DNA of 64,000 nucleotides, taken from Dehalococcoidia bacterium. GTDB lineage: Bacteria > Chloroflexota > Dehalococcoidia > SM23-28-2 > RBG-16-64-32. The stretch covers positions 301,137 to 365,136 of the forward strand of contig JBBEAZ010000024.1 in assembly GCA_040882565.1 (NCBI GenBank). The letters run 5' to 3'. Positions within the stretch are counted from its first letter, which is position 1; each line of letters opens with the position of its first letter. A program made the position numbers and the translations under genes. Positions 1-64,000 of the stretch are shown in pieces. Below the pieces are notes generated by a model. It ran no database searches and was not told where the DNA came from. It worked only from the letters and a program-made list of their open reading frames with translations.

Positions 1-107
1 CCCGACACCAGGCTATCGATGACGGTGACGTCGTACCCCGCGGCGACCAGTTGATCGACGGTGACGGAGCCGATGTAGCCAGCGCCACCGACCACGAGTA
101 CGCGCAT
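1..107 (-). CDS. N-terminal fragment of NAD-dependent epimerase/dehydratase (GalE-like), truncated by window edge
   Basis: Reverse translation from ATG near 107 gives [31 protein letters not shown], the Rossmann GxxGxxG start typical of UDP-glucose 4-epimerase-type SDRs. Confidence 0.5.
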
Positions 108-156
108 CTAGATGGCCGGGGCCATGGAGGGACGGTCGTCGCACACAGCGATCAAC

Positions 157-1410
157 CTACGCCTCGTAGCGCTTGAAGACGAGGCAGGCGTTCTGGCCGC
201 CGAAGCCAAAGCTGTTGCTCAGCACTACGTCCACGTTCGCCTCGCGCGCCTTGTTCGGCACGTAGTCCAGGTCGCACTCGGGGTCGGGGTGCTCGTAGTT
301 GATCGTCGGGTGGATCGTCCCTGTCAGGATCGTCTGGATCGAGGCGACCGACTCGATCGCCCCGGCGGCGCCGAACGAATGCCCGACCATCGACTTCACC
401 GCGCTGATCGGCACGCGATAGGCGTCCTCGCCGAACAGCTTCTTGATCGCCAGCGTCTCCGACTTGTCGTTGAGCTGCGTCGAGGTGCCGTGCGCGTTGA
501 TGTAGTCGACATCGGTCGTGGCGATGTGCGCATCGTCAAGCGCTTCGCGCATCGCCCGCATCGCCCCGTTGCCGTCCTCGGAGGGGGCAACGACGTGGAA
601 GGCATCGTTACAGGCGCCGTATCCGGCGACCTCCGCGAGGACAGGCGCCTTGCGGGCCTTTGCGTGCTCCTCGCTCTCCAGGACGAGGATGCCGGCGCCT
701 TCGGCAGCGATGAAGCCGTCACGCTCGGCGTCGAATGGGCGGCTGGCCTTCGGTGGGTCGTCGTTAGCCTGCGAGAGCGCGCGGATCACGGCAAAGCCGC
801 AGAGGCCAAGCTCGCAGAGCGCAGCCTCGGTACCGCCGGTGATGCAGACGTCGACGCGTCCCGAACGCACGAGGTCCATCGCGTCGCCGATCGCCTGTGT
901 TCCCGCCGCGCAGGCAGTGATCACCGTGTTGTTGTAGCCACGCGCGCCGAAGTGCAGCGCGATGTGCGCCGCCGCCATGTTCGGCAGCATCTTCGGGTAG
1001 TAGAACGGGTCGACGCGCATCCCGCCGCGCGTGTCGATGATGCGCACGGCTTCCTGCGACTCCTGGATGCCGCCGATGCCGTTACCGATGAGGACGCCGA
1101 CTCGGTCCCGGTTCGTGTCCTCGAGGTCAAGGTCGGCCTGCTGCAGGGCCTGGGCGGTGGCAGCGATGCTGAACTGGCTGAAGCGCCCCATGCGGCGGGC
1201 TTCGCGGCGGTCCATGTGCTGTTCGGGCTCGAAGCCCTTCACCTCACCGGCGATGTGAACAGGGTAGGCGGAGTGGTCGAACGACTGGAGGATGTCGATC
1301 CCGGACTGCCCGGCGACCGCGTTCTCCCAGAACTCAGGTACGGAGTTGCCGATGGGGGTGATGGCGCCCATGCCGGTGACAACAACCCGGGTACCGTTCC
1401 TGCCTGCCAT
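157..1410 (-). CDS. fabF: 3-oxoacyl-[acyl-carrier-protein] synthase II
   Basis: 417 aa ORF with full-length KAS II pattern (active-site Cys in ITACAAG, HGTST, GHSFGAAG). Confidence 0.9.
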   Translation of the reverse strand: MAGRNGTRVVVTGMGAITPIGNSVPEFWENAVAGQSGIDILQSFDHSAYPVHIAGEVKGFEPEQHMDRREARRMGRFSQFSIAATAQALQQADLDLEDTNRDRVGVLIGNGIGGIQESQEAVRIIDTRGGMRVDPFYYPKMLPNMAAAHIALHFGARGYNNTVITACAAGTQAIGDAMDLVRSGRVDVCITGGTEAALCELGLCGFAVIRALSQANDDPPKASRPFDAERDGFIAAEGAGILVLESEEHAKARKAPVLAEVAGYGACNDAFHVVAPSEDGNGAMRAMREALDDAHIATTDVDYINAHGTSTQLNDKSETLAIKKLFGEDAYRVPISAVKSMVGHSFGAAGAIESVASIQTILTGTIHPTINYEHPDPECDLDYVPNKAREANVDVVLSNSFGFGGQNACLVFKRYEA

Positions 1411-1428
1411 ACGTACTACCTCCGCGTG

Positions 1429-2790
1429 CTAGCCGGCTGCAGTCATCAGATGCTCGCGCCCTTCCGCGGCCACGAAGAGCGAGCCCGCAAGACATATTAA
1501 CCCGTCACTTCCGCTAGCCGCCATCGCGCGTTCAAGCGCCTCACCAACGCTGTCCACATATTCCGCAGGTATGTCCAGCGCACGAAATGTTTCGGCGATC
1601 TGAACCGGGTCCATCGCTCGCGGATGCCCACTCCGCGCCGCGATGACGTGCCCGACGAGCGGCGCCAACTCCTCTGCGAGGCCACGCACGTCCTTGTCCG
1701 AGGAAGAGCCGATGACGAACGTCACCTCGGCGGCGTCGAAGTACTCACGAAGCGATTCCGCCAGGCGCCGCGCAGAGTCGCGATTATGAGCGCCATCGGC
1801 GACGATCAGGGGCGCTTCGCGGATCACTTCCAGTCGCCCCGGCCACGATACCGCCGCCAGCCCACCCGTGATCGCGGCGTCAGCAACAGCAATCCGTTCC
1901 TGCACCGCGTCGATCGCGGCAACCGCGGTCGCGGCGTTCTCTGCCTGATGCGCCCCGAGCAGCGGCAGACGCACGTCGAGCGCGCCGGTCGGCCGCTCGA
2001 TCCGGATGTCCTGCCCTCGCCGGTCGTGCGCGAGCACCTCAACACGGTACGTTGCGGCCACATCGATCAGGCGCGACTGCGCACGAAAGCTCGCCTCCCG
2101 CACCACGTATCCGCCGGCCTCGTACGGCTGCGGCGCCAGCACGACCGCGCAGCCTGGCGTGATGATCCCTGCCTTCTCCGCCGCGATCTGCTCGATCGTG
2201 TCGCCCAACACGGCCGTGTGCTCTAACGAGAGCGGGGTGATCACGGCGACTTCCTTCGTGTCGAAGACGTTCGTGCTGTCCACGCGCCCGCCAAGCCCGA
2301 CTTCGATCACTTGCGCGCCGAGGCCTGCATCCCGGAAGGCGAGAAAGCCCAGCGCCGTGAACAGATCGAAGGTCACCAACGCGCGTTCGCCCTTGTCGAG
2401 ACCCTCCACGGCCTCGCGCAAGTCGCCGCTCAGCTGCTCGAAGTGCCGGTGCGAGATCGGCTCGCCGTCGATGTGGATGCGCTCCGTGTAGTCGTGGAGG
2501 TGCGGACTCGTGTACAGGCCCGTCCTTACGCCGGCCATGCGCAGGACCGAATCGACCATCGCCGAGACGCTGCCCTTGCCCTTGCTCCCGGCCACGTGCA
2601 CGGTCAGCCGCCCAAGATGCGGGTCACCGAGCGCACTGAGCAACCGCCGCACCGGCTCCACGTCCGGCCGGTCCTGGAAGCGCCCCGACCGCTCAAAGTC
2701 CGCGAACGACAGCAGCCATTCGATCGCCTCGTCGTACGTCATGCGAAGCGTAGTGTATCGCCCCACGGACGGGGCCACGAGCCACGGCAA
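1429..2790 (-). CDS. folC: bifunctional folylpolyglutamate synthase / dihydrofolate synthase; likely true start at MTYDEAIEWL near 2742
   Basis: Mur-ligase family motifs (GSKGKGS P-loop, DGAHN), length typical of FolC; packed directly against fabF on the same strand. Confidence 0.85.
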   Translation of the reverse strand: MPWLVAPSVGRYTTLRMTYDEAIEWLLSFADFERSGRFQDRPDVEPVRRLLSALGDPHLGRLTVHVAGSKGKGSVSAMVDSVLRMAGVRTGLYTSPHLHDYTERIHIDGEPISHRHFEQLSGDLREAVEGLDKGERALVTFDLFTALGFLAFRDAGLGAQVIEVGLGGRVDSTNVFDTKEVAVITPLSLEHTAVLGDTIEQIAAEKAGIITPGCAVVLAPQPYEAGGYVVREASFRAQSRLIDVAATYRVEVLAHDRRGQDIRIERPTGALDVRLPLLGAHQAENAATAVAAIDAVQERIAVADAAITGGLAAVSWPGRLEVIREAPLIVADGAHNRDSARRLAESLREYFDAAEVTFVIGSSSDKDVRGLAEELAPLVGHVIAARSGHPRAMDPVQIAETFRALDIPAEYVDSVGEALERAMAASGSDGLICLAGSLFVAAEGREHLMTAAG

Positions 2791-2866
2791 GCGTTGCTTA
2801 ACCGGGTCTCAACGCGTACTGCCAATCGGTGTGACCAGCCATTAACATTGTGGTTACCCGTTTGGC

Positions 2867-2895
2867 TTGACACCACGCCCTGGGCGGTCTGTAAT
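2867..2895 (+). promoter_or_regulatory. sigma70-like promoter: TTGACA, 17 nt spacer, TGTAAT
   Basis: Near-consensus -35/-10 hexamers with 17-nt spacer about 40 nt upstream of the AGGAG RBS and ATG at 2938. Confidence 0.35.
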
Positions 2896-2937
2896 GGAAG
2901 CCCAACTAGAGACAGCGCTCCCAACAGGAGGCCGCAT

Positions 2938-3390
2938 ATGAGCACCCGCACCCGAGAATCGGCCGCAGACCGCATTTTCGATAACATTGTCGAGCGGCAG
3001 ACCAGCGTTTTCGACGCCGTCCGCAGTGGCAACGAGCGCGTTCACCGCTTCAATCGCAGCCTGATCGAAGGCGCACGCCAGAGCACCCGTGACTGGGCGG
3101 AAGTCGGCCGCGCCTGGGTCAATAACCCGACTGACCTCGTCAGCATGTACGAAACCGCATCCGAGGCCATCGGCAACTCGCAGGCTCGCTCGCTCGCGCT
3201 CGTTCGTGAGTGGGCCGAAGACACCGTCGAGGCCCAGCGCGAAAGCCGCGAAGTGCTCCGCCAGAGCCTCGGTGACGTGCGAGAGGTCGTGCAGCGTGTG
3301 CAGGAAGGAGCCCCGGAGCTACTCGAACGCGCGCGCACGGCAATCGCCGCCCGCCGCGCCAACGGCGGCACCGCCGGCGCCGAGTCGTAG
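2938..3390 (+). CDS. small alpha-helical protein, phasin-like (PHA granule-associated family pattern); function uncertain
   Basis: ORF 2311..3390 trimmed to the ATG preceded by AGGAG because its 5' part is antisense to folC; heptad-like amphipathic sequence resembling the Phasin_2 family. Confidence 0.45.
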   Translation: MSTRTRESAADRIFDNIVERQTSVFDAVRSGNERVHRFNRSLIEGARQSTRDWAEVGRAWVNNPTDLVSMYETASEAIGNSQARSLALVREWAEDTVEAQRESREVLRQSLGDVREVVQRVQEGAPELLERARTAIAARRANGGTAGAES

Positions 3391-3599
3391 AACAGTCTTC
3401 CGCTGGGCATCAACAGACGGTCCGTGAGCGCCGCGCGCCACGTACTGCTATCTCTATCGGCCAACAGTGTTAGGGTGTTGATACACTTTTCCTACGGATA
3501 GCGATCAACAGGATCGCGCCCTCCCATGCTACGCTTGTTCAGGGAAAGTTTAGCCGCGGTCAGGCTCAGCCTGCCGCTAATCAAACAAGGGAGTCGAAG

Positions 3600-4814
3600 A
3601 TGCAGACGGTAACGGGGTTGCGGCGTGCTCTAACGCCACTAATCGTGCTTGGAATTGCCGCCGGCGTCATTGTCGGCATCGTCTCTGTTGGCGACCGCGC
3701 AGGCGCCAATCATGATGCTATCGCCTGCAACGACGACATACCTGCCGGCTACACCTGCGTGCCCCTGGTCAACAAGCCCGATTCAGGTCCCGGCATCAAC
3801 ACGCCCGCCATCGGCGAGCTCTTCTACCAGTTCGTCGACGCCGATACGATGCGCATCGCCGTCCGCGCGCTGCCCAGCCAGGGCGCCGTCGACGTCGGCA
3901 CGAACCACCAGTTCTGCCTCGACGACGACAACGAGCCCTATGCGTGGCCCACTCCGGGCGCCAACGAGCCCAACCACTGCACGGGCGCCGCCGCAGCTGC
4001 CGTCAACGTCGTCGACGGATCGGCCGGCATCCCGGACTCCAGCGCCGAGCCCGATGATGACACCGCCGCCGGCCTCCTCGGCGAGTACGAAGTGCGAGTG
4101 GCCGGCCTCGTCAGCGACGGCACTGTGGCCAGCATGGACTACTACGAGTTCAACAACATCGACGGCTACTCGTTCTTCGTCTACCACGTCAACATCGGTC
4201 AGTCGTCCACCCAGGCGTTTTGGACCGGTGGCCCACCAGTCGAAACGGCTTCGCCAACGCCATCGCCGACCGCGTCACCGACCGCAACCGCCTCGCCTAC
4301 TGCCACAGCTTCGCCGACCGCAACCGCCTCGCCGACGGCGTCCGCCACAGCGACTGTGATGGGCTCACCCACCGCAACTTCCACACTGGCCGAAGACACG
4401 GCCACGCCGTCACCCACGCCAACGCCGACGAGCACAGCTACCCCGCCGCCCGATACTGACACTCCTGGACCCACGCCAACGCCGACGGGTACACCTACAG
4501 CAACGCCGACGAACCCGCCGACTGCGCCGCCCACTCCGACGCCCTCGCCAACCGCGGAACAGGCTACCCAGACGCCCGCTCCCACCAACACCCCGGCGCC
4601 GACTAATACGCCGGCGCCGACCAACTCGCCGACGCCCACGCCCTCAGCGACCGTCCTCCTCGCCACCGCGACGCCGGTTGGCTTCCCGCCCACCGGTGGC
4701 GGGCCGGCAGCGGATGGCACCACCGCTGGCTTGCTACTGACACTTCTCGCGGGGCTGGCGTTGCTGGCCGCGGGCGGCATGAGCCTCGCCGCGGCCCGCA
4801 CACCCCGCGACTAA
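3600..4814 (+). CDS. secreted or cell-surface protein with Thr/Pro/Ala-rich repeat linker and C-terminal sorting-signal-like tail
   Basis: N-terminal hydrophobic signal/anchor (LIVLGIAAGVIVGIVSV), globular domain, about 150 aa of (ASPTAT)n and (TPAPTN)n repeats, then FPPTGGG followed by a hydrophobic helix and the basic tail ARTPRD; GGGAG RBS. Confidence 0.7.
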   Translation: MQTVTGLRRALTPLIVLGIAAGVIVGIVSVGDRAGANHDAIACNDDIPAGYTCVPLVNKPDSGPGINTPAIGELFYQFVDADTMRIAVRALPSQGAVDVGTNHQFCLDDDNEPYAWPTPGANEPNHCTGAAAAAVNVVDGSAGIPDSSAEPDDDTAAGLLGEYEVRVAGLVSDGTVASMDYYEFNNIDGYSFFVYHVNIGQSSTQAFWTGGPPVETASPTPSPTASPTATASPTATASPTATASPTASATATVMGSPTATSTLAEDTATPSPTPTPTSTATPPPDTDTPGPTPTPTGTPTATPTNPPTAPPTPTPSPTAEQATQTPAPTNTPAPTNTPAPTNSPTPTPSATVLLATATPVGFPPTGGGPAADGTTAGLLLTLLAGLALLAAGGMSLAAARTPRD

Positions 4815-4829
4815 CCCCGCACCGCGCAC

Positions 4830-4877
4830 ACAAAAAACGGGGGTCGGGCATCAGCCCGGCCCCCGAATCTTTTCGTG
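4830..4877. terminator. bidirectional intrinsic terminator between convergent surface-protein gene and clpC
   Basis: 10-bp GC stem (GGGGGTCGGG/CCCGGCCCCC, one G-U pair) with 6-nt loop, A-tract upstream and TCTTTT downstream. Confidence 0.5.
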
Positions 4878-4883
4878 CTTGCT

Positions 4884-7337
4884 CTAGACCGCTACCGGCT
4901 CGGGCGTCTTCGCCTTGTCGAAGGCGTATTCGCCGTCCGCGTAGTCGACGTGGGCCACGTCGCCCTCGCTGAACTCGCCGGCGAGGATGCGCCGTGAGAG
5001 CGGGTTCGCGATACGCCGCTCGATCGTCCTGCGCAGGGGCCGCGCACCGTAGACCGGATCGTAGCCCTCGTGGACCAGCGCTTCCTTGGCCGCATCCGTC
5101 AGCTCGAGACCGACGCCACGGTCGGCGAGGCGCTCGCGCACGTCGGCCAGCAGCAGCTCGACGATCTTCTTGAGGTCGTCCTCGGTCAACGGATCGAAGA
5201 CGATTATCTCGTCGATGCGGTTCAGCAGCTCCGGCCGGAAGGTGGCCCGTAGCGCCTTCTCGATGTCCGCTTTTTGCTTGTCCTTCTCTGACTTCGACGG
5301 CTTGTCCTGCGCCAGGCCGAACCCGAGCGCTTGCCTGTGCAGCGCCTCTGTACCCAGGTTCGAAGTCATGATCACGACCGTGTTGCGGAAGTCGACCGTT
5401 CGGCCGTGGCCGTCCGTCAGGCGGCCGTCGTCCAGCATCTGCAAGAGGACGTTGAACACCTCCGGGTGCGCCTTCTCGATCTCGTCGAGGAGGATCAGCC
5501 GGTAAGGGCGCCGGCGCACCGCCTCGGTCAGTTGCCCGCCTTCGTCGTAGCCGACGTAGCCGGGCGGTGAGCCGATCATCCGCGAGACTGTGTGCCGTTC
5601 CTGGTACTCGCTCATGTCGAGCCGCACCATCGCGTCCTGGTCGTCGAAGAGGAACTCGGCGAGAGCCCTCGCCAGCTCTGTCTTGCCCACCCCGGTCGGC
5701 CCGAGGAAGATGAACGAGCCGATCGGCCGGTTCGGGTCCTTGAGCCCGGCGCGGGCGCGGCGGATCGCGTCCGACACAGCCTCGATCGCCTGATCCTGCC
5801 CGATCACCCGGTCGTGCAGGCGCTCCTCCATTTGCAGGAGCTTCTCCGGCTCGCCCTCAAGCATCCGGTTCACCGGGATGCCGGTGATCTTCGCCACCAG
5901 CTCGGCGATGTCGTGCTCGGTGACGCGCATGTCGTCTTGACCCGTTTCCTTGAGCCATTCGTCGCGCTTCTGCGTGAACTCGGCGCGCTTGGCTTCGAGT
6001 TCTGCCTTCACGCTGGCGTTCGTCTCCCAGTCCTCGCGCTCGGCGGCGGCTTCTGCCTCCCTCTCCAGCTTCTCGACTTCCTTTTCGAGCTTGCGGACGT
6101 CTGCCGGCATGCTCTGCGCATCGATGACGTGCTTCGAGGACGCCTCGTCGATCAGGTCGATCGCCTTGTCAGGGAGAAAGCGCTCAGTGACGTAGCGCGC
6201 CGAGAGCCGCACAGCAGCCTCGATCGCCTCGTCCGTGATCTGGACTTTGTGGTGCGCCTCGTAGCGCGGCCGCAGGCCCTTCAGGATCTCGATCGCCTCT
6301 TCCTCCGAGGGCTCGTCGACGTAGACCGGGGCGAAGCGGCGCTCCAGCGCCGGGTCCTTCTCGATGTACTTGCGGTATTCGTCGAGCGTTGTCGCGCCGA
6401 TGACGTGCAACTCGCCGCGCGCCAGCGCCGGCTTGAGCATCGTCGAGGCGTCGATCGCGCCTTCCGCGCCGCCCGCGCCGACGACCTGGTGGATCTCGTC
6501 GATAAAGATGATGATCTCGCCCTGCGAGCGCTTGATCTCGTCCACCACTGCCTTCAGCCGCTCCTCGAACTCACCGCGGAACTTCGAGCCGGCGACCATT
6601 GCGCCCATGTCGAGCGCGAGCACCCGCTTGTTCTGCAAGTTCTCCGGCACGTCGCCGGCGACGATCCGCTGGGCCAGCGCCTCGGCGATCGCCGTCTTGC
6701 CGACGCCGGCCTCGCCGATGATCACCGGGTTGTTCTTCGTCCGCCGGTTCAGCACCTGCATCACGCGCCGCACTTCGTCGTCCCGGCCAATGACCGGGTC
6801 GAGCTTGCCCTGTCGCGCCGCCTCTGTGAGGTCGATCGCGTACTTTTCGAGGGCGTTGTACTTAGACTCCGCCGTCGGGCTGTCGACGCGCGCGCCGCCG
6901 CGGACGTCCTGGAGCGCCTGGTAGATGCGCTCCTTCTCGATCCCGAACTGCTTGAGGATGCGCGCCGCCTCGCCCTCGCGCTCATCGCTCATCGCGATCA
7001 GGATGTGTTCGACGCCGACGTACTCGTCCTGCAGGCGCTCCGCCTCCGCGTTCGCCGCCTCGAGCAGGCGCACGATCCGCGGCGTCGTGTAAATCTGCAC
7101 GACGTCGTAAGAGAGCTTCGGGCTCGACTCCAGCGCTCGTGCGACGGCCTGCCGCAGGCGGTTCTTGTCGACGCCCAGCTTCTCGAATATCTGGGGCGTG
7201 ATGCCCTTGTCGTAAGTGACCAGCGCCATCAGCACGTGCTCCACGTCCCACTGAGCGTGCCGGTCGCGCCGGACCATCTCCTGTGAGGCCGCGAGTACTT
7301 CCTGCGCGCCTTCTGTGAATCTGTCTTGTCTCATCAT
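4884..7337 (-). CDS. clpC: AAA+ Clp ATPase, ClpC-type (double Clp_N, two NBDs, short M-domain, LGF ClpP-docking loop)
   Basis: 817 aa; Walker A GEAGVGKT and GPTGVGKT; M-domain about 80 aa (ClpC-length, not ClpB-length); HRQALGFGL loop insert typical of ClpP-binding Clp ATPases. Confidence 0.85.
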
Positions 7338-7351
7338 GTTGCGTTACCTCT

Positions 7352-8353
7352 CTACGGTTTGTGCCCGGCAGTAGCGGCTGAAATCGGCACGACGCCAAAA
7401 ATTCGCACGTTCCCCGGGTTCGGCTCATCAGTCTTGAACTTCGCTTCATAGGGACGGAACCACAATCCCGCCTCCCCTGATCCATCATCACGTGCGCCAG
7501 ACCCATCCATACCGGGAACGAAAAGGCCCGGCCCGAACTGATAGGCGATGCCCCTTGCTAGGCCTAGCTTTGCGTTGCCAGCGACGAAATTCTGGTTCGC
7601 CTCATGCCATACCACCCAAGGCGCGTAATTCTCCACCGGGTCCGCGGATGGGTGAAATGTGCTTCGAGCTAGGCCATTCTGGGTCAGCGAGACTGTCAAC
7701 ACTTCACCATTTATTATCTGGGCGAACTCTGACTTACTGGCCCCCATCCGAATCACTTCCACTAAGGCTGTCTCCACGCCGTCCAGTTGGCGATTCCTGA
7801 TGGCTGCGTCTAGACGTCGACGGCCTGCTCGGTCAATCGACTGGTGAGCACCTATGATCATTGCAAGCCCCCGCCCTGGCTTCTCAACCACAAAATGTTG
7901 GACAGAAAAATGGTCCTTCGTTGCGGTGCTTGAATCTGGAACGAAACCAAGATCTGTGTTGGAAACCACCCAAAGATGGGGTGCCACGGTTTTGCCGTCA
8001 TTCCGGTAGCCTGCTATTGAAAATGCGTGCTGCTTAGGAACATTCCGGATCCGCTCGAAGAGCTTGGTCGCGTGTTCGGCGATGATTTCGACGCCGACTT
8101 CAATCGGCAATTCAACCACGCCTTCAGTGGCCGCCAATTCCGCCAGCCATTGGTCCATGAATTTGCCGTTGTACATTCCGATGCCCGCGAACGTGATGGC
8201 AAACTGGCCATCCTCGGCATTCACGATGACGCCCTTGTTTGCATCATCCTTAATGGAAGACGTGAGCCGGCCCCTCGTATCGAGCATCACCATGCGGCGG
8301 TCAGACGCCTGAATGACGTAGCCCGCGGTAAGAAGGCTTATGTTGATCGTCAT
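7352..8353 (-). CDS. hypothetical protein X of unknown function, low-GC (about 50-53%) gene embedded in the heat-shock operon
   Basis: 333 aa ORF; start overlaps hspR stop in ATGA; 14 nt upstream of clpC start; no recognisable motifs; base composition clearly lower than neighbours. Confidence 0.6.
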   Translation of the reverse strand: MTINISLLTAGYVIQASDRRMVMLDTRGRLTSSIKDDANKGVIVNAEDGQFAITFAGIGMYNGKFMDQWLAELAATEGVVELPIEVGVEIIAEHATKLFERIRNVPKQHAFSIAGYRNDGKTVAPHLWVVSNTDLGFVPDSSTATKDHFSVQHFVVEKPGRGLAMIIGAHQSIDRAGRRRLDAAIRNRQLDGVETALVEVIRMGASKSEFAQIINGEVLTVSLTQNGLARSTFHPSADPVENYAPWVVWHEANQNFVAGNAKLGLARGIAYQFGPGLFVPGMDGSGARDDGSGEAGLWFRPYEAKFKTDEPNPGNVRIFGVVPISAATAGHKP

Positions 8354-8769
8354 CAGTCTCGTTCCTCCGCCCCCGGCACCGCCGGCAGCACCCTGTCCCG
8401 ATACACCTGCAGCTCCTGGCGCAGGCGATCCATGTCATGCTCCATGCGCTGGATGCGCTGCTTCATGTTCATGATCACTTCGACCCCGGCGAGGTTCACG
8501 CCGAGGTCCTGCACCAGCCGCTGGATGTTGCGCAGATGCTCGATGTCGGCCTGCGAGTACAGCCGCACCCGCCCCTGCGAACGCCCCGGCCGGATCAGTC
8601 CGATGCGCTCGTAGTTGCGCAACGACTGCGCGTGCATCCCGACCATCCGCGCCGCCACGCTGATCACGTAGCACGGCTCGTCCTGCGGGTGGCTGTTCGT
8701 GCGTCGTTCGTTCATCACTGGTTGTTCCATATCTGTTCGTCCGTATCGGAAATCCCTTGCGCTTCGCAC
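8353..8769 (-). CDS. hspR: MerR-family heat-shock transcriptional repressor HspR
   Basis: MerR HTH (YVISVAARMVGMHAQSLRNYERIGLI) and position immediately downstream of dnaJ as in dnaK/dnaJ-hspR operons; true start may be MEQPVMNE near 8730. Confidence 0.8.
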   Translation of the reverse strand: MRSARDFRYGRTDMEQPVMNERRTNSHPQDEPCYVISVAARMVGMHAQSLRNYERIGLIRPGRSQGRVRLYSQADIEHLRNIQRLVQDLGVNLAGVEVIMNMKQRIQRMEHDMDRLRQELQVYRDRVLPAVPGAEERD

Positions 8770-8777
8770 CGTGAAGG

Positions 8778-8870
8778 CACGAAGGTGCAGCGGGGCCGCT
8801 GCCGGGGGGTTCGGGGGGTGTCCCCCCGAGACCCCCTAATTTTTGGGCGGGGGGCGGGGGCAATGCCCCG
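8778..8870 (+). repeat. interspersed structured repeat, copy A (two adjacent GC hairpins plus G-tract tail)
   Basis: CGAAGGTGCAGCGGGGCCGCTGCCGGGGGGTTCGGGGGGTGTCCCCCCGA; shares the core with 4 other copies in this window. Confidence 0.85.
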
Positions 8871-8896
8871 CAGGGTGGACGAACGCAACAACAACG

Positions 8897-9946
8897 TCAT
8901 CGCTTTGCTCCCGCCGGCGCCTTACGCGATTCGCGCAACTGCTCGAACAACGCCCGTTGCTCATCCGTGAGCGACTCCGGAATCGCCAGCCGCACCCGAG
9001 CGTACAGGTCACCATGACCCTTGGCGCCGGCCCCGCGGGCGCCCGTCTGGGCGAGCTTCGGCATGCCAAGGCCCTTCAGCTTGATCTGCTTCCCGTTCTG
9101 CGTCAGCGGCGGCACCGTGATCGCGATCCGCTTGCCGGCGATCGTCTGCACCTCCACCTCGCCGCCGAGGACCGCGTCCTCGACCGGCACCGAGACGTCC
9201 TCGATCAGGTCGTCGCCCTTGCGCTCGAAGCGCGGGTGCGGCCTGACCTTCGTGACGACGTAGAGATCGCCGCGCGGGCCGCCGCGGCCGGATGAGCCCT
9301 CGCCGGCGATGCGGACGCGGGTGCCGTCGCGCGCCCCGGCCGGGATCTTGACCTCGATCGTCTTCGGCCGGGCGACGATGCCTGAGCCTTCGCAGGTGTG
9401 ACAAGTAGCGCTGGCGATGTGTCCCGTCCCGCCACACGTCGGACAAGGCTCTTCGCTCTGCAGGTGCAGTGTACGGGTCGTCCCGTTATACGCCTCCTCG
9501 AGCGTGATCTCGGTCGCGTACTCCACGTTCTGGCCGCGCATCGGACCGCGTCCCTGGCCGCCGAACATGCTGCCAAGGACGTCGCCGAAATCGAAGCCGC
9601 CGTTGTTCGCACCGCGGCCGCCGCCCGAACGTCGGAGCAGATCGTTTATGTCAAACGTGAATGTCTGCGAATTCCCACCGCCTTGCGATGCGTAATGGCT
9701 GCGCGCCTTCTCGTAGGCTTCGGCCTGTTCCCAGTTGTCACCGTAACGGTCGTACTTGGCACGCTTCTCCGCGTCGGAGAGAACGTCGTGCGCCGAGTTG
9801 ATCTCTTTGAACCTGCGCTCTGCCTCGGCATCGCCCGGATTCACGTCCGGGTGATGCTTACGGGCAAGCTTACGGAACGCCGCCTTGATCTCCTTCTGGG
9901 AGGCGTCCCGCTTGACGCCGAGCGCCTGGTAGTAGTCCTTCGCCAT
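8897..9946 (-). CDS. dnaJ: molecular chaperone DnaJ (ORF track extends to 10048; start at MAKDYYQ)
   Basis: J-domain with HPD, G/F-rich region, four CxxCxGxG zinc-finger repeats, C-terminal domains. Confidence 0.9.
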
Positions 9947-9956
9947 ATCTGACGTA

Positions 9957-9985
9957 ATTGTATCTGGAACAGGCGCGGCAGTCAA
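9957..9985 (-). promoter_or_regulatory. candidate sigma70-like promoter for dnaJ operon (TTGACT, 17 nt, TACAAT); implies leaderless or very short-leader mRNA
   Basis: On the minus strand TTGACT-17-TACAAT ends about 10 nt before the dnaJ ATG, with no SD in between. Confidence 0.3.
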
Positions 9986-10201
9986 CGCTAGGTGCAATAA
10001 AGTTGACACGATCATTGTCAGTGATATTGATATGCGGAATCGTCCCAATGGGAGGCCTTAGCCGCAGGGCTTCCGGCCCTGCCTCAAATCACAAATACGC
10101 GGGACCACTCCCGGGCCATCCACTCCCAGAACGTTGATTGAGTATAATTTCGCCTGCAGGCTGCAACCGCGAGTCGGAACTAGAGGAAGGAGCGATGTGA
10201 G

Positions 10202-10486
10202 ATGTACGCAGTCGTTGGGCAAGTAAAAGTCGACGCTAGCCGCGAGGACGAGGCGCGGAAGGCGCTGGGCGAGATCGTCGTACCACAAGCGAAGTCTTTA
10301 TCTGGTTTCGCCGGCGGCACCTGGCTTCGCGCCGCGCAAGACGACCGTGGGATATCCGTCCTGCTCTTCGAATCAGAGGAAGACGCTCGTGCCGCCGTCG
10401 AACGCATGCGATCACAGGGCCCTCCGCCCGGCACGCCAGCAACGTTTGTCTCTGCTGACCTCTTCGAGGTCGTCGCACAGGCGTAG
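10202..10486 (+). CDS. small ABM-like (antibiotic biosynthesis monooxygenase / Dabb fold) protein
   Basis: 94 aa, GGAAGGAG RBS, alpha+beta barrel-like pattern; weak family assignment. Confidence 0.45.
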   Translation: MYAVVGQVKVDASREDEARKALGEIVVPQAKSLSGFAGGTWLRAAQDDRGISVLLFESEEDARAAVERMRSQGPPPGTPATFVSADLFEVVAQA

Positions 10487-10510
10487 CTGCCCGACGTACC
10501 TTCAGCCGGC

Positions 10511-10592
10511 ATGGTGCAGCGCTCACGCTGCCGGGGGGCTTGGGGGGTGTCCCCCAATCCTCATTTTTCGGGAGGGATGGGGGGTGGGGCGC
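10511..10592 (+). repeat. interspersed structured repeat, copy B
   Basis: GGTGCAGCGCTCACGCTGCCGGGGGGCTTGGGGGGTGTCCCCCAA; hairpin 2 carries compensatory changes (TTGGGGG/CCCCCAA). Confidence 0.8.
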
Positions 10593-10598
10593 ACGCGC

Positions 10599-10994
10599 CT
10601 AGGCGGGCCGGTCCACCCACTCCGCCTCGGGCCCGAGCGCACGCCCACCGATGCAGTGCAGGTGGAAGTGGAACTCCGTCTGGTTGCCGTCCGGCCCGGT
10701 ATTCGTCAACAGGCGAAAGCCGGACTCAGCGACACCCAACTGACGCGCCAGCGCGCCCACCACCGTGAACAACCGCCCAGCCAGCGGCGCGTCCGCTTCC
10801 GTCAGCTCCAGCGCATCGCGGATGTGCCGGCGCGGGATCACAATGAAGTGCACGGGCGCACGCTTGTTCGGGTGGCTGTCCGGAATGTCGATCGCGACCA
10901 CCAGGTCATCTTCGTGTAGAAGCGTCGCGCTCGTGCCGCCGGCTGCGATCCGGCAGAACAGGCAGCCGTCGTCAGATACTTCCGGCGGTGGCAA
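10599..10994 (-). CDS. HIT-family (histidine triad) nucleotide hydrolase
   Basis: CLFCRI N-terminal motif and HFHLH histidine triad. Confidence 0.85.
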   Translation of the reverse strand: MPPPEVSDDGCLFCRIAAGGTSATLLHEDDLVVAIDIPDSHPNKRAPVHFIVIPRRHIRDALELTEADAPLAGRLFTVVGALARQLGVAESGFRLLTNTGPDGNQTEFHFHLHCIGGRALGPEAEWVDRPA

Positions 10995-11538
10995 TCTGAT
11001 AGCCGATGGCGTCGAGCCGCGGCGTCAGCACGCCCCGCTGGCTAAGAATGCTCACGATGTGCGCCCGGTGCTCCGTCGCGTGGTTGATCGCTTGCGTGAA
11101 CATGACAGAGGCCGGGATGTCGTACGGCTGGCCGCGCCATTCGCCGGTCAACCGCTGCGAGTCCGGAGTGCTCTCAGCAAGGCTGATCAGCGCCTCGCCA
11201 CTGGCGACCGACCGTTCGCGCAACGTCGGGAAGCCCGGGAACGGCTGACCTTCGTTCAGCGCGGGCTCGGGCCGATCGCCGGGGAACGTGACAACATAGC
11301 GGCCTTCCGAGGACAACAGGTGCTGAAATGTATCGCGCACCGCTCCGTAGGTGCCCGGCGCCGACGCGGAAAGGTGCTCTTCGTCTAAGGATGCGCAGAC
11401 ATCGAGCAACCGCAGATTCGCCCAGAGGTTGTGCCAAAAGAGATCGGCGAGAATCTGGCTCACGTCAGGCGGCCGGCGGCGCTGTGCCCCAGAAGCCGAC
11501 GATGCTCTCAAGCCGCCCATCCCCGGCAAGGAGACCAA
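10972..11538 (-). CDS. DinB/YfiT-like (DinB_2) metal-dependent four-helix-bundle protein; start uncertain, possibly GTG near 11463
   Basis: WHNLWANLRLL..HATEHRAHI pattern typical of the DinB_2 / mycothiol maleylpyruvate isomerase N-terminal-like family. Confidence 0.65.
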   Translation of the reverse strand: MVSLPGMGGLRASSASGAQRRRPPDVSQILADLFWHNLWANLRLLDVCASLDEEHLSASAPGTYGAVRDTFQHLLSSEGRYVVTFPGDRPEPALNEGQPFPGFPTLRERSVASGEALISLAESTPDSQRLTGEWRGQPYDIPASVMFTQAINHATEHRAHIVSILSQRGVLTPRLDAIGYQIATAGSI

Positions 11539-11824
11539 CGTCGATGCCTTCCATCGGCGTTGGCGCGCCGTCTAGCTTCCAGCCGAAGCGGATGCGGCCG
11601 TGGTGTTCATCGATCGCGCTGCTCAGAGCGATGCTCGCGCCCGGCATCTGCTGCTGAAAGCCGGCGATGAGACCGGCAAGCGCCTCGCGCCCTGCCACAT
11701 CGGACATCGGGTCCGTGTAAGTGCCGCTGTCGGCCCAGCAGCGCTCCAGGATCTGCTGACGCTTCGCCTCGTCCGTTTCATTCCACGCTGAGAGATAGGC
11801 TTCGACTGTTTCCTTGGTCGCCAT
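11465..11824 (-). CDS. SnoaL/NTF2-like small protein (ORF track 11465..11953, trimmed to MATKETVEAYL)
   Basis: about 120 aa with NTF2-like pattern (AYLSAWNETD..RIRFGWKLDG). Confidence 0.5.
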   Translation of the reverse strand: MATKETVEAYLSAWNETDEAKRQQILERCWADSGTYTDPMSDVAGREALAGLIAGFQQQMPGASIALSSAIDEHHGRIRFGWKLDGAPTPMEGIDVGLLAGDGRLESIVGFWGTAPPAA

Positions 11825-11894
11825 TTTGGGCCTCCTTCTTTTCGCGGCGCCATCATAGCAGACCGCCACGCCGTTTCGTATACTGGCGCTCGCT

Positions 11895-12707
11895 ATGGCC
11901 GAACTCGAAGGAAAAGTCGCAGTCGTCACCGGCGCCGGCCGCCACAAGGGCATCGGCCGTTACATCGCGCACTCGCTGGCGAAGGCCGGCGCGGACGTCG
12001 TCATCACCGGCTCGGGCCGGTCGCCAGACACCTTCCCCGACGCCGAGAAGGAGATCGGCTGGCGAGACGTCGACTCGGTCGCTGAAGAGATCCGCGCGAT
12101 GGGTCGCAAGGCTCTGCCGCTGATCACCGACATGACCAACGGCGACGACTGCCAGCGCCTGGCCGACGAAACCAAGCGCGAGTTCGGGCGCGTCGACATC
12201 CTCGTCAACAACGCCGCGGCCGGCCGCGGGAGCGACCGCGTCCCGGTGATCAACCTTGAAGAAAGCGAGTGGCGCCGCGTCCTCGACCTGAACCTGACGG
12301 GCACCTTCCTCGTCACGAAATCTGTCGGCGCGCAAATGGTCGCGCAGGGCGATGGCGGCCGCATCATCAACATCAGCTCGATCCTCGGCCGCCAGGGCAT
12401 GATCACGTCCTCCGCCTACAGCGCCAGCAAAGCCGGGGTCCTCCTCCTGACGCAGGTCCTGGCGCTGGAGATGGCGCCGCACAAGATCAACGTCAACGCC
12501 GTCTGCCCCGGTCTCATCGGCACCTCGCGCATGGACGACGTCACCGCGCCGGGCCCGATCCGCGACATGGTTATGCGCACGACGCCCTTGGGCCGCGAAG
12601 GCTATCCGGAGGAAGTCGGCGAGCTGGTCTCCTTCCTCGCCGGCCCCGGCGGCGCATACATCACCGGCCAGACGATCAACATCGATGGCGGCCGGGTGAT
12701 GAGCTAG
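11895..12707 (+). CDS. SDR-family oxidoreductase
   Basis: TGAGRHKGIG glycine motif, NNAA, catalytic YSASK. Confidence 0.85.
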   Translation: MAELEGKVAVVTGAGRHKGIGRYIAHSLAKAGADVVITGSGRSPDTFPDAEKEIGWRDVDSVAEEIRAMGRKALPLITDMTNGDDCQRLADETKREFGRVDILVNNAAAGRGSDRVPVINLEESEWRRVLDLNLTGTFLVTKSVGAQMVAQGDGGRIINISSILGRQGMITSSAYSASKAGVLLLTQVLALEMAPHKINVNAVCPGLIGTSRMDDVTAPGPIRDMVMRTTPLGREGYPEEVGELVSFLAGPGGAYITGQTINIDGGRVMS

Positions 12708-12721
12708 CGCTGGAACAAGGA

Positions 12722-12982
12722 CCGACCTCTCCCGCCAACCGCCGCTACGCCTGCGCTAAAGGCGAGATCGAGATCGCCGTCGCGAACGCTGACCAATGGC
12801 ACGCCCTCGCCGTCTGCCTCGGGCGCCCGGAACTCGCATACGAAGGCGCCTGGGACGCCGCACGCATCGCGCCGCCCGACGGCCCGTTGGCCGCCGTAGT
12901 CGCCGAAATGTTCGCGGAAGATACCGCCGAGCGTTGGCGCGAGCGCCTGCAGGCACACAGTGTGCCCTGCGTCACAGTCTAG
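12722..12982 (+). pseudogene. remnant of a family III CoA-transferase (CaiB/BaiF) gene, internal fragment without start codon
   Basis: Translation RRYACAKGEIEIAVANADQWHALAVCLGRPELA..TAERWRERLQAHSVPCVTV matches the conserved mid-region of CaiB/BaiF enzymes; no N-terminal or C-terminal part and no start. Confidence 0.5.
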
Positions 12983-13019
12983 CCACGCCCACTGCGAGAG
13001 AATGCGATGCGAGCACGCT

Positions 13020-13667
13020 ATGTGGGGATCAGGCGACATCGAGACGCGCGATTACGACCTGAGGGGGTTCCTTGCAGTTTGCGCGTCCAGCTTCAAGATA
13101 GAGGTCATTCAGTCGGACACGTTCGCCGTGACCGTGCACGCCGACAGGGATCTGTTCAACGGGCTCGACGTGCGGAAATCCGGCACGACGCTGCACCTGC
13201 ACAAGAAGCGCTTCCATTGGGACATCGGTCACGAGAGGCCGGAGGCGACGATACACATGCCGGCGATCGAGTCGGTCGAACTGAGTGGAGCCACTTCCGT
13301 CCGCATGCGCGACTTCCGCGGTATCGACCGCCTCAACATCAAGCTGACCGGCGCATCGGAACTCACAGCCCACCTCGACGCGGAGGCGATTGACGCGGAG
13401 GCCACGGGAGCAAGCCGGTTGAATCTGGACGGCTCCGCGACGCGCGTCATGTTGGACGCGTCGGGAGCGAGCAAGCTGGACCTCACCGGGCTGGTCGCCA
13501 CCAACGGCTCCGTTGAGCTGTCCGGCGCGAGCAGCGCAACCGTGAACTTCACTGAAGCCATCGACTTCGTCGAAGCGAGCGGGGCGTCGCATCTGCGCTA
13601 CCTCGGCGATCCGAAGATCGGGCAGTTCGAATCGTCCGGGGCCTCACGAGTGGCCCGCGTCGCGTAG
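13020..13667 (+). CDS. DUF2807/DUF4097-like putative adhesin (beta-helix repeat) protein
   Basis: Repeated about 20-aa units with xSGAS..L.L.G pattern (ELSGATSV, LTGASELT, ATGASRLNL, ASGASKLDL, LSGASSATV, ASGASHLRY). Confidence 0.6.
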   Translation: MWGSGDIETRDYDLRGFLAVCASSFKIEVIQSDTFAVTVHADRDLFNGLDVRKSGTTLHLHKKRFHWDIGHERPEATIHMPAIESVELSGATSVRMRDFRGIDRLNIKLTGASELTAHLDAEAIDAEATGASRLNLDGSATRVMLDASGASKLDLTGLVATNGSVELSGASSATVNFTEAIDFVEASGASHLRYLGDPKIGQFESSGASRVARVA

Positions 13668-13736
13668 CGCTCGCCTCGAATCTGGGCCTACGCCCGCGTA
13701 GAATAGCCCTCGCATCACAACGAACTGAGGCTACCC

Positions 13737-14897
13737 ATGGACTACGAACTCTCCGACGCCCACAAGCTCATCCGCGAAACCGCACGCCGCATCGCCCGCG
13801 AGAAGGTCGCACCGCGTGCCGCCGAGCTCGACGAGAGCGGCGAATACCCCGAAGACATCTTCCGGGTGTTCGCCGACGCCGGCCTGCTCGGCCTCACGAT
13901 CCCGGAGGCGTACGGCGGCTCCGGCGCCGGCTTTCTGGCGCTCGCCCTCGCCGTGGAGGAGACCGCCAAGCACGACAACGCCTGCTCGCTGATCCTCCTC
14001 CTATCCGCGCTCTCCACGCAGCCGATCAACCTCGGCTCCTCGGAGGAGCAGAAGCGCGAGTGGCTCTCGAAGTCCGCGACCGGCGCGATCAAGGGCGCGT
14101 TCTGCCTGACGGAGCCGAACACCGGCTCCGACGCCGCTGCGCTCGAGTCGAAGGCGCGGCGTGACGGCGACGACTACGTCATTAACGGCGAGAAGGTCTA
14201 CATCAGCGGCGGCAACGTCGCCGACTTCGTCGCCTTCTTCGCCAAGACCGCCGACAACGGCTCATCGGCGATCAGCGGCTTCATCGTGCCGACCGACTCA
14301 CCCGGCTTCTCGGTGCCCCGCTGCGACCGCAAGATGGGCGTGATCGGAGTGCCGACCGCGAACATACTCCTGCAGGACTGCCGCGTCCCCGCCGGCCTGC
14401 GCATCGGCGAGGAGAATCGCGGATTCAAAACCGCGATGCTCACTCTGAACACCTGTCGCCCGGTCGTCGGCGCGCGTGGCCTCGGCCTGGCGGAAGGTGC
14501 GATCGCTTACGCCCTGGACTACGCCCGCGAGCGCATGACCTTCGGACTGCCGCTCGTCAACCACCAGGCGATCCAGTTCATGCTCGCCGACGCCGCGATC
14601 GCCATCGAAGGCTCGCGCCACCTCGTCTACCATGCCGCCTCACTGGTCGACGAGGGCAAGTACGACCGCGAGTGGGCGCCTTACCTGTCGATCGCGAAGA
14701 CCTACGCGACGGAGACCGCGAACAAGGTCGCCTCAGACGCCATCCAGATCCTCGGCGCGCAGGGCTACATGAAAGACCACCCGCTCGAGCGCCACTTCCG
14801 CGACGCCCGCCAGCTGATGATCGTCGAAGGCACATCTCAGATTCAACGTCTCGTCATCGCCCGCGCCATGATCCAGGGTGAGCTGAACTACTGGTAA
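13737..14897 (+). CDS. acyl-CoA dehydrogenase
   Basis: 386 aa, full ACAD fold pattern (FCLTEPNTGSDAA, catalytic Glu region IVEGTSQIQ). Confidence 0.9.
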   Translation: MDYELSDAHKLIRETARRIAREKVAPRAAELDESGEYPEDIFRVFADAGLLGLTIPEAYGGSGAGFLALALAVEETAKHDNACSLILLLSALSTQPINLGSSEEQKREWLSKSATGAIKGAFCLTEPNTGSDAAALESKARRDGDDYVINGEKVYISGGNVADFVAFFAKTADNGSSAISGFIVPTDSPGFSVPRCDRKMGVIGVPTANILLQDCRVPAGLRIGEENRGFKTAMLTLNTCRPVVGARGLGLAEGAIAYALDYARERMTFGLPLVNHQAIQFMLADAAIAIEGSRHLVYHAASLVDEGKYDREWAPYLSIAKTYATETANKVASDAIQILGAQGYMKDHPLERHFRDARQLMIVEGTSQIQRLVIARAMIQGELNYW

Positions 14898-15202
14898 CGG
14901 CGCAGAGCACGGCGACTCGCCGAGTTAACACGCGCGCAACCACCCCATAGCACGCCCGTAAACTCTGCCCCGCAAAATGAAGCTCAGGATGAATCGTGGG
15001 TTGGACATGCCGCGTCCAGCCACATTCGTCCGATGCACACCTCCCTTTGGGCTGCCGGGACGAGGGGGTACTCCCTCGGTCCGGCCTGCCCATGTCTGTA
15101 ACAATCGCCAAATTGGCACGTCTCTACTGCCGATGTTCACACTTCCCAGCTTCGCTCCGCCCCCCAAGCCCAACACAACCAAACGCGTTACCCGCGAGGA
15201 GT

Positions 15203-15230
15203 TGACCCTGGCGGCCTATGTCCTTAGGAT
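15203..15230 (+). promoter_or_regulatory. candidate promoter TTGACC, 16 nt, TAGGAT inside a 540-bp intergenic region
   Basis: Good -35 with an acceptable -10; lies upstream of a possible 46-codon hydrophobic ORF. Confidence 0.25.
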
Positions 15231-15303
15231 GGTCTATGCCCTTTAGTGAAATTTGGCGCAATCGCTCTGAGGGGGCGATCGATGAGCGCCGCGGAGGTCT
15301 TTC

Positions 15304-15444
15304 TTGAGATTACTTGGTGCCTTGCTGTTCAGCTACGCCGCCCTCAATGCATACCTGCTGTTGAAGATCCGCCCATTGCCGATCTGCTTCATCCCCCGCT
15401 TCGCGAACGTTGACGAGCGCGAGCTGGACCGCCTCGCCGCTTAA
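15304..15444 (+). CDS. possible small hydrophobic peptide (46 codons, TTG start after GGAGG)
   Basis: GGAGG then 6 nt then TTG; translation LRLLGALLFSYAALNAYLLLKIRPLPICFIPRF...; not in ORF track (under 60 aa). Confidence 0.2.
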   Translation: MRLLGALLFSYAALNAYLLLKIRPLPICFIPRFANVDERELDRLAA

Positions 15445-16790
15445 CCTCCCGGGTCCAATTCCCACTCTGGCTCCACCTCAGGTGGCTTGATCGGCACGTC
15501 TTCGACCGGTCCGAAGCGCTTCGAGAACGTCAGATATCCCGCCGCCAACAGCGCGCTGAGCGCCGAGGCCAGCAGCGTCGCGCGGACGCCCACCACATCG
15601 GCCATCACACCCACCACCAGCAGCGGTATCAGCGAGAGGGCGTCGCCCAACGCCATCTGCATCGCGAAGATGCGTCCCTGCGCCTCTGGCGGCGCCTGCT
15701 CGTTCATCACCACCCTCGACGAGACGCTGAGGACTGTAAACGACAGGCCAAGCGGGATGGCCAGTAGCATCGTCACGGTGATGACCGAGGCGAGGCTGAA
15801 GTTGTCCTCCAGGAAGGAGATGCCGAAATCGAGGTTCTCGGTAATGAAGTCCCGCACGTAGACAACCAACCCCAGCGCGACGAGGCCGAGGACGAAAATG
15901 TAGAACGCCCCCGCCGCGACGCGCCAGGCCCCGAACAGCCTCGTGAAGATCGGGACAACCAGCAGCCCGATCCCGGCGCCGATCGCGGCCGGCGCGGCAA
16001 CGTAGACCGTATCCTCAGCCGCGATGTCGAGGACGTCCCGCGTGTACTTCGGCAAGAGGACGATTAGCATCCTTGATAGCGCCAGCCCCGTCGTCACGTA
16101 GACGACCGCAAGGTAGGCCTTGCGGTTTGTGCGCAGAATCCGGAAGCCCTCTTTCGTCGCCTCCATGAAGCCAATGCTCGGCCGCTTCTCGTCTTGTGCG
16201 CGCGTGAAGTCGGTCGCGAGCCAACCAACGATGTACGTCGCAACCAGATAGAGAGCGGCGGCGACGATGAAGACGGCGTCGGCGCTGACCAACTTGATCA
16301 GGATCGGCGCAATCACGACCATACCGGCGATCTGACCCAGCATCAGCACCAGCATCATCAGCGAGTTCGCCGTCGAGAGCTGGTCCGGGCGGACGATCGC
16401 GGGTACTGTCGCCGCCTCGGCAGGCCCGAAGAACTGGCCGATAGTCGAGTGGATGAGCACGATCACGTAGATGTAGAACAGGTCGCCGCTGTAGTAGAAA
16501 AGAGCGCCGGCCACGCCCGCCCTCGCGAGGTAGCCGAGCGTCAACGTGAACCGCCGTGGCAGGGCGTCCGCGATCGTCCCGCCGGGAATGCCAAGGACGA
16601 TCGCAGGAATCGTCAGGGCGACGATCAGCAGCGTGCTGTGTATCGCCGAACCGCTGTCCTTCACCAGAAGGATCAGCAGGGCGTAGATCATCGCGTTCTG
16701 CGCCGTCTGGCCGACGAGACGCGCCTCCAGCAAGCGCCGGAACTGGCTGTTCTTCAGCAGTTGGACGTCGTCTTCGAACTGGTAGTCCAT
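15441..16790 (-). CDS. MFS transporter (ORF track to 16874; start at MDYQFEDD)
   Basis: 12-14 predicted TM segments, MFS loop motifs. Confidence 0.8.
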   Translation of the reverse strand: MDYQFEDDVQLLKNSQFRRLLEARLVGQTAQNAMIYALLILLVKDSGSAIHSTLLIVALTIPAIVLGIPGGTIADALPRRFTLTLGYLARAGVAGALFYYSGDLFYIYVIVLIHSTIGQFFGPAEAATVPAIVRPDQLSTANSLMMLVLMLGQIAGMVVIAPILIKLVSADAVFIVAAALYLVATYIVGWLATDFTRAQDEKRPSIGFMEATKEGFRILRTNRKAYLAVVYVTTGLALSRMLIVLLPKYTRDVLDIAAEDTVYVAAPAAIGAGIGLLVVPIFTRLFGAWRVAAGAFYIFVLGLVALGLVVYVRDFITENLDFGISFLEDNFSLASVITVTMLLAIPLGLSFTVLSVSSRVVMNEQAPPEAQGRIFAMQMALGDALSLIPLLVVGVMADVVGVRATLLASALSALLAAGYLTFSKRFGPVEDVPIKPPEVEPEWELDPGG

Positions 16791-16898
16791 CGCAAAACGC
16801 CTGCATGAAATGTAGCACCCATCCGCGGTAGTGGCGTCCGCCGGGGCGGACCGCGCCCGCCCACGCCCGGTCATGCACGACCAGCGCGCTCACCCGAG

Positions 16899-17000
16899 CA
16901 CGAAGGTGCAGCGGAGCTGCTGCTGGGGGTTCGGGGGGTGTCCCCCGACCGAATAACATCTCGGGCCGGACGCCTGCCCGCCGTAGGCTGGGGTGGGCCG
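16899..17000 (+). repeat. interspersed structured repeat, copy C
   Basis: CACGAAGGTGCAGCGGAGCTGCTGCTGGGGGTTCGGGGGGTGTCCCCCGA plus AACATCTCGGGCC tail. Confidence 0.85.
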
Positions 17001-17079
17001 CACCACATCGCGCGGGGTCTACAAGTGGAGCCAAACGCCAAACCCATGGTACGTGCCACGTGCGCGCCTGAGCCCCCAG

Positions 17080-17180
17080 CGCGAAGGTGCAGCGGAGCCG
17101 CTGCCGGGGGTTCGGGGGGTGTCCCCCGACCAACCACCATCCCCTGGGGGGTGGGGGGGCGAACATCTCGGGGCCCGAAG
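17080..17180 (+). repeat. interspersed structured repeat, copy D (tandem with copy C, about 80 nt apart)
   Basis: GCGAAGGTGCAGCGGAGCCGCTGCCGGGGGTTCGGGGGGTGTCCCCCGA plus GGGGGGTGGGGGGG and AACATCTCGGGGCC. Confidence 0.85.
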
Positions 17181-17267
17181 TGGACCCCAAACTAACCGCG
17201 AACCGGAACCGCCCCGAAACCGTTTAACTCATGAACGCGCTGCTAAGATTTGATGGACAGGTTCCCG

Positions 17268-19472
17268 ATGCCCCGAAGTATGCTGCTCGCCGCCCCGCTC
17301 GCCGCCTGCGCGATCGCACTCGCCTGTGGCGGCAACGGCGACGGCGATCCAGGCACGACCGATCGCCCCCAAACTCCCAAGGAGACCGCCGAGCGCTGGC
17401 TCGAACTCTGGAACGACGACCAGTTCGACGACATGTGGGACCTCGTCGCCACGGAATCGCGCGCGGCCACCGACAAACAGACCTTCACCGACCGCTATGC
17501 CGCAATCAAGGACGCGGCGACGATCACCGGCATCGATTATGAACTCGAGCCCGAAAGCAGTGTCACGCCGGCGCCGGCCGATCCTCTCGACGACGAGGAC
17601 CTTCCAGAAGGCGCAGTCAAGGTACCTTTCGACGTCACCTTCCACACCTCGTTCTTCGGCGACTTCCCGGACACGAACTCGATGCCGCTAATCCAGGAAG
17701 AGGTCATCGTGCCGGCCGCCGAGGAGGGCGGCGACCCCTCAACGCACGACGAATGGCGCGTGCTCTGGACACCGTCGCTCTACTTCAGCACCCTCGACGA
17801 GACCTCGCTCGTGCACTTCTTCCAGCGCGTGCCCCGGCGCGGCACAATCTACGATCGCAATGGCCAACCCCTGGCTGTCGACGCCGACCTGCCCGTCATC
17901 GGCATCGTCCTCGACCTGATCACCGACGAGGAAGCGACCATCGCCGCTCTCAGCCAGGGCCTCGGCGGCGCGGACGCCGAAGTGCGCGCCGTCTTCGCCC
18001 AGGCGCACGCGCAACCGACTTACTATTTCGTCCCCGTTAGAACGCTGCCATACGGCACCAGCGACGCCGACGTCCAGAAGTTCCGGGATATGGTCCAACT
18101 CGGCGTCGTCGTCCGTGAGGAGACGCAACGCTACTACCCGCACAACTCGGCGGCGGCGCACGTCCTGGGCTACATGACGGAGGTCACTGAGGAGCAACTC
18201 GTAGACCTTGCCGAAAAGGGCTTCGGCCCCGGAGACCTGATCGGCGCGGCCGGTCTCGAAGGGCAGTACGAGGACACGCTCTCCGGCAACCGCGGCGGCC
18301 TCCTGGCCACTGTCAGCCCCGAGGGCACGATCACCGCAACGATCGCCGAGAAGGCATCCGAGCCCGGCAAGGACATCTGGCTGACCATCGACATCGCGGT
18401 GCAAGAACGCGCCGAAGCAGAGCTCGGCGAGCGACCAGGCTCAATCGTCGCCATGGACCCGCGGGATAACTCGGTCGTGGCACTGGCCTCCTACCCGCGC
18501 TTCGACCCCAACGCCTTCATCCGTGGCCTGACGTCGGATGAGGCCAACAGCCTGTTCAACAACCCGCAGCTGCCGTTCCTCAACCGCGCGTTGCTAGCCG
18601 AGTATCCGCCGGGCTCGACCTTCAAGCCGGTAACAATGGCGGCGGGAATCGAGAAAACCTCCTTCGAGACAGGGTCGACGATCCATTGCGTGCCCGTCTG
18701 GACAGGCCTCGGCGAGGACTATCCGCAGAAGAACTGGCAGACGGTGGACCGCGGTTTCCTGACCCCCGCGGAGGGCCTGATGGCCTCCTGCAACCCGGTT
18801 TTCTTCGAGCTGGCCAAAGCGCTGGACGAGGTCGACGAGAACGTGTTCCCGCAATTCATCCGCCAGTTCGGTTACGGTGCCCCAACCGGCATCGGCATGG
18901 AGGAAGCGTCCGGGCTCGTGCCGGACCCGGCGTGGAAAGAGGAGAACATCGGCGAGGCCTGGTTCCGCGGCGACGCCGTCAACATGGGCATCGGCCAGGG
19001 CTACGTTCTCGCCACGCCGATCCAGATCATCAACGCCTACTCGGCGATCGCCAGCACCGGCATCCTCCGCAAGCCGCTGCTCGTCTGGCGCGTCGGCGAG
19101 CCCTCGGCCGGCGGCGGCGTCGCCGTCCAGGAGTTCAAAGCCGAAGAAATCGCCCCGCTGCCGGTCACCCAGGAGACGCTGGACTCGATCCGCTACGGCC
19201 TCTACCTCGTGACCCAGAGCGCCGGCGGTACGTCCTACGCTGCCTGGGCCGGCACCAGCGTCGACGTCGCCGGCAAGTCCGGCACGGCCGAAGACCTGCA
19301 GGAGGGCGCCGACCACGTCTTCTTCGTCGCGTACGCCAACCGCGGCGACCCCAGCCTCGTCACCCTCGGCGCCCTCGAGACCGGCGAGTCCGGCTCGCGC
19401 GAGGTCGCGCCCATGCTCCGACGCCTGCTCGAGCAGTTCACGGGACTGACGCCGCTCGGTACGCTGCCCTAG
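17268..19472 (+). CDS. mrdA: penicillin-binding protein 2 (peptidoglycan D,D-transpeptidase) with lipoprotein-like N-terminus and an extra N-terminal domain
   Basis: SxxK (GSTFKP), SxN and KSGTAE motifs; dimerisation domain; N-terminal LAACAIALAC lipobox-like signal. Confidence 0.85.
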   Translation: MPRSMLLAAPLAACAIALACGGNGDGDPGTTDRPQTPKETAERWLELWNDDQFDDMWDLVATESRAATDKQTFTDRYAAIKDAATITGIDYELEPESSVTPAPADPLDDEDLPEGAVKVPFDVTFHTSFFGDFPDTNSMPLIQEEVIVPAAEEGGDPSTHDEWRVLWTPSLYFSTLDETSLVHFFQRVPRRGTIYDRNGQPLAVDADLPVIGIVLDLITDEEATIAALSQGLGGADAEVRAVFAQAHAQPTYYFVPVRTLPYGTSDADVQKFRDMVQLGVVVREETQRYYPHNSAAAHVLGYMTEVTEEQLVDLAEKGFGPGDLIGAAGLEGQYEDTLSGNRGGLLATVSPEGTITATIAEKASEPGKDIWLTIDIAVQERAEAELGERPGSIVAMDPRDNSVVALASYPRFDPNAFIRGLTSDEANSLFNNPQLPFLNRALLAEYPPGSTFKPVTMAAGIEKTSFETGSTIHCVPVWTGLGEDYPQKNWQTVDRGFLTPAEGLMASCNPVFFELAKALDEVDENVFPQFIRQFGYGAPTGIGMEEASGLVPDPAWKEENIGEAWFRGDAVNMGIGQGYVLATPIQIINAYSAIASTGILRKPLLVWRVGEPSAGGGVAVQEFKAEEIAPLPVTQETLDSIRYGLYLVTQSAGGTSYAAWAGTSVDVAGKSGTAEDLQEGADHVFFVAYANRGDPSLVTLGALETGESGSREVAPMLRRLLEQFTGLTPLGTLP

Positions 19473-20413
19473 GCTTCGCGGACAAACAGGCGCTTCACGG
19501 TGCGGAAGGCCTTGACGCGAAAGGGGACGCCCATCCCGTCGAGGCGCGGCTGCTTCGAGGTCGAGCGCTCGACCATCTGCAAGGCACGCGAGAACTCCGC
19601 GCCCAGGAGCATGATCTGCGCGCTGACGAAGACCCAGAAGAGGAAGGCGACTACCGCACCCAAAGAGCCAAAAATGACATCGAAGTTCTTGAAATTCGCG
19701 ACGTAGAACCCGAACAGGTTCTTGGCGATCTCGAAGAGCAAGGCCGCCAAAAGCGCGCCCGGCACCGCCGACCTGAAGTTGCGGTTCCGGCTCGGGACCA
19801 CCGTATATAGCACCACGAAGGCGATAAACGACAGTACGTAGCCGATCGCCAGCCCAGCCAGAGTCCACGCCCAGCCCATATCGTCCGAAAGGTCGCCCAG
19901 CCACGCCAGGTCGTCGCTACGCTCCTCCACGACCTGCAGAGCGCCTGTCGCGAAGACAGACGTCGCCAGGAAGACCCCGACCCCCAGGACCAGAGAGAGG
20001 TCGACCAGCTTCTGCTGCACCCACGGCCGCGAGTACGTGGGCTCCGAGTAGACGGTGTTGAGCGCTCGGCGGATCGCGCCGAACATCCCGCTGGCCCCCC
20101 AGACCATCCCGAGAAGGCCGATGATCCCGAGCGCCTGTCCGCCCCCGCCGGCCACGCTGTCGACCGCCTTCTCCACCTCCTCCCGGCCGTCCTCCTGGCT
20201 CAGCGGGATCACGTCCATCACCCGGTCGACGACCTCGCGCTGGGCCTCGGTGTCGAGGAAGAGCCCGGCGACAGCGACGACGAAAATCAGCAGCGGGAAG
20301 AGGGAGAAGAGGACGTAGTAGGAGATCGAAGCCGCGAGCTGAGGGCAGCCATCATCGCTGTACTTTTTGATCACTGCCCAGGCCACATTCTTGGCGTAAG
20401 TGAAGGGACTCAT
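19469..20413 (-). CDS. YihY/BrkB-family membrane protein
   Basis: 314 aa, 6 TM helices, family-typical N-terminus ISYYVLFSLFPLLIF. Confidence 0.8.
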   Translation of the reverse strand: MSPFTYAKNVAWAVIKKYSDDGCPQLAASISYYVLFSLFPLLIFVVAVAGLFLDTEAQREVVDRVMDVIPLSQEDGREEVEKAVDSVAGGGGQALGIIGLLGMVWGASGMFGAIRRALNTVYSEPTYSRPWVQQKLVDLSLVLGVGVFLATSVFATGALQVVEERSDDLAWLGDLSDDMGWAWTLAGLAIGYVLSFIAFVVLYTVVPSRNRNFRSAVPGALLAALLFEIAKNLFGFYVANFKNFDVIFGSLGAVVAFLFWVFVSAQIMLLGAEFSRALQMVERSTSKQPRLDGMGVPFRVKAFRTVKRLFVREA

Positions 20414-20509
20414 CGTGCCATTACTCTACCGGGCACGCGCCGGTTTTCCACATTCGCCGTTTCCGGTTTCAGTTAAATCTCCCTATCGTCGGTCGCGTTT
20501 TGCCGAGGG

Positions 20510-20540
20510 TTGACGCCGCGTGTTCCAGTTTGCGTATACT
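20510..20540 (+). promoter_or_regulatory. candidate promoter TTGACG, 19 nt, TATACT upstream of the HTH-PASTA gene
   Basis: Hexamers present with a long spacer; CTGCA-N5-TGCAG palindrome and CAGGAGG RBS follow. Confidence 0.2.
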
Positions 20541-20568
20541 GCAGACCGTGCAGCTACAGGAGGTCGAT

Positions 20569-21228
20569 ATGTCCCCGTCGTCGCCCCTGGGGGAGACGCT
20601 ACGGCGAGCCCGCCTCGACAAGAGTGTCACCTTCGAAGATGCCGAGAGAGTAACACGCATCCCGCGCAAGTACCTCGAAGCGCTCGAACTTGAGAACTTT
20701 GGAATATTGCCCGCCCCGGTCTACGCCCGGGGTTTCTTGCGTTCCTACGCCAGCTACCTCGGCCTCGACCCGAAGGACCTCATGCCGTTCTTCCCCGTCG
20801 GCCACGTCGACGAGCCGGCGCTCGAACAACTGCCCGAGATGAACGAGCCCCGCACCTGGAACGCCAGTGGCCTCATCGCCATGGGCGTCATCGGCGTGCT
20901 GATCATGCTCGTCGTCGCCCTCTACGCCGTCGGCAACGAGAGCAGCGCCGACTTCCGCGAGCCGGGCGAACTCGCCGGCGCGCAGAACGATTCCGTGATT
21001 ACCGGCGACAACCCCGGACAGGGCGGCGGCGCCGCACTCGCCCTACCCGACCTCACCGGCCTCACGCTCGGCGAAGCTGTCCTCAAGATCGAAGAGACCG
21101 GCGCCACCTACTTCGTGGTGGGTACAACCGAGGGCGACATCCCCGTCGGCCAGGTCGTCGATCAGAACCCCGGCCCCGGCACGTCAGTCGGCGAGGGTGA
21201 TCTCGTCACGCTGACCGTCAGCCAGTAG
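20569..21228 (+). CDS. RodZ-like HTH (XRE/HTH_25) single-pass membrane protein with C-terminal PASTA domain
   Basis: N-terminal HTH LGETLRRARLDKSVTFEDAERVTRIPRKYLEALE, TM GLIAMGVIGVLIMLVVALYAV, C-terminal PDLTGLTLGEAV..GQVVDQNPGPGTSVGEGDLVTLTVS matching PASTA consensus. Confidence 0.65.
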   Translation: MSPSSPLGETLRRARLDKSVTFEDAERVTRIPRKYLEALELENFGILPAPVYARGFLRSYASYLGLDPKDLMPFFPVGHVDEPALEQLPEMNEPRTWNASGLIAMGVIGVLIMLVVALYAVGNESSADFREPGELAGAQNDSVITGDNPGQGGGAALALPDLTGLTLGEAVLKIEETGATYFVVGTTEGDIPVGQVVDQNPGPGTSVGEGDLVTLTVSQ

Positions 21229-21234
21229 CGCCGC

Positions 21235-21528
21235 CTAGTCCGCGTCGATTATTTCTGTCTCGACGTCCAGGATTTCGGCGTCCAAGCGTTCGCTGCGGAT
21301 GAAGCTGACCACCGAAGCCATTACCTCATCCGCATGACGGTCGCTGTTGGAGACACACGCCACGCCGATCGTGGCGAGCTGCCACGAGTCGTTGTTTGCG
21401 ACCTCAGCGGCGGAGACGTGGAACTTGTTCTGCAGCCGCGCGATCAGCGACTTGATGACCTGGCGCTTCCCTTTCAGCGACTGATTTTCAGGCAGCCGCA
21501 GCTTGACCCGGCAAACACCTATCAGCAT
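21235..21528 (-). CDS. DUF503-family protein
   Basis: 97 aa, characteristic MLIGVCRVKLRLPENQSLKGKRQ N-terminus. Confidence 0.7.
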   Translation of the reverse strand: MLIGVCRVKLRLPENQSLKGKRQVIKSLIARLQNKFHVSAAEVANNDSWQLATIGVACVSNSDRHADEVMASVVSFIRSERLDAEILDVETEIIDAD

Positions 21529-21552
21529 TGTCCTCTTGCCCTGACCACAGCC

Positions 21553-22236
21553 TCAGATCGAGGCGTCGGGATCATCGTCGTCATCAGCGGTGGGCAAGTC
21601 GTCGTCGGCCTCCGCCTCACCGTCTAGCGATGCAGCCTCGACGGCTGCAGCCTCACGCGCGGTGGCGTCTGCCTCTGCCATCTCGATCTCGGGGAGCGGC
21701 GGCAGGTCCTCCGGCTTCTCGAGGCCGAAGTGCTCCAGGAACTTGAACGTCGTGCCGTAGAGGTACGGACGCCCGGCGCCGTGGGCACGGCCGACCTCAG
21801 CGATGAGGCCGCGCAGCTTCAGCATCTGCACGCCGTAGTCGCAGTTCTTGTCGAGGATGCGTTCGACGTCGCCCTTGGTGATCGGCTGCTTGTAGGCGAT
21901 CACGGTGAGCGTCGCGAGGACGGCCGGAGAGAGGCGCGCGTTCTCGTCGATGCCGAGGAAGCGCTGGAGGTACGTCGCGTTTTCGGGCGCGCTCACCATT
22001 TGCGCCGCCAAATCAGTGCGCTGGATGCGCACGCCCCGCGGCGCGCTCTCGATCGCTAGTTCCTCGACCGCGCGGACGACGTCCTCCACGCTCGCCTCGG
22101 TAAGGCGTGCCAGCGTCTTCATGTCGACGGATGAGTCCGCCACGAAGAGGATGCTCTCGACAGCGCGTTTCAGGGAATCGAGACTGAGGACCTCAGGCAC
22201 GGGCAGGCTACTGCGGATGGTCTGCGCGCTCTTCAT
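21553..22236 (-). CDS. scpB: segregation and condensation protein B
   Basis: ScpB winged-helix tandem pattern (ESILFVADSSVDMKTLARL, KQPITKGDVERI), acidic C-terminus. Confidence 0.85.
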   Translation of the reverse strand: MKSAQTIRSSLPVPEVLSLDSLKRAVESILFVADSSVDMKTLARLTEASVEDVVRAVEELAIESAPRGVRIQRTDLAAQMVSAPENATYLQRFLGIDENARLSPAVLATLTVIAYKQPITKGDVERILDKNCDYGVQMLKLRGLIAEVGRAHGAGRPYLYGTTFKFLEHFGLEKPEDLPPLPEIEMAEADATAREAAAVEAASLDGEAEADDDLPTADDDDDPDASI

Positions 22237-22960
22237 CGCCCGGCGTCACGTCGTAGACAAGCGGCCCAGGGGAGGCATCGGCGTGGCCGCTTTGCGACGG
22301 ATCGCCAAAGCTCGCGGATGGCACTTCACTCACTCGCTCGTCCGCGGTGTCTATCGGTGAGAACGGCCGCCGTGGTTCGCGCGGCATCACCGGTGCCGGC
22401 GCTGGCGCGCCACCATCGACACGCGAGCCGCCGAAGGTGATCTTTACGTCTGGAGTGCCGGAGACGGGCAGCCCGAGGTCGGTGTGCAGCGTGTCAACGA
22501 CGCTCCGCACAGCTTCCTGCGTGAGGGCGCCAACGTTGGCGCCCTGCGTCACCGTCAGGTCCATCGCCACGGACACACCCTTGTCACGCGGCCAGACCCG
22601 GGAGCGAGCGGCGGTGACGCCTGGGAGCTCCAGCAGCGCTTCTTCGAGCCGCAGGCGCAGCGCGTCGGCGGGGATGATCGTCGTCGCACCGGCCTGCTCG
22701 ATACGCAGCTCCTTGACGTCGTCCTCGGGCGCCAGCTCAACGACGATCCAGAGCAGGGCAAGCATGGCAGCTGCTGCCGCGCCGAGCGTGACGACGAGCT
22801 TGCCGGCGCTGCCGTCATTGTCGTTAAGGAACTCAGCGAAGTCGGCCACCTTGTCGATCGCGTCGTTGGGTGCCGCCCATGTGACGAAGATGACCACCGC
22901 CATTAGCACGATCCACCCTGCGGCGGCCAGAACAATGATGAAGCGGTTGGTTTCGTTCAT
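22208..22960 (-). CDS. membrane-anchored hypothetical protein, possibly Asp23/Gls24-like (ORF track to 23113; start at MNETNRF)
   Basis: N-terminal TM then a soluble domain with Asp23-like alternating pattern; Pro-rich C-terminus; sits where scpA is usually found. Confidence 0.45.
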   Translation of the reverse strand: MNETNRFIIVLAAAGWIVLMAVVIFVTWAAPNDAIDKVADFAEFLNDNDGSAGKLVVTLGAAAAAMLALLWIVVELAPEDDVKELRIEQAGATTIIPADALRLRLEEALLELPGVTAARSRVWPRDKGVSVAMDLTVTQGANVGALTQEAVRSVVDTLHTDLGLPVSGTPDVKITFGGSRVDGGAPAPAPVMPREPRRPFSPIDTADERVSEVPSASFGDPSQSGHADASPGPLVYDVTPGDEERADHPQ

Positions 22961-24264
22961 GGCAATTCGGGGACTCCGTAGACGCCTGCGCCGTCCAGGC
23001 GGACGAGCCTGGTGGGCGTGACCCGGTTGGTCAGGTCGGCACCGTCCGCAGCGTAAGTGCGCAGGTAGTTGCCGGTCAATCCTTGCCAGCGGCCGTCCAC
23101 CTGTTCCTCCCATAGCACTTCGAGCGTGCTCCCGAGATGCCGCCTGCGGAACGCCTCGGACGAGCGCTTCTGCACCGCCAGGAGCCGCTCTAGCCGCTCA
23201 CGGCGTACTGGTGGCGGCAGGTGACCGGTCATCCGGTCAGCGCCCGTCTGTGGCCGCCGTGAGTAGGGGAAGCAATGCATGTCCGCGAACGCAGCCTCGT
23301 CGCAGAGCGAAAGCGTCGCCTCGAAGTCCGCGCCAGTCTCGCCCGGGAAGCCAGCGATCACGTCCGTCGTGATCGCAACTCCGGGAACGTGCGCGCGAAT
23401 CAGCGCGAGTGCCCGATGGTAATCGTCCGCAGTGTAGTGACGGCGCATGGGCCCGAGGACGGCATCGGAGCCGCTCTGCAGCGGTAGGTGAAAGTGCGGG
23501 CAGAGCCGCGGGTCCTGCCAGAGCGCCAGCAGTTCCGGCGAGATGTCTTGCGCCTGCAGAGACGACAGCCGGATGCGGGGAATCGACGTTTGGGCGAGCA
23601 GCTCGGCGAGCAGTTGTCGCGGCCCTTGCTCCGCGCGCGGCCAGCCGAGGTCGCGGCCGTAGTTGCCCAGTTGAGTTCCGGTCAGGACGACCTCGATGAC
23701 CCCGTCCGCCTCGCGTTCCCGCACCTGCCGGACCACGTCCGCGATCGGCACGCTCTGCTCGCGGCCGCGCGTGTACGGGACGATGCAGAACGCGCACAGC
23801 TCGTTGCAGCCTTCCTGGATCTTGATGAAAGCACGAGTTCTCAGCGGATTGCGCACCGGCGTCGGGCAACCGGCAAACGGGTCGCCGCGCTCGGCGAGTC
23901 GGGCCAGTAGCCGGTCAGGAATCGTGACCTTGTCCGCATTCGAGAGCACCGCGTCGGCGCCAGTCACCTCACCGATGTTCGCCGGAGCGGTTTCGGCGTA
24001 GCAGCCGGTGAGCACGATCTCGGCGTCAGGCGACAGGCGCCGCGCCAACCTGACGAGGTGCCGGGCCTTGCTGTCGGCGACGTGAGTCACGGAACAGGTG
24101 TTGATGACGAAGGCGTCGGCGCCGGCCTCAGGCCTATCGATGATGCGCACGCCTTCGCCGGCCAGCCTGCGGGCGATCGCCTCGGAATCGGACTGGTTTA
24201 GCTTGCAGCCGAGCGTCAACACGGCGACCGTCGGCTGCTTATCAGTGGTCGTTCGGCTCACCAC
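22957..24264 (-). CDS. mtaB: MiaB-family radical SAM methylthiotransferase (MtaB-like)
   Basis: MTTase N-domain cysteines, CNELCAFCIVPY radical-SAM motif, C-terminal TRAM-like region. Confidence 0.8.
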   Translation of the reverse strand: MVSRTTTDKQPTVAVLTLGCKLNQSDSEAIARRLAGEGVRIIDRPEAGADAFVINTCSVTHVADSKARHLVRLARRLSPDAEIVLTGCYAETAPANIGEVTGADAVLSNADKVTIPDRLLARLAERGDPFAGCPTPVRNPLRTRAFIKIQEGCNELCAFCIVPYTRGREQSVPIADVVRQVREREADGVIEVVLTGTQLGNYGRDLGWPRAEQGPRQLLAELLAQTSIPRIRLSSLQAQDISPELLALWQDPRLCPHFHLPLQSGSDAVLGPMRRHYTADDYHRALALIRAHVPGVAITTDVIAGFPGETGADFEATLSLCDEAAFADMHCFPYSRRPQTGADRMTGHLPPPVRRERLERLLAVQKRSSEAFRRRHLGSTLEVLWEEQVDGRWQGLTGNYLRTYAADGADLTNRVTPTRLVRLDGAGVYGVPELP

Positions 24265-24312
24265 GCCATAATAGATGTCCGCGCGCTGGCACGTCCAACG
24301 ACGCGGGTGCGC

Positions 24313-24465
24313 CTAGTTGCCGCAGCGCGAGAAGCCGCAGACCGGGCAGGTGGCACAGCCCTCGCCGAATACGAGAGGGCCGCCGCAATCGGGACAGCGC
24401 GGCTGCTGGAAGAGCCGCAGGCGGAGCTGCGTGGCGGGCTGTTGTGTCAGCGTTGCGTTAGCCAT
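24313..24465 (-). CDS. small zinc-ribbon protein (50 aa, two CxxC pairs); not in ORF track
   Basis: ATG preceded by GGAGG at 6 nt; MANATLTQQPATQLRLRLFQQPRCPDCGGPLVFGEGCATCPVCGFSRCGN; nested palindrome in its upstream region. Confidence 0.4.
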   Translation of the reverse strand: MANATLTQQPATQLRLRLFQQPRCPDCGGPLVFGEGCATCPVCGFSRCGN

Positions 24466-24565
24466 ATCGGGCCTCCATAGAACGTCTGTGCTATACAGTT
24501 AGTAGCACGTCCGTTCTATTGTCAATCCAAAATGGCACTAAATCATATCGATTTCGTATTTAGCG

Positions 24566-25531
24566 TCAGACCGCGAAACCGGTCTCGAACAGACGCTTCG
24601 CTTCTCGCAGGTCCTCCTCCGGCAGCGGGGCAAACTCGGAAGCAGCCGCGTTCTCCTCGGACTGCTCGGCTGTCTTCGCGCCACTGATCACCGTCGATAC
24701 CGCCGGCTCCGAGAGCACGAAGGCGAGCGCCGTCTGCGCCAGCGAGCGCCCCGGCCGCGCAAGGAATCGCAGCGCCTCGACGCGACGCGCGCTCTCATGC
24801 CGACGCTGCGGTGACCACATGGACCGAAAGTCCGAAGGCGGGAAGTAGTGGTCTGCGGTGTATTTGCCGGCGAGTAGCCCGGAGGCCAGCGGCACCCGCG
24901 CGATCAATCCCCAGTCCTGCCGCATCGCCTCGACGAACACGCCTTTCGCAGCCGCCTCCTGGTCGAGCATGTTGTACGGCACCTGCAACGTATCGCCGAA
25001 GCGCCCCGTCTCGCCGGACTCCCGCTCTCGCTTGAGGTAGACCAGCGCGTCGTTCACCGTCTTTGCGGACACGCCGAAGAAGCGAATCTTGCCTTCTTTG
25101 CGGAGCAAGGCCAGCGTCTCCCACACAGCGTCATCCTTCGCGAGCTTCTGCGGCGGGTTGTGCAACTGGTAGAGATCGACGTAGTCCGTCCGCAACCGCT
25201 GGAGGCTGCGCTCGAGCGCCTCACAGATGTAGGCCGGGTCCCAATTGGCACGCGCCGGCTCGCCATGGTAGAAGTCCATCCCAACTTTCGTCGCGATCAG
25301 CACATTCGGGCGCACCTCGCCGACGGCCTGGCCGATCAACTCCTCGCTGTGCCCGTGCCCATAGATGTCGGCTGTATCGAAGAAGTTGACGCCGAGATCG
25401 TACGCCTTCTGCAGCGCCGCCAGCGAATCCTCATCCCGCACACCACCCCACCCATGTCCCCCAATCGCCAGCCCCCCAAACCCGCTCTCCGACACCATCA
25501 ACCCCGTGCGCCCAAGCCGCCTGTAAATCAT
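24566..25531 (-). CDS. aldo/keto reductase (ORF track to 25570)
   Basis: AKR catalytic tetrad region (DTADIYG, ..K.., H) and NADP-binding C-terminal motifs. Confidence 0.85.
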   Translation of the reverse strand: MIYRRLGRTGLMVSESGFGGLAIGGHGWGGVRDEDSLAALQKAYDLGVNFFDTADIYGHGHSEELIGQAVGEVRPNVLIATKVGMDFYHGEPARANWDPAYICEALERSLQRLRTDYVDLYQLHNPPQKLAKDDAVWETLALLRKEGKIRFFGVSAKTVNDALVYLKRERESGETGRFGDTLQVPYNMLDQEAAAKGVFVEAMRQDWGLIARVPLASGLLAGKYTADHYFPPSDFRSMWSPQRRHESARRVEALRFLARPGRSLAQTALAFVLSEPAVSTVISGAKTAEQSEENAAASEFAPLPEEDLREAKRLFETGFAV

Positions 25532-25662
25532 GAGCGCACGATACCACCGGATTACCGAACGGAGCGCCAACCACGTACCAAGGCACCGGTAGGGGCGTCG
25601 GCCGTGGCGGACCTCGACCTACCACGCTCCGATCGTGCAACAACCCTCGCGCTCAACACAAC

Positions 25663-25777
25663 GCGAAGGTGCAGCGGAGCCGCTGCTGGGGGTTCTGGGG
25701 TGTCCCCCCGAGATCTCAATCTTTTGGGGGCGGGGCGGGGCGGCAACCCCCAGGATCGCGAAGGTGGAGCACCACGC
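25663..25777 (+). repeat. interspersed structured repeat, copy E (with partial second core)
   Basis: CGCGAAGGTGCAGCGGAGCCGCTGCTGGGGGTTCTGGGGTGTCCCCCCGAG plus TTGGGGGCGGGGCGGGGCGG G-tract, then GCGAAGGTGGAGC again. Confidence 0.85.
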
Positions 25778-25824
25778 ACGCCACCAACGCAGGGTGCGGC
25801 AGCCACTCTGTGTATATTCTCCCC

Positions 25825-26964
25825 ATGCGAATCGTCATCTCCCCACAGGAGTACAAAGGCACCCTCACCGCCGAAGAGGCCGCAGCCGCAATGGCACAGG
25901 GCGCACGCCGCGCTCTCCCGGACGCAGACCTCGACGTAGTGCCGCTGCCGGACGGCGGCCCAGGCACCGTTCGTGCCATCGTCTCGATTACTGGCGGCGA
26001 CATCCGCCCCACGCGCGTTCAGGACCCCCGCGGCCGACCCGTCGACGCCGAATGGGCGCTCCTCCCCGACGGCAGCGCCGTCATCGAAATGGCTGCCGCG
26101 TCCGGCCTGGTCCTCGTACCGGAAAACGAACGTGACCCACGCTCCGCCACAACGAACGGCGTCGGCGAGCTCCTGCGCGCCGCGCTCGACGCCGGGGCCC
26201 GTCGCCTGATCATCGGCCTCGGCGGCAGTGCTACGAACGACGGCGGCGGCGGCATGACGGCCGCCCTCGGCGGCCGTTTCCTCGACGACGCAGGCCACGA
26301 GCTGCCGCCCGGCGGCGCGGCGCTTGCCCACCTCGCTCGTATCGATGTGACTAACCTCGACCCGCGCGTCCGTGAGGCCGAAATCGTCGGCGCGAGTGAT
26401 GTCACGAATCCGCTCTGCGGCCCCGAAGGCGCGTCCCTCATCTACGGCCCCCAGAAGGGCGCATCGCCACAAGTCGCCCGCGAGCTCGACCTCGCCCTGA
26501 AGAACTACGCCCGCGTCGTTGCGCGAGACCTTGGGGTGAGCGTGGCGGACGTGCCCGGCGCCGGCGCTGCCGGCGGTCTTGGCGCGGGCCTGATCGCCTT
26601 CCTCGGCGCAGACATTCGTCCCGGCGTCGAGGTCGTCGCCGCCGTCGTCGGCCTGCGCGAACGCCTGCAGGGTGCAGACCTCGTCCTCACCGGCGAAGGC
26701 CGCCTCGACGGCCAAACCCGCTACGGCAAGACCGTCGCCGGTGTCGCCCGCATGGCCTCGGACGCAGGCGTCCAGGTGATCGTGGTCCCCGGTACGCTCG
26801 GCGATGGCTGGGAATCAATCCTGTCGCTTGTCGCACACGTGGAGGCCATCGTTGCACAAGACGTAACACCCGAAGACGCAATGTCGCGGCCCGCTGAGCT
26901 ACTGGCGGCGACGGTCGAGCGCGTTCTCATGGGAGCAGGGCGTCGCGGCCCGACCGAGCCGTAG
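25825..26964 (+). CDS. glxK: glycerate kinase (GarK/GlxK family); ORF track from 25669 trimmed to MRIVISPQ
   Basis: Family-typical N-terminus MRIVI.PDSFKG-like and C-terminal GAGAAGGLGAGL, LVLTGEGRLDGQT motifs. Confidence 0.85.
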   Translation: MRIVISPQEYKGTLTAEEAAAAMAQGARRALPDADLDVVPLPDGGPGTVRAIVSITGGDIRPTRVQDPRGRPVDAEWALLPDGSAVIEMAAASGLVLVPENERDPRSATTNGVGELLRAALDAGARRLIIGLGGSATNDGGGGMTAALGGRFLDDAGHELPPGGAALAHLARIDVTNLDPRVREAEIVGASDVTNPLCGPEGASLIYGPQKGASPQVARELDLALKNYARVVARDLGVSVADVPGAGAAGGLGAGLIAFLGADIRPGVEVVAAVVGLRERLQGADLVLTGEGRLDGQTRYGKTVAGVARMASDAGVQVIVVPGTLGDGWESILSLVAHVEAIVAQDVTPEDAMSRPAELLAATVERVLMGAGRRGPTEP

Positions 26965-27084
26965 GGGCGCAGCACGTGCGATGACGGATCACTTGCGACC
27001 GGCAGACGACCATCCGGTTACGCATGGCCATTGAAGCGCGGACGTGCTGCGCCCCTACTGGGGTTGCGGCTGTGGGCGCCGGGG

Positions 27085-27576
27085 TCAGTCCCGGCGGTCG
27101 GTCGCCGTCTCCGGCTTCTCCTCGTCCGGCTGGAACATGTGGATCAGCACCAGCGCCATCAGCGTCAGCGACCCGGCGAGCGGCACCACCACACTCTCGA
27201 ACGAGAAGTCCTCGGTCCCTAGCCAGTGATAGAGCTGCGAGACGGAGAGAGCGCCCATGTGGATCAGCGCCAGCAGGAAGACCGGCCGGTATCGCGCCGG
27301 GTCCCGGAAGCAGAAGATGTACAGCGCGGCCAGCGGGATCCCCTCCCAACCGAACGCGAAGCCACCCAGCGCCCCGTCGAGACTGAGTTCCCCCTTGTTG
27401 TGGTTCTCCAGGAAAACGCCGCTGCTGGTAAAGGTCTGAGTGAGGACGCCCAGAAGAGACCACACTGCGAGCAACAGCAACATCAGCCGCGGCCGCTGGG
27501 CCAGCCCGATGAATGCGTTCCCGCGGTCGTACTTCTCCGCCCCACCCGTTGCCCCGGTACCCGGCGCGTCAGACAT
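27085..27576 (-). CDS. hypothetical membrane protein
   Basis: 163 aa, 3-4 hydrophobic helices; no family recognised. Confidence 0.45.
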   Translation of the reverse strand: MSDAPGTGATGGAEKYDRGNAFIGLAQRPRLMLLLLAVWSLLGVLTQTFTSSGVFLENHNKGELSLDGALGGFAFGWEGIPLAALYIFCFRDPARYRPVFLLALIHMGALSVSQLYHWLGTEDFSFESVVVPLAGSLTLMALVLIHMFQPDEEKPETATDRRD

Positions 27577-27587
27577 ACATGCCCTCC

Positions 27588-27962
27588 TTAACCCATTCCT
27601 AGCTCGTGCAGGCGGTCTTCATCGATGCCCATGTAGTGGCCGATCTCGTGCAACAGCGTCTTTCGCGCCTGCTTCACCATGTCTTCGGTGGTCGAGGCGA
27701 CGCGCTCGTGACTGCGCTGATAGAGGATGATCACGTCCGGCGCCACCATCGTATAGCCGTGCGTGCGGCGGGTGAGCGGCACGCCGAGGTAGACGCCGAA
27801 GAGGTCGTGGCCGGGCCGCAACCGCGTGCGCCGGCGCTCGTAAGGGTTGGGCGCCCAGCGCACCTGGATGTCGAGGTTGTCGATCGCGCGCTGGAACTCC
27901 ACGGGCAGCTCATCCAGGGCCTGCTGCACCACCTGCTGGAATTCCTTGCGCGTCATTCGCAC
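27588..27962 (-). CDS. zinc-dependent metallopeptidase-family protein (HExxH)
   Basis: HEIGHYMG zinc-binding motif in a 124-aa protein. Confidence 0.6.
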   Translation of the reverse strand: MRMTRKEFQQVVQQALDELPVEFQRAIDNLDIQVRWAPNPYERRRTRLRPGHDLFGVYLGVPLTRRTHGYTMVAPDVIILYQRSHERVASTTEDMVKQARKTLLHEIGHYMGIDEDRLHELGMG

Positions 27963-28014
27963 GTCAGGCCTATTCTACCCACAAGGCGCGTTGTAAAGCC
28001 GCAGCGCGCCTGCG

Positions 28015-31134
<3,120 letters not shown>

Positions 31135-31149
31135 AGTGCTTACCTCCGG

Positions 31150-31460
31150 TGGCGCGCATCAAAAAACCCGTCCCCTGTAGGGACGGGCCATATGGCTCGC
31201 GGTACCACCCTGCTTTCCCCGCCGAGGCGGGGACGCTTGTGTCAGTGCACGGTCTCCGCCTTAGCGGAGAGTTATGCGCTTGCCTCTGCTAACGGGGGCT
31301 TCCGGCCGAGTCTACTCTCCGTAAGGATTTCGGTCGGCGGCTCGGGAGTGATCTTCCGGCGGCTTTTCCGCACCCCGCTCGCACTGTCCGGGGCTCGCTT
31401 GGCGGTGATTGGCTGCCGTACTCGTCTCCGTCATCGCTTTTCGGGCGTCTTCAGTTGTGC
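31150..31460 (-). promoter_or_regulatory. T-box riboswitch leader (Ile specifier, probable AUC in GGAAGAUCACUCC) with terminator hairpin and upstream promoter
   Basis: Minus-strand AGGGUGGUACCGCG T-box motif at about 31195-31215; terminator CCCGUCCCUACAGGGGACGGG plus UUUUUU directly before the GGAGG RBS; promoter TTGACG-18-TACACT near 31465-31494. Confidence 0.8.
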
Positions 31461-31527
31461 GGACAGTGTACGGTCACACGGCGGAACCCGTCAATTCTGC
31501 GGCGCAAATGGACTCACCGTGGATGAA

Positions 31528-31605
31528 TGGTCGGGGTGGGCGGATTCGAACCGCCGACCTCACGGTCCCGAACCGTGCGCTCTAACCTGGCTGAGCTACA
31601 CCCCG
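31528..31605 (-). tRNA. tRNA-Pro (anticodon CGG), CCA encoded
   Basis: Reverse complement CGGGGTGTAGCTCAGCCAGGTTAGAGCGCACGGTTCGGGACCGTGAGGTCGGCGGTTCGAATCCGCCCACCCCGACCA folds as a cloverleaf with a 7-bp acceptor stem and GGTTCGAATCC T-arm. Confidence 0.9.
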
Positions 31606-31785
31606 AACCGGGCGTTCACATTGTACGCGCTTGTCCGTAGGGCTTGCCCGTATGGGCGGCGGCCTTACAAGCGAAACCGCCGGGGTGCGCCCGACGGCAC
31701 ATTCTAGGTTATCAGACGCGCTCGCAGGCTGTCGATGTTCGTTGCTGGGCCGGGAACCGGCGGTTACACTGGCGACAAGTCGCTA

Positions 31786-33183
31786 ATGCAGTCACAAGCA
31801 CAGAGCCGCGGCGGCTTCCTCTTCAACGTCAACCTTGTCCTCGTGTCGCAGTTCGCCATCTACGGCCTGGCGTTTGTCTTGCGCGTGATCCTGGCGCGCG
31901 GCCTTGGTGACGACGGGCTCGGGACCTACTCGCTCTTCTTCGTCGCCGTGCTTGTGGCCGGCGGCGTGGGCAATCTGGGCATCGGCCTCGGCAACGTCTA
32001 TTTCCTGAACAAAGGTGATTACACTTACCGCACGCTGCTGTCCGGGAGCATCGCGGCATACGGGGTGATGTCGCTCGCCGGGTGGTTGTTGATCGGTGCG
32101 TGGGGACTGGCCAGCGGCGCCGAACTGTTCGTCTCGGACGGCACGTACTGGCTGTACGCCGCCGCCCTGCCGGCGGTGATCGGCTACGTCATCTTCACGT
32201 CGTTCCTGCACGGCTCAAGCCGCTTCTTCGCGCTGGCGGCGGTCGCCGTCGTTCAGGGCGGGATCGCTGCGATCGGCGCGGGCGCCCTGCTCGCGGCCGA
32301 TGATCTGACTGTCGGCAACGCGATCGCCGTGTGGTCCGTGTCGTTCCTGGCGGCGGATGTCGTCACGCTGGCCCTGATCGCGCCGGGGAACGTTGACTGG
32401 CGGCTCGTCGTGTCGCCGCCGTTGGCGGTACTCAAGGAACAGATCAAGTACGGGGCGCAGGGACAGGCCGCAAACATAGCCGCACTGTTCAACTACCGCC
32501 TCGACCAGTTCCTGGTCGCCGCGTTCGTCTCGACGGCGGGCGTCGGTCACTACACGGTCGCTGTCGGCCTCGCTGAGAGCGTCTGGTGGATTTCTTCCGC
32601 CGTATCGATCGTGCTGCTGCCACGGCTGACAGCGATGGAGAAGGATGACGCCGAGGAAGTGACGCCGATCATCGCGCGCAACACGCTCCTCATCAGCGTC
32701 GTCGCCGCCATCGCGCTCGTCGCCGTTTCGCCGATCGCGATCCAGGTGCTGTTCGGCGACGAGTTCTATCCCGAGGCGTTCCTGCCGCTCGTCCTGCTGA
32801 TGCCGGGCATCGTCGCGGCGAGCGCGACGCGGGTGCTGGGGAGCTACCTCTTCAGCCAGGGACGCATCATCTACACGACGTTCGCGACGTTCATCGCGCT
32901 GGGTGTAACGATCGGTGCGGACCTGGTCCTGATCCCGCTCATCGAGGTCGAAGGCGCGGCGATTGCCTCATCGATCGCCTACGTGGCCGCGCTGGCCGCG
33001 ACGGCCTACTGGTACCGGAGGCAGTCCGGGCGCAGCGCGTTCGACGCGCTGGTCTGGCGACCGGACGACATCGGCTATTACATGGCGGCGCTGCGGCGGT
33101 TACGCGACCGGGGGAAGACTGACTCAACGTCAGGAAGGGCGCCGGAGGCGGGCGAGGAAGACGAGCCAGACGAAGACGGGTAG
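31786..33183 (+). CDS. wzx: polysaccharide flippase (Wzx/MOP superfamily); ORF track from 31735
   Basis: about 12-14 TM helices, MOP-family spacing, acidic C-terminal tail. Confidence 0.7.
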   Translation: MQSQAQSRGGFLFNVNLVLVSQFAIYGLAFVLRVILARGLGDDGLGTYSLFFVAVLVAGGVGNLGIGLGNVYFLNKGDYTYRTLLSGSIAAYGVMSLAGWLLIGAWGLASGAELFVSDGTYWLYAAALPAVIGYVIFTSFLHGSSRFFALAAVAVVQGGIAAIGAGALLAADDLTVGNAIAVWSVSFLAADVVTLALIAPGNVDWRLVVSPPLAVLKEQIKYGAQGQAANIAALFNYRLDQFLVAAFVSTAGVGHYTVAVGLAESVWWISSAVSIVLLPRLTAMEKDDAEEVTPIIARNTLLISVVAAIALVAVSPIAIQVLFGDEFYPEAFLPLVLLMPGIVAASATRVLGSYLFSQGRIIYTTFATFIALGVTIGADLVLIPLIEVEGAAIASSIAYVAALAATAYWYRRQSGRSAFDALVWRPDDIGYYMAALRRLRDRGKTDSTSGRAPEAGEEDEPDEDG

Positions 33184-33951
33184 GGCGAGCTGCCGGCGGA
33201 GGCGCGAGGGCTGACGGGCGAGGCGGTACAGCCACTCGAGGCCAGTGCGGCGCATCCAGCGCGGGGCGCGGCTGGTAGCGCCGGAGATGAACGAAAACGA
33301 GCCTCCCTCGGCAATAGCCACCCGGACTCCCAACTCCGCCAGGTTCTCGGCAATCCATAGCTCCTGCTGCGGGAACCCCATCGCGACAAGAAGGACGTCG
33401 GGAGCGGCGGCGTTGATCGCGCGGACAACGGCGAACTTTTCGGCGCGAGCGAAATAGCCGTCCCGGAAGCCGGCGATGCGCAGTGAAGGCAGACGCCTGC
33501 GGATCTTCTCCTCCGCTCCGGCGACTTCATCAGCCGTACCACCAAGTAGGTAAACGCTGCGTCCGGCACGGGCGAGCGCCTCGAGCATCGTCCAGGTGAA
33601 GTCGACCCCGGCCATCGCCTCCGGCAAAGGGTGACGGAGCGCGGAGGGCCGCAGCGCAAGCGATCCGAGTGAGAGTGGCAGCTGGACGGTCGCGCGCAAC
33701 TTTCCACCGGCCAGCGAGAGGTAGTGCGCCGCCCAGAGGACGCCGACGCCGTCCGGCAGGCAGAGCGCAGCGCCGTTCAGGACATCGCGGACGCGTGTGT
33801 CCCGGTGAGCACGCGGCAAGAACTCTGAGTACGGCTTGACGACGTACGCCGTCCCTTGTTGTCCTGCGAGGCGCGCGACCTCTGCCGCTGCTTCCAGACG
33901 GGTGAGCGCGTGGAAACGGACGCCGAGCACCTCGACGTCCCGGGCGGTCAC
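33130..33951 (-). CDS. WecB/TagA/CpsF-family glycosyltransferase (GT26)
   Basis: Full-length GT26 pattern (GGTADEV, AMGFPQQELW, LEWLYRL). Confidence 0.8.
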   Translation of the reverse strand: MTARDVEVLGVRFHALTRLEAAAEVARLAGQQGTAYVVKPYSEFLPRAHRDTRVRDVLNGAALCLPDGVGVLWAAHYLSLAGGKLRATVQLPLSLGSLALRPSALRHPLPEAMAGVDFTWTMLEALARAGRSVYLLGGTADEVAGAEEKIRRRLPSLRIAGFRDGYFARAEKFAVVRAINAAAPDVLLVAMGFPQQELWIAENLAELGVRVAIAEGGSFSFISGATSRAPRWMRRTGLEWLYRLARQPSRLRRQLALPVFVWLVFLARLRRPS

Positions 33952-35171
33952 CGCCGGCCTCGGCGCCGCTGCCGAGGGGCGGTCGCCGGCTCGCCGCCCA
34001 GCACCCGGTCGAGACCACGGAACGCGATCTCGGCGATGTACTTCCCGCGGATGAGGGCGCGGCCGTTCTCACTGAGGACCCGCCAGCGCACGCCATCCGT
34101 GAGCAGCATGACGACTGCGTTCGCGATCTCGCGGTCGGAGCGGGCGACGATGAGATGGTCGCCCGGCACCACATCGAGCCCGCGCGCAGCTTGAAAGCTG
34201 GCGACAACAGGGACGCCACGCGCCAGGGCGTTCAGCACTTTGAGACGTGTGCCTCCGCCGGTCTTCGTCGCCTCAACGAACACTCGAGCACGAGTGTAGA
34301 GGGTCTCGGCGTCGTCCACAGGGCCGACAAAGTCGACGGCCTGACTGGTCGTCACGAGCTTGACCAGCGACGACGGCGCATCCCGCCCGGCGACGGCGAG
34401 TCGCGCGTCCGGAATCCTTTTCGTGATGTCGGGCAGCACGCGGGTGATGAATCGCTCGAGCCCGTCGACGTTCGGCTGCCAGCTCAGCGTGCCGAAATAC
34501 AGGATCAGAGGCTCCGACGTGGCGAAGGAGAGCGCCGGCTGTCCGAGGAGCGCCGGGTCGGGGACGTTGGGTAGGATGCTGAAGCGCTTGCTGTCGCTGG
34601 CCAGGGCCGCGAGCGACCTTCTGTCGTCTTCCGAGACGGCGAAGATGGTGTCGAACCGGTTGACGAGCGATGCCTCGTAGCGGCGCACGCGACCCGCCTC
34701 TCGCCGGAGGAGGAAGCCCCTGAGGCCGCTGCCGCGCTCGGCGGCCTCACGTTGCCAGATGCGGTACTCAGCGTTGTGCTCGTGGAGTACCTTGAGGCCG
34801 GAGAACCAACCGGGAAGGTACTGCGCGACGAGCCAGCCGTCGACAAAGACGGCGTCCGGGAGGCTGGACTTGAGCTGTTCCTCGACGAGGCGCCGCATCG
34901 CTGACGATTCGTTGCGTTCAACGCTGAGGGGGACGCGGCTGAGGTAGCTGCGCGCGAGGTTCAAGGGATTGCGGCGTCGGTCCAGGACAACTGTCTGCAC
35001 ACCTGCTTCGTTGGCCCACGCTTGCTGCTCCGGGGTCAGGGGCAGGCGCGTCAGAGCGATCGCGTTGATCTCGTGGCGGGCGCGGAGGTGCTGGAAGACG
35101 CTCCATGTCTTTAGGGCGGCGCCGCTCTCCGGCGGGTAGGGGAAGTGTGAGGTGAGAAAGAGGATGCGCAT
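33948..35171 (-). CDS. glycosyltransferase family 4 (GT-B)
   Basis: 407 aa; C-terminal GT4 sugar-donor binding motifs (E..K.GGGTRLKVLNALARGVPVV). Confidence 0.8.
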   Translation of the reverse strand: MRILFLTSHFPYPPESGAALKTWSVFQHLRARHEINAIALTRLPLTPEQQAWANEAGVQTVVLDRRRNPLNLARSYLSRVPLSVERNESSAMRRLVEEQLKSSLPDAVFVDGWLVAQYLPGWFSGLKVLHEHNAEYRIWQREAAERGSGLRGFLLRREAGRVRRYEASLVNRFDTIFAVSEDDRRSLAALASDSKRFSILPNVPDPALLGQPALSFATSEPLILYFGTLSWQPNVDGLERFITRVLPDITKRIPDARLAVAGRDAPSSLVKLVTTSQAVDFVGPVDDAETLYTRARVFVEATKTGGGTRLKVLNALARGVPVVASFQAARGLDVVPGDHLIVARSDREIANAVVMLLTDGVRWRVLSENGRALIRGKYIAEIAFRGLDRVLGGEPATAPRQRRRGRR

Positions 35172-35180
35172 GCAGGTGGG

Positions 35181-35912
35181 CTAGCGCGCACCCTTCTTCG
35201 TCATCACGAGAATGACGGTGCGAAGCAGGATCATCAGGTCGACGGTCAGAGGGTGGCGGCGCACGTAGCGCAGGTCGTAGCGGACCTTTTCGTAGTGCGT
35301 GAGGTCGGAGCGGCCGTTGACCTGCGCGAGGCCAGTCATGCCGGGCTTGACCTGGTGCCTCTGCCGGAACTGCGCCGGCCACGCTGCAACGATGTCCGGG
35401 ATGTCCGGACGCGGGCCGACGAGGGTCATGTCGCCCTTGACGACGTTCACGAGTTGCGGCAGTTCGTCGACGGTCGTCTTGCGCAGGGTCCAACCGATCG
35501 CAGTGGCGTGCTTCGGGCGGCCGCGCGGGCTAAGCAGGCGGTTCATCAGGTCGCCGGTCGGGAGCCGCTCGGCAAGATCGCTGCTGGCGCGGTTGTGGTG
35601 CATCGTGCGGAACTTGAGGAAACGAAACGCGCGGCTGTTGAGACCGATCCGGTCCTGCTTGATGAGCACGGGTCCCGGCGATTCGAGCTTGATCAGGGCG
35701 GCAGCGAGCGCAAACACCGGCCAGAGTATGCCGATCATCATCCCGCCCACGGTGATGTCGATCAGGCGCTTGACCGGCGAAGTTGGCCCGGTCTCGACGC
35801 GGTCGGGGATTTCTGGATACGACTCCGTAGCCTCCGGGACGGGCTCAGCCGACTGGCCGTTCGACCCGCTGCGCGAAGCCGGCGACACCAGTTCGTCGGC
35901 CGGGTCGCGCAC
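35181..35912 (-). CDS. initiating sugar phosphotransferase (small bacterial sugar transferase, WbaP/PglC type)
   Basis: Bacterial sugar transferase C-domain ([20 protein letters not shown]); single re-entrant helix N-terminus. Confidence 0.85.
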
Positions 35913-36868
35913 TAGCGTCGCGCTCCGGCGGCGATCAACTCGGCCACCTGCGGCGTGCGCATGTGCTCTACGAGCGCCTCTCGCCAGGGACGCAGCGTGA
36001 TACCGAGGACGGCTGCGCGGTTGTTTGCGAGCGTCGAGTCGACCGGCTTGCGGAAGGGTAGGTTGAAGTCAGCCTGGACAGCGCCTTCGGTTGGCACATC
36101 GATGCCGGCGAGCCGAAGGACTTCCCGGGCCCACTCAAGCCTCGAACAACCGTCGCCCCCACCGGCCAGGTGGTAGACGCCGTACTCGCCGGTCTCGATA
36201 AGCTGTGCGATTGCCGCGGCAAGGTCGTGTGTCCACGTTGGCGTAGCGATCTCGTCTGTGACCCCGCGGACGCGGCCGTCAGCAAACGCGCGCTCGACGA
36301 TCTTCTCCGGGAAACTGACCCGTCCTGGGCCATACACCCATGAGGTTCGGACAATGTAGTGCTTCTCGGTCTCCCCCCGCACAGCGATTTCACCTGCAAG
36401 CTTCGACCGGCCATATTCGTTGACCGGGTTCGGAGTGTCCTCTTCTTCGTACGGGGCCTTCCTCGTGCCCTCGAAGACTTCGTTGCTGCTGATCTGCACC
36501 ATCGCAGCTCCAATTTGCGCGGCGGCCCGTGCCACATTCGCCGCTCCCTGCGAATTCACTTGAAGGGCGCGCCCGGGGTCACGCTCGCAGCCAGTCGTGT
36601 CGGTCCAAGCCGCGCAGTTGATGACGATCTCCGGTTCTTCGCCCGTTACAGCCTCGGCGACAGCGTCTTCGTCCGCGATGTCTAACGGTTTAGCAACATT
36701 GTGTCTGTATCGACGCTCGTGGTGGGCGTAGAGGGAAAGGTAATTGTTCTTTCCTCCCTTACGCCACGCCGCGGCGCGGCCATCGGTCCCCAGTTCAAGC
36801 TGGAGTGCACGCCCCAATTGCCCGTCTGCCCCGGTGATCAGGATGCGGTGGCGCCATTCCATTTTCAC
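35912..36868 (-). CDS. rfbD: dTDP-4-dehydrorhamnose reductase with about 30-aa low-GC insertion near the N-terminus
   Basis: RmlD pattern ([25 protein letters not shown]) interrupted by [35 protein letters not shown]. Confidence 0.8.
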
Positions 36869-37320
36869 TTAACTACGCCTTGTTCAAGCTCCTCCTGAGT
36901 GTACTCGACCTGCTCATCCTTGAGATCCGGATCGTAGGGCGGGTCAGGATAGTTGACGAGCCAACCTTCTTCCGGACCGATGTTTTCGAGGCCGGTGGCC
37001 ACGTTCTTCGGGATGAAGAGGCGTTTGGGCGCAGCTGCGTCGAGGATATGTTCTTCACGGACCCATGTCGTCCTGCCACCGGATGCAGTCGGCTGGTAGA
37101 GGATGATCCGCATGCGGCCCTTGAGGCAGACGTAGCGCGCGGACCGAACACGGTGCAGGTGATAGCCCTTGAAAGCGCCAGGCGTCGCGGCGGAGAGATA
37201 GACCTCGGTCAGGTGGCCGTCGGGGCTCTTAAACAGCTCGATCAAGAACCCGTTCTCGTTGCCGCCGTGGTCTTTGGTGGTGACGCGCTTCGCGGACTCT
37301 TCGCTGACTCGGTCGATCAT
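36865..37320 (-). CDS. rfbC: dTDP-4-dehydrorhamnose 3,5-epimerase-family cupin (short form); ORF track to 37536
   Basis: RmlC-like cupin motifs (KGYHLHR, NYPDPPYDPDLKDE); 151 aa. Confidence 0.7.
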   Translation of the reverse strand: MIDRVSEESAKRVTTKDHGGNENGFLIELFKSPDGHLTEVYLSAATPGAFKGYHLHRVRSARYVCLKGRMRIILYQPTASGGRTTWVREEHILDAAAPKRLFIPKNVATGLENIGPEEGWLVNYPDPPYDPDLKDEQVEYTQEELEQGVVK

Positions 37321-37324
37321 CGCC

Positions 37325-38365
37325 CTAGTCTGGGCCACGTGGCTTCGCTTCAGCAAGCCGTTTGCCGTACTGCTTCTCGTAGTACGCTTGGAAATCGGCG
37401 TCGCGCACCTTCTCCCACCACCAGCGGTTCTGTAGATACCACTCGACTGTCTTTTCGAGCGTTGCCTTGAAGTCGTGGCGAGGGTGCCAGCCCAGCGCCT
37501 GAATCTTCGAGGAGTCCAAGAAGTAGCCGCGGTCATGGCCTGCGCGGTCCTCGACGAAACGAATGAGGCTGCGCGGCTTCTCCAGCAGGTCGAGGATCAT
37601 TTCCGCCACCTCAAGGTTCGGGCGCTGGTTACCGGCGCCAATGTTGTAGGCCTCGCCCGGCACGCCTTCGTGGAGCAGCAGGTCGAGCGCCTCGCAGTGG
37701 TCTTCGACGAAAAGCCTGTCACGGGTCTGCTGGCCGTCGCCGTAGATCGGCAAGGGCAGCCCCTGCATAGCGTTGGTCGCGCAGAGTGGCACGAACTTCT
37801 CGACGTGCTGGCGGGGGCCAACGTTATTTGCCGGTCGCGCGACGACGACCGGCAGGTCGTAGGTCTCGACGTAGGCGCGACACTGCATCTCACCACCGGC
37901 CTTGCTCGCTGAGTAGGGGCTACGCGGCTTGAAGACGTCGGTCTCGACGGAAGGCAGGTCCGTCGGCAGGACCTCGCCGTAGACCTCATCGGTCGAGATG
38001 TGCAGGAAGCGCTGGAGGTGCATGTTCTGCCGTGCCGCCTCAAGAAGAGTGTAGGTACCGAAGACGTCGGTCTGGATAAACGAGCCGGGCTCCATCAGCG
38101 AGCGGTCAACGTGCGTCTCCGCGGCGAAGTGAGCGACATAGTCGGCATCCGGCATCAGCTTGCCGACGACCACCGGATCACAGATGTCACCCTGGACGAA
38201 GCGGTAGCGCGGGTCATCAGCGACGTCGCGGAGGTTGTCGGGGTTCCCGGCGTAGGTCAGCTTGTCGAGATTGATGACGCTAGCATCTAGATGCTCCTGG
38301 AGGAGACGGACGATGAAGTTACTACCGATGAAGCCGCAACCGCCTGTGACCAGGTAAGTGGTCAC
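37325..38365 (-). CDS. rfbB: dTDP-glucose 4,6-dehydratase
   Basis: TGGCGFIGSN, YSASKAG, full RmlB pattern. Confidence 0.9.
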   Translation of the reverse strand: MTTYLVTGGCGFIGSNFIVRLLQEHLDASVINLDKLTYAGNPDNLRDVADDPRYRFVQGDICDPVVVGKLMPDADYVAHFAAETHVDRSLMEPGSFIQTDVFGTYTLLEAARQNMHLQRFLHISTDEVYGEVLPTDLPSVETDVFKPRSPYSASKAGGEMQCRAYVETYDLPVVVARPANNVGPRQHVEKFVPLCATNAMQGLPLPIYGDGQQTRDRLFVEDHCEALDLLLHEGVPGEAYNIGAGNQRPNLEVAEMILDLLEKPRSLIRFVEDRAGHDRGYFLDSSKIQALGWHPRHDFKATLEKTVEWYLQNRWWWEKVRDADFQAYYEKQYGKRLAEAKPRGPD

Positions 38366-39501
38366 TCGGGGATCTCGATCCTGGAGTGGTCGCCGAGCGT
38401 CAGCGCGTAACCCGCGCCGCCGCCGTGCCCACCCGCCAACTCGACATTTCGGCCGATCATGCTCTTAACGATGGGCCAGTGCAGGTCTTCGATCCGGCTG
38501 TCTTCCATGACGATACTGTCCTCGATGCGACAGCCCTTGATCCGGCAGCGCGCATCGATCGAAGTGTTTGGACCGACGTAGGAGTCGATCACTTCAGCGC
38601 CCGCGCCGATGATCAGCGGGCCGCGGAGGACGCTGTTCTCGATCCGCGCGCCGGCTTCGATGACGACCGGCTCGTACACCCGAGTCTTTTCGTCGATCTC
38701 GCCGTCGCGGCGGTCGCTGAGCGTGCCGAGGACCATACGGTTGGCGTTCAGGATGTCGTCCATCTTGCCGGTGTCTATCCAGTAACGGTCCATCACCTCG
38801 GCGCGGACCCGGGCGCCGCGGTCGATCAGACCCTGGATTGCGTCCGTGATCTCGAGTTCGCCGCGCCATGACGGCTTCAGCGTCGCGATGACGTCATGTA
38901 CGGCTGGGTCGAATATGTAGATGCCGATGACGGCAAGGTTTCCCATCGGCTCCTTCGGCTTTTCGACGATGCGTGTGACAACGTCGTCCGTTAGTTGGGC
39001 GATGCCGAAAGCTTCCGGGTTGGAGACGGGATGGAGGAGGATCTGCGAGCCTTGGCCCGCGGCGCAGTGCTTCTCGACGTACGGCTGGATGCCGCCGAGC
39101 ACGAAGTTGTCGCCCAGGTAGAGGACAAATGGTGAGTCGCCCAAGAACCCATGCGCGGTGCGTACAGCGTGGGCGATGCCGCCGGGCTTGTCCTGCTGAA
39201 CGATCGTGATGTTTGCGCCGAACTGGGAGCCATCGCCGACCGCTGCCATCACCTGCTCGGCGGTGTCGCCAACGACGACGCCGATGTCGGTGATGCCGCA
39301 CTCGACGAGTTGCTCGATCGCGTAGAAGAGCACCGGCTTGTTGGCGATCGGCACGAGTTGCTTGGCATTGGTGTAGGTGAAGGGGCGAAGGCGGCTGCCG
39401 ACGCCGCCGCTGAGGACGAGGCCCTTGAGCGCGCCATCGGCGGCGCCACTCGCGGACGGGGCTGCGGGATCCCGGCTGGTCGTCGTGGTCGTGGTTGCCA
39501 T
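38362..39501 (-). CDS. rfbA: glucose-1-phosphate thymidylyltransferase (long form with C-terminal left-handed beta-helix)
   Basis: LKGLVLSGGVGSRLRPFTYTNAKQL nucleotidyltransferase motif plus hexapeptide-repeat C-domain; about 25-aa N-terminal extension if ATG 39501 is used. Confidence 0.85.
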   Translation of the reverse strand: MATTTTTTSRDPAAPSASGAADGALKGLVLSGGVGSRLRPFTYTNAKQLVPIANKPVLFYAIEQLVECGITDIGVVVGDTAEQVMAAVGDGSQFGANITIVQQDKPGGIAHAVRTAHGFLGDSPFVLYLGDNFVLGGIQPYVEKHCAAGQGSQILLHPVSNPEAFGIAQLTDDVVTRIVEKPKEPMGNLAVIGIYIFDPAVHDVIATLKPSWRGELEITDAIQGLIDRGARVRAEVMDRYWIDTGKMDDILNANRMVLGTLSDRRDGEIDEKTRVYEPVVIEAGARIENSVLRGPLIIGAGAEVIDSYVGPNTSIDARCRIKGCRIEDSIVMEDSRIEDLHWPIVKSMIGRNVELAGGHGGGAGYALTLGDHSRIEIPE

Positions 39502-39503
39502 GA

Positions 39504-40418
39504 TTAGACTAACGAGCGCCCTTTCGGCTGGTTATGCGTGTGCCAGAAAAGCGCGCGAATGGCGGGAATAGCACGGCCGATCCGCGTGGGATTACGCACG
39601 AAGTAGGCTGGGGCGTAGAACAACGCGTGCATCAGAAAGGCCGTGACGGCCTGCATACGGGTCCCACGCTTGCGCGCGAAAAGCAGTGCGTTGCGGCGGT
39701 AGAGGTAGTCGAAGCGGGCGTCTGGCTTTTGCGAGCGCGAGGCCTTGTGCCAGATGCGGGCCAGCGGCACGTAGTAGCAGTGGAGACCGTAAGCGCGGGC
39801 GCGAATGCACCAGTCAGTCTCTTCCCAGTAGGCGAAGTACTGCTCGTCCAGGAGGCCGACCTTCTCGATGGCCGAACGCGGGATCAGCATGCAGACGCCG
39901 TCCGCATAATCCCGGCGCTTGACGCGATCGTACTGGCCGGTGTCCTCTTCGCCGCGTCCGACCTGCGTCGCGACGGCGCGCCAGATGCTAACCTCGCCGC
40001 CGGTCGAGTAGATGACGCGCGGCCGGTCATAGAAGTTCGTGCGCGGGCAGGCCGCGGCGAGATCGGGCAGTTCGCGCGCGGCGTCGATCATCATCTGCAA
40101 AAACGTCGGGGCGACGACGGTGTCGTTGTTCAGGAGGAGAACGTAATCGCCATCAGCCTCCAGGGCGCGACGGATGCCTGCATTGGCGCCGCCGGCGAAG
40201 CCGCGGTTCTTCGACAAGCGCAGGACCTCGAGGAAGCTACCGAATTCTGCTTCGAGCTTGCCAGCCTCGTCATTGCGTGAGCCGTTGTCGACGACGATTG
40301 CACGGAAGGCGCCGTAGTCCACGGCCTGCAGGCTCTGAAGGCACTCACGAGTGTCGGCTAGGCCGTTCCAGTTGAGGATGACGATTGTGACGCTTGGTGG
40401 GGTGGTCATAGACTGCAT
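39504..40418 (-). CDS. glycosyltransferase family 2 (WbbL-like rhamnosyltransferase type)
   Basis: GT-A DxD (VDNGS, LLLNNDT), about 300 aa like dTDP-Rha rhamnosyltransferases. Confidence 0.8.
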   Translation of the reverse strand: MQSMTTPPSVTIVILNWNGLADTRECLQSLQAVDYGAFRAIVVDNGSRNDEAGKLEAEFGSFLEVLRLSKNRGFAGGANAGIRRALEADGDYVLLLNNDTVVAPTFLQMMIDAARELPDLAAACPRTNFYDRPRVIYSTGGEVSIWRAVATQVGRGEEDTGQYDRVKRRDYADGVCMLIPRSAIEKVGLLDEQYFAYWEETDWCIRARAYGLHCYYVPLARIWHKASRSQKPDARFDYLYRRNALLFARKRGTRMQAVTAFLMHALFYAPAYFVRNPTRIGRAIPAIRALFWHTHNQPKGRSLV

Positions 40419-40520
40419 ATGCGCTCGCCGGGCGGAAATTCGGCCGGGTCTGGGCGGGTGTTTGAGCGCTCGTGCTAAGTGTCGTGAACATCGCGCCTTT
40501 GGTCAAGCGAGCATATAATT

Positions 40521-43289
40521 TTGCTTGTGGACGCCCCCCGCTACGAATCCCAGATTGACCTTACCAACGAAAACAACTCGCAGACGCTCGTCATCCTACT
40601 CACTGGCGAAAACAAGCGTGTGCTGGAGACAGGCCCCGCTACTGGCTACGTCACCCGCGAACTCCAGGCTCGAAGTTGCAAGGTCACCGGTCTAGAGATA
40701 GACGAGCAAGCTGCTGCCATCGCTGAGCCATTCTGCGAGCGGATGATAGTCGGCGACCTCGAGAAGCTGGATTTCGCGGAGACGTTCAAGGGCGAGCTGT
40801 TTGACGTCGCCATCTTTGGCGACGTGCTGGAGCACCTGGCTGACCCTTGGCGCGTGCTGCGGGAGATACGTCCGTTCCTGGCGCCGGGCGGGTATATCGT
40901 AGCGTCAGTGCCCAACGTGGCTCACGCCAGCCTGCGTCTCTCAGTTCTGCAGGGCGACTTCAAGTACACAGAACTGGGCCTGCTGGACCGCACGCACCTG
41001 CGCTTCTTCACCCGTGAATCACTGGGCGAACTGTTTCGTGACACCGGCTACTCGATCATAGAGTGGCGCCGAGTCGTCCTCGACCCCTTCGCCACGGAGC
41101 AAGGGCTGCGGGAGTCAGACTACCCGCCCTACCTCGCCCAAGCGATGCGCAATGACGAAGAAGCGCTCACCTACCAGTACGTGGTAACCGCCGTGGTCAG
41201 CGATACGCCTATCGCGTTCAACGGACACGACGAGGCAGCGGTGCCTCGGACGGCACCGCTAAGCTCCGCGATGGCAGCGATCCGCGCCGAGGAGAACCGA
41301 ATCCTCGCGCTGGAACGACGCATGGCCACCATCACCGAGGGCTGGCACTCGCTGACGCCGCGCCTCGAGGAGGCGGAGGCGAAGCTGCTCAAAATGACGC
41401 AGCACGCCGGCAACCTCGGTAATGACCTGAGCCGAATGCGCAACAGCATCGGCTGGCGGCTGCTCCAGATCGCGCGCACGCCGATTCGAGTGTTGGCGCC
41501 GTCGGGAAGCCCGCAACGCCTGCCGCTGATCGCCGTGCGACGCGCGATCGGCCTCGCGGCGCGGCGCGGCCCCATGGCGCTGGTCAAGAAGGTAGCGAAC
41601 GTGCGGCAGTGGCCGGCGGTGATGCGCAACCTGCGTCGGCCCCAGGTCCCGCACATGGACCTGAACGCCGCGTACCAGATCTGGCTCGAACGATACAGCA
41701 TCACGCCCGAGAGGGCGGACCGCCTGCGCATCGAGGCGCTGACGCTGACTTACCGGCCGCGCATCAGCATCGTCACGCCCGTGTACAACCCGGAGGTGAG
41801 CTGGCTGCGCGACGCCATCGACTCGGTCGCCGGGCAGGTTTACGACAACTGGGAACTGTGTCTGGCGGACGACGGTTCGACAAAGCCAGGTATCCGCGAA
41901 CTCCTCGAGGACTACGGCTCGCGCGACAACCGGATCAAGGTGTCGTTCGCGGAGCAGAACGCAGGCATTTCAGCGGCATCGAACAGGGCGCTGGCTATGG
42001 CGACCGGCGAGTACGTCGGCTTGCTCGATCACGACGACGTGCTGACGCCGGACGCGCTCTACGTGGTGGCCAAGCAGCTCAACGAGCGCCCAGAGATCGA
42101 CTATATATACAGCGACGAGGACAAGATGGAGCTGGACGGCGGCCGCCTGGACCCGTTCTTCAAGCCGGACTGGTCACCGGACACGCTCTACTGCCTGAAC
42201 TACGCCACGCACTTCAGCGTCTATCGCAAATCGGTGCTGGACGGGGTCGGCGGGTTCCGGCTGGGGTTCGAAGGAAGCCAGGACTGGGACTTGACGCTGC
42301 GGGTGACTGAGCTGACGGACCGCGTCGCCCACATTGCGCGACCGCTGTACTCTTGGCGTAAGGTGCCGGGCTCGGCGGCGGCTGCCGACGACGCGAAGGA
42401 GTATGCGCACGTGGCCGCGCGGAAGGCGATTGGCGAGGCGCTGGAGCGGCGTGGCACTCCCGGCCAGGTGCTGGACGGCCCATACAAGGGTTACTACAGG
42501 GTGAAGTACGACATCATCGGCGAGCCGAAGGTGGCGATCGTGATCCCGACTCGCGACGGGCTCGACATGCTGCGCAAGTGCATCGACAGCATCCGCACCA
42601 AGTCTAGCTACACAAACTACGAGATCATCATCATCAACAACCAGAGCAGCGACCCAGCGACGCTGAAATACTTCGACCAGTTCGGCGGCCGCGTGATCGA
42701 TTACCCGCACCCGTTCAACTACTCGGCACAGATGAACCTCGGCGTGCGCGAGGCCGGCGCCGAGTACGTGCTCCTCCTCAACAACGACACGATCGTCATG
42801 AACGACGACTGGATCGAGGCGATGCTGGAGTACGGGCAGCGGGCTGACGTTGGCGCCGTCGGCGCGCGCCTGCTGTTCCCGGACGGCCGCGTGCAGCACG
42901 AGGGGGTCTACGTGGGTTGCGGCGGTGGGCTGGCGGGCCACATCGACCACAAAGGCTACTATGCCCTCGGTGAGTGCGTGCTCAACGTCTCGGCCGTGAC
43001 GGCAGCCTGCATGCTCGTGAAGGCGAGCGTTTACCAAGAGGTCGGCGGGCTCGACGAGGAACTGAATGTCGCCTACAACGACGTTGACTTCTGCCTCAGG
43101 CTGCGCGCTGCCGGATACGAGGTCATCTACACACCCCACGCCCGGCTAGTGCACCGCGAGGGCGGTACGCGCGGCCACCGCCACCCGGACGGCAACGAGA
43201 GCCTCTTCCGCAGCCGCTGGCCCAACTACCGCGACCCCTACTACAACCCTAACTTCGACGTCGACCATCCGTTTGCGCTGAAACTTTAG
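40521..43289 (+). CDS. trifunctional fusion: class I SAM methyltransferase, coiled-coil, two GT2 glycosyltransferase domains (WsaE-like chain elongation/terminator enzyme)
   Basis: MT motif I VLETGPATGY and ADPWRVL/PGGY post-motifs; about 60-aa heptad region; GT2 domain 1 ISIVTPVYN..DDGS..DHDD; GT2 domain 2 VAIVIPTRD..NNQS..NNDT; TTG start abuts a TATAAT box so the true start is uncertain. Confidence 0.8.
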   Translation: MLVDAPRYESQIDLTNENNSQTLVILLTGENKRVLETGPATGYVTRELQARSCKVTGLEIDEQAAAIAEPFCERMIVGDLEKLDFAETFKGELFDVAIFGDVLEHLADPWRVLREIRPFLAPGGYIVASVPNVAHASLRLSVLQGDFKYTELGLLDRTHLRFFTRESLGELFRDTGYSIIEWRRVVLDPFATEQGLRESDYPPYLAQAMRNDEEALTYQYVVTAVVSDTPIAFNGHDEAAVPRTAPLSSAMAAIRAEENRILALERRMATITEGWHSLTPRLEEAEAKLLKMTQHAGNLGNDLSRMRNSIGWRLLQIARTPIRVLAPSGSPQRLPLIAVRRAIGLAARRGPMALVKKVANVRQWPAVMRNLRRPQVPHMDLNAAYQIWLERYSITPERADRLRIEALTLTYRPRISIVTPVYNPEVSWLRDAIDSVAGQVYDNWELCLADDGSTKPGIRELLEDYGSRDNRIKVSFAEQNAGISAASNRALAMATGEYVGLLDHDDVLTPDALYVVAKQLNERPEIDYIYSDEDKMELDGGRLDPFFKPDWSPDTLYCLNYATHFSVYRKSVLDGVGGFRLGFEGSQDWDLTLRVTELTDRVAHIARPLYSWRKVPGSAAAADDAKEYAHVAARKAIGEALERRGTPGQVLDGPYKGYYRVKYDIIGEPKVAIVIPTRDGLDMLRKCIDSIRTKSSYTNYEIIIINNQSSDPATLKYFDQFGGRVIDYPHPFNYSAQMNLGVREAGAEYVLLLNNDTIVMNDDWIEAMLEYGQRADVGAVGARLLFPDGRVQHEGVYVGCGGGLAGHIDHKGYYALGECVLNVSAVTAACMLVKASVYQEVGGLDEELNVAYNDVDFCLRLRAAGYEVIYTPHARLVHREGGTRGHRHPDGNESLFRSRWPNYRDPYYNPNFDVDHPFALKL

Positions 43290-46158
43290 CGCGCTGCCGC
43301 TGGTAGGTCGCGTACAACGCTCCGCCAAGCACCAGCACCACGACCGTTGCGATGCTAATGCGCTGGCCCCAGACGTACTCGTCCGGACGGAACTGCATCA
43401 TCACCTCGTGCTCGCCGGCGGGCACGGCGATAACCTGAAGATCGTTGTCCCCGCGCAACACCTTCGCACCCTTGCCGTCGATCTTCACCTGCCAGCCGTC
43501 GTCGTAGCGCTCGCTGAGCAAAAGCCAGCCCCCAGCGCTAAAGTTCGTGCTTACCGCGAGGCTATCGCCGTCGTTGTCGGTGACCTCGGCCTCGAACGTG
43601 CCTTCTGCGGTCGTCGCCTCGGCGGTCGGAACGTCGTCTTCGGCGAACACAACCGACTGCGCCGGGTCGAAGCCGGCATCGGTGATGCGGATGAGAGCAT
43701 CGTCACGCGTCGGGACGACTTCCGACGCGCCAACGCCCCACGCGAGCGGCCTGGCGGCGGTGACCTCGTACACCATGCCGTCTGGCCCGTCGTAGACCTC
43801 CTTGGCCCAGTCACCGGGTGATCTCAGGGCGCGGTGCGTGAGCGTCCCATCGACAGGCGAGCCATCCACAATAAGCCGATTGACAGGGTTGGGGCTTTGC
43901 GGAGCGCCCCAGATGATCAGCGGCCTTTCCTTGGTCGCCGTCGGAGCCTCTATCACGATAGTTGGCGCCCCCGCGTATCCGAAGGGCAATTCAACACGCT
44001 GCCACGATCCGTCGGGCATTGAGCCGGCGTCGAAACTCGCCGAGGAGATCTCATGGCCCTGCGGCGCCTCAAGTACACGGATCGTTGCCTCGGTCCCGGG
44101 CGGTAGCCATCCTCCGTTGCTGACGAAGAACTCGACCGCGTCGGTTTCCGGCGGAACCCCGAATTGGAAGGTCTGGGTAACGTCACCGTACGCCGTGTAG
44201 GGTGTCTCCGCTGGGAGGAATTCGCTTACTGATGTCCATAACCCGGACGGGGTCGTGACGATGTACTTGACGCCGAGCAGCGACAGCAGGTTGCGGTTGA
44301 CCTCGCCGCGGTTTGGCGCGACACGGACGTAACCGAACGCGATGGCGCGGCCGGTGTCGTCGTCAGACATCATCGGGTCGAGGTAGTCGAGATAGGCTTC
44401 GTTGCGGTAGTGGTCGTACCCGATGATGGTGTTCAGCCCATAAACGTTGGGCGTGTTGCCGGGCATCACGTGGTCGCGGCCGTCTGACGCGATGGGCGCG
44501 ATGCGGAAGAAGCCTCCTTGTTCCTGAAGAAACTCGATCAGGGGAGTAGTCGGATAGAGGTCATCTTTATCGACTGTGGCGTTGTAGCCGCTACCAAAAG
44601 CGAAGAGGTCGAGGAAGGTCAGCGCCAGGAGAAAGGCCGCGGCCTGTCGCGCGAGCAGCGGCCTCAGGCAGGCCACCACCACCGTCGCCGCACCGAGCAC
44701 GATGAACGCGAGTTGCCGGTGGAAGGGCGTGCCGATCATCGTCCACGGAGCGGTGACGACACCATGCCCCTCGGTGATCCAGCGGAACGACTGGCCCTGG
44801 CCTCGGTCTATGTAAAGGACCGCGACAGCCATTAGCGCCACGGTTGCGACACCGGCGGTGACGGCCGCAAGTTGCCGGCGCTCACGCGCTGACGTTCTCG
44901 AATCGAGCAGCGCCGCAAGGCCTGCTGGGGCGACAAGAGCGACGGCTAGGTTGATCACAAAGAGCCACCGCCCCGCGGTGACCTGCTTGATGCCTGGAAG
45001 GTGTGCCAGCTCCTTGAGCGGCGGGATGCCGTAGACCTGCCCCGCTGCGAAGACGATTAGCGCTAGGCTGAACCAGCCCAGCCAGTTGCGGCGCAGGTGC
45101 CAGAGGCCAGCGATCGTGAGCGGGGCAATCGTTATCCCGATGTAGCCGAGCGCTTCGGGAGGATTGCCGAACGGCCCGAACCAGAAGTTCTCCGTGCCCC
45201 AGTAATCGGGAAAAAGGTTCGTCCAGGCGGTCTCCAGCGGCAAGTCGCCGAGGCCGACAGCGCGTCCGGTCTGGTAGCTACTGCCCGCAGCGCTCGATAC
45301 CGACGGAATGAGCGAATACGCCGCGAGCAGCATCCCGACGAGCCCAGCCGCCACGTAGCCCGCCGTGTCAGTGGCGGCTTCGCGGAAGCGCCGCGCATAG
45401 ACCGAAGGAGCCAGCCGCGTGGCACCGTAGAGCACCAGCACAGCACCGGTAACGATCCACGCCGGCACGTAGCCCAGGTATATCTCGATCGCGATGCAGG
45501 CGGCAGGTATCAAGAGATACGCGGGATTCCGCACTTCACGGAAACGTTCGAAGCCAAAAAGCATGAGCGGCACAACGCCAAGGCTGGCGGGCAGGTGAGA
45601 ATGCCCAAGCCAGACAATGAAGTGCCCGTTGAATGAGTAAATGACCGCACCGAGGACGCAGGCAAGCCAGGGGTATTTGAACTGCCAGAGTAGCAAGTAC
45701 ATCGCGAGGCCGGCCACCAGGATGATGATCAAGTGGTAGGCCGTATTGGCGACCTCGAAGGGCAATGCTTCGTAGACGTAGGCCGGCGGGTAAAATTGCA
45801 TCCCCAGCGCGTCGACGAGGAACGTATTGCGGTCGCTCGTGATGTAGTCGTCCTGCCACCAGGAGTCGCCGGTCCCGTTGTAGAGCGCGTAACGCCTGGG
45901 GTACAAGATGTCCGCGTCGTCGGTCTGGTAGGGGTTCTCAGGTGAGAAACCGTCGGGCGCGGACGCCTTCCAGGGATAGCTGTTGTACATCAAGTCGGCA
46001 GGCGAGATGATGCGCTGCTGGAGTGTCACCTGCCAGAAGAAGGCCGCGATGAACAGCATCAACACGCAAGCAGCGGCGACATGTGGGCACCGGAGAGCGG
46101 TCAGGCGGTCGAGGGGGCTACGGCGGGCCGGGGTGGTGGTTTCGCCCGCGGGCGTCAA
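43249..46158 (-). CDS. YfhO-family GT-C fold membrane glycosyltransferase-like protein
   Basis: 969 aa; about 12 N-terminal TM helices, large extracytoplasmic beta-rich domain, final C-terminal TM; architecture of YfhO (PF09586). Confidence 0.7.
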   Translation of the reverse strand: MTPAGETTTPARRSPLDRLTALRCPHVAAACVLMLFIAAFFWQVTLQQRIISPADLMYNSYPWKASAPDGFSPENPYQTDDADILYPRRYALYNGTGDSWWQDDYITSDRNTFLVDALGMQFYPPAYVYEALPFEVANTAYHLIIILVAGLAMYLLLWQFKYPWLACVLGAVIYSFNGHFIVWLGHSHLPASLGVVPLMLFGFERFREVRNPAYLLIPAACIAIEIYLGYVPAWIVTGAVLVLYGATRLAPSVYARRFREAATDTAGYVAAGLVGMLLAAYSLIPSVSSAAGSSYQTGRAVGLGDLPLETAWTNLFPDYWGTENFWFGPFGNPPEALGYIGITIAPLTIAGLWHLRRNWLGWFSLALIVFAAGQVYGIPPLKELAHLPGIKQVTAGRWLFVINLAVALVAPAGLAALLDSRTSARERRQLAAVTAGVATVALMAVAVLYIDRGQGQSFRWITEGHGVVTAPWTMIGTPFHRQLAFIVLGAATVVVACLRPLLARQAAAFLLALTFLDLFAFGSGYNATVDKDDLYPTTPLIEFLQEQGGFFRIAPIASDGRDHVMPGNTPNVYGLNTIIGYDHYRNEAYLDYLDPMMSDDDTGRAIAFGYVRVAPNRGEVNRNLLSLLGVKYIVTTPSGLWTSVSEFLPAETPYTAYGDVTQTFQFGVPPETDAVEFFVSNGGWLPPGTEATIRVLEAPQGHEISSASFDAGSMPDGSWQRVELPFGYAGAPTIVIEAPTATKERPLIIWGAPQSPNPVNRLIVDGSPVDGTLTHRALRSPGDWAKEVYDGPDGMVYEVTAARPLAWGVGASEVVPTRDDALIRITDAGFDPAQSVVFAEDDVPTAEATTAEGTFEAEVTDNDGDSLAVSTNFSAGGWLLLSERYDDGWQVKIDGKGAKVLRGDNDLQVIAVPAGEHEVMMQFRPDEYVWGQRISIATVVVLVLGGALYATYQRQRAKVSAQTDGRRRS

Positions 46159-46985
46159 ACCGCCTCCATGTAGTGGGGCACCGTCGCCATGTACTCGGCG
46201 ACGACCCGCTTGGCCGGGCCGTCAGCGGCGAGGCGGCCATGGTCCAGCCAAATGGCGCGGTCGCAGAAGCTAGTGATCGTCTCGGCGCTGTGAGAGACGA
46301 CCACAATCGTTATGCCGCGCTGTTTGAACTCGTGCATACGCTCATGGCACTTCTCCTGGAAGAACGCGTCCCCCACCGACAGCACCTCGTCCACGAGGAG
46401 GACTTCCGGATTGCTGTGGACGGCGACGGCGAAACCTAGACGAACGTACATGCCGGAGGAGTAGCGCTTGACCGGCATGTCGATAAATTCCTGCAGCTCG
46501 GCGAACTCGACGATCGCCGGGAACTGCTCGTTGATCTCACGCTCCGACATGCCGAGAATCGAGCCGTTAAGGTGCACGTTCTCACGGCCGGTAAGGTCGG
46601 GGTGGAAGCCAGCGCCCAGCTCGATAAGCGGCGAGACGCGGCCGCCGACGAACACCTGCCCCTCGCTCGGCGCGGTGACCCCGGCAATGAGCTTGAGCGC
46701 AGTACTCTTGCCGCTGCCGTTGCGGCCGATGATGCCCAACGTTTCGCCCCGCGCCACGGTGAAACTGACGTCCGTGAGCGCGCGAAACTCATCGCCCCAG
46801 GGCTTACGCGAGATGATGGCGGTGGCGAACTCGCGCAGGGTACGGCCGTCCTTCAGGAAGAAGCGCTTGGTGACGTCACGGAATTCGATCTCGGGCTCAG
46901 GATCGAGCGGATTAGATGCTGTCTGCAAATCCCTTTTCCATCTTCTTGAACAGGTAATAGCCGCCAAGGAACGTGACAACCGCAA
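46155..46985 (-). CDS. wzt: ABC transporter ATP-binding protein, Wzt/TagH type without C-terminal carbohydrate-binding module; start possibly TTG near 46928
   Basis: Walker A GRNGSGKST, signature YSSGM, Walker B LLVDEVL; only 276 aa. Confidence 0.85.
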   Translation of the reverse strand: MRLSRSLAAITCSRRWKRDLQTASNPLDPEPEIEFRDVTKRFFLKDGRTLREFATAIISRKPWGDEFRALTDVSFTVARGETLGIIGRNGSGKSTALKLIAGVTAPSEGQVFVGGRVSPLIELGAGFHPDLTGRENVHLNGSILGMSEREINEQFPAIVEFAELQEFIDMPVKRYSSGMYVRLGFAVAVHSNPEVLLVDEVLSVGDAFFQEKCHERMHEFKQRGITIVVVSHSAETITSFCDRAIWLDHGRLAADGPAKRVVAEYMATVPHYMEAV

Positions 46986-47757
46986 TCACAACGCCCAGCA
47001 AAACTTTCTCCACGTCCGGGTCCTCCCCGTAAAGCATCGTCCGGCGATAGGCGTCAATGAACACGGCATTGGGGTTGAGGTCGAAGAGGATCTCGTATTT
47101 GTCCGGAACGATATCCACCGGGTAGATCACCGGCGTCAGATAGAACCAGAGCGTGAGCGCCACACCAACGAGGAACCGGACGTCATGGAAGTAGAGGTTG
47201 AGCGCGGCCAGCGGGTATGTGAGCCCGAGCAGGAAGATGAGGTGGATGCCGAAGAGGAGGGGCAGCCAGTACGACGTGGCCTCGGGCAACCGGCCATAGT
47301 AGGCCATCAGCGCGCCGAGAATCACCAGCCCGAAGAACAGGTCGACTAGTTTCGTGAAGACGGCCGCCGTGGGCAAGACCTCGCGCGGGAAGTAGACCTT
47401 CGTGACGAGCGTCGAGGCATTCACGACGGAGTCGGTCCCGGACGACAGCGCGTTCGAGAAGAAGAGCCAGGGAATGAGGCCGACGAAGAGGAAGAGCGGA
47501 TACGGCAGGTCACCGGCCGGTTGCACCCGCAAGATCGTGGAGAATACGAACGAGAGGATGATCATCTGGCTGAGCGGGTTCACGAACGCCCAGGCATAGC
47601 CGAGGACCGATTGTTTGTACTGGCCGCGCAGGTGGCGGATCGTCATGTGCCAGAGCAGGTCGCGCCGGCGCCAGAAGCCGAGCAAGTTCGCGGCCATGTC
47701 GAACGGGCCGGTGGCAGTGGAAAGCGGTTGCCTGCGGAGGGATTGGGATCGAGCCAT
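46912..47757 (-). CDS. wzm: ABC-2 type polysaccharide export permease
   Basis: 281 aa, 6 TM helices, ABC-2 family pattern. Confidence 0.8.
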   Translation of the reverse strand: MARSQSLRRQPLSTATGPFDMAANLLGFWRRRDLLWHMTIRHLRGQYKQSVLGYAWAFVNPLSQMIILSFVFSTILRVQPAGDLPYPLFLFVGLIPWLFFSNALSSGTDSVVNASTLVTKVYFPREVLPTAAVFTKLVDLFFGLVILGALMAYYGRLPEATSYWLPLLFGIHLIFLLGLTYPLAALNLYFHDVRFLVGVALTLWFYLTPVIYPVDIVPDKYEILFDLNPNAVFIDAYRRTMLYGEDPDVEKVLLGVVIAVVTFLGGYYLFKKMEKGFADSI

Positions 47758-47834
47758 ATCAGAGGTGACAACGCGAAGCGTGGATGCGCGGGTTCGCTCG
47801 CCTGATGTTATGCGCCGCCTTCAGGCTGAGGCAA

Positions 47835-48638
47835 CTACTGGCGCTGCGCCGGGTCGGGGCGGCCGAAGCGCATCGGCGCCTCGATTAAGCGCGGTGGGCG
47901 CCCATAGATGACGGACATCGCGACGCCGTTCAGCTCTTCGTCGCGAATCAGTTGCATGACGGCCTCGGCGATCGTCGCCGGCTCGATCATCGGCATACTG
48001 TCGAGCATCGCCTCCACCTGCGCGCGCTCCTTTTGATCGAGGTCTTCGCGCACTCGGCGCACCATCGGCGTGTCGACGACACCCGGGCAGACGCAGTTCA
48101 CGCGGATGCCGTCCTCCTGCTGCAGGTAGGTCAACGACCGAGTCAGGCCGACGACGCCGTGCTTGGCCGCGGCGTAGATCGGGTCCGGCATGTAGCCCAT
48201 CAGCCCGGCGACTGAGGCCGTGCTGACGATGACGCCGCCACCGCGGCGTCGCATCGCAGGCACTTCCGCCTGGATGCCGGCGGCGACGGCCCAGAGGTCG
48301 ACGAAGAACGTGCGCTCCCAGTGTTCCGGAGGCGCATCGGGAAAGCGCGGCCTGGGCGTACCGATGCCCGCGTTGTTGTAGGCGATGTCCAAGCCGCCAA
48401 ACGTCTCCTCCGTGAACGAGACCATATGCTCGACGTCGTATCGCTTCGTGACGTCGGTGCGCACGAAGGCGGCTTGCCCACCGGCTCCCTTCACCATTCC
48501 CACGGTCTCGTTCCCGCCGTCCTCCTGAACGTCGGCGATGACCACAGAGGCCCTGGCCGCCGCGAGCGCGACCGCTGTCGCCCGGCCGATTCCCGAGCCG
48601 CCACCTGTGATCAGTGCTACCTTCCCGGCTGGGTCCAT
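47835..48638 (-). CDS. SDR-family oxidoreductase (ORF track to 48728; start at MDPAGKVALITGG)
   Basis: TGGGSGIGR, NNAG, YAAAKHG catalytic motif. Confidence 0.8.
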   Translation of the reverse strand: MDPAGKVALITGGGSGIGRATAVALAAARASVVIADVQEDGGNETVGMVKGAGGQAAFVRTDVTKRYDVEHMVSFTEETFGGLDIAYNNAGIGTPRPRFPDAPPEHWERTFFVDLWAVAAGIQAEVPAMRRRGGGVIVSTASVAGLMGYMPDPIYAAAKHGVVGLTRSLTYLQQEDGIRVNCVCPGVVDTPMVRRVREDLDQKERAQVEAMLDSMPMIEPATIAEAVMQLIRDEELNGVAMSVIYGRPPRLIEAPMRFGRPDPAQRQ

Positions 48639-48794
48639 GATTCGCTCCTCCTGCGCCGGTAGTCTGTGGCAATCGGGCGCGTCCTGCAACCCGGTGCACA
48701 TCGCCCCGCGGATACCTCCACAGCGCACGACAGAAGTTGTAGACTATGCGCCAAGCCCATCGCTCGGCGTGCGGCACGCCTGGAAGGGGGAACG

Positions 48795-49955
48795 ATGAGC
48801 ATCAGACTAGGCATCGTCGGCTCGCGGTTCGTCGCGAGCGCGCACGCAGAGGGGCTACGCCACGTGCCCGGTGTAGAGTTGGTTGCCGCCTGCTCGCCGA
48901 ACCCGGAGCACGTCTGGGACTTCCACAAGCGCTTCGGCATCGAGCATGCCTTCGCCGACTACAAGGACATGCTCGCCAGCGGCTTCATGGACGCGATCAC
49001 TGTCGCCTGTCCCAACGACCTGCACGCCGAGATCGCGATCGCCGCGGCCGAGGCCGGCAAGCACGTCTTCGTCGACAAACCGCTCGCCATGAACCTCGGC
49101 GAGTGCGATCGCATGATCGAGGCCTGCCAGAAGGCGGGCGTCATCCTGATGTACGGCGAGAACCTCTGCTTCGCTCCCAAGTATGTGCGGGCCAAGCAGC
49201 TCGCGGACGAAGGGGCGCTGGGGGACGTCTACTACGTACGGCAGGTTGAATGCCACTACGGCCCGCATGCCGACTGGTTCTGGGACGTCAACCGCTCCGG
49301 CGGCGGTGTCCTGATGGACATGGGCTGCCACTCGATCGCCTACTGCCGCTGGGTCTTCGGCAATGCGCCGGTCGAGTCCGTCTCAGCCGAGGCCGCAAAC
49401 TTCGTGCACAAAGGCCGGACAAAGGGCGACGACCACGCGATCGTCACGATGCGTTTCGCCCCCAGCGAGAAGCATCCGCGCGGCGGGCTCGGTGTCGCCG
49501 AGAACTCGTGGGCGCGCATCGGCGGCCTCGACGACCGCGCCGAAATCTACGGCTCGAAAGGCCTGACCGTCGCCGACATCGCCCGCGGCAGCGCCCTCCA
49601 CACCTACAGCGCCGAGGGCTATGGCTACGCCGGCGAGAAGGCGGAATGGACACGAGGCTGGACCTGGACGAGCTTCGACGAGGCGTGGAACTACGGCTTC
49701 CCCCAGGAAATGGCGCACTTCGCCCGCTGCATCGAGACCGGCGAGTCGCCGATGCTGACCGGCGAAGACGGCCGCGCGGTGCTCGAGATCATCTGCGCGG
49801 CGTATCTATCCGCGCGCACGGGCGAGCGGGTGAAGTTGCCGCTTGCGACCAACGCCCGCAAGCCGATCGACCTCTGGCTGAAGGGCGAACCGTCCACGCC
49901 GAATTTGAAGGCCGAGGCGCCCGCTCCGGATGCTGAATCGGCGTCACCTAAGTAA
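48795..49955 (+). CDS. Gfo/Idh/MocA-family oxidoreductase
   Basis: N-terminal Rossmann IVGSRFVA..., EKP motif (FVDKPLA), C-terminal alpha/beta domain; AAGGGGGA RBS. Confidence 0.85.
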   Translation: MSIRLGIVGSRFVASAHAEGLRHVPGVELVAACSPNPEHVWDFHKRFGIEHAFADYKDMLASGFMDAITVACPNDLHAEIAIAAAEAGKHVFVDKPLAMNLGECDRMIEACQKAGVILMYGENLCFAPKYVRAKQLADEGALGDVYYVRQVECHYGPHADWFWDVNRSGGGVLMDMGCHSIAYCRWVFGNAPVESVSAEAANFVHKGRTKGDDHAIVTMRFAPSEKHPRGGLGVAENSWARIGGLDDRAEIYGSKGLTVADIARGSALHTYSAEGYGYAGEKAEWTRGWTWTSFDEAWNYGFPQEMAHFARCIETGESPMLTGEDGRAVLEIICAAYLSARTGERVKLPLATNARKPIDLWLKGEPSTPNLKAEAPAPDAESASPK

Positions 49956-50040
49956 CATACTGACCGTTCAGTCACTTGTTGACTTCCCCACCTCTTAGTG
50001 CCATTATTTGGCCCGACATCGAATCCCAGGAGGTCCCCTC

Positions 50041-51294
50041 ATGAAGTTCGGCCTGTTTTACGAGCACCAGATCCCCCGCCCGCGCGACCAGGAGCAGTGG
50101 GACCCTGACGCCGAACACCAGATGATGAAGAACGCCCTCGACCAGATCGAGCTGGCGGACCAACTCGGTTTCGACTACGTCTTCGAGGTCGAGCACCACT
50201 TCCTCGAAGAGTACTCGCACTCTTCCGCGCCCGAGGTCTTCCTCGCGGCGGCCAGCCAGCGCACGAAGAACATCCGCCTGGGCCACGGCATCGTCCTCAT
50301 GCCGCCCCGCTACAACCACCCCGCCCGCGTCGCTGAGCGCATCGCCACGCTCGACCTCGTCTCCGACGGCCGCGTCGAGTTCGGCACGGGCGAATCCGGC
50401 TCCGAGATGGAGATGGGCGGTTTCGGCGTGCAGCGCGAGGACAAGAAGCAGATGTGGGAAGAGGCGACGCGCGAAGTCGTCAAGATGATGACCGAAACGC
50501 CGTACCCCGGCATGGAAGGCGCCTACTTCGGCATGCCTTCGCGCAACGTCGTACCCAAGCCGCTGCAGAAGCCGCACCCGCCGCTCTGGGTCGCCTCCTC
50601 GCGCCGCGAGACGACGATGGTCGGCGCCCGCCTCGGCATGGGTTCTCTGGGCTTCGCCTTCGAGACGCCGACAGAGGCCGAAGAGCGCGCCGAGGAGTAC
50701 TACCGCCTCGTCCGCGAAGAGTGCTATCCGATTGGCAAGGCGATCAACCCGGCGCTCGGCGTCGTCTCCGTCCTTTCCTGCTTCGACAGCGACGAAGAGG
50801 CGATCGAGAAGGGCATGGAGGGCGCGCAGTTCTTCGCTTACTCCCTCGCCTACTTTTACAACCCCTTCACCGGCGGCAACCACGCGCCGGGCAAGAAGAA
50901 CATCTACAAGCAGTTCGCCGATGCCCCGGAAGATCAGCGCTGGGGCCCGTTCGGCGACGCCTTCCGCGGTTTCGGTGGCTTCGGCGGTGGCGGTTCGGGC
51001 GACGAGCCGAAGGACGAGGTCACGCGCGCTCTCTGGCGCGCCGCTCAGCGTGGCGGCTGCATCGGCTCGCCGGACTTCATCAAGGACACGCTCCGCCAGT
51101 ACGAGGCATCACACCTCGACCTGATGATCTTCGTCGCCCAGTGCGGCGCCCGCAAGCACGACGACGTCATGGACTCGATCTACCGCACCGGCACGAAAGT
51201 CATCCCCGAGTTCAAGGAACGCCACGCAGAGCACCAGAAGTGGCGCGCCCGCCAGCTCGAGGGCGTCGAGCACCTGGTGAATTCGACGATCTAG
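50041..51294 (+). CDS. LLM-class (luciferase-like) flavin-dependent oxidoreductase; ORF track from 50008
   Basis: MKFGLFYEHQ start after GGAGG; TIM-barrel LLM pattern. Confidence 0.8.
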   Translation: MKFGLFYEHQIPRPRDQEQWDPDAEHQMMKNALDQIELADQLGFDYVFEVEHHFLEEYSHSSAPEVFLAAASQRTKNIRLGHGIVLMPPRYNHPARVAERIATLDLVSDGRVEFGTGESGSEMEMGGFGVQREDKKQMWEEATREVVKMMTETPYPGMEGAYFGMPSRNVVPKPLQKPHPPLWVASSRRETTMVGARLGMGSLGFAFETPTEAEERAEEYYRLVREECYPIGKAINPALGVVSVLSCFDSDEEAIEKGMEGAQFFAYSLAYFYNPFTGGNHAPGKKNIYKQFADAPEDQRWGPFGDAFRGFGGFGGGGSGDEPKDEVTRALWRAAQRGGCIGSPDFIKDTLRQYEASHLDLMIFVAQCGARKHDDVMDSIYRTGTKVIPEFKERHAEHQKWRARQLEGVEHLVNSTI

Positions 51295-51320
51295 AGGGCA
51301 GGCGCGAAAGTGGAGCAGAG

Positions 51321-51647
51321 TTGGCCTCAAAAGTAGACCGCATACAGGACGAGAGCCTGCGCACGGCGCTGCAGGACGCCCAGACTGCGCTCCGCACGGG
51401 CGACTACAAGAAGGTCGTCGAGTTGGCTTCAGGCGCCTACGTAGAGCTGCTGCGCCGCAAGCCCGAACTGCTGCAGGGCCAGGCGCAGTTCATGAGCGTG
51501 ATGTTTTTCCCGCGCCTCGGCGCCCATCTCGTCGTCAACACCAACGGCGTGCCGGAGATCGTCTGGGACCGCGAGAAGTTCATCTTCTCGGAGGCGATCA
51601 CTTACTACGAATACACAGTCGACAACCTGATCAAGAACAAACTCTAG
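51321..51647 (+). CDS. possible small protein (108 aa, TTG start after GGAG)
   Basis: In-frame tail of track ORF 50454..51647 beyond the LLM stop; lower-GC 3' end; no family recognised. Confidence 0.25.
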   Translation: MASKVDRIQDESLRTALQDAQTALRTGDYKKVVELASGAYVELLRRKPELLQGQAQFMSVMFFPRLGAHLVVNTNGVPEIVWDREKFIFSEAITYYEYTVDNLIKNKL

Positions 51648-51679
51648 CCGACAATGGGTGCGGGGTAACCGCAGCGGAG

Positions 51680-51988
51680 TTAGCCCGAGACGATCTCGCT
51701 GATCTGGACCTCGGGCCGCGCGTCCGTGTAGTTCGGCGTATCGGCCATGAACTCCGCCGCGTGAGGCGCGAACGCCTGCACGAACTCCGGCACTGAGTTG
51801 AAGTACATGTGGCCGACCGCCATGTAGGGCGCCGGCGACCCGGGCGCCGCGCCTGCCACGCCCTTGTCGACCTCAAACCGGATCATCGCCGGTCCCGCCT
51901 TCTCCGCCACCATCTTCATGTGATTGTTGATGTAATAGTCCTGGTCGAACTTGCCGCCGTTGGGGTACAGGATTGAAACACGGATCAT
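51680..51988 (-). CDS. EthD-family / dimeric alpha-beta barrel protein (ORF track to 52102 with TTG; likely start MIRVSILYP)
   Basis: about 100 aa matching EthD-like pattern (VSILYP..YY...HM); the longer ORF would overlap the MBL gene. Confidence 0.5.
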   Translation of the reverse strand: MIRVSILYPNGGKFDQDYYINNHMKMVAEKAGPAMIRFEVDKGVAGAAPGSPAPYMAVGHMYFNSVPEFVQAFAPHAAEFMADTPNYTDARPEVQISEIVSG

Positions 51989-52007
51989 CTGGGGCACCTC
52001 CTGCTCG

Positions 52008-52724
52008 CTATTTTGCCATCTTTTCAACGTAGCGTTTGAATTCCGCGTGCGCCTTGCCCTTGACAACTCCGCCGTGACCGAAGCAGGCCGTGTCGAACTC
52101 AAGCTCGGCCAGCTTGCGCATGCTCTTCCGCGCCTCCGCCATGTCCTCGGTGAAGATCAGCGCCGGCTTGCCGAGCCGGCCGAACATGTGCCCGCCGGCG
52201 TCGCCCGCGAAGAGCACGCCGCCATGGCCCTCGATCAAGAACGAGACGTGACCCATCGTGTGCCCGGGTGTATGGATCACCCGCACGCCACCGGCGATCG
52301 GCAGTTCGTCGCCGTCGTTGATCATTTGATCGGGCGTCACCGGCACGGGGTTGTTCTGGGGCAGGCGCGCTATGATCGGCCCGAGCACGCGTCCAGCGAT
52401 GCTGCCGGGGTTCGGGTCAGGGCGCTTCTGGTCGCCGGCGACGATCGGGGCGTCCAGCGGGTGGACGTATGTCGTCGCGCCGCCGGCCTGATTGAGCGCC
52501 GCCAGGCTGCCGACGTGGTCCGCGTGATGGTGCGTAACTAACACGTGGCTCAGGTCGCCCGGCTTGCGCCCGATCTCCGTAATCGCCTTCCAGAAGCGCC
52601 GGTCGTTCCCGGGCAGCCCGGCGTCGACGAGCGTCAACCCACCCTCCTCGGCCATCATGTAGGCGTTCACGTATCCCAGAGGGACGTGGTAGATGAACGG
52701 GAAGATCTCTTGGACCGCTGCCAC
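52008..52724 (-). CDS. MBL-fold metallo-hydrolase
   Basis: HHHADH metal-binding motif plus downstream His/Asp ligands. Confidence 0.8.
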   Translation of the reverse strand: MAAVQEIFPFIYHVPLGYVNAYMMAEEGGLTLVDAGLPGNDRRFWKAITEIGRKPGDLSHVLVTHHHADHVGSLAALNQAGGATTYVHPLDAPIVAGDQKRPDPNPGSIAGRVLGPIIARLPQNNPVPVTPDQMINDGDELPIAGGVRVIHTPGHTMGHVSFLIEGHGGVLFAGDAGGHMFGRLGKPALIFTEDMAEARKSMRKLAELEFDTACFGHGGVVKGKAHAEFKRYVEKMAK

Positions 52725-54229
52725 TACGCCTTCCCTCGCCGCAGCAGCCGACCGGCGTGCCTTTCCGCCTGCTCCTTGCCTTCCCCGGCTACCGTGCCGT
52801 TGACGACCACGTAGTCAACACCTGTCGGGTAATGGCGCGGCTCCTGGTATGTGGCCACGTCGGCGATCGTGTCCGAGTTGAATACGACGATGTCTGCGAA
52901 CCAGCCCTCGCGCAGCGTGCCGCGCTCCGCCAACTGGAAGCGCCCCGCCGGCAGCGAGGTCATCTTGCGCACGCCCTCCTCCAGCGAGAATAGGCGCTCC
53001 TGACGGACGTAGGTCTGGAGAACGCGCGGGAAGGTGCCGTAGAGGCGCGGGTGCGGCTTGCCGGTCGGCGTCGGGATGCCGTCCGAGCCGATCATGCACA
53101 TCGGGTGGGCGATGACCCGGCGAACGTCGTCCTCGTGCATCGAGAAGAAAATCGCGACAGCAAGCGGCTCCTCGGACAGTACCCGCGCGACGATTTCCTC
53201 GCCATCAGTAACCCCAATCATCTCGCCGATCTCAGTGAGGGTCTTGCCTTCGTACTCGCGATGATTCTGGGTCGAGGCGACGACAATGGTGTCGGGGTCA
53301 ATCTCACGACGCACGCCTCGGGCTGCTGAGAGGACTGTGCTGCCGGCCGTGTACGGATAGACATCGAAGGTGACGTCGAGGCCGGAGTCGCGTGCGTCTT
53401 CGATCATGCGAATGGAGTCGGCCGTTTTGCCCCAGACCGACGGCGCTGCGGCCTTGTGGTGCGAGATCTCGACCGGCAAACCGGCGTCGCGCCCGATTGT
53501 GATCGCCTCTTCGACCGCGGACAGCAAGTTCTCTGCCTCGTTACGAATGTGGCTCATGTAGATGCCCCCGCTACGCGCCGCCACCGCCGAGAGTGCGACG
53601 ATCTCGTCGGTCTGGGCGAAGGTGCCGGGTGGGTAGATGAGACCTGTCGAGAGGCCGAGAGCGCCTGCGGCCATGCCTTCGTCGATGTCGGCCTGCATGG
53701 CGGCGAGTTCGGCGGCGTCGGGTGGGCGCCGGTCCATGCCCATGTGGACGTAGCGAACCGCACCGTGGGGGACGAAGCAGCCGATGTTGATCGCGGGCTT
53801 GTGCGCCTCGACGGCGGCCATGTACTCGCCAAAGCTCTGCCATTTGACGTCGGGCAAAGCGCCCATGATCAGCTCCGTGCTGGGCACCGGCTGTCCGTCA
53901 CGCAGCGGTGCAACGCCGGCTCCGCAGTTGCCGACAATGTCCGTCGTCACACCCTGCAGCAGCTTGAAGTCGAGGGGCGTCGAGAGCGCCGCCGCGTCAT
54001 CGTGCGCATGCACGTCGACGAAACCTGGCGAGACTACGCGGCCCGTGGCGTCGATCACGCGCGCCGCGGTCGCCCCGTCCAGCGCGCCAACAGCGGCAAT
54101 CCGGTCGCCGCGGACGCCGACGTCCGCCTTCACACGCAGCGCGCCGGTGCCGTCGACGACGGTCCCGCCGCGGATCAGCAGGTCGTAGGGTTCGTCGGGC
54201 ATAGCGTCGAGCAACGTATCGCGAGTCAC
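52724..54229 (-). CDS. N-acyl-D-amino-acid deacylase (D-aminoacylase) family amidohydrolase
   Basis: GFVDVHAHDD metal-binding start of amidohydrolase barrel, 501 aa typical of D-aminoacylases. Confidence 0.8.
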   Translation of the reverse strand: MTRDTLLDAMPDEPYDLLIRGGTVVDGTGALRVKADVGVRGDRIAAVGALDGATAARVIDATGRVVSPGFVDVHAHDDAAALSTPLDFKLLQGVTTDIVGNCGAGVAPLRDGQPVPSTELIMGALPDVKWQSFGEYMAAVEAHKPAINIGCFVPHGAVRYVHMGMDRRPPDAAELAAMQADIDEGMAAGALGLSTGLIYPPGTFAQTDEIVALSAVAARSGGIYMSHIRNEAENLLSAVEEAITIGRDAGLPVEISHHKAAAPSVWGKTADSIRMIEDARDSGLDVTFDVYPYTAGSTVLSAARGVRREIDPDTIVVASTQNHREYEGKTLTEIGEMIGVTDGEEIVARVLSEEPLAVAIFFSMHEDDVRRVIAHPMCMIGSDGIPTPTGKPHPRLYGTFPRVLQTYVRQERLFSLEEGVRKMTSLPAGRFQLAERGTLREGWFADIVVFNSDTIADVATYQEPRHYPTGVDYVVVNGTVAGEGKEQAERHAGRLLRRGKA

Positions 54230-54245
54230 GCAACCTCGTCAACAA

Positions 54246-56573
54246 GTGACACTTCCCTATTGCTTGCGTCCCGGCGCGTCCCGCACCATGCTGGCCATGT
54301 TGTACGTACCTGAGAACCCAACCCACGCCGCCCCACCCAACGGCGCCGTCCGCGACGCCGCCCTCGTCGAGGTCACACCCGATCTGTCGCTGGTCTTGCA
54401 CAAGTACTTCGGTTTCGCCGAGTTCCGCCCGCTGCAAGAACAAGTCATCGACGACTGCCTCTCCGGTCGCGACGTAATCGCGTTGATGCCGACCGGAGGC
54501 GGCAAGTCGCTGTGTTACCAGCTACCGGCGCTTGTGCGACCAGGCCTGACCGTCGTCGTCTCGCCATTGATCGCCCTGATGAAGGACCAGGTCGATTTCC
54601 TGAAGCGGCGGGGGATCCCCGCCGCGCTGATCAACTCGACGCTGCCGCCCGACCGCCTGCAGGAAGTAGTCGCCGGGCTCGATCGGGGCGACTACCGGTT
54701 GCTCTACGTCGCGCCGGAGCGGCTGATGCAGCCGGCGTTCCTCGACCGGCTCGCCCGCTGGAACGTGGCGATGGTGGCGATAGACGAGGCTCACTGCATC
54801 AGCGACTGGGGCCACGACTTCCGGCCCGAGTACCGAATGCTGGCGGAGTTGCGGCTGCGTTTCCCCGAGACGCCGCTGATGGCGCTCACGGCCACGGCGA
54901 CCGACCGCGTGCGGGCCGACATCATCACGCAGCTTGGCCTGCGCGACCCCGGCGTGTACGTCGCCAGCTTCAACCGCCCAAACCTGCGCTACTACATCGA
55001 GCCCAAGCGGGCGCCGTACAATCGCCTGCTGACGTTCTTGCGCGAGCGCGAAGCGCAGGCCGGCATCGTCTACTGTGGCACGCGCAAAGCGACGGAAGGG
55101 CTGGCGGCGCGGCTGAAGGCGGACGGCATCGCGGCACTTCCCTATCACGCCGGGCTGGAACCGCGCCAACGCAGCCGCCACCAGGACCTGTTCCTGCGCG
55201 ACGAGGTGCGGGTTATCTGCGCGACGATCGCCTTCGGAATGGGCATCGACAAGGCGAACATCCGCTTCGTCGTGCACTACGCGCTACCAAAGAACATCGA
55301 GGGGTTCTACCAGGAGACAGGGCGCGCGGGCCGCGACGGCGACCCGGCGGACTGCCTGATGCTCTTCGGCGCCCAGGACCAGCAGATGCAGGAGTACTTC
55401 ATCAGCGAGCTGACCGACGCCCGCCAGCGCGAGATCGCGCGCGAGATGCTCGAGCGACTCGTCGACTTCGCCGGCTCACCGAACTGCCGCCGCAAGGAGC
55501 TACTGGCGTACTTCGGCGAGCATTTCCCCGGCGACAACTGCGGAGGGTGCGACAACTGCACGAAACCATTGAATGCGGCGCAGAGTCCGAGGGCTGAGCG
55601 GAGGGAACCCGAGTCGGCCCCTGTGGGCCCCGAGCAAGACCTCACGCTGGAGGCTCGCCGGTTCCTCGGCTGCCTTGCGCAGATCCAGAAAGCGAGCGGC
55701 TTCAGCGTTGGCGCCGGGCACGTTGCGGACGTGCTGACGCAGAGCGAGTCCGAGAAGGTGCGCCGCTGGGGCCACGACCAACTCACCGCGTACGGAGGCG
55801 GGCGCTCGCGTTCGAAGAAGGACTGGGCGGAGATCGCGAAGCGCCTGATCGAGGACGGCCACCTGGCGCGCAGCCAAGAGCGACTACCGGTGCTTACGAT
55901 CACGGCCAGTGGTCGGGAGGTCCTGGCCGGCAACGCGACGTGGACCGCCGCGCTGCCACTGCCGCCGGCCCCGGCCGCGGGCGATTGCGACACCGTCCTG
56001 TTCGAGCGGCTCCGAGCCCTGCGCAAGCGTCTCGCCGAGGAGCGCAGCGCTCCCGCGTTCGTCATCTTCAGCGACGTGGCGCTGGCACAAATGGCACGCG
56101 AATACCCCGCGGCCCCCGAAGCGTTCGTGCGCATCGCCGGCGTCGGCCAGGCGAAGCTCGCCGAGTTCGGCGCGTTGTTCATGAGCGAGATAGAGGCGCA
56201 CCTGGCCGACAATCCACGGCTCGAGTTCGACGGCGCGCCGATCGCCTTCGTGCCGAAGGAACTCGGCGACTCGGAGTGGGACACATTGCGCCGGTTCCGC
56301 GAAGGTGAATCGCTCGAGGAGATCGCAGCCCAGCGTGAAATCAAAGCAAGCACCGTGCTCGGCCACCTTGGGCGCGCGGTCGACCTGGGCGAAGAGATGG
56401 ACCACCGCCGCCTCGTGACCGAAGAAGACGAGCGCGCGGTCATCGCCGCGTTCGGCGAGATGGGCTGGGCGAACCTGACGGGTGTCCACGAGCAGTTGGG
56501 CGGCCGCATCGACTTTGGTGTGCTGCGCATCGTGCGCACTGTTCAGCAGCGCGCATCGCGCGTGCTAACCTGA
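54246..56573 (+). CDS. recQ: ATP-dependent DNA helicase RecQ with HRDC and extra C-terminal winged-helix (HTH_40-like) domain
   Basis: MPTGGGKS Walker A, DEAH, RQC zinc cysteines (CRRKELLAYFGE..CGGCDNC), HRDC (FVIFSDVALAQMA), then about 120-aa C-terminal extension. Confidence 0.9.
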   Translation: MTLPYCLRPGASRTMLAMLYVPENPTHAAPPNGAVRDAALVEVTPDLSLVLHKYFGFAEFRPLQEQVIDDCLSGRDVIALMPTGGGKSLCYQLPALVRPGLTVVVSPLIALMKDQVDFLKRRGIPAALINSTLPPDRLQEVVAGLDRGDYRLLYVAPERLMQPAFLDRLARWNVAMVAIDEAHCISDWGHDFRPEYRMLAELRLRFPETPLMALTATATDRVRADIITQLGLRDPGVYVASFNRPNLRYYIEPKRAPYNRLLTFLREREAQAGIVYCGTRKATEGLAARLKADGIAALPYHAGLEPRQRSRHQDLFLRDEVRVICATIAFGMGIDKANIRFVVHYALPKNIEGFYQETGRAGRDGDPADCLMLFGAQDQQMQEYFISELTDARQREIAREMLERLVDFAGSPNCRRKELLAYFGEHFPGDNCGGCDNCTKPLNAAQSPRAERREPESAPVGPEQDLTLEARRFLGCLAQIQKASGFSVGAGHVADVLTQSESEKVRRWGHDQLTAYGGGRSRSKKDWAEIAKRLIEDGHLARSQERLPVLTITASGREVLAGNATWTAALPLPPAPAAGDCDTVLFERLRALRKRLAEERSAPAFVIFSDVALAQMAREYPAAPEAFVRIAGVGQAKLAEFGALFMSEIEAHLADNPRLEFDGAPIAFVPKELGDSEWDTLRRFREGESLEEIAAQREIKASTVLGHLGRAVDLGEEMDHRRLVTEEDERAVIAAFGEMGWANLTGVHEQLGGRIDFGVLRIVRTVQQRASRVLT

Positions 56574-56577
56574 CGCC

Positions 56578-57615
56578 GTGCTCTACATCCTCTACGGCTC
56601 GGATCCAGTCGCGCGCAGGGAGGCGTTCGGCAAGCTAAAGGCGGGGCTCGACACCGACGGCGGCCTCGCCACCAACACCACGCACCTCGAGGCCGCCAAG
56701 ACCTCGCCGCAGGAAGTGATCGCCGCCTGCGACACGGTGCCATTCCTCGGCGAGCACCGCCTGGTCATCGTCGAGGGGCTACTCACCTGGGCGAGCAAAC
56801 GCGCCAAGAAGACCGCCAAGGACGCCAAAGATGGGCAAGACGAAGAAGGCGAAGAGGAGGAGGCGCAGCCCGACCCGGGTCGCTGGGAGCTACTCCTTGC
56901 ATACATCCCGAACATGCCGCCGTCGACGACGCTCTTGCTACTCGACGACGGCGTTCCCGCGACGACCGCGCTTCTCAAGAAGCTGACGCCGCTTGGCGAC
57001 GTCAAGCGGTTCAGCGCGCCGGGCGAGAAGGAGACAGCGGGCTGGGTGAGGGACTACGCCAGGGCGAACGGCTTCAAGATCGACGGCGCGGCCTGCAACC
57101 TGCTTGGTGAACTGATCGGCCCTGACACGCGCGCGCTCGTTTCGGAGCTGGACAAGCTCGCAGCATACGCGGGCACCGACACCGTCCGCGTGGACGACGT
57201 GCGGGAATTGGTCGGCCGGGCGAAAGAGCAGAAGGGGTATTTCCTGGCGGAGGCGGTCGTGAAAGGCAGGGGCGTCGAGGCCGCCAAACTCCTGCAGGAG
57301 CTGATCGACGACGGTCAGGTACCGCCTGTGCTGCTGTCGACAATCGCCGGGCGCTACCGCCGCATCGCTATCGCCAAGGACATGATGGAACGCCGCTCGG
57401 GGACCGCCGAAATTGCCCGCCGCCTCGCCACTACCGAGACTGCCGTCCGCTTCCTGATGGAGGCCGCCGAACACGTCTCGTGGGCGGCGATCCGGCGCGC
57501 CTACGACCGGTTCATCGAGGCCGAACTCGACCTCAAGCACGGCCTAATGGACGACCGCACCGCGCTCGAGCTGGCGGTACAGGAACTCGCGCTGCGCCCC
57601 GGCCGCGCGGCGTAA
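56578..57615 (+). CDS. holA: DNA polymerase III subunit delta (GTG start)
   Basis: 345 aa, delta-subunit N-terminal pattern MLYILYGSD and C-terminal helical domain. Confidence 0.75.
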   Translation: MLYILYGSDPVARREAFGKLKAGLDTDGGLATNTTHLEAAKTSPQEVIAACDTVPFLGEHRLVIVEGLLTWASKRAKKTAKDAKDGQDEEGEEEEAQPDPGRWELLLAYIPNMPPSTTLLLLDDGVPATTALLKKLTPLGDVKRFSAPGEKETAGWVRDYARANGFKIDGAACNLLGELIGPDTRALVSELDKLAAYAGTDTVRVDDVRELVGRAKEQKGYFLAEAVVKGRGVEAAKLLQELIDDGQVPPVLLSTIAGRYRRIAIAKDMMERRSGTAEIARRLATTETAVRFLMEAAEHVSWAAIRRAYDRFIEAELDLKHGLMDDRTALELAVQELALRPGRAA

Positions 57616-57660
57616 TCGCGCCCACGCGTGCGCTGAGACGTCCCGGCGCACCCGGCTATT

Positions 57661-57939
57661 TCACTGCGAAGCGCACGCTTCGTAGATCGCCTCAACCGGT
57701 ATGAAGCGGATGCTGATGCGGTCGCCGTCTTGCGGAACGTAGTTCGCTGGCACTATCCGGGCAAGTTCAGCAGGCTCGGGCGAATCGCATGGCCGTGGGC
57801 CATTGACGAACACGACGAGCATGCCCAGCCTTCCGTCACTAGGGACCGGATCACCGTTCTCGTAGGTGTCGTTGCTCCCTGGCATCCGCAGAGACGTATT
57901 GGTCAGTTCGCCGCCCGCGTAGTCGAAGTAGCGAGCCAA
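57661..57939 (-). CDS. small ORF in frame with, and 21 nt downstream of, the stop codon of the LuxR-type membrane protein
   Basis: TTG-initiated 92-aa ORF; same reading frame as the upstream gene, separated by a single TAA. Confidence 0.3.
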   Translation of the reverse strand: MARYFDYAGGELTNTSLRMPGSNDTYENGDPVPSDGRLGMLVVFVNGPRPCDSPEPAELARIVPANYVPQDGDRISIRFIPVEAIYEACASQ

Positions 57940-57960
57940 CGACGCTCCGGCGTCCTCTTC

Positions 57961-58506
57961 TTAGGCCGTAAACGGGTGAATGTGGATGACGCCGTCGCCG
58001 GGAGTCTCTAGCCCTGCCTGGAATGCCGGTATCAGTGGCTGCCTCTCGTCGCCTATGTAGACGGTGTATCCCGCGTGCCAGTGGTCTTCACCTATCAGCG
58101 GCGCAGCCCCGTCATGTACGTACGGCGGAGGTGTCGGGAACAGCGACCCGGAGGCATCGCTGCCCTCGTCACTCACGACCCCAAGCGCCAGGACGCCGAG
58201 GCCAGCCACTGCAGCAACGAGCACAACTGCACCAGCTAACTTCGCGGCGAGCGGCACCCCCAGCCAGGACCAACGTCTGCCGACGGGCTCAGCAAGGCGG
58301 GCCGCTTCCTCGCGGGTCGATACGCCGAGCTTCGAGAGGATCGATGAGACATGATACTTCGCACCGTCAAGGCTGATGCCGAGTCGATCGGCGATCTCTT
58401 CGTTGGTCAGACCAGCGCGCACAAGCTCGAAGACCTCGCGCTCCCGCGGTGTCAGTTCGTCTGTCACCATGCCCAAGATTCTGGCATGCGCGCCACCGCC
58501 GGACAC
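57961..58506 (-). CDS. membrane-anchored LuxR/GerE-family HTH regulator (probable start MVTDELTPRE near 58472)
   Basis: LuxR-type HTH (LTPREREVFELVRAGLTNEEIADRLGISLDGAKYHVSSILSKLGV), single TM, extracytoplasmic His-rich tail. Confidence 0.6.
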   Translation of the reverse strand: MSGGGAHARILGMVTDELTPREREVFELVRAGLTNEEIADRLGISLDGAKYHVSSILSKLGVSTREEAARLAEPVGRRWSWLGVPLAAKLAGAVVLVAAVAGLGVLALGVVSDEGSDASGSLFPTPPPYVHDGAAPLIGEDHWHAGYTVYIGDERQPLIPAFQAGLETPGDGVIHIHPFTA

Positions 58507-58540
58507 TACCCGAAAGCTGGGCGAACCTCCCAGCCGGTGC

Positions 58541-58858
58541 CTATCCGCTTAGCTTCACCGCCGTACCCGACGCCGAGACCATCATCATGTTGTTGCCGAC
58601 GGTCTCGTAGTCGATGTCGACGCCGACCACGGCGTCCGCGCCGAGAGCGACGGCCTTCTCTGTCATCTCGTTGATCGCCGTCTCGCGGGCCTCGTTCATC
58701 TTCTTCTCGTAGGACCCGGACCTGCCGCCAACCACATCGCGGAGGGCGGCGCCGATGTCGCGAAAGATGTTGGTGGCGACAATCGTCTCGCCGATGACGA
58801 TGCCGAGGTACTCGCCGATTGGCCTGTTCTGGATGTCGTGTGTTGTCGTGACGATCAT
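58541..58858 (-). CDS. YbjQ/UPF0145-family protein
   Basis: 105 aa, family pattern ([31 protein letters not shown]). Confidence 0.8.
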
Positions 58859-58870
58859 TGGATTCTCCTC

Positions 58871-60037
58871 CTAGAGTGAGGCGTAGACGGCGGCGATTAA
58901 GGGTGCCCAGCGTGGGTCTTCGAGCACGCTGGTCTGGCGCATCATGTTCATCACGTACCCGAAGCCGATCCGCGCGTCCGGATCGGCGAACCCGAGCGAG
59001 CCGCCGGCGCCGCTATGGCCGAACGAGCGCTCACCCGGGCCAAGTGGGCTCTCGGCCGAGTTGATGAAATAACCGAGGCCCCAGCGCGTGTTCTGCATCA
59101 GCACCGCGTCCGGGCCCTCGCACTGCACCGTTGTCGCGCGCTCGATGGCTTCAGGCGTCAGGATCCGCGTGCCGTCCAATTCGCCGCCACGGGCCAGCGC
59201 GCCGTAGAGGCGGGCGACGGCGCGGCCGTTGCCCTGGCCGTTCGCAGCCGGTATCTCGGCGGCGCGCCACTCTCGGGTGTTCCGCGTAGCCGGCAACATG
59301 ATTTCAGGCGGGTTGGTCAGCGTCTTGAACGTGAGCGACGACGGGTCGGTGATCGCCTTCACGATGGGGATATCCGGATCGGGCGGCGGACCACCCGACA
59401 CCATCTCCGCAGTGCGTGGCTCATCCGCTTCCGGCAGGCCGATCTGGAAATCGATGACGAACGGGCCGGCTATCTCGTCGCGCAGGTAGGCGCCGACGGT
59501 CTTGCCAGTGATCCGGCGGATCACCTCGCCCACCAGCCAGCCATAGGTGAAGGCGTGATAGCCGTGCTTCGTCCCCGGCTCCCACCACGGCTCCTGGCGG
59601 GCGATCGCTGCGGTCATCACGTCCCACTGGAACGACGAGCCCATCGGCATGGGCTCGCTGAGCGCGGGCAGGCCCGCCTGGTGCGAGAGCAAATAGCGGA
59701 CAGGAATGCCTTCCTTGCCCGCCTGCGCAAACTCCGGCCAGTACGTGACGACCGGCGCGTCGAGGTCCAGCTTGCCTTCACCGGCGAGCCGGTGGGCACA
59801 TGCCGCGACAATGCCCTTCGTTGTCGACCAAACCGTGGCAATCGTGTCGCGCTCCCAGGGTCGCGTCCGCGCGCCGTCAGCGTGACCGCCCCAGATGTCG
59901 ACGACTGTCCGGCCATCGACGACGACGGACAACGACGCGCCGACTTCCTCGAACCTGTCGAAGTTCTCGCGGAAGGCGTCCTCAACGGCGCGGAAGCGCG
60001 CGTCGGTGGCGCCGGCGAAATTCGTAGTAGTCGTCAT
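58871..60037 (-). CDS. serine hydrolase of the beta-lactamase/esterase (class C-like) family
   Basis: SxxK (WSTTKG), YxN-like and HSG motifs; 388 aa. Confidence 0.8.
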   Translation of the reverse strand: MTTTTNFAGATDARFRAVEDAFRENFDRFEEVGASLSVVVDGRTVVDIWGGHADGARTRPWERDTIATVWSTTKGIVAACAHRLAGEGKLDLDAPVVTYWPEFAQAGKEGIPVRYLLSHQAGLPALSEPMPMGSSFQWDVMTAAIARQEPWWEPGTKHGYHAFTYGWLVGEVIRRITGKTVGAYLRDEIAGPFVIDFQIGLPEADEPRTAEMVSGGPPPDPDIPIVKAITDPSSLTFKTLTNPPEIMLPATRNTREWRAAEIPAANGQGNGRAVARLYGALARGGELDGTRILTPEAIERATTVQCEGPDAVLMQNTRWGLGYFINSAESPLGPGERSFGHSGAGGSLGFADPDARIGFGYVMNMMRQTSVLEDPRWAPLIAAVYASL

Positions 60038-60070
60038 GTCACTCCTCCGGCGGTACTGTAGCAGATGAGC

Positions 60071-60409
60071 TTAGGTGTACACCGTGAACTTCCACCACCG
60101 TCCTTCGAAGTGATCGAACGAGTGGTAGCCTTGAGGCTTGGTAGGCGCGCCGCCATCGCATCGGGCAAAGCCACTGGGGCCAACCAAGAACGAACCACCG
60201 GTGACAACGAAGACACAGTCACCCCGCAAGTAGACATCATCGACGTGGTACAGTCCCGCCCAATCGTCGGGGCCGCCACCGGTTGCCCCCGTGGCCAGGT
60301 ATTCATCGGCGACGCGGTTGAGGGCTGCTTCGCTCACATCAAATCTTGCATGCATGGGCAATTCGGCCCGGGCCGCCAGAATGAATACTGCCAGAGCCAT
60401 GCCGAGCAA
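60071..60409 (-). CDS. hypothetical small secreted protein (signal-peptide-like N-terminus)
   Basis: MLGMALAVFILAARA signal-like start; lower-GC region; overlaps the next ORF. Confidence 0.3.
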   Translation of the reverse strand: MLGMALAVFILAARAELPMHARFDVSEAALNRVADEYLATGATGGGPDDWAGLYHVDDVYLRGDCVFVVTGGSFLVGPSGFARCDGGAPTKPQGYHSFDHFEGRWWKFTVYT

Positions 60410-60743
60410 TCACGAGACTCGCGGCGACACTCACAGCCCTTAAGAAATTCTGACGCGCAAAGCCGGAAACCCCGAGGACGATAAGCGCCATTCCAAATGC
60501 ATACATCCCCAGGCAGGCAAAGAGCCATGCGAAGAAGAGAAGGTCTCCCACCATCAACGTTCCAGAGCGTTCGCTAAGCTCGAACAGCGACCAGAGCAAC
60601 CAGCTGAGTGCGATCGCTGAGCTGATTAGAAAGACAGCTCGGGGCGAGAAGTCCTCAACTGCCTGCGGGAACAGTGACCTCACGGCGACATCCCGAACTG
60701 ATCGGTGGGCTGATGGTGGAATTGGGTTGCAGTTCGACGACAT
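60339..60743 (-). CDS. hypothetical membrane protein
   Basis: 134 aa with 3 hydrophobic helices in a lower-GC (about 55%) stretch; overlaps 60071..60409, so only one of the pair may be real. Confidence 0.3.
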   Translation of the reverse strand: MSSNCNPIPPSAHRSVRDVAVRSLFPQAVEDFSPRAVFLISSAIALSWLLWSLFELSERSGTLMVGDLLFFAWLFACLGMYAFGMALIVLGVSGFARQNFLRAVSVAASLVIARHGSGSIHSGGPGRIAHACKI

Positions 60744-60749
60744 AGTTAT

Positions 60750-60800
60750 GCGAACTAAACGAATACAGGGGCGCGAAGTTCCGCGCCCCTGTATGTATGA
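60750..60800. terminator. hairpin terminator downstream of leuA
   Basis: 13-bp stem ATACAGGGGCGCG/CGCGCCCCTGTAT with 6-nt loop and U-rich flanks on both strands. Confidence 0.45.
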
Positions 60801-60812
60801 CGTTGATTTGGG

Positions 60813-62381
60813 CTAGGGGTTGCTGAGCGCCGGGCGCTCGGCGTGGTCGGGCATGTGCGAGATCGCCCGGTTGAGCGCGTTGAGCAGCGCCTTCGCCGAG
60901 GCCACCACGATGTCTGTATCCGCGGACCGCCCGACGAACGTGCGGCCGTCGGCCTCGATGCGCACCGTCACTTCGCCCTGGGCGTCGATGCCCTCGGTCA
61001 CGCTGTTCACGGCGTACTCGACGAGCTGGTTTGGGACGCCGATGAGCGAGTTGAGGCCCTGGTAGGCGGCGTCCACCGGCCCGGTGCCCGTCGAAGTCGT
61101 CGTCAGTTCCTCACCCTTTGGGCCGATTACACGCACCGTCGCCGTCGCCACCGCCTGGTTGCCACACGATACCTGCAGGAGGTCGAGCTTGTAGATGTCA
61201 TCAATCGCCCGGCGTTCGCCCGAGACCAGTGCGTCGAGGTCGCGGTCGTCGATCTCGCCCTTCTTGTCGGCCAGGTCCTTGAACGCGATGAAAACCAGGT
61301 CCATCTCGGCGCTCGTGATCTCGTAGCCCAGGTCGTCCAGGCGCGCCTTGAGGCCGTGTCGGCCCGAGTTCTTGTTGAGGACCAGGGTTGTCCCCCTCGG
61401 CAGGCCGATCGTCTCCGGGTCGATGATCTCGTACGTCTCGCGCATCTTCGTCATCCCGTGCTGGTGGATGCCCGACTGGTGACGAAAGGCGTTGATGCCG
61501 ACGATCGACTTGTTCGGCTGGACAGTCATGCCGGTGAGCTGCGAGACCAGGCGGCTCGTGCGGTGGATCTGCGTCGTGTCGAGACCGGTCGTGGCCTTGA
61601 AGTAGTCGGGCCGTGTCTTGATCGACATCACGACCTCTTCCAGAGAGGCGTTGCCCGCCCGCTCGCCGATACCGTTCACGCAGACTTCGATCTGCCGCGC
61701 ACCGGCCTGCACAGCGGCCAGGCTGTTCGCCACGGCCAGCCCCAGGTCGTTGTGGCAGTGCACGGAGATAGTCGCCTTGTCGATGTTCGGCACGTTCTTC
61801 TTGATGTCGTGGATGAACTGCGTAAACTCCTCCGGGATCGCGTAGCCGACGGTGTCGGGGATGTTCACGGTCGTCGCCCCGGCTTCGATCACTTCAGTCA
61901 GCATCCGATACACGTACTCCGGCACGGAGCGCGTGGCGTCCATCGGCGAGAACTCGACGTCTTCGCAGTAGCTCTTGGCCCGCGCCACGTTCTCGCGCGC
62001 CATCTGGAGGACGTTCTCCTTGTCCTTCTCGAGCTGGTGCATGATGTGGATGTCCGAGCTCGAGAGGAAGACGTGGATGCGCGGCCTCTCGGCGTGGCGG
62101 ACCGCCTGCCAGCAGGCGTCGACGTCATTCGCTACGGCCCGCGCCAGCCCGGCGATTACCGAGCCGCGGACCTCCTTGGCGATCGCGCTCACGGACTCCA
62201 GGTCGCCGGGCGATGAGGCCGGGAAGCCGGCCTCGATAATGTCGACACGCATGCGCTCCAGCGCGCGGGCGATCTCCAGCTTCTCTTCAACGTTCAGGGC
62301 GACGCCGGGCGACTGTTCGCCGTCGCGCAGCGTCGTATCGAAAATCAGTACGCGGTCTTCGTTTGCCATTTGGTCTCTCAA
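60813..62381 (-). CDS. leuA: 2-isopropylmalate synthase (likely start [19 protein letters not shown] near 62366)
   Basis: DTTLRDGEQ and HCHNDLG motifs, C-terminal LeuA dimerisation/regulatory domain. Confidence 0.9.
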
Positions 62382-62529
62382 CCTCCATTTGTAACTCGTT
62401 CGGTGGGGGCGCTGATTACTGCACCCGGGAACGTCCGCTTGGGCCCCCTCGTCTGAAAATCAGACGGAGGGCCGGCTAAGGTTGAGGCTGCGGATTCGAA
62501 GTACCACTATCGTCTCTCGTTACGCCGCT

Positions 62530-63846
62530 CTACGGCGCGCCTCCCCAGCGGTCAGGGTCGTTGTCCGAAGGACGCGCCGGTGTGCTCCCCCAACGATCGC
62601 TGCTGCTACTGCTGTCTGCAGGTGGCGGCGCGCTCGGAGTGCGAGTCCACGGCGGTAGTGGCGGAGTTGGACTAGCCTCCGGTTCGTGGGCCGGCGCCCC
62701 GGGGTTGTCGTACTTGAACGGATCGTCAGGCGCCGTGTGTGACGGGTCGACCGCCGGCGCGCTCGCGTATGAGGGTGCGCTCGAAGCCGGCGCGGGCGCC
62801 ATCGTGGGCGCCTGGCTCGCGGACGACGCGACCGGCGCGCTCGCCGTCTTAGTCTTTGGTTTGAGCCACGGCATCATGCCCCGCAGCTCGGCGCCGACGC
62901 CCTCGATCATGTGCTCGGCGTTCTGGCGGCGCAGCGCGAGGAAGCTCGGCCGGCCGGCCTGGTTCTCCAGGATCCACTCGCGGGCGAACGCGCCACTGCG
63001 GATGTTCTGCAGCACCTGCTTCATGTTCTGGCGCACGTGGTCGTCAATCACCTTCGGGCCGCGGGTGTAGTCGCCGTACTCGGCCGTGTCCGAGATCGAG
63101 TAGCGCATGTAGGCCATGCCGCCCTCGTGCATCATGTCGACCAGCAGCTTCAGTTCGTGCATGCACTCGAAGTAGGCGATCTCCGGCTGGTAGCCGGCCT
63201 GCACCAGCGTCTCGAACGCGGTCTTTACCAGCGCTGTCACGCCGCCGCAGAGCACCACCTGCTCGCCGAAGAGGTCCGTCTCCGTCTCTTCCTCAAACGT
63301 CGTTTCGATGATCCCCGCCTTGGCTGAGCCGATCCCGCGGCCGTAGGCCAGCGCCATCTCGCGGGCGTTCTCGGTCGCGTTCTGGTGCACCGCGATGATC
63401 GCGGGTACGCCGTTGCCGTCGACGTACGCCTCGCGCACCTTGTGACCGGGCGCCTTCGGGGCGATCATCGTCACGTCGACGTCCGCCGGCGCGACGATCT
63501 GGTTGTAGTGGATGTTGAAGCCGTGCGCGAACATCAGCATGTTGCCGGCCTCCAGGCCGGGCTCGATGCTCTCGTAGTAGATCTGCTTCTGCACCTGGTC
63601 TGGCGCCAGCACCATCAGGATGTCCGCTTCGCGGGCTACTTCCTCGACCGTACCGACCCGCAGGCCGGCCATCTGCGCCTGCTGCCAGGAACTCGACCCC
63701 GGATAGAGGCCGACCATCACGTTCATCCCGCTATCGCGCAGGTTCAGCGCGTGGGCGTGTCCCTGCGAGCCGAAGCCGATGATCCCGATCGTCTTCCCCT
63801 TCAGCAGGTCAAGGTTCGCGTCGTTCTCGTAGTAAATCTTGGGCAT
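62530..63846 (-). CDS. ilvC: ketol-acid reductoisomerase with about 100-aa Pro/Ser/Ala-rich C-terminal extension
   Basis: N-terminal Rossmann ([17 protein letters not shown]), class I KARI core of about 330 aa, then low-complexity tail. Confidence 0.9.
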
Positions 63847-63849
63847 GGG

Positions 63850-64000
63850 CTTACTCCTCGCTTGAATCTGTCGTAAAAGAATCTAGCATCTCGCGGAATA
63901 CTTCGTCGTAAACACCGGGGTTTTGTGGCGGTGAACCCAAGCCCAATAGCCAGAAACGACCTCTCGAAACAAAAGCCACTGACGTGACGAGGACATCGGC
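63850..64000 (-). CDS. C-terminal fragment of upstream gene, possibly acetolactate synthase small subunit (window edge)
   Basis: Open frame ending ..[16 protein letters not shown] just before the GAGGAG RBS of ilvC; ilvN commonly precedes ilvC. Confidence 0.3.

Follow-up and report, generated by a model that had tools for sequence, protein, structure and literature searches.

Can a single polypeptide chain polymerise a glycan, cap its growing end and carry the spacer that holds these two activities apart? The question is raised by an uninterrupted open reading frame on the plus strand (40521-43289; 922 codons counted from TTG) of the window, the 64,000-nucleotide stretch of DNA analysed here, which comes from a metagenome-assembled genome (MAG) of the Dehalococcoidia (Chloroflexota). 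An earlier note had read it as a methyltransferase terminator, a coiled-coil ruler and two GT2 polymerase domains in one protein. Here we show that the frame does encode one chain with an intact methyltransferase, a heptad helix, a basic segment and two intact GT2 domains. The protein is best read as both polymerase and terminator of a rhamnan that carries an O-methyl cap and leaves the cytoplasm through an ABC transporter, and by analogy with characterised proteins the gene probably encodes a trifunctional enzyme of the WsaE type in an ABC-transporter-dependent glycan pathway. The single-chain terminator-spacer-polymerase design would thereby reach uncultured Chloroflexota, beyond the S-layer glycans of Firmicutes and the O antigens of enterobacteria. 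To our knowledge, the envelope glycans of Chloroflexota are essentially undescribed.

Start codon and domain architecture

The coding sequence (40527-43289, plus strand; 920 amino acids plus stop) begins at the GTG at 40527-40529, which is residue 1 in the numbering used below (the numbering of the earlier note is higher by two). The annotated TTG at 40521 had rightly been doubted. The NCBI product (P0001, 920 amino acids) begins at the GTG, and the ATG starts of orthologues align with it. A TATAAT hexamer that we regard as the -10 promoter element lies at 40514-40519 (plus strand), 7 nt before the GTG and one base, rather than the previously noted two, before the TTG. The distance from TATAAT to start is 7-10 nt across this gene and its counterparts in six orthologous loci (L081-L086), with 8-10 nt separating it from the ATG in those six. 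The TTG, one nucleotide past the -10 element, would sit upstream of the transcription start and is misaligned with the orthologue starts; we reject it as almost certainly not the real start. TATAAT occurs twice in the 64-kb window against 1.9 occurrences expected, with no enrichment, both copies being intergenic and facing a gene; as this frequency is unremarkable, the promoter argument turns on position and conservation. No match to a -35 consensus was found and a sigma-70 scan of 40300-43500 gave no -35/-10 pair, so it is the conserved -10 element that carries the promoter call; the same interval yielded no intrinsic terminator. Neither the last 20 nt before the GTG nor the six orthologous loci contain a Shine-Dalgarno-like sequence which, with a TATAAT conserved so near the start codon, points to a leaderless mRNA. 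Transcription would then begin at the GTG, the probable 5' end of the message, or no more than a few bases from it. We know of few mapped transcription starts in Chloroflexota, for which this conserved TATAAT beside a start codon offers a clean candidate leaderless promoter.

Pfam and an AlphaFold2 model built with 78 homologues (mean pLDDT 88.9) together give the domain order as methyltransferase, tether, coiled coil, basic segment, helical adaptor, GT2a and GT2b, confirming the sequence of methyltransferase, coiled coil and two GT2 domains originally claimed. The model comprises a Rossmann-type methyltransferase (18-224), a disordered stretch (230-245), a single helix (247-305), further helices (308-405) and two GT-A folds (413-661 and 669 to about 900). 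Homologues of the 920-residue protein number more than 1,000 and are spread over many phyla; the 78 that were aligned share 36-71% identity, with invariant catalytic residues.

The class I SAM-dependent methyltransferase domain, a putative chain terminator, occupies residues 18-224 (40578-41198, plus strand), close to the span of about 20-210 first proposed. It is matched by the Pfam families Methyltransf_23 (residues 28-180, E = 4e-22), Methyltransf_11, Methyltransf_12 and Methyltransf_25, and it aligns, motifs included, with PDB 3cc8 (E = 5e-37; Foldseek TM 0.80), the closest solved methyltransferase, a free-standing protein of unknown function from Bacillus cereus (BCE_1332). The SAM-binding residues are intact and conserved in the 78 homologues (G36 and G40 in the VLETGPATG loop, E57 and D99), as are L101, E102 and L104 in FGDVLEHL. 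A flexible tether of 22 residues follows (225-246; 41199-41264, plus strand), with pLDDT below 50 at 230-245 and only 19-44% identity among close orthologues.

Beyond the coiled coil lies a basic amphipathic helical segment (residues 306-372; 41442-41642, plus strand) that contains 14 Lys/Arg and no Asp/Glu, has hydrophobic moments of 0.63 (helix 308-323) and 0.67 (helix 359-370), and carries a motif, S.G.RL..R.R...AP.G.RRR, conserved in the 78 homologues. It is 39-67% identical in orthologues, above the coil, and its sequence properties make it a candidate membrane-binding region. A helical adaptor (residues 373-412; 41643-41762, plus strand), modelled as helices 379-390 and 394-405 at pLDDT above 90 and bearing the nearly invariant Y383 and W386 (78 homologues), leads into the first glycosyltransferase domain.

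The two GT2 domains, both of the GT-A type, span residues 413-661 (GT2a; 41763-42509, plus strand) and, with the C-terminal tail, 669-920 (GT2b; 42531-43286, plus strand). Pfam recognises Glycos_transf_2 stretches (E = 2e-47) at 416-574 (PF00535) and 669-878 (PF13641), and GT2a also matches PDB 2z86. Among the 78 homologues, H502-D503-D504 (LLDHDD), D530 and Q585 are invariant in GT2a, and N752-N753-D754 (LLLNNDT), H791 and D852 are conserved in GT2b. Two complete domains are present, as the earlier note had held, but not a DxD in each: the NND of GT2b keeps only the last Asp of that motif. GT2b matches the rhamnosyltransferase family TIGR01556 at 69 bits, under the curated cut-off.

The coiled coil as a candidate spacer

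Between the methyltransferase and the polymerase modules, residues 247-305 (41265-41441, plus strand) form one continuous DSSP helix of 59 residues, about 87 Å long, with an unbroken heptad repeat, where a heptad-rich coil had been placed at about 240-300. A single register puts hydrophobic residues at 16 of the 17 a/d positions (AIEILMIWLLALMALLM), against 21% at the other positions, a score that no shuffled version of the segment matched in 20,000 trials, and the hydrophobicity power spectrum peaks at a period of 3.5. In the AlphaFold2 model, computed as a monomer, the coil has moderate confidence (pLDDT 63-76).

Across 89 homologues, the lengths of the methyltransferase and GT2 domains are fixed (s.d. 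1.4-9 amino acids), the coil-bearing segment ranges from 54 to 160 amino acids, and the segment that follows is most frequently 105-107 amino acids (range 50-198). Because a simple heptad scanner gave too much noise to size the coil of each homologue (r = 0.51), coils were compared through these segment lengths and two structure models, in which a cyanobacterial homologue from Leptolyngbya (P0084) has a single helix of 156 residues compared with 59 here. In close orthologues, the coil is only 10-34% identical, yet its length is held at 72-97 amino acids. A coiled-coil review ties such divergence of sequence with retention of length to spacers. Variation in coil length on fixed catalytic domains, as judged from sequences and models, fits a spacer or ruler without proving one. 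The two findings by which the earlier note could have been overturned, a broken coil and lost SAM-binding residues, are both contradicted by the model and the alignment. Of the ruler claim, the predicted continuous coil between terminator and polymerase stands; the ruler role itself is a matter of inference, the coil is short, and a disordered tether of 22 residues between methyltransferase and coil would blur a rigid ruler. The homologues form a compact natural series, from 59 to 156 helix residues, for asking whether rhamnan length follows coil length.

Gene cluster, proposed function and alternatives

The gene lies in a glycan cluster whose other members are on the minus strand. On one side are a GT4 glycosyltransferase (33948-35171; Pfam Glyco_trans_1_4), a priming polyprenyl-phosphate sugar-1-phosphate transferase (35181-35912; Pfam Bac_transf, E = 8e-54, with NCBIfam matches below cut-offs), rmlD (35912-36868; TIGR01214, 237 bits versus a 224-bit cut-off), a small cupin in the rmlC position (36865-37320), rmlB (37325-38365; TIGR01181, 442 versus 365 bits), a long-form rmlA (38362-39501; TIGR01208, 416 versus 320 bits) and a divergently transcribed soluble GT2 of 304 amino acids (39504-40418; Pfam GT2, with a TIGR01556 match below cut-off), a candidate adaptor rhamnosyltransferase whose position is identical in L081-L086. 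The cupin has sub-threshold matches only, to PF14667, FdtA and PF00908. On the other side, a convergent gene for a YfhO-family GT-C membrane protein (43249-46158; Pfam YfhO, E = 8e-21), present in L081 and L083 and absent from L082, L084 and L085, overlaps the methyltransferase/GT2 gene by 41 nt at its 3' end. It is followed by genes for the Wzt ATPase (46155-46985) and the Wzm ABC-2 permease (46912-47757; Pfam ABC2_membrane) of an ABC transporter, the Wzm having a weak, sub-threshold NCBIfam match to galactan Wzm (62 bits versus a 380-bit cut-off). All six orthologous loci keep this synteny, the least similar at 53% identity. A MOP/Wzx-type flippase is also encoded near the cluster. The 304-residue GT2 and the YfhO protein were considered as a GtrB/GtrC-type side-chain glycosylation pair, and this was rejected because inspection of its sequence shows the GT2 to be soluble and WbbL-like, with no C-terminal membrane helices.

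In the window Wzt, Pfam detects ABC_tran and finds no Wzt_C, the C-terminal carbohydrate-binding module. The Wzt proteins of close orthologous loci are likewise ATPase domains only (251-264 amino acids), whereas in other loci with a methyltransferase fused to one or more GT2 modules they have 399-434 amino acids, and Wzt_C is confirmed in the 401-residue Wzt of an Enterococcus faecalis locus (L042). The setting first suggested, an ABC-transporter-dependent O-antigen system, holds as far as the Wzm/Wzt glycan cluster with rml genes is concerned and is less likely for the product. Dehalococcoidia are monoderm and not known to have LPS, so a cell-wall or S-layer glycan is more likely than an O antigen.

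We propose that the glycan would be started on a polyprenyl phosphate and then lengthened by the small enzymes GT4 and GT2. The polymerase-terminator would oligomerise through its coiled coil, with the basic segment keeping the adjoining GT2 modules at the membrane and the methyltransferase at the far end, beyond the roughly 9-nm coil and the flexible tether. Held so far from the membrane, the methyltransferase may reach only the non-reducing ends of chains that are long enough, and O-methylation of the hydroxyl required for the next addition would stop growth. The lipid-linked polymer would then be exported by Wzm/Wzt and probably transferred or modified outside the cytoplasm by a GT-C enzyme, which in loci that have it would be the YfhO-like protein.

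A real, if clearly lesser, possibility is that the methyltransferase modifies sugars at points throughout the chain, or caps the chain with no control over its length, that the coil serves only to oligomerise or scaffold, and that polymerisation and export compete to set the length, as happens in ABC-transporter systems with neither a cap nor a carbohydrate-binding module on Wzt. The ATPase-only Wzt of this locus and of all close orthologues, set beside the longer proteins of other fused loci, would suit such an arrangement, as would the disorder of the methyltransferase-coil tether; the order of terminator, coil and polymerase, in contrast, matches systems with a demonstrated or assigned ruler, it is the length of the coil and not its sequence that is kept within a clade and varied between clades, and the methyl group added by WsaE is reported to cap the chain end. 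We think it highly improbable that the GT2 modules are non-processive and build a short defined oligosaccharide, for instance a linker or a side branch, for later modification by the methyltransferase. Polymerisation is deduced from homology, and the cluster includes two further glycosyltransferases with the flippase nearby, all of which such a product could accommodate; the dual-GT2 cassette nevertheless resembles, in published domain order, the polymerases WsaE and ORF6 of Klebsiella pneumoniae O7, matches K4CP and PmHS2, also polymerases, in sequence or structure and is paired with Wzm/Wzt, an exporter of fully polymerised chains, and a coiled-coil spacer would have no evident purpose in making a fixed oligosaccharide.

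The identity of the sugar is open to challenge because the cluster epimerase is not a canonical RmlC: the cupin is divergent, below all family cut-offs (13 bits for PF00908), and its best matches are a Cap5F-type cupin and FdtA, as could be expected were the polymer made of a 6-deoxyhexose other than L-rhamnose (6-deoxy-L-talose, for example) or mixed. We consider this improbable, as RmlA, RmlB and RmlD score above equivalog cut-offs, the orthologous cupin in L085 matches PF00908, and the characterised enzymes of the same architecture are rhamnosyltransferases. Returning to the capped rhamnan, a more speculative extension, which we hold to be unlikely, is that this clade represents a capped-glycan pathway in which the transporter does not read the cap, since its Wzt has no carbohydrate-binding module. 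Nothing but the fused terminator and spacer would then fix chain length, or else the YfhO-type GT-C would recognise the cap once the chain has been exported. Recognition by the YfhO protein, if true, would define a new type of glycan ligase or oligosaccharyltransferase that places a methyl-capped rhamnan onto an envelope or S-layer acceptor in monoderm Chloroflexota.

Comparison with characterised polymerase-terminators

The single-chain combination of terminator, ruler and polymerase is not a new idea, as WsaE, WbbB and ORF6 of K. pneumoniae O7 are all published; the likeness to each is judged here by published domain descriptions. WsaE, from the S-layer glycan pathway of Geobacillus stearothermophilus NRS 2004/3a, likewise joins an N-terminal SAM methyltransferase to two glycosyltransferase domains; its 2-O-methyltransferase caps the chain and its two rhamnosyltransferase domains form α-1,2 and α-1,3 links. 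Its cluster also contains rml genes, wzm/wzt and a gene for a priming phosphoglycosyltransferase, and its host, like ours, belongs among the Gram-positive or monoderm bacteria. The candidate final transferase is YfhO-type here and the oligosaccharyltransferase WsaB there, and the published descriptions of WsaE consulted here mention no coiled coil, as opposed to the 59-residue coil seen here. No partner of the WsaF β-1,2-rhamnosyltransferase type was detected among the window genes scanned, so the repeat unit is probably a disaccharide. A full-length homologue from Firmicutes (P0086, 40% identical) ends in a fused WsaF domain. Database searches with the 920-residue protein and with the first 967 residues of P0086 listed no entry labelled WsaE, so the link to WsaE is drawn from its published domain description. 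The E. faecalis locus L042 encodes a homologue with 43% identity over query residues 348-910, and two glycosyltransferases of the epa locus of E. faecalis V583, which may be a different locus, are reported to be homologous to the C-terminal domain of WsaE.

ORF6 of K. pneumoniae O7 (JBC 2024) shares the N-terminal methyltransferase, the central coiled coil and the two C-terminal GT2 rhamnosyltransferase modules. It is longer (1,414 amino acids), inserts a kinase and an immunoglobulin-like module between methyltransferase and coil, and makes a methyl-phosphate cap; here the coil begins only 22 residues past the methyltransferase, which leaves no room for a kinase, and from the sequence a plain O-methyl cap is expected. 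WbbB (K. pneumoniae O12 and Raoultella terrigena) is also a single protein with a terminator, a coiled coil and two polymerising glycosyltransferase modules, its terminator being a β-Kdo glycosyltransferase instead of a methyltransferase. In the WbdD/WbdA pair (Escherichia coli O9a and K. pneumoniae O3), a methyltransferase-containing terminator is separated by a coiled coil from a membrane-proximal polymerase, and a review describes the WbdD coil as parallel, setting chain length by its own length and followed by a membrane-interacting region. That system, however, is split over two proteins: WbdD is a trimer with kinase and methyltransferase activities and a coil of about 200 Å versus about 87 Å here, and WbdA, whose donor is GDP-mannose, does not belong to the GT2 rhamnosyltransferases. 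Among solved structures, the nearest dual GT-A polymerase is the chondroitin polymerase K4CP (2z86; E = 4e-25 by sequence, 2e-21 by Foldseek), which differs in using UDP-sugars, in its 16% identity and in having neither terminator nor coil.

According to the 2024 K. pneumoniae study, all examples of terminated O-polysaccharides have a cap-reading carbohydrate-binding module on Wzt; such a module accompanies WbdD, WbbB and ORF6, unlike the Wzt of this cluster. A fused terminator paired with a module-less Wzt makes the locus a natural test of whether capping and cap-gated export are necessarily linked. Set against its prototypes, the protein is a clear further example of a known design and not a new kind of system, departing from them in two respects: the Wzt of its cluster lacks a carbohydrate-binding module, and its helix is attached to the methyltransferase through a disordered tether of 22 residues.

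Domain architecture and coiled coil

The open reading frame at 40521–43289 (+ strand) runs without interruption for 922 codons counted from its first possible start, a TTG, and encodes a protein identical to a public 920-aa 'glycosyltransferase' from a Dehalococcoidia MAG (assembly GCA_040876785.1), for which the start is annotated at GTG 40527. Residues are numbered here from that GTG (numbers in the earlier note are higher by two). Pfam assigns ORF residues 28–180 to a class I methyltransferase and recognises two GT2 stretches (416–574 and 669–878). An AlphaFold2 monomer model of the 920-aa protein (78 homologues in the alignment; mean pLDDT 88.9) comprises a Rossmann-type methyltransferase domain (residues 18–224), a disordered stretch (230–245), a single continuous helix (247–305; pLDDT 63–76), five or six shorter helices (308–405) and two GT-A domains (413–661 and 669 to about 900).

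Against the solved structure 3cc8 from Bacillus cereus, the methyltransferase domain aligns at E 5e-37, with correspondence at the glycine-rich loop (VLETGPATG versus VLDIGCSSG in 3cc8), at the FGDVLEHL motif and at the acidic residue that follows strand 2, and these motif residues are invariant or nearly so among the 78 homologues (36–71% identity). H502-D503-D504 of the first GT2 module (GT2a), H791 and D852 are likewise invariant across this set; the second module (GT2b) has N752-N753-D754 (LLLNNDT), and so only the last Asp of DxD. Judged from their sequences, the catalytic domains look functional.

In one register of the 247–305 helix, 16 of the 17 a/d positions are hydrophobic (AIEILMIWLLALMALLM), compared with 21% elsewhere in the helix. 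In the power spectrum, hydrophobicity is most strongly periodic at 3.5 residues, and shuffling the segment 20,000 times never gave so high an a/d score. From the heptad pattern and the helix of the monomer model, the predicted coiled coil is real, bearing out the claim in the earlier note that a heptad-rich coil follows the methyltransferase. That note held that its proposal would fail if a continuous coil or the SAM-binding residues were missing; the predicted helix is continuous, and the methyltransferase motifs are aligned, intact and conserved. As a helix rises by about 1.5 Å per residue, the 59 residues would extend for about 87 Å. Residues 306–372, after the coil, contain 14 Lys/Arg with no acidic residues, include two strongly amphipathic helices and are better conserved than the coil. 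Because a membrane-interacting region follows the coil in WbdD, we infer by analogy that this segment may keep the GT2 modules at the membrane.

Start codon and promoter

A perfect TATAAT (40514–40519, +) lies in the intergenic region facing the gene, 7 nt before GTG 40527. The window contains two copies of this hexamer, about the chance number, both intergenic and each facing a gene; in all six orthologous loci (protein identity 53–71%), a perfect TATAAT is found 8–10 nt before the aligned ATG start. No Shine-Dalgarno-like motif was found in any of the seven loci (the window and the six orthologous ones). Bacterial transcription usually starts about 7 nt past the −10 hexamer and, because the spacing to the start codon equals this distance, the sequence points to an mRNA that would be leaderless or nearly so. 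No −35 consensus was found near this TATAAT, nor an intrinsic terminator around the gene. TTG 40521 is 1 nt past the hexamer and so cannot be on a leaderless transcript. An in-frame stop at 40485, upstream of the ORF, and the near-invariance of Y6, D11, N16 and S18 among the 78 homologues leave no candidate start besides GTG 40527. The doubt previously raised about the annotated TTG was thus justified, with the GTG favoured by the conserved TATAAT spacing and the orthologue starts.

The second TATAAT (10143–10148) is about 50 nt upstream of ATG 10202, which follows a clear Shine-Dalgarno sequence (GGAAGGAG; region 10185–10204), so the organism seems to use leadered, Shine-Dalgarno-dependent mRNAs as well as leaderless ones. 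In orthologous locus L086 (7001–7015), the public gene call for P0020, the orthologue there, takes as its start an ATG overlapping the hexamer (TATAATG). The start in line with those of the other orthologues comes 12 nt later, so this call is probably four codons too long.

Relatives and gene cluster

Of the candidates that a word-indexed protein search scored, 1,108 reached E ≤ 1e-10, and a genome scan gave at least 597 confirmed loci. Among the matches listed, the GT2a–GT2b cassette is spread through Bacteria and reaches some Archaea, with roughly 10 to 1,290 residues ahead of it at the N terminus, and members of the Chloroflexota, Actinomycetota, Cyanobacteria, Firmicutes and Gammaproteobacteria have the full methyltransferase–coil–GT2–GT2 chain; one subgroup has a fused WsaF domain (for example, the Firmicutes homologue P0086). 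Three archaeal MAG contigs, assigned to Bathyarchaeia (L011), Nitrosopumilaceae (L014) and Methanosarcinales (L036), carry the cassette at 42–45% identity (best tblastn segment), with genes for Wzm, a long Wzt and a YfhO-like protein also present in L014. The Enterococcus faecalis En1-EF locus L042 (7134–13735) encodes, in order, a Wzt with Wzt_C (its C-terminal carbohydrate-binding module), a 1,085-aa methyltransferase/long linker/single GT2 protein and a separate 715-aa GT2–GT2 protein, and illustrates modules redistributed between chains.

Across 89 similarly organised homologues, the domains hardly vary in length (s.d. 1.4–9 residues) and the inter-domain linker spans 107–269 residues. The part that varies runs from the methyltransferase to a conserved S.G.RL motif (54–160 residues), with the basic/adaptor part after the motif mostly 105–107 residues long (range 50–198). 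At the same place, the model of the Leptolyngbya homologue P0084 has a single 156-residue helix of about 230 Å. In the syntenic clade, the coil is 10–34% identical, compared with 55–80% for the catalytic domains; its segment is 72–97 residues long and the a/d positions are mostly still hydrophobic.

A soluble 304-aa GT2 diverges from the gene across a common intergenic region, and the divergent side also encodes rmlA (long form), rmlB and rmlD, each above its NCBIfam equivalog cut-off, a 151-aa cupin in the rmlC position (36865–37320, −), a priming enzyme (Bac_transf) and a GT4. The cupin scores under every cut-off for RmlC (PF00908, 13 bits), FdtA and Cap5F-type cupins; its orthologue in L085 matches the RmlC family, and it may represent a compact, divergent 3,5-epimerase family kept in these Chloroflexota clusters. 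On the convergent side are a 969-aa YfhO-family GT-C, Wzt (46155–46985, −) and Wzm. This arrangement is kept in the orthologous loci L081–L085, the YfhO gene being present in only some of the orthologous loci; L086 keeps the rml side and ends ahead of any Wzm/Wzt gene. The gene shares its last 41 nt with the 3′ end of the YfhO-like gene on the opposite strand (43249–43289; 17 nt in L081 and L083) and, with no terminator-like hairpin found at the overlap in the window, transcription from the two sides would collide or the two transcripts would pair. A MOP/Wzx-type flippase (31735–33183, +) at the edge of this ABC-transporter-dependent cluster, also present in L082, suggests that there is another glycan pathway or that a priming module is shared. 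Directly after the orthologue gene lie a 1,048-aa methyltransferase–GT4 fusion in L086 (9955–13101) and a 262-aa free-standing methyltransferase in L084 (9221–10009), hinting at further methylation or a second terminator. The host is a member of the Chloroflexota and, as to our knowledge its group is monoderm and without LPS, the polymer is more likely to be something other than O antigen.

Comparison with known single-chain systems

Mann, Kimber and Whitfield reportedly catalogued terminator/coiled-coil systems of this kind in a 2019 census. WsaE of G. stearothermophilus has been described as trifunctional: two GT domains form the α-1,2 and α-1,3 links of the S-layer rhamnan, which an N-terminal methyltransferase caps. 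In ORF6 of K. pneumoniae O7, a methyltransferase, a kinase and an Ig-like module are followed by a coiled coil and a pair of GT2 rhamnosyltransferase modules; WbbB of O12 also has a coiled coil and two GTs, and its terminator is a Kdo transferase. The K. pneumoniae paper regards a coiled-coil protein with a terminator at its distal end as the mark of a widespread strategy. The earlier proposal of one chain with terminator, ruler and polymerase is therefore correct in form but not new, as all three proteins are published; its observation is confirmed and its interpretation partly supported. The coil may be an oligomerisation element only, a view that persists because WsaE methylation in vitro was independent of chain length. 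A coiled-coil review ties conserved length with divergent sequence to molecular spacers, a pattern that the sequences of the coil fit.

The protein also differs from these prototypes. Its coil, preceded by a disordered 22-residue tether, does not reach half the length of the WbdD coil. Unlike O7 ORF6, the chain lacks the space to accommodate a kinase, and the expected cap is therefore plain O-methyl. Although the cluster encodes a fused terminator, Wzt is a bare ATPase domain with no carbohydrate-binding module, both in the window and in every close orthologue (L081–L085), whereas the K. pneumoniae paper describes a Wzt cap-binding module in all terminated O-polysaccharide examples; in the compared loci from other phyla with a methyltransferase fused to GT2 module(s), Wzt is 399–434 aa long, with Wzt_C confirmed in E. 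faecalis L042. This module-less Wzt and the conserved, putatively leaderless promoter are the only features of possible specialist interest.

Follow-up and report, generated by a model that had tools for sequence, protein, structure and literature searches.

A YfhO-family GT-C membrane protein encoded with a Wzm/Wzt exporter in a rhamnose gene cluster of an uncultured Chloroflexota bacterium

What does a YfhO-type membrane protein do among genes that build and export a rhamnose polymer, in the place where a ligase would be expected? The question is raised by a 64-kb stretch of DNA from an uncultured Chloroflexota bacterium, taken here as a whole and called the window. It is best put by reference to the slg cluster of Geobacillus stearothermophilus (PMC2943079), in which wzm/wzt, a WsaE-type fusion of a methyltransferase with two glycosyltransferases, rmlABCD, a WsaP-type priming transferase and a rhamnosyl-GT2 all have their counterpart in the window, whereas the Wzy_C O-oligosaccharyltransferase and its S-layer glycoprotein target have none. 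No S-layer protein was identified in the window and, in keeping with the first-pass annotation of this DNA, which had seen no WaaL-like ligase, neither the YfhO protein nor any other window ORF scanned matched Wzy_C (PF04932; WaaL/WsaB type). That annotation went on to suggest that YfhO may be what joins the rhamnan, once exported, to a protein or the cell wall. WsaB/WsfB and WaaL, which fill the same slot of a last outer-face step, are of another protein family (Wzy_C, PF04932) and transfer glycans linked to undecaprenyl diphosphate (Und-PP) en bloc, which no YfhO has ever been shown to do.

The open reading frame that had been singled out (43249-46158, minus strand) is a genuine gene, and its product a genuine YfhO-family GT-C enzyme. 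The frame is intact, starts with TTG, codes for 969 residues and has a GC3 of 0.79, which is of the coding type. The HMM search that had been suggested as a check gave, in a Pfam scan, a match to PF09586 (YfhO) over residues 138-635, with E=8.1e-21 and 74.6 bits against a curated gathering score of 28.5 bits. PF09586 is found in every close homologue, and full-length homologues exist at 47-67% identity; one protein of the window clade, P0004, is encoded in assembly GCA_022626605.1. Identity to the wider YfhO family, which numbers roughly 88,000 representatives, is only about 20%. The AF2 model (pLDDT 88.2, pTM 0.89) places the protein in the GT-C fold class, its top Foldseek matches in the PDB being AftD, EmbB, ArnT, STT3 and PglB, with AftA and Pmt4 also present (probability 1.00, E 2e-8 to 3e-3), while sequence searches of the PDB with the family profile or with the outer domain alone returned no matches. 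Hydropathy and the model together give an N-terminus inside and 13 transmembrane helices, against the dozen or so first announced; the rest of the architecture that had been described, a large extracytoplasmic domain followed by a C-terminal helix, is as expected of a YfhO. It is also that of the B. subtilis enzyme, with its approximately 13 helices and an extracellular region of about 390 residues between the last two (PMC5836110).

Two parts of the protein deserve attention. The first extracytoplasmic loop (residues 47-135; 45754..46020, minus strand) is acidic, with 13 Asp and Glu for 4 Lys and Arg, and carries both D55 and, in a DDAD sequence, the D80-D81 pair that corresponds to the DXD-like motif expected in the first outer loop of GT-C enzymes. 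D80 (codon 45919-45921, minus strand) is invariant in 60 diverse representatives of the family (alignment A4) and at least 90% conserved in alignments A1 and A3; D55 is likewise conserved at 90% or more. Six further residues are invariant across the 60 diverse members. That all of them, and D80, are kept in the window protein argues for a working active site, and an outer-face position is supported for the conserved acidic loop. The second part is a mostly beta extracytoplasmic C-terminal domain of about 400 residues (approximately 525-925; 43384..44586, minus strand, by DSSP of the model), with weak local Foldseek matches to CBM6 modules. It contains a beta-sandwich insert of about 140 residues (approximately 650-790; 43789-44211, minus strand), which appears as a gap in relatives P0009-P0011 in alignment A2 and is thus missing from the YfhO proteins that are encoded next to a donor synthase (the type of locus L004, below); the insert could mean that the window clade acts on a different substrate than these synthase-associated relatives. 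The chain ends with a last transmembrane helix (residues 926-953; 43300..43383, minus strand), followed by a basic cytoplasmic tail, the model having one helix over 926-968.

The position of the gene tells us with what the enzyme is likely to work. Along the minus strand wzm (47757->46912) comes first, then wzt (46985/46928->46155) and last yfhO (46158->43249), which is thus downstream of the transporter genes and not directly upstream of them as had been stated. Its TTG start overlaps the TGA stop of wzt in the sequence TTGA (46155..46158, minus strand), GGAGG lying 5 nt ahead of it, an arrangement that we read from the sequence as translational coupling of wzt and yfhO; the 4-nt overlap is also present in the called genes of three related loci (L001, L002, L003). 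Wzm (46912..47757, minus strand) is an ABC-2 type permease (PF01061; NCBIfam galactan and KpsM permease models), and Wzt (46155..46985, minus strand, with the TTG at 46928 its likely true start) is an ABC-transporter ATPase (PF00005; NCBIfam teichoic-acid/galactan export ATPase models) that lacks the Wzt_C carbohydrate-binding domain. Facing yfhO on the plus strand is the WsaE-like fusion (40521..43289), made of an N-terminal SAM methyltransferase domain (Methyltransf_23, 28-180), a linker and two GT2 domains (416-574 and 669-878), with a weak match to the rhamnosyltransferase model TIGR01556. This architecture has been described for WsaE (PMC2943079), and the protein is a putative rhamnan polymerase and chain terminator. 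The two genes converge and share 41 nt at their 3' ends (43249..43289), very close to the 40 or so that had been reported; in L001, L002, L003 and L004 the called genes converge with 17 nt in common.

The rest of the cluster is devoted to rhamnose. The dTDP-L-rhamnose pathway, rmlABCD, spans 35912..39501 on the minus strand, with rmlA (38362-39501), rmlB (37325-38365), an rmlC-like cupin gene (36865-~37320), whose orthologue in the related locus L018 carries PF00908, and rmlD (35912-36868); across these genes TIGR01208, TIGR01181 and TIGR01214 are matched above their cut-offs. Synthesis of any other nucleotide sugar is not encoded in the cluster. On the same strand are found the small polyprenyl-phosphate hexose-1-phosphate transferase expected to prime the Und-PP-sugar (35181..35912; PF02397, with matches to WcaJ, WbaP and EPS sugar-transferase models), a GT4 glycosyltransferase (33948-35171) and a WecG/TagA-family transferase (33130-33951), both suited to adaptor or linkage-unit sugars, and a 304-residue GT2 (39504..40418). 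The latter had to be considered as a polyprenyl-phosphate-sugar synthase of the GtrB/CsbB type and was rejected as such: its best NCBIfam match is TIGR01556, it is rhamnosyltransferase-like and it lacks the pair of C-terminal transmembrane helices, unlike the GT2 enzymes of loci L004 and L010. At the edge of the cluster lies a MOP-family flippase gene (31735..33183, plus strand; PF13440, PF03023, PF01943).

Comparison with related loci shows this arrangement to be conserved. The wzm-wzt-yfhO set convergent with the methyltransferase-GT2-GT2 gene recurs in eight Chloroflexota loci (L001, L002, L003, L005, L006, L013, L014 and L015; 63-67% identity), two of which, L003 and L015, end before wzm or wzt. 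In L021 an independent YfhO, only 22% identical, again adjoins wzm-wzt, this time with a Wzt that has the Wzt_C domain. A different context is met in L004, where the YfhO, 50% identical in the best segment, is the only GT-C protein in view and lies directly beside a GT2 of the polyprenyl-phosphate-sugar-synthase type, with its two C-terminal helices, and an LPG_synthase_TM protein; oxidoreductase, aminotransferase and acetyltransferase genes are also its neighbours. From their sequences, the LPG_synthase_TM protein is a putative flippase and the neighbouring enzymes are putatively those of an amino sugar. In L010, which has a more distant YfhO, yfhO, the synthase-type GT2 and the LPG_synthase_TM gene stand in a row.

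Family, fold, topology, the conserved Asp80 and the conserved linkage to wzm-wzt and the polymerase gene are thus established for the window YfhO, and the scenario that best accommodates them, which we hold with about even confidence, is that of an outer-face transferase decorating the exported rhamnan. The rhamnose polymer would be built in the cytoplasm on undecaprenyl diphosphate, primed by the Bac_transf enzyme, given its adaptor sugars by the GT4, WecG-type and GT2 enzymes, then elongated and capped by methylation by the WsaE-like fusion, before being exported by Wzm/Wzt. YfhO, sharing its message with the transporter, would then add a sugar from a polyprenyl-phosphate-linked donor to the exported polymer as a side chain, its beta-rich outer domain holding the glycan acceptor. 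Three points in this scenario are inferred: the rhamnan as acceptor, an Und-P-sugar as donor and, for the donor synthase, a gene in another part of the genome. C55-P is the carrier from which every YfhO enzyme so far characterised transfers its monosaccharide (PMC8035078; PMC5836110; 10.1101/2024.05.05.592596), and outer-face decoration of an ABC-exported rhamnan by GT-C enzymes is an established logic in streptococci and lactococci (PMC9574508).

Several known systems illuminate one or the other half of this scenario. YfhO of B. subtilis and S. aureus and Lmo1079 of L. monocytogenes have the same PF09586 domain and the same outer-face GT-C chemistry on a cell-envelope polymer, the sugar being GlcNAc and the polymer lipoteichoic or wall teichoic acid. 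Their partners are CsbB and GtcA, with csbB and yfhO in a single operon in B. subtilis, whereas the window gene is coupled to a rhamnose-polymer exporter and has no CsbB-type partner in the window. GacL of S. pyogenes and CsdB and WpsJ of Lactococcus lactis share the proposed logic, with a rhamnan on Und-PP, ABC export and modification outside by a GT-C enzyme from a polyprenyl-phosphate-linked sugar. None of the three, however, is listed as a YfhO-domain protein, GacL having a PMT_2 domain, CsdB no assigned domain and WpsJ no family recorded (PMC8035078), and their systems differ in that donor synthase and flippase have been identified, encoded alongside in the GAS and lactococcal clusters. 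Among the best structural matches of the window protein, the mycobacterial arabinofuranosyltransferases AftD, EmbB and AftA combine a GT-C core with a large outer domain. Their sugar donors are linked to decaprenyl-phosphate, and they build on the galactan backbone of the cell envelope once it has been exported. The best matches in the PDB are to GT-C enzymes with polyprenyl-phosphate donors, as decoration would have it. AftD has extracellular carbohydrate-binding domains (PMC8035078). The likeness is one of fold: similarity in sequence cannot be detected, with 9-10% identity when the proteins are aligned by structure and TM-scores of about 0.3, and sugar and lineage differ.

Against decoration stands the fact that no donor synthase was found in the 64-kb window or in the compared loci of the window type, and that dTDP-rhamnose is the only nucleotide sugar made by the cluster; the additional insert in the outer domain of the window clade counts on the same side. 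Neither a synthase of the GtrB/CsbB/PgfS type, nor GtrA, nor an LPG_synthase_TM flippase was found in the window by Pfam/NCBIfam scans of some 55 ORFs and by tblastn with the L004 and L010 proteins, and the window-type (clade-I) loci compared with the window and with the L004/L010 proteins had no such synthase or LPG_synthase_TM match either. This same absence can be counted in favour of an end-step ligase, in which YfhO, replacing the Wzy_C-type WsaB/WaaL, would move the Und-PP-linked, methyl-capped rhamnan as a whole onto peptidoglycan, a lipid anchor or, by O-linkage, a protein. We consider this doubtful, although it has the part-by-part likeness to the slg cluster on its side, with YfhO present where Wzy_C is absent. 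No LCP protein (PF03816) was found among the window ORFs scanned, neither LCP nor Wzy_C is recorded for the called genes of related loci, L001-L004 among them, nor LCP for those of further related loci including L018, and nothing else in view could be assigned the final attachment, which weighs against decoration as well. The gene waaL is often encoded outside such clusters; ligase genes being commonly so placed, their absence here is weak evidence. LcpA, which serves the lactococcal rhamnan, is one such case (PMC9574508). It may be added that the related core cluster of L018 has a weakly Wzy_C-like membrane protein where the window has its polymerase/YfhO/ABC module, but with 19.9 bits against a threshold of 31.7 it was rejected as a clear Wzy_C ligase, and as part of a Wzx/Wzy pathway the role of polymerase would suit it better. 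En bloc transferases do occur in the GT-C superfamily, such as PglB and STT3, both among the fold matches of YfhO; yet no YfhO is known to act on a diphosphate-linked or polymeric donor (PMC8035078; 10.1101/2024.05.05.592596; PMC5836110), and a full-text literature search retrieved no paper proposing a YfhO as en bloc transferase, oligosaccharyltransferase or ligase. The L004 enzyme, moreover, sits beside a complete Und-P-sugar supply cassette as the sole GT-C protein there. In relatives, whose neighbouring genes include one for an SLT-BACON-dockerin protein, a secreted protein with a Pro/Thr linker adjoins the block and might serve as acceptor, but it is not present in the window. Ligation of the rhamnan to protein or wall, as first proposed, is therefore unsupported and, when set against decoration by an enzyme whose characterised kin transfer single sugars from undecaprenyl-phosphate, is the less likely reading, without precedent or positive support. 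The more specific idea that in this Chloroflexota clade YfhO took over the ligase step, carrying the whole polymer to a surface protein or wall acceptor with the extra beta-sandwich as an adaptation to a polymeric substrate, we regard as unlikely.

The remaining explanations also draw on real features of the locus. That YfhO is a protein O-glycosyltransferase, acting apart from the rhamnan and placing single sugars from an Und-P-sugar on disordered, Ser/Thr-rich stretches of surface or membrane proteins, is suggested by PgtC2 of S. pyogenes and PgfM1/PgfM2 of S. mutans, which are YfhO-family enzymes with this activity (10.1101/2024.05.05.592596). The PgfM1/PgfM2 models are the only NCBIfam matches of the window protein; they cover its C-terminal 60-70 residues or so and, with 32 bits for 1500, fall far under the equivalog cut-offs. 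The window also encodes, as the first-pass annotation had noticed, a Thr/Pro-rich secreted protein (3600-4814, plus strand) with a 145-residue Thr/Pro/Ala/Ser linker and an end made of FPPTGGG, a hydrophobic helix and RTPRD. The protein exists, but the target role assigned to it was rejected: it has no family match, lies 38 kb from yfhO with unrelated housekeeping genes between, and has no homologue in any related locus. PgtC2 and PgfM1/PgfM2, unlike the window YfhO, have no link to an ABC exporter. As the coupled linkage to wzm-wzt and the polymerase gene in eight loci, seen with wzm-wzt also in the 22%-identical relative, speaks for work in a polymer pathway, protein glycosylation appears quite unlikely. 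Still less probable, in our opinion, is a dual-chain assembly in which YfhO, in the manner of WpsJ, would join to the ABC-exported rhamnan an oligosaccharide flipped on its lipid carrier by the neighbouring MOP flippase. Such enzymes do join Wzx-flipped glycans to rhamnan in lactococci (PMC9574508), a natural fusion of YfhO with a MOP flippase exists (P0019), and the cluster combines an ABC exporter and an edge MOP flippase with glycosyltransferases (GT4, WecG-type) in excess of what a plain rhamnan requires. However, it has a single priming enzyme, and neither PMC8035078 nor PMC9574508 names WpsJ as belonging to the YfhO family. The MOP protein has 312 homologues, the best 120 of the 312 at 59-84% identity, and is present without the cluster in L017, which weakens its case as a dedicated partner of YfhO and suggests a housekeeping flippase; judging from these sequences it is probably a conserved core gene rather than a cluster-specific one. 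A non-catalytic partner of the exporter, such as a chain receiver or a cap-binding accessory making up for the missing Wzt_C domain, would account for a Wzt without Wzt_C next to a polymerase that carries a capping methyltransferase, and for the CBM-like beta-sandwiches of the outer domain, but the retention of all family-wide invariant residues, D80 among them, makes it very improbable.

Seen in this light the locus is a well-supported refinement of annotation rather than a surprise, and its interest lies in where it is found. The cell-envelope glycans of Chloroflexota and Dehalococcoidia are essentially uncharacterised, and we have here a compact conserved module of WsaE-like polymerase, Wzm/Wzt and YfhO. 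With YfhO as a decorating enzyme, the module would extend to another phylum the logic of exporting first and decorating outside that is familiar in Firmicutes and Actinobacteria, and it displays enzymes known above all from the glycosylation of teichoic acids and proteins as recurrently wired to polysaccharide ABC exporters. Were the ligase reading true after all, this YfhO would be the first to transfer a polymer in the manner of an oligosaccharyltransferase, the enzymes that attach glycans would gain a new class, and ABC-exported glycans in monoderm bacteria would have an attachment route that is neither Wzy_C nor LCP. Scans of genome collections with an 11-sequence alignment yielded only three loci each, and the close clade to which the window protein belongs is thus small.

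The open reading frame of yfhO (43249-46158, minus strand, 969 codons counted from TTG) is genuine: its GC3 is 0.79 in a window of 65% GC, its codon-position GC pattern is of the coding type, and it has full-length homologues at 47-67% identity. The NCBI entry identical to the protein, which comes from a MAG of Dehalococcoidia (Chloroflexota) and is annotated as 'YfhO family protein', starts at Met34; the longer TTG start is better supported, because residues 1-33 align with homologues starting MTPP, GGAGG stands upstream of the TTG, and this codon overlaps the wzt stop as TTGA. As the first-pass annotation had it, the gene converges on and overlaps that of the 922-aa methyltransferase-GT2-GT2 fusion (40521-43289, plus strand), with 41 nt common to both 3' ends. 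The further claim that it lies upstream of wzt-wzm is wrong; the minus-strand order is wzm, wzt, yfhO, the last being the final gene of the unit, downstream of the transporter. Except for this order the earlier observation was essentially right, and the family assignment is confirmed. For wzt itself (46155-46985, minus strand) the real start is likely a TTG at 46928, so that the gene overlaps wzm by 17 nt, the extent also seen in relatives.

A Pfam search with the window protein assigned it to PF09586 (YfhO), where its 74.6 bits exceed the gathering score of 28.5; the family counts 88,030 representatives at E<=1e-3. The C-terminal 65 residues or so match the PgfM1/PgfM2 models of S. mutans, far under the equivalog cut-offs. 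An AlphaFold2 model built with 35 homologues as input (pLDDT 88.2, pTM 0.89) predicts 13 transmembrane helices, where about 12 had been proposed, while the rest of the expected architecture stands, with a beta-rich extracytoplasmic domain (residues ~525-925) and a terminal transmembrane helix, a layout also reported for YfhO of B. subtilis (PMC5836110). By hydropathy and charge bias, both the N-terminus and the C-terminal tail are cytoplasmic, and the acidic loop 47-135 lies outside. A sequence search of the PDB found no solved structure with detectable similarity; the top Foldseek matches there are all GT-C enzymes (AftD, EmbB, ArnT, STT3, PglB, AftA and Pmt4). When the protein is aligned to 59 diverse representatives (19-48% identity), seven residues prove invariant: Asp80 (in DDAD, first outer loop), P62, P124, W183, G321, R552 and G915. 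Since fold, architecture and invariant residues such as Asp80 are retained, the protein bears all the hallmarks of an active enzyme of its family; that it should be a non-catalytic accessory of the exporter is highly improbable.

The glycan cluster that holds yfhO spans about 33.1 to 47.8 kb and comprises the ABC exporter genes wzm and wzt, the fusion polymerase, a rhamnosyltransferase-like GT2 (304 aa), rmlA, rmlB, an rmlC-like cupin, rmlD, a small hexose-1-phosphate transferase, a GT4, a WecG/TagA-type transferase and, at its edge, a MOP flippase. It has its counterpart, part by part, in the S-layer glycan cluster of G. stearothermophilus, where WsaE joins a methyltransferase to two rhamnosyltransferase domains, as in the window fusion, and where the last transfer is ascribed to the Wzy_C protein WsaB (PMC2943079). 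This correspondence makes the comparison drawn earlier apt, and the WaaL-like ligase that was expected is indeed not seen in the window: among the approximately 55 ORFs scanned across the window, no Wzy_C, LCP, GtrA, sortase or GtrB/CsbB-type synthase was found. Some details of the cluster deserve mention. Wzt has no Wzt_C carbohydrate-binding domain, although the polymerase bears a capping methyltransferase; between the latter and the first GT2, a helical, heptad-like stretch of about 150 residues (~250-400) recalls the coiled-coil 'ruler' found in chain-length regulators of the WbdD type. The rmlC-like ORF (36865-37536, minus strand) is over-extended at its 5' end, about 210 nt into rmlB, its real start lying near Met73 (~37320), as orthologues have only 145-151 aa. 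Elsewhere in the window a class B penicillin-binding protein with a MecA_N domain (17250-19472, plus strand), a Mur ligase (1429-2790, minus strand) and a PASTA-domain HTH protein (20500-21228, plus strand) indicate that this lineage makes peptidoglycan, and therefore that a wall-linked glycan is possible.

Judging from gene neighbourhoods, the association of YfhO with the exporter is more than a one-off. Eight related loci (L001, L002, L003, L005, L006, L013, L014 and, in part, L015), with YfhO at 63-67% identity, repeat wzm-wzt-yfhO convergent and overlapping with the fusion polymerase, followed by GT2-rmlABCD-PGT-GT4(-WecG), and a YfhO of only 22% identity (P0013, locus L021) directly adjoins wzm-wzt, there with a Wzt_C domain (L021:4837-6033). 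The close clade is nonetheless small, as genome and metagenome scans gave three loci each. In other Dehalococcoidia a conserved core (MOP, WecG, GT4, PGT, rmlABCD, GT2) is joined to unlike elongation modules, a membrane protein whose Wzy_C match stays below threshold at 19.9 bits (L018:20302-21333, minus strand) and a 990-aa methyltransferase-GT4-type fusion (L019:19578-21338, plus strand), so that the chain-building part appears to be exchanged as a module. L006 also has a BacA/UppP undecaprenyl-diphosphate phosphatase gene (L006:5257-6141, minus strand) 2.3 kb upstream of the cluster; none was seen near the window cluster.

All characterised YfhO enzymes take single sugars from undecaprenyl phosphate and place them on acceptors at the outer face: those of B. 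subtilis and S. aureus add GlcNAc to LTA, that of L. monocytogenes adds it to WTA, and those of streptococci attach Glc or HexNAc to protein regions rich in Ser/Thr (PMC8035078; PMC5836110; bioRxiv 10.1101/2024.05.05.592596). L004, which represents the nearest sister clade (best segment 50% identical), has six genes between wzt and yfhO, its only GT-C: a secreted SLT-like/BACON protein (L004:3219-4694), then, within L004:4784-9503, an LPG_synthase_TM protein, a GFO-type oxidoreductase, a hexapeptide acetyltransferase, a DegT aminotransferase and a GT2 of 313 aa that has two TM helices at its C-terminus and in NCBIfam best matches the polyprenyl-phosphate sugar synthases AglJ, PpgS and PgfS. 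These latter genes together suggest a route that supplies an acetamido sugar linked to Und-P. In the more distant L010, yfhO is directly followed by a GT2 of the same kind and an LPG_synthase_TM gene. No donor synthase or small flippase was found in the window-clade loci compared, and the synthase and LPG_synthase_TM proteins of L004 and L010, run against the window by tblastn, gave no match. Elsewhere, three GT4 genes, then two tandem YfhO genes and then a UbiA-family prenyltransferase (L020:4123-10171) look like a further lipid-linked-donor arrangement.

We give about even chances to YfhO acting as a GT-C on the outer face, where it would modify the exported rhamnose polymer by adding a sugar from a polyprenyl-phosphate donor made elsewhere in the genome. 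Among the best structural matches, AftD, AftA and Emb elaborate a cell-envelope galactan backbone once exported. In streptococci and lactococci it is established that GT-C enzymes on the outer face decorate rhamnan exported by ABC transporters (PMC9574508). The family and the outer-face side of the original proposal, ligation of the rhamnan to an acceptor, stand, but en bloc transfer we consider unlikely: characterised relatives all handle single sugars, and a full-text literature search gave no paper proposing a polymer-transferring YfhO. What keeps it alive, without positive support, are the gaps of the window clade and the swapped modules of other loci, namely the donor genes not found, the want of any other ligase candidate in the window or in the window-clade loci compared, an extra beta-sandwich of about 140 aa in the outer domain that the alignment shows to be missing from the L004 clade, and the other elongation modules joined to the core in L018 (with the sub-threshold Wzy_C match) and L019. 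Were ligase activity demonstrated, this finding in an under-studied phylum would be far more notable.

A WpsJ-like joining enzyme is a poorer prospect still. As to a flippase partner for YfhO, a natural fusion (P0019, L008/L009:10001-14398) of a YfhO domain (residues 1-~940) to a MOP/Wzx-type flippase at its C-terminal end (~960-1465) hints that some of these enzymes receive their lipid-linked donor from such a flippase, but the one at the cluster edge is probably a core gene, with 312 homologues (59-84% identity among the matches listed) and a presence in L017 without the cluster. Protein O-glycosylation, likewise unlikely, we rate slightly below en bloc ligation and above the joining enzyme. 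The target proposed earlier (3600-4814, plus strand, 404 aa) does exist as a secreted protein: its N-terminal TM/signal precedes a globular domain and a linker of 145 residues (T 32%, P 26%, A 17%, S 10%), and its end, FPPTGGG, hydrophobic helix and RTPRD, resembles a sorting signal; yet it lies 38 kb from yfhO beyond housekeeping genes and has no match in Pfam or NCBIfam, no related locus encodes a homologue, and the window scan gave no sortase to go with it.

Relatives have another secreted protein, missing from the window, directly beside wzm or yfhO (L006:6628-8313, L004:3219-4694, L007:470-3643), and it also adjoins wzm in L005, L013 and L014. It combines an SLT-like lytic-transglycosylase motif set (ESGW...GLMQ...GYNGF) with a BACON_2 domain (Pfam, in L004 and L007), has a Pro/Thr linker in the L006 copy and a weak dockerin match in that of L004, and might act either as an enzyme that remodels the wall or as a glycoprotein that accepts the glycan.
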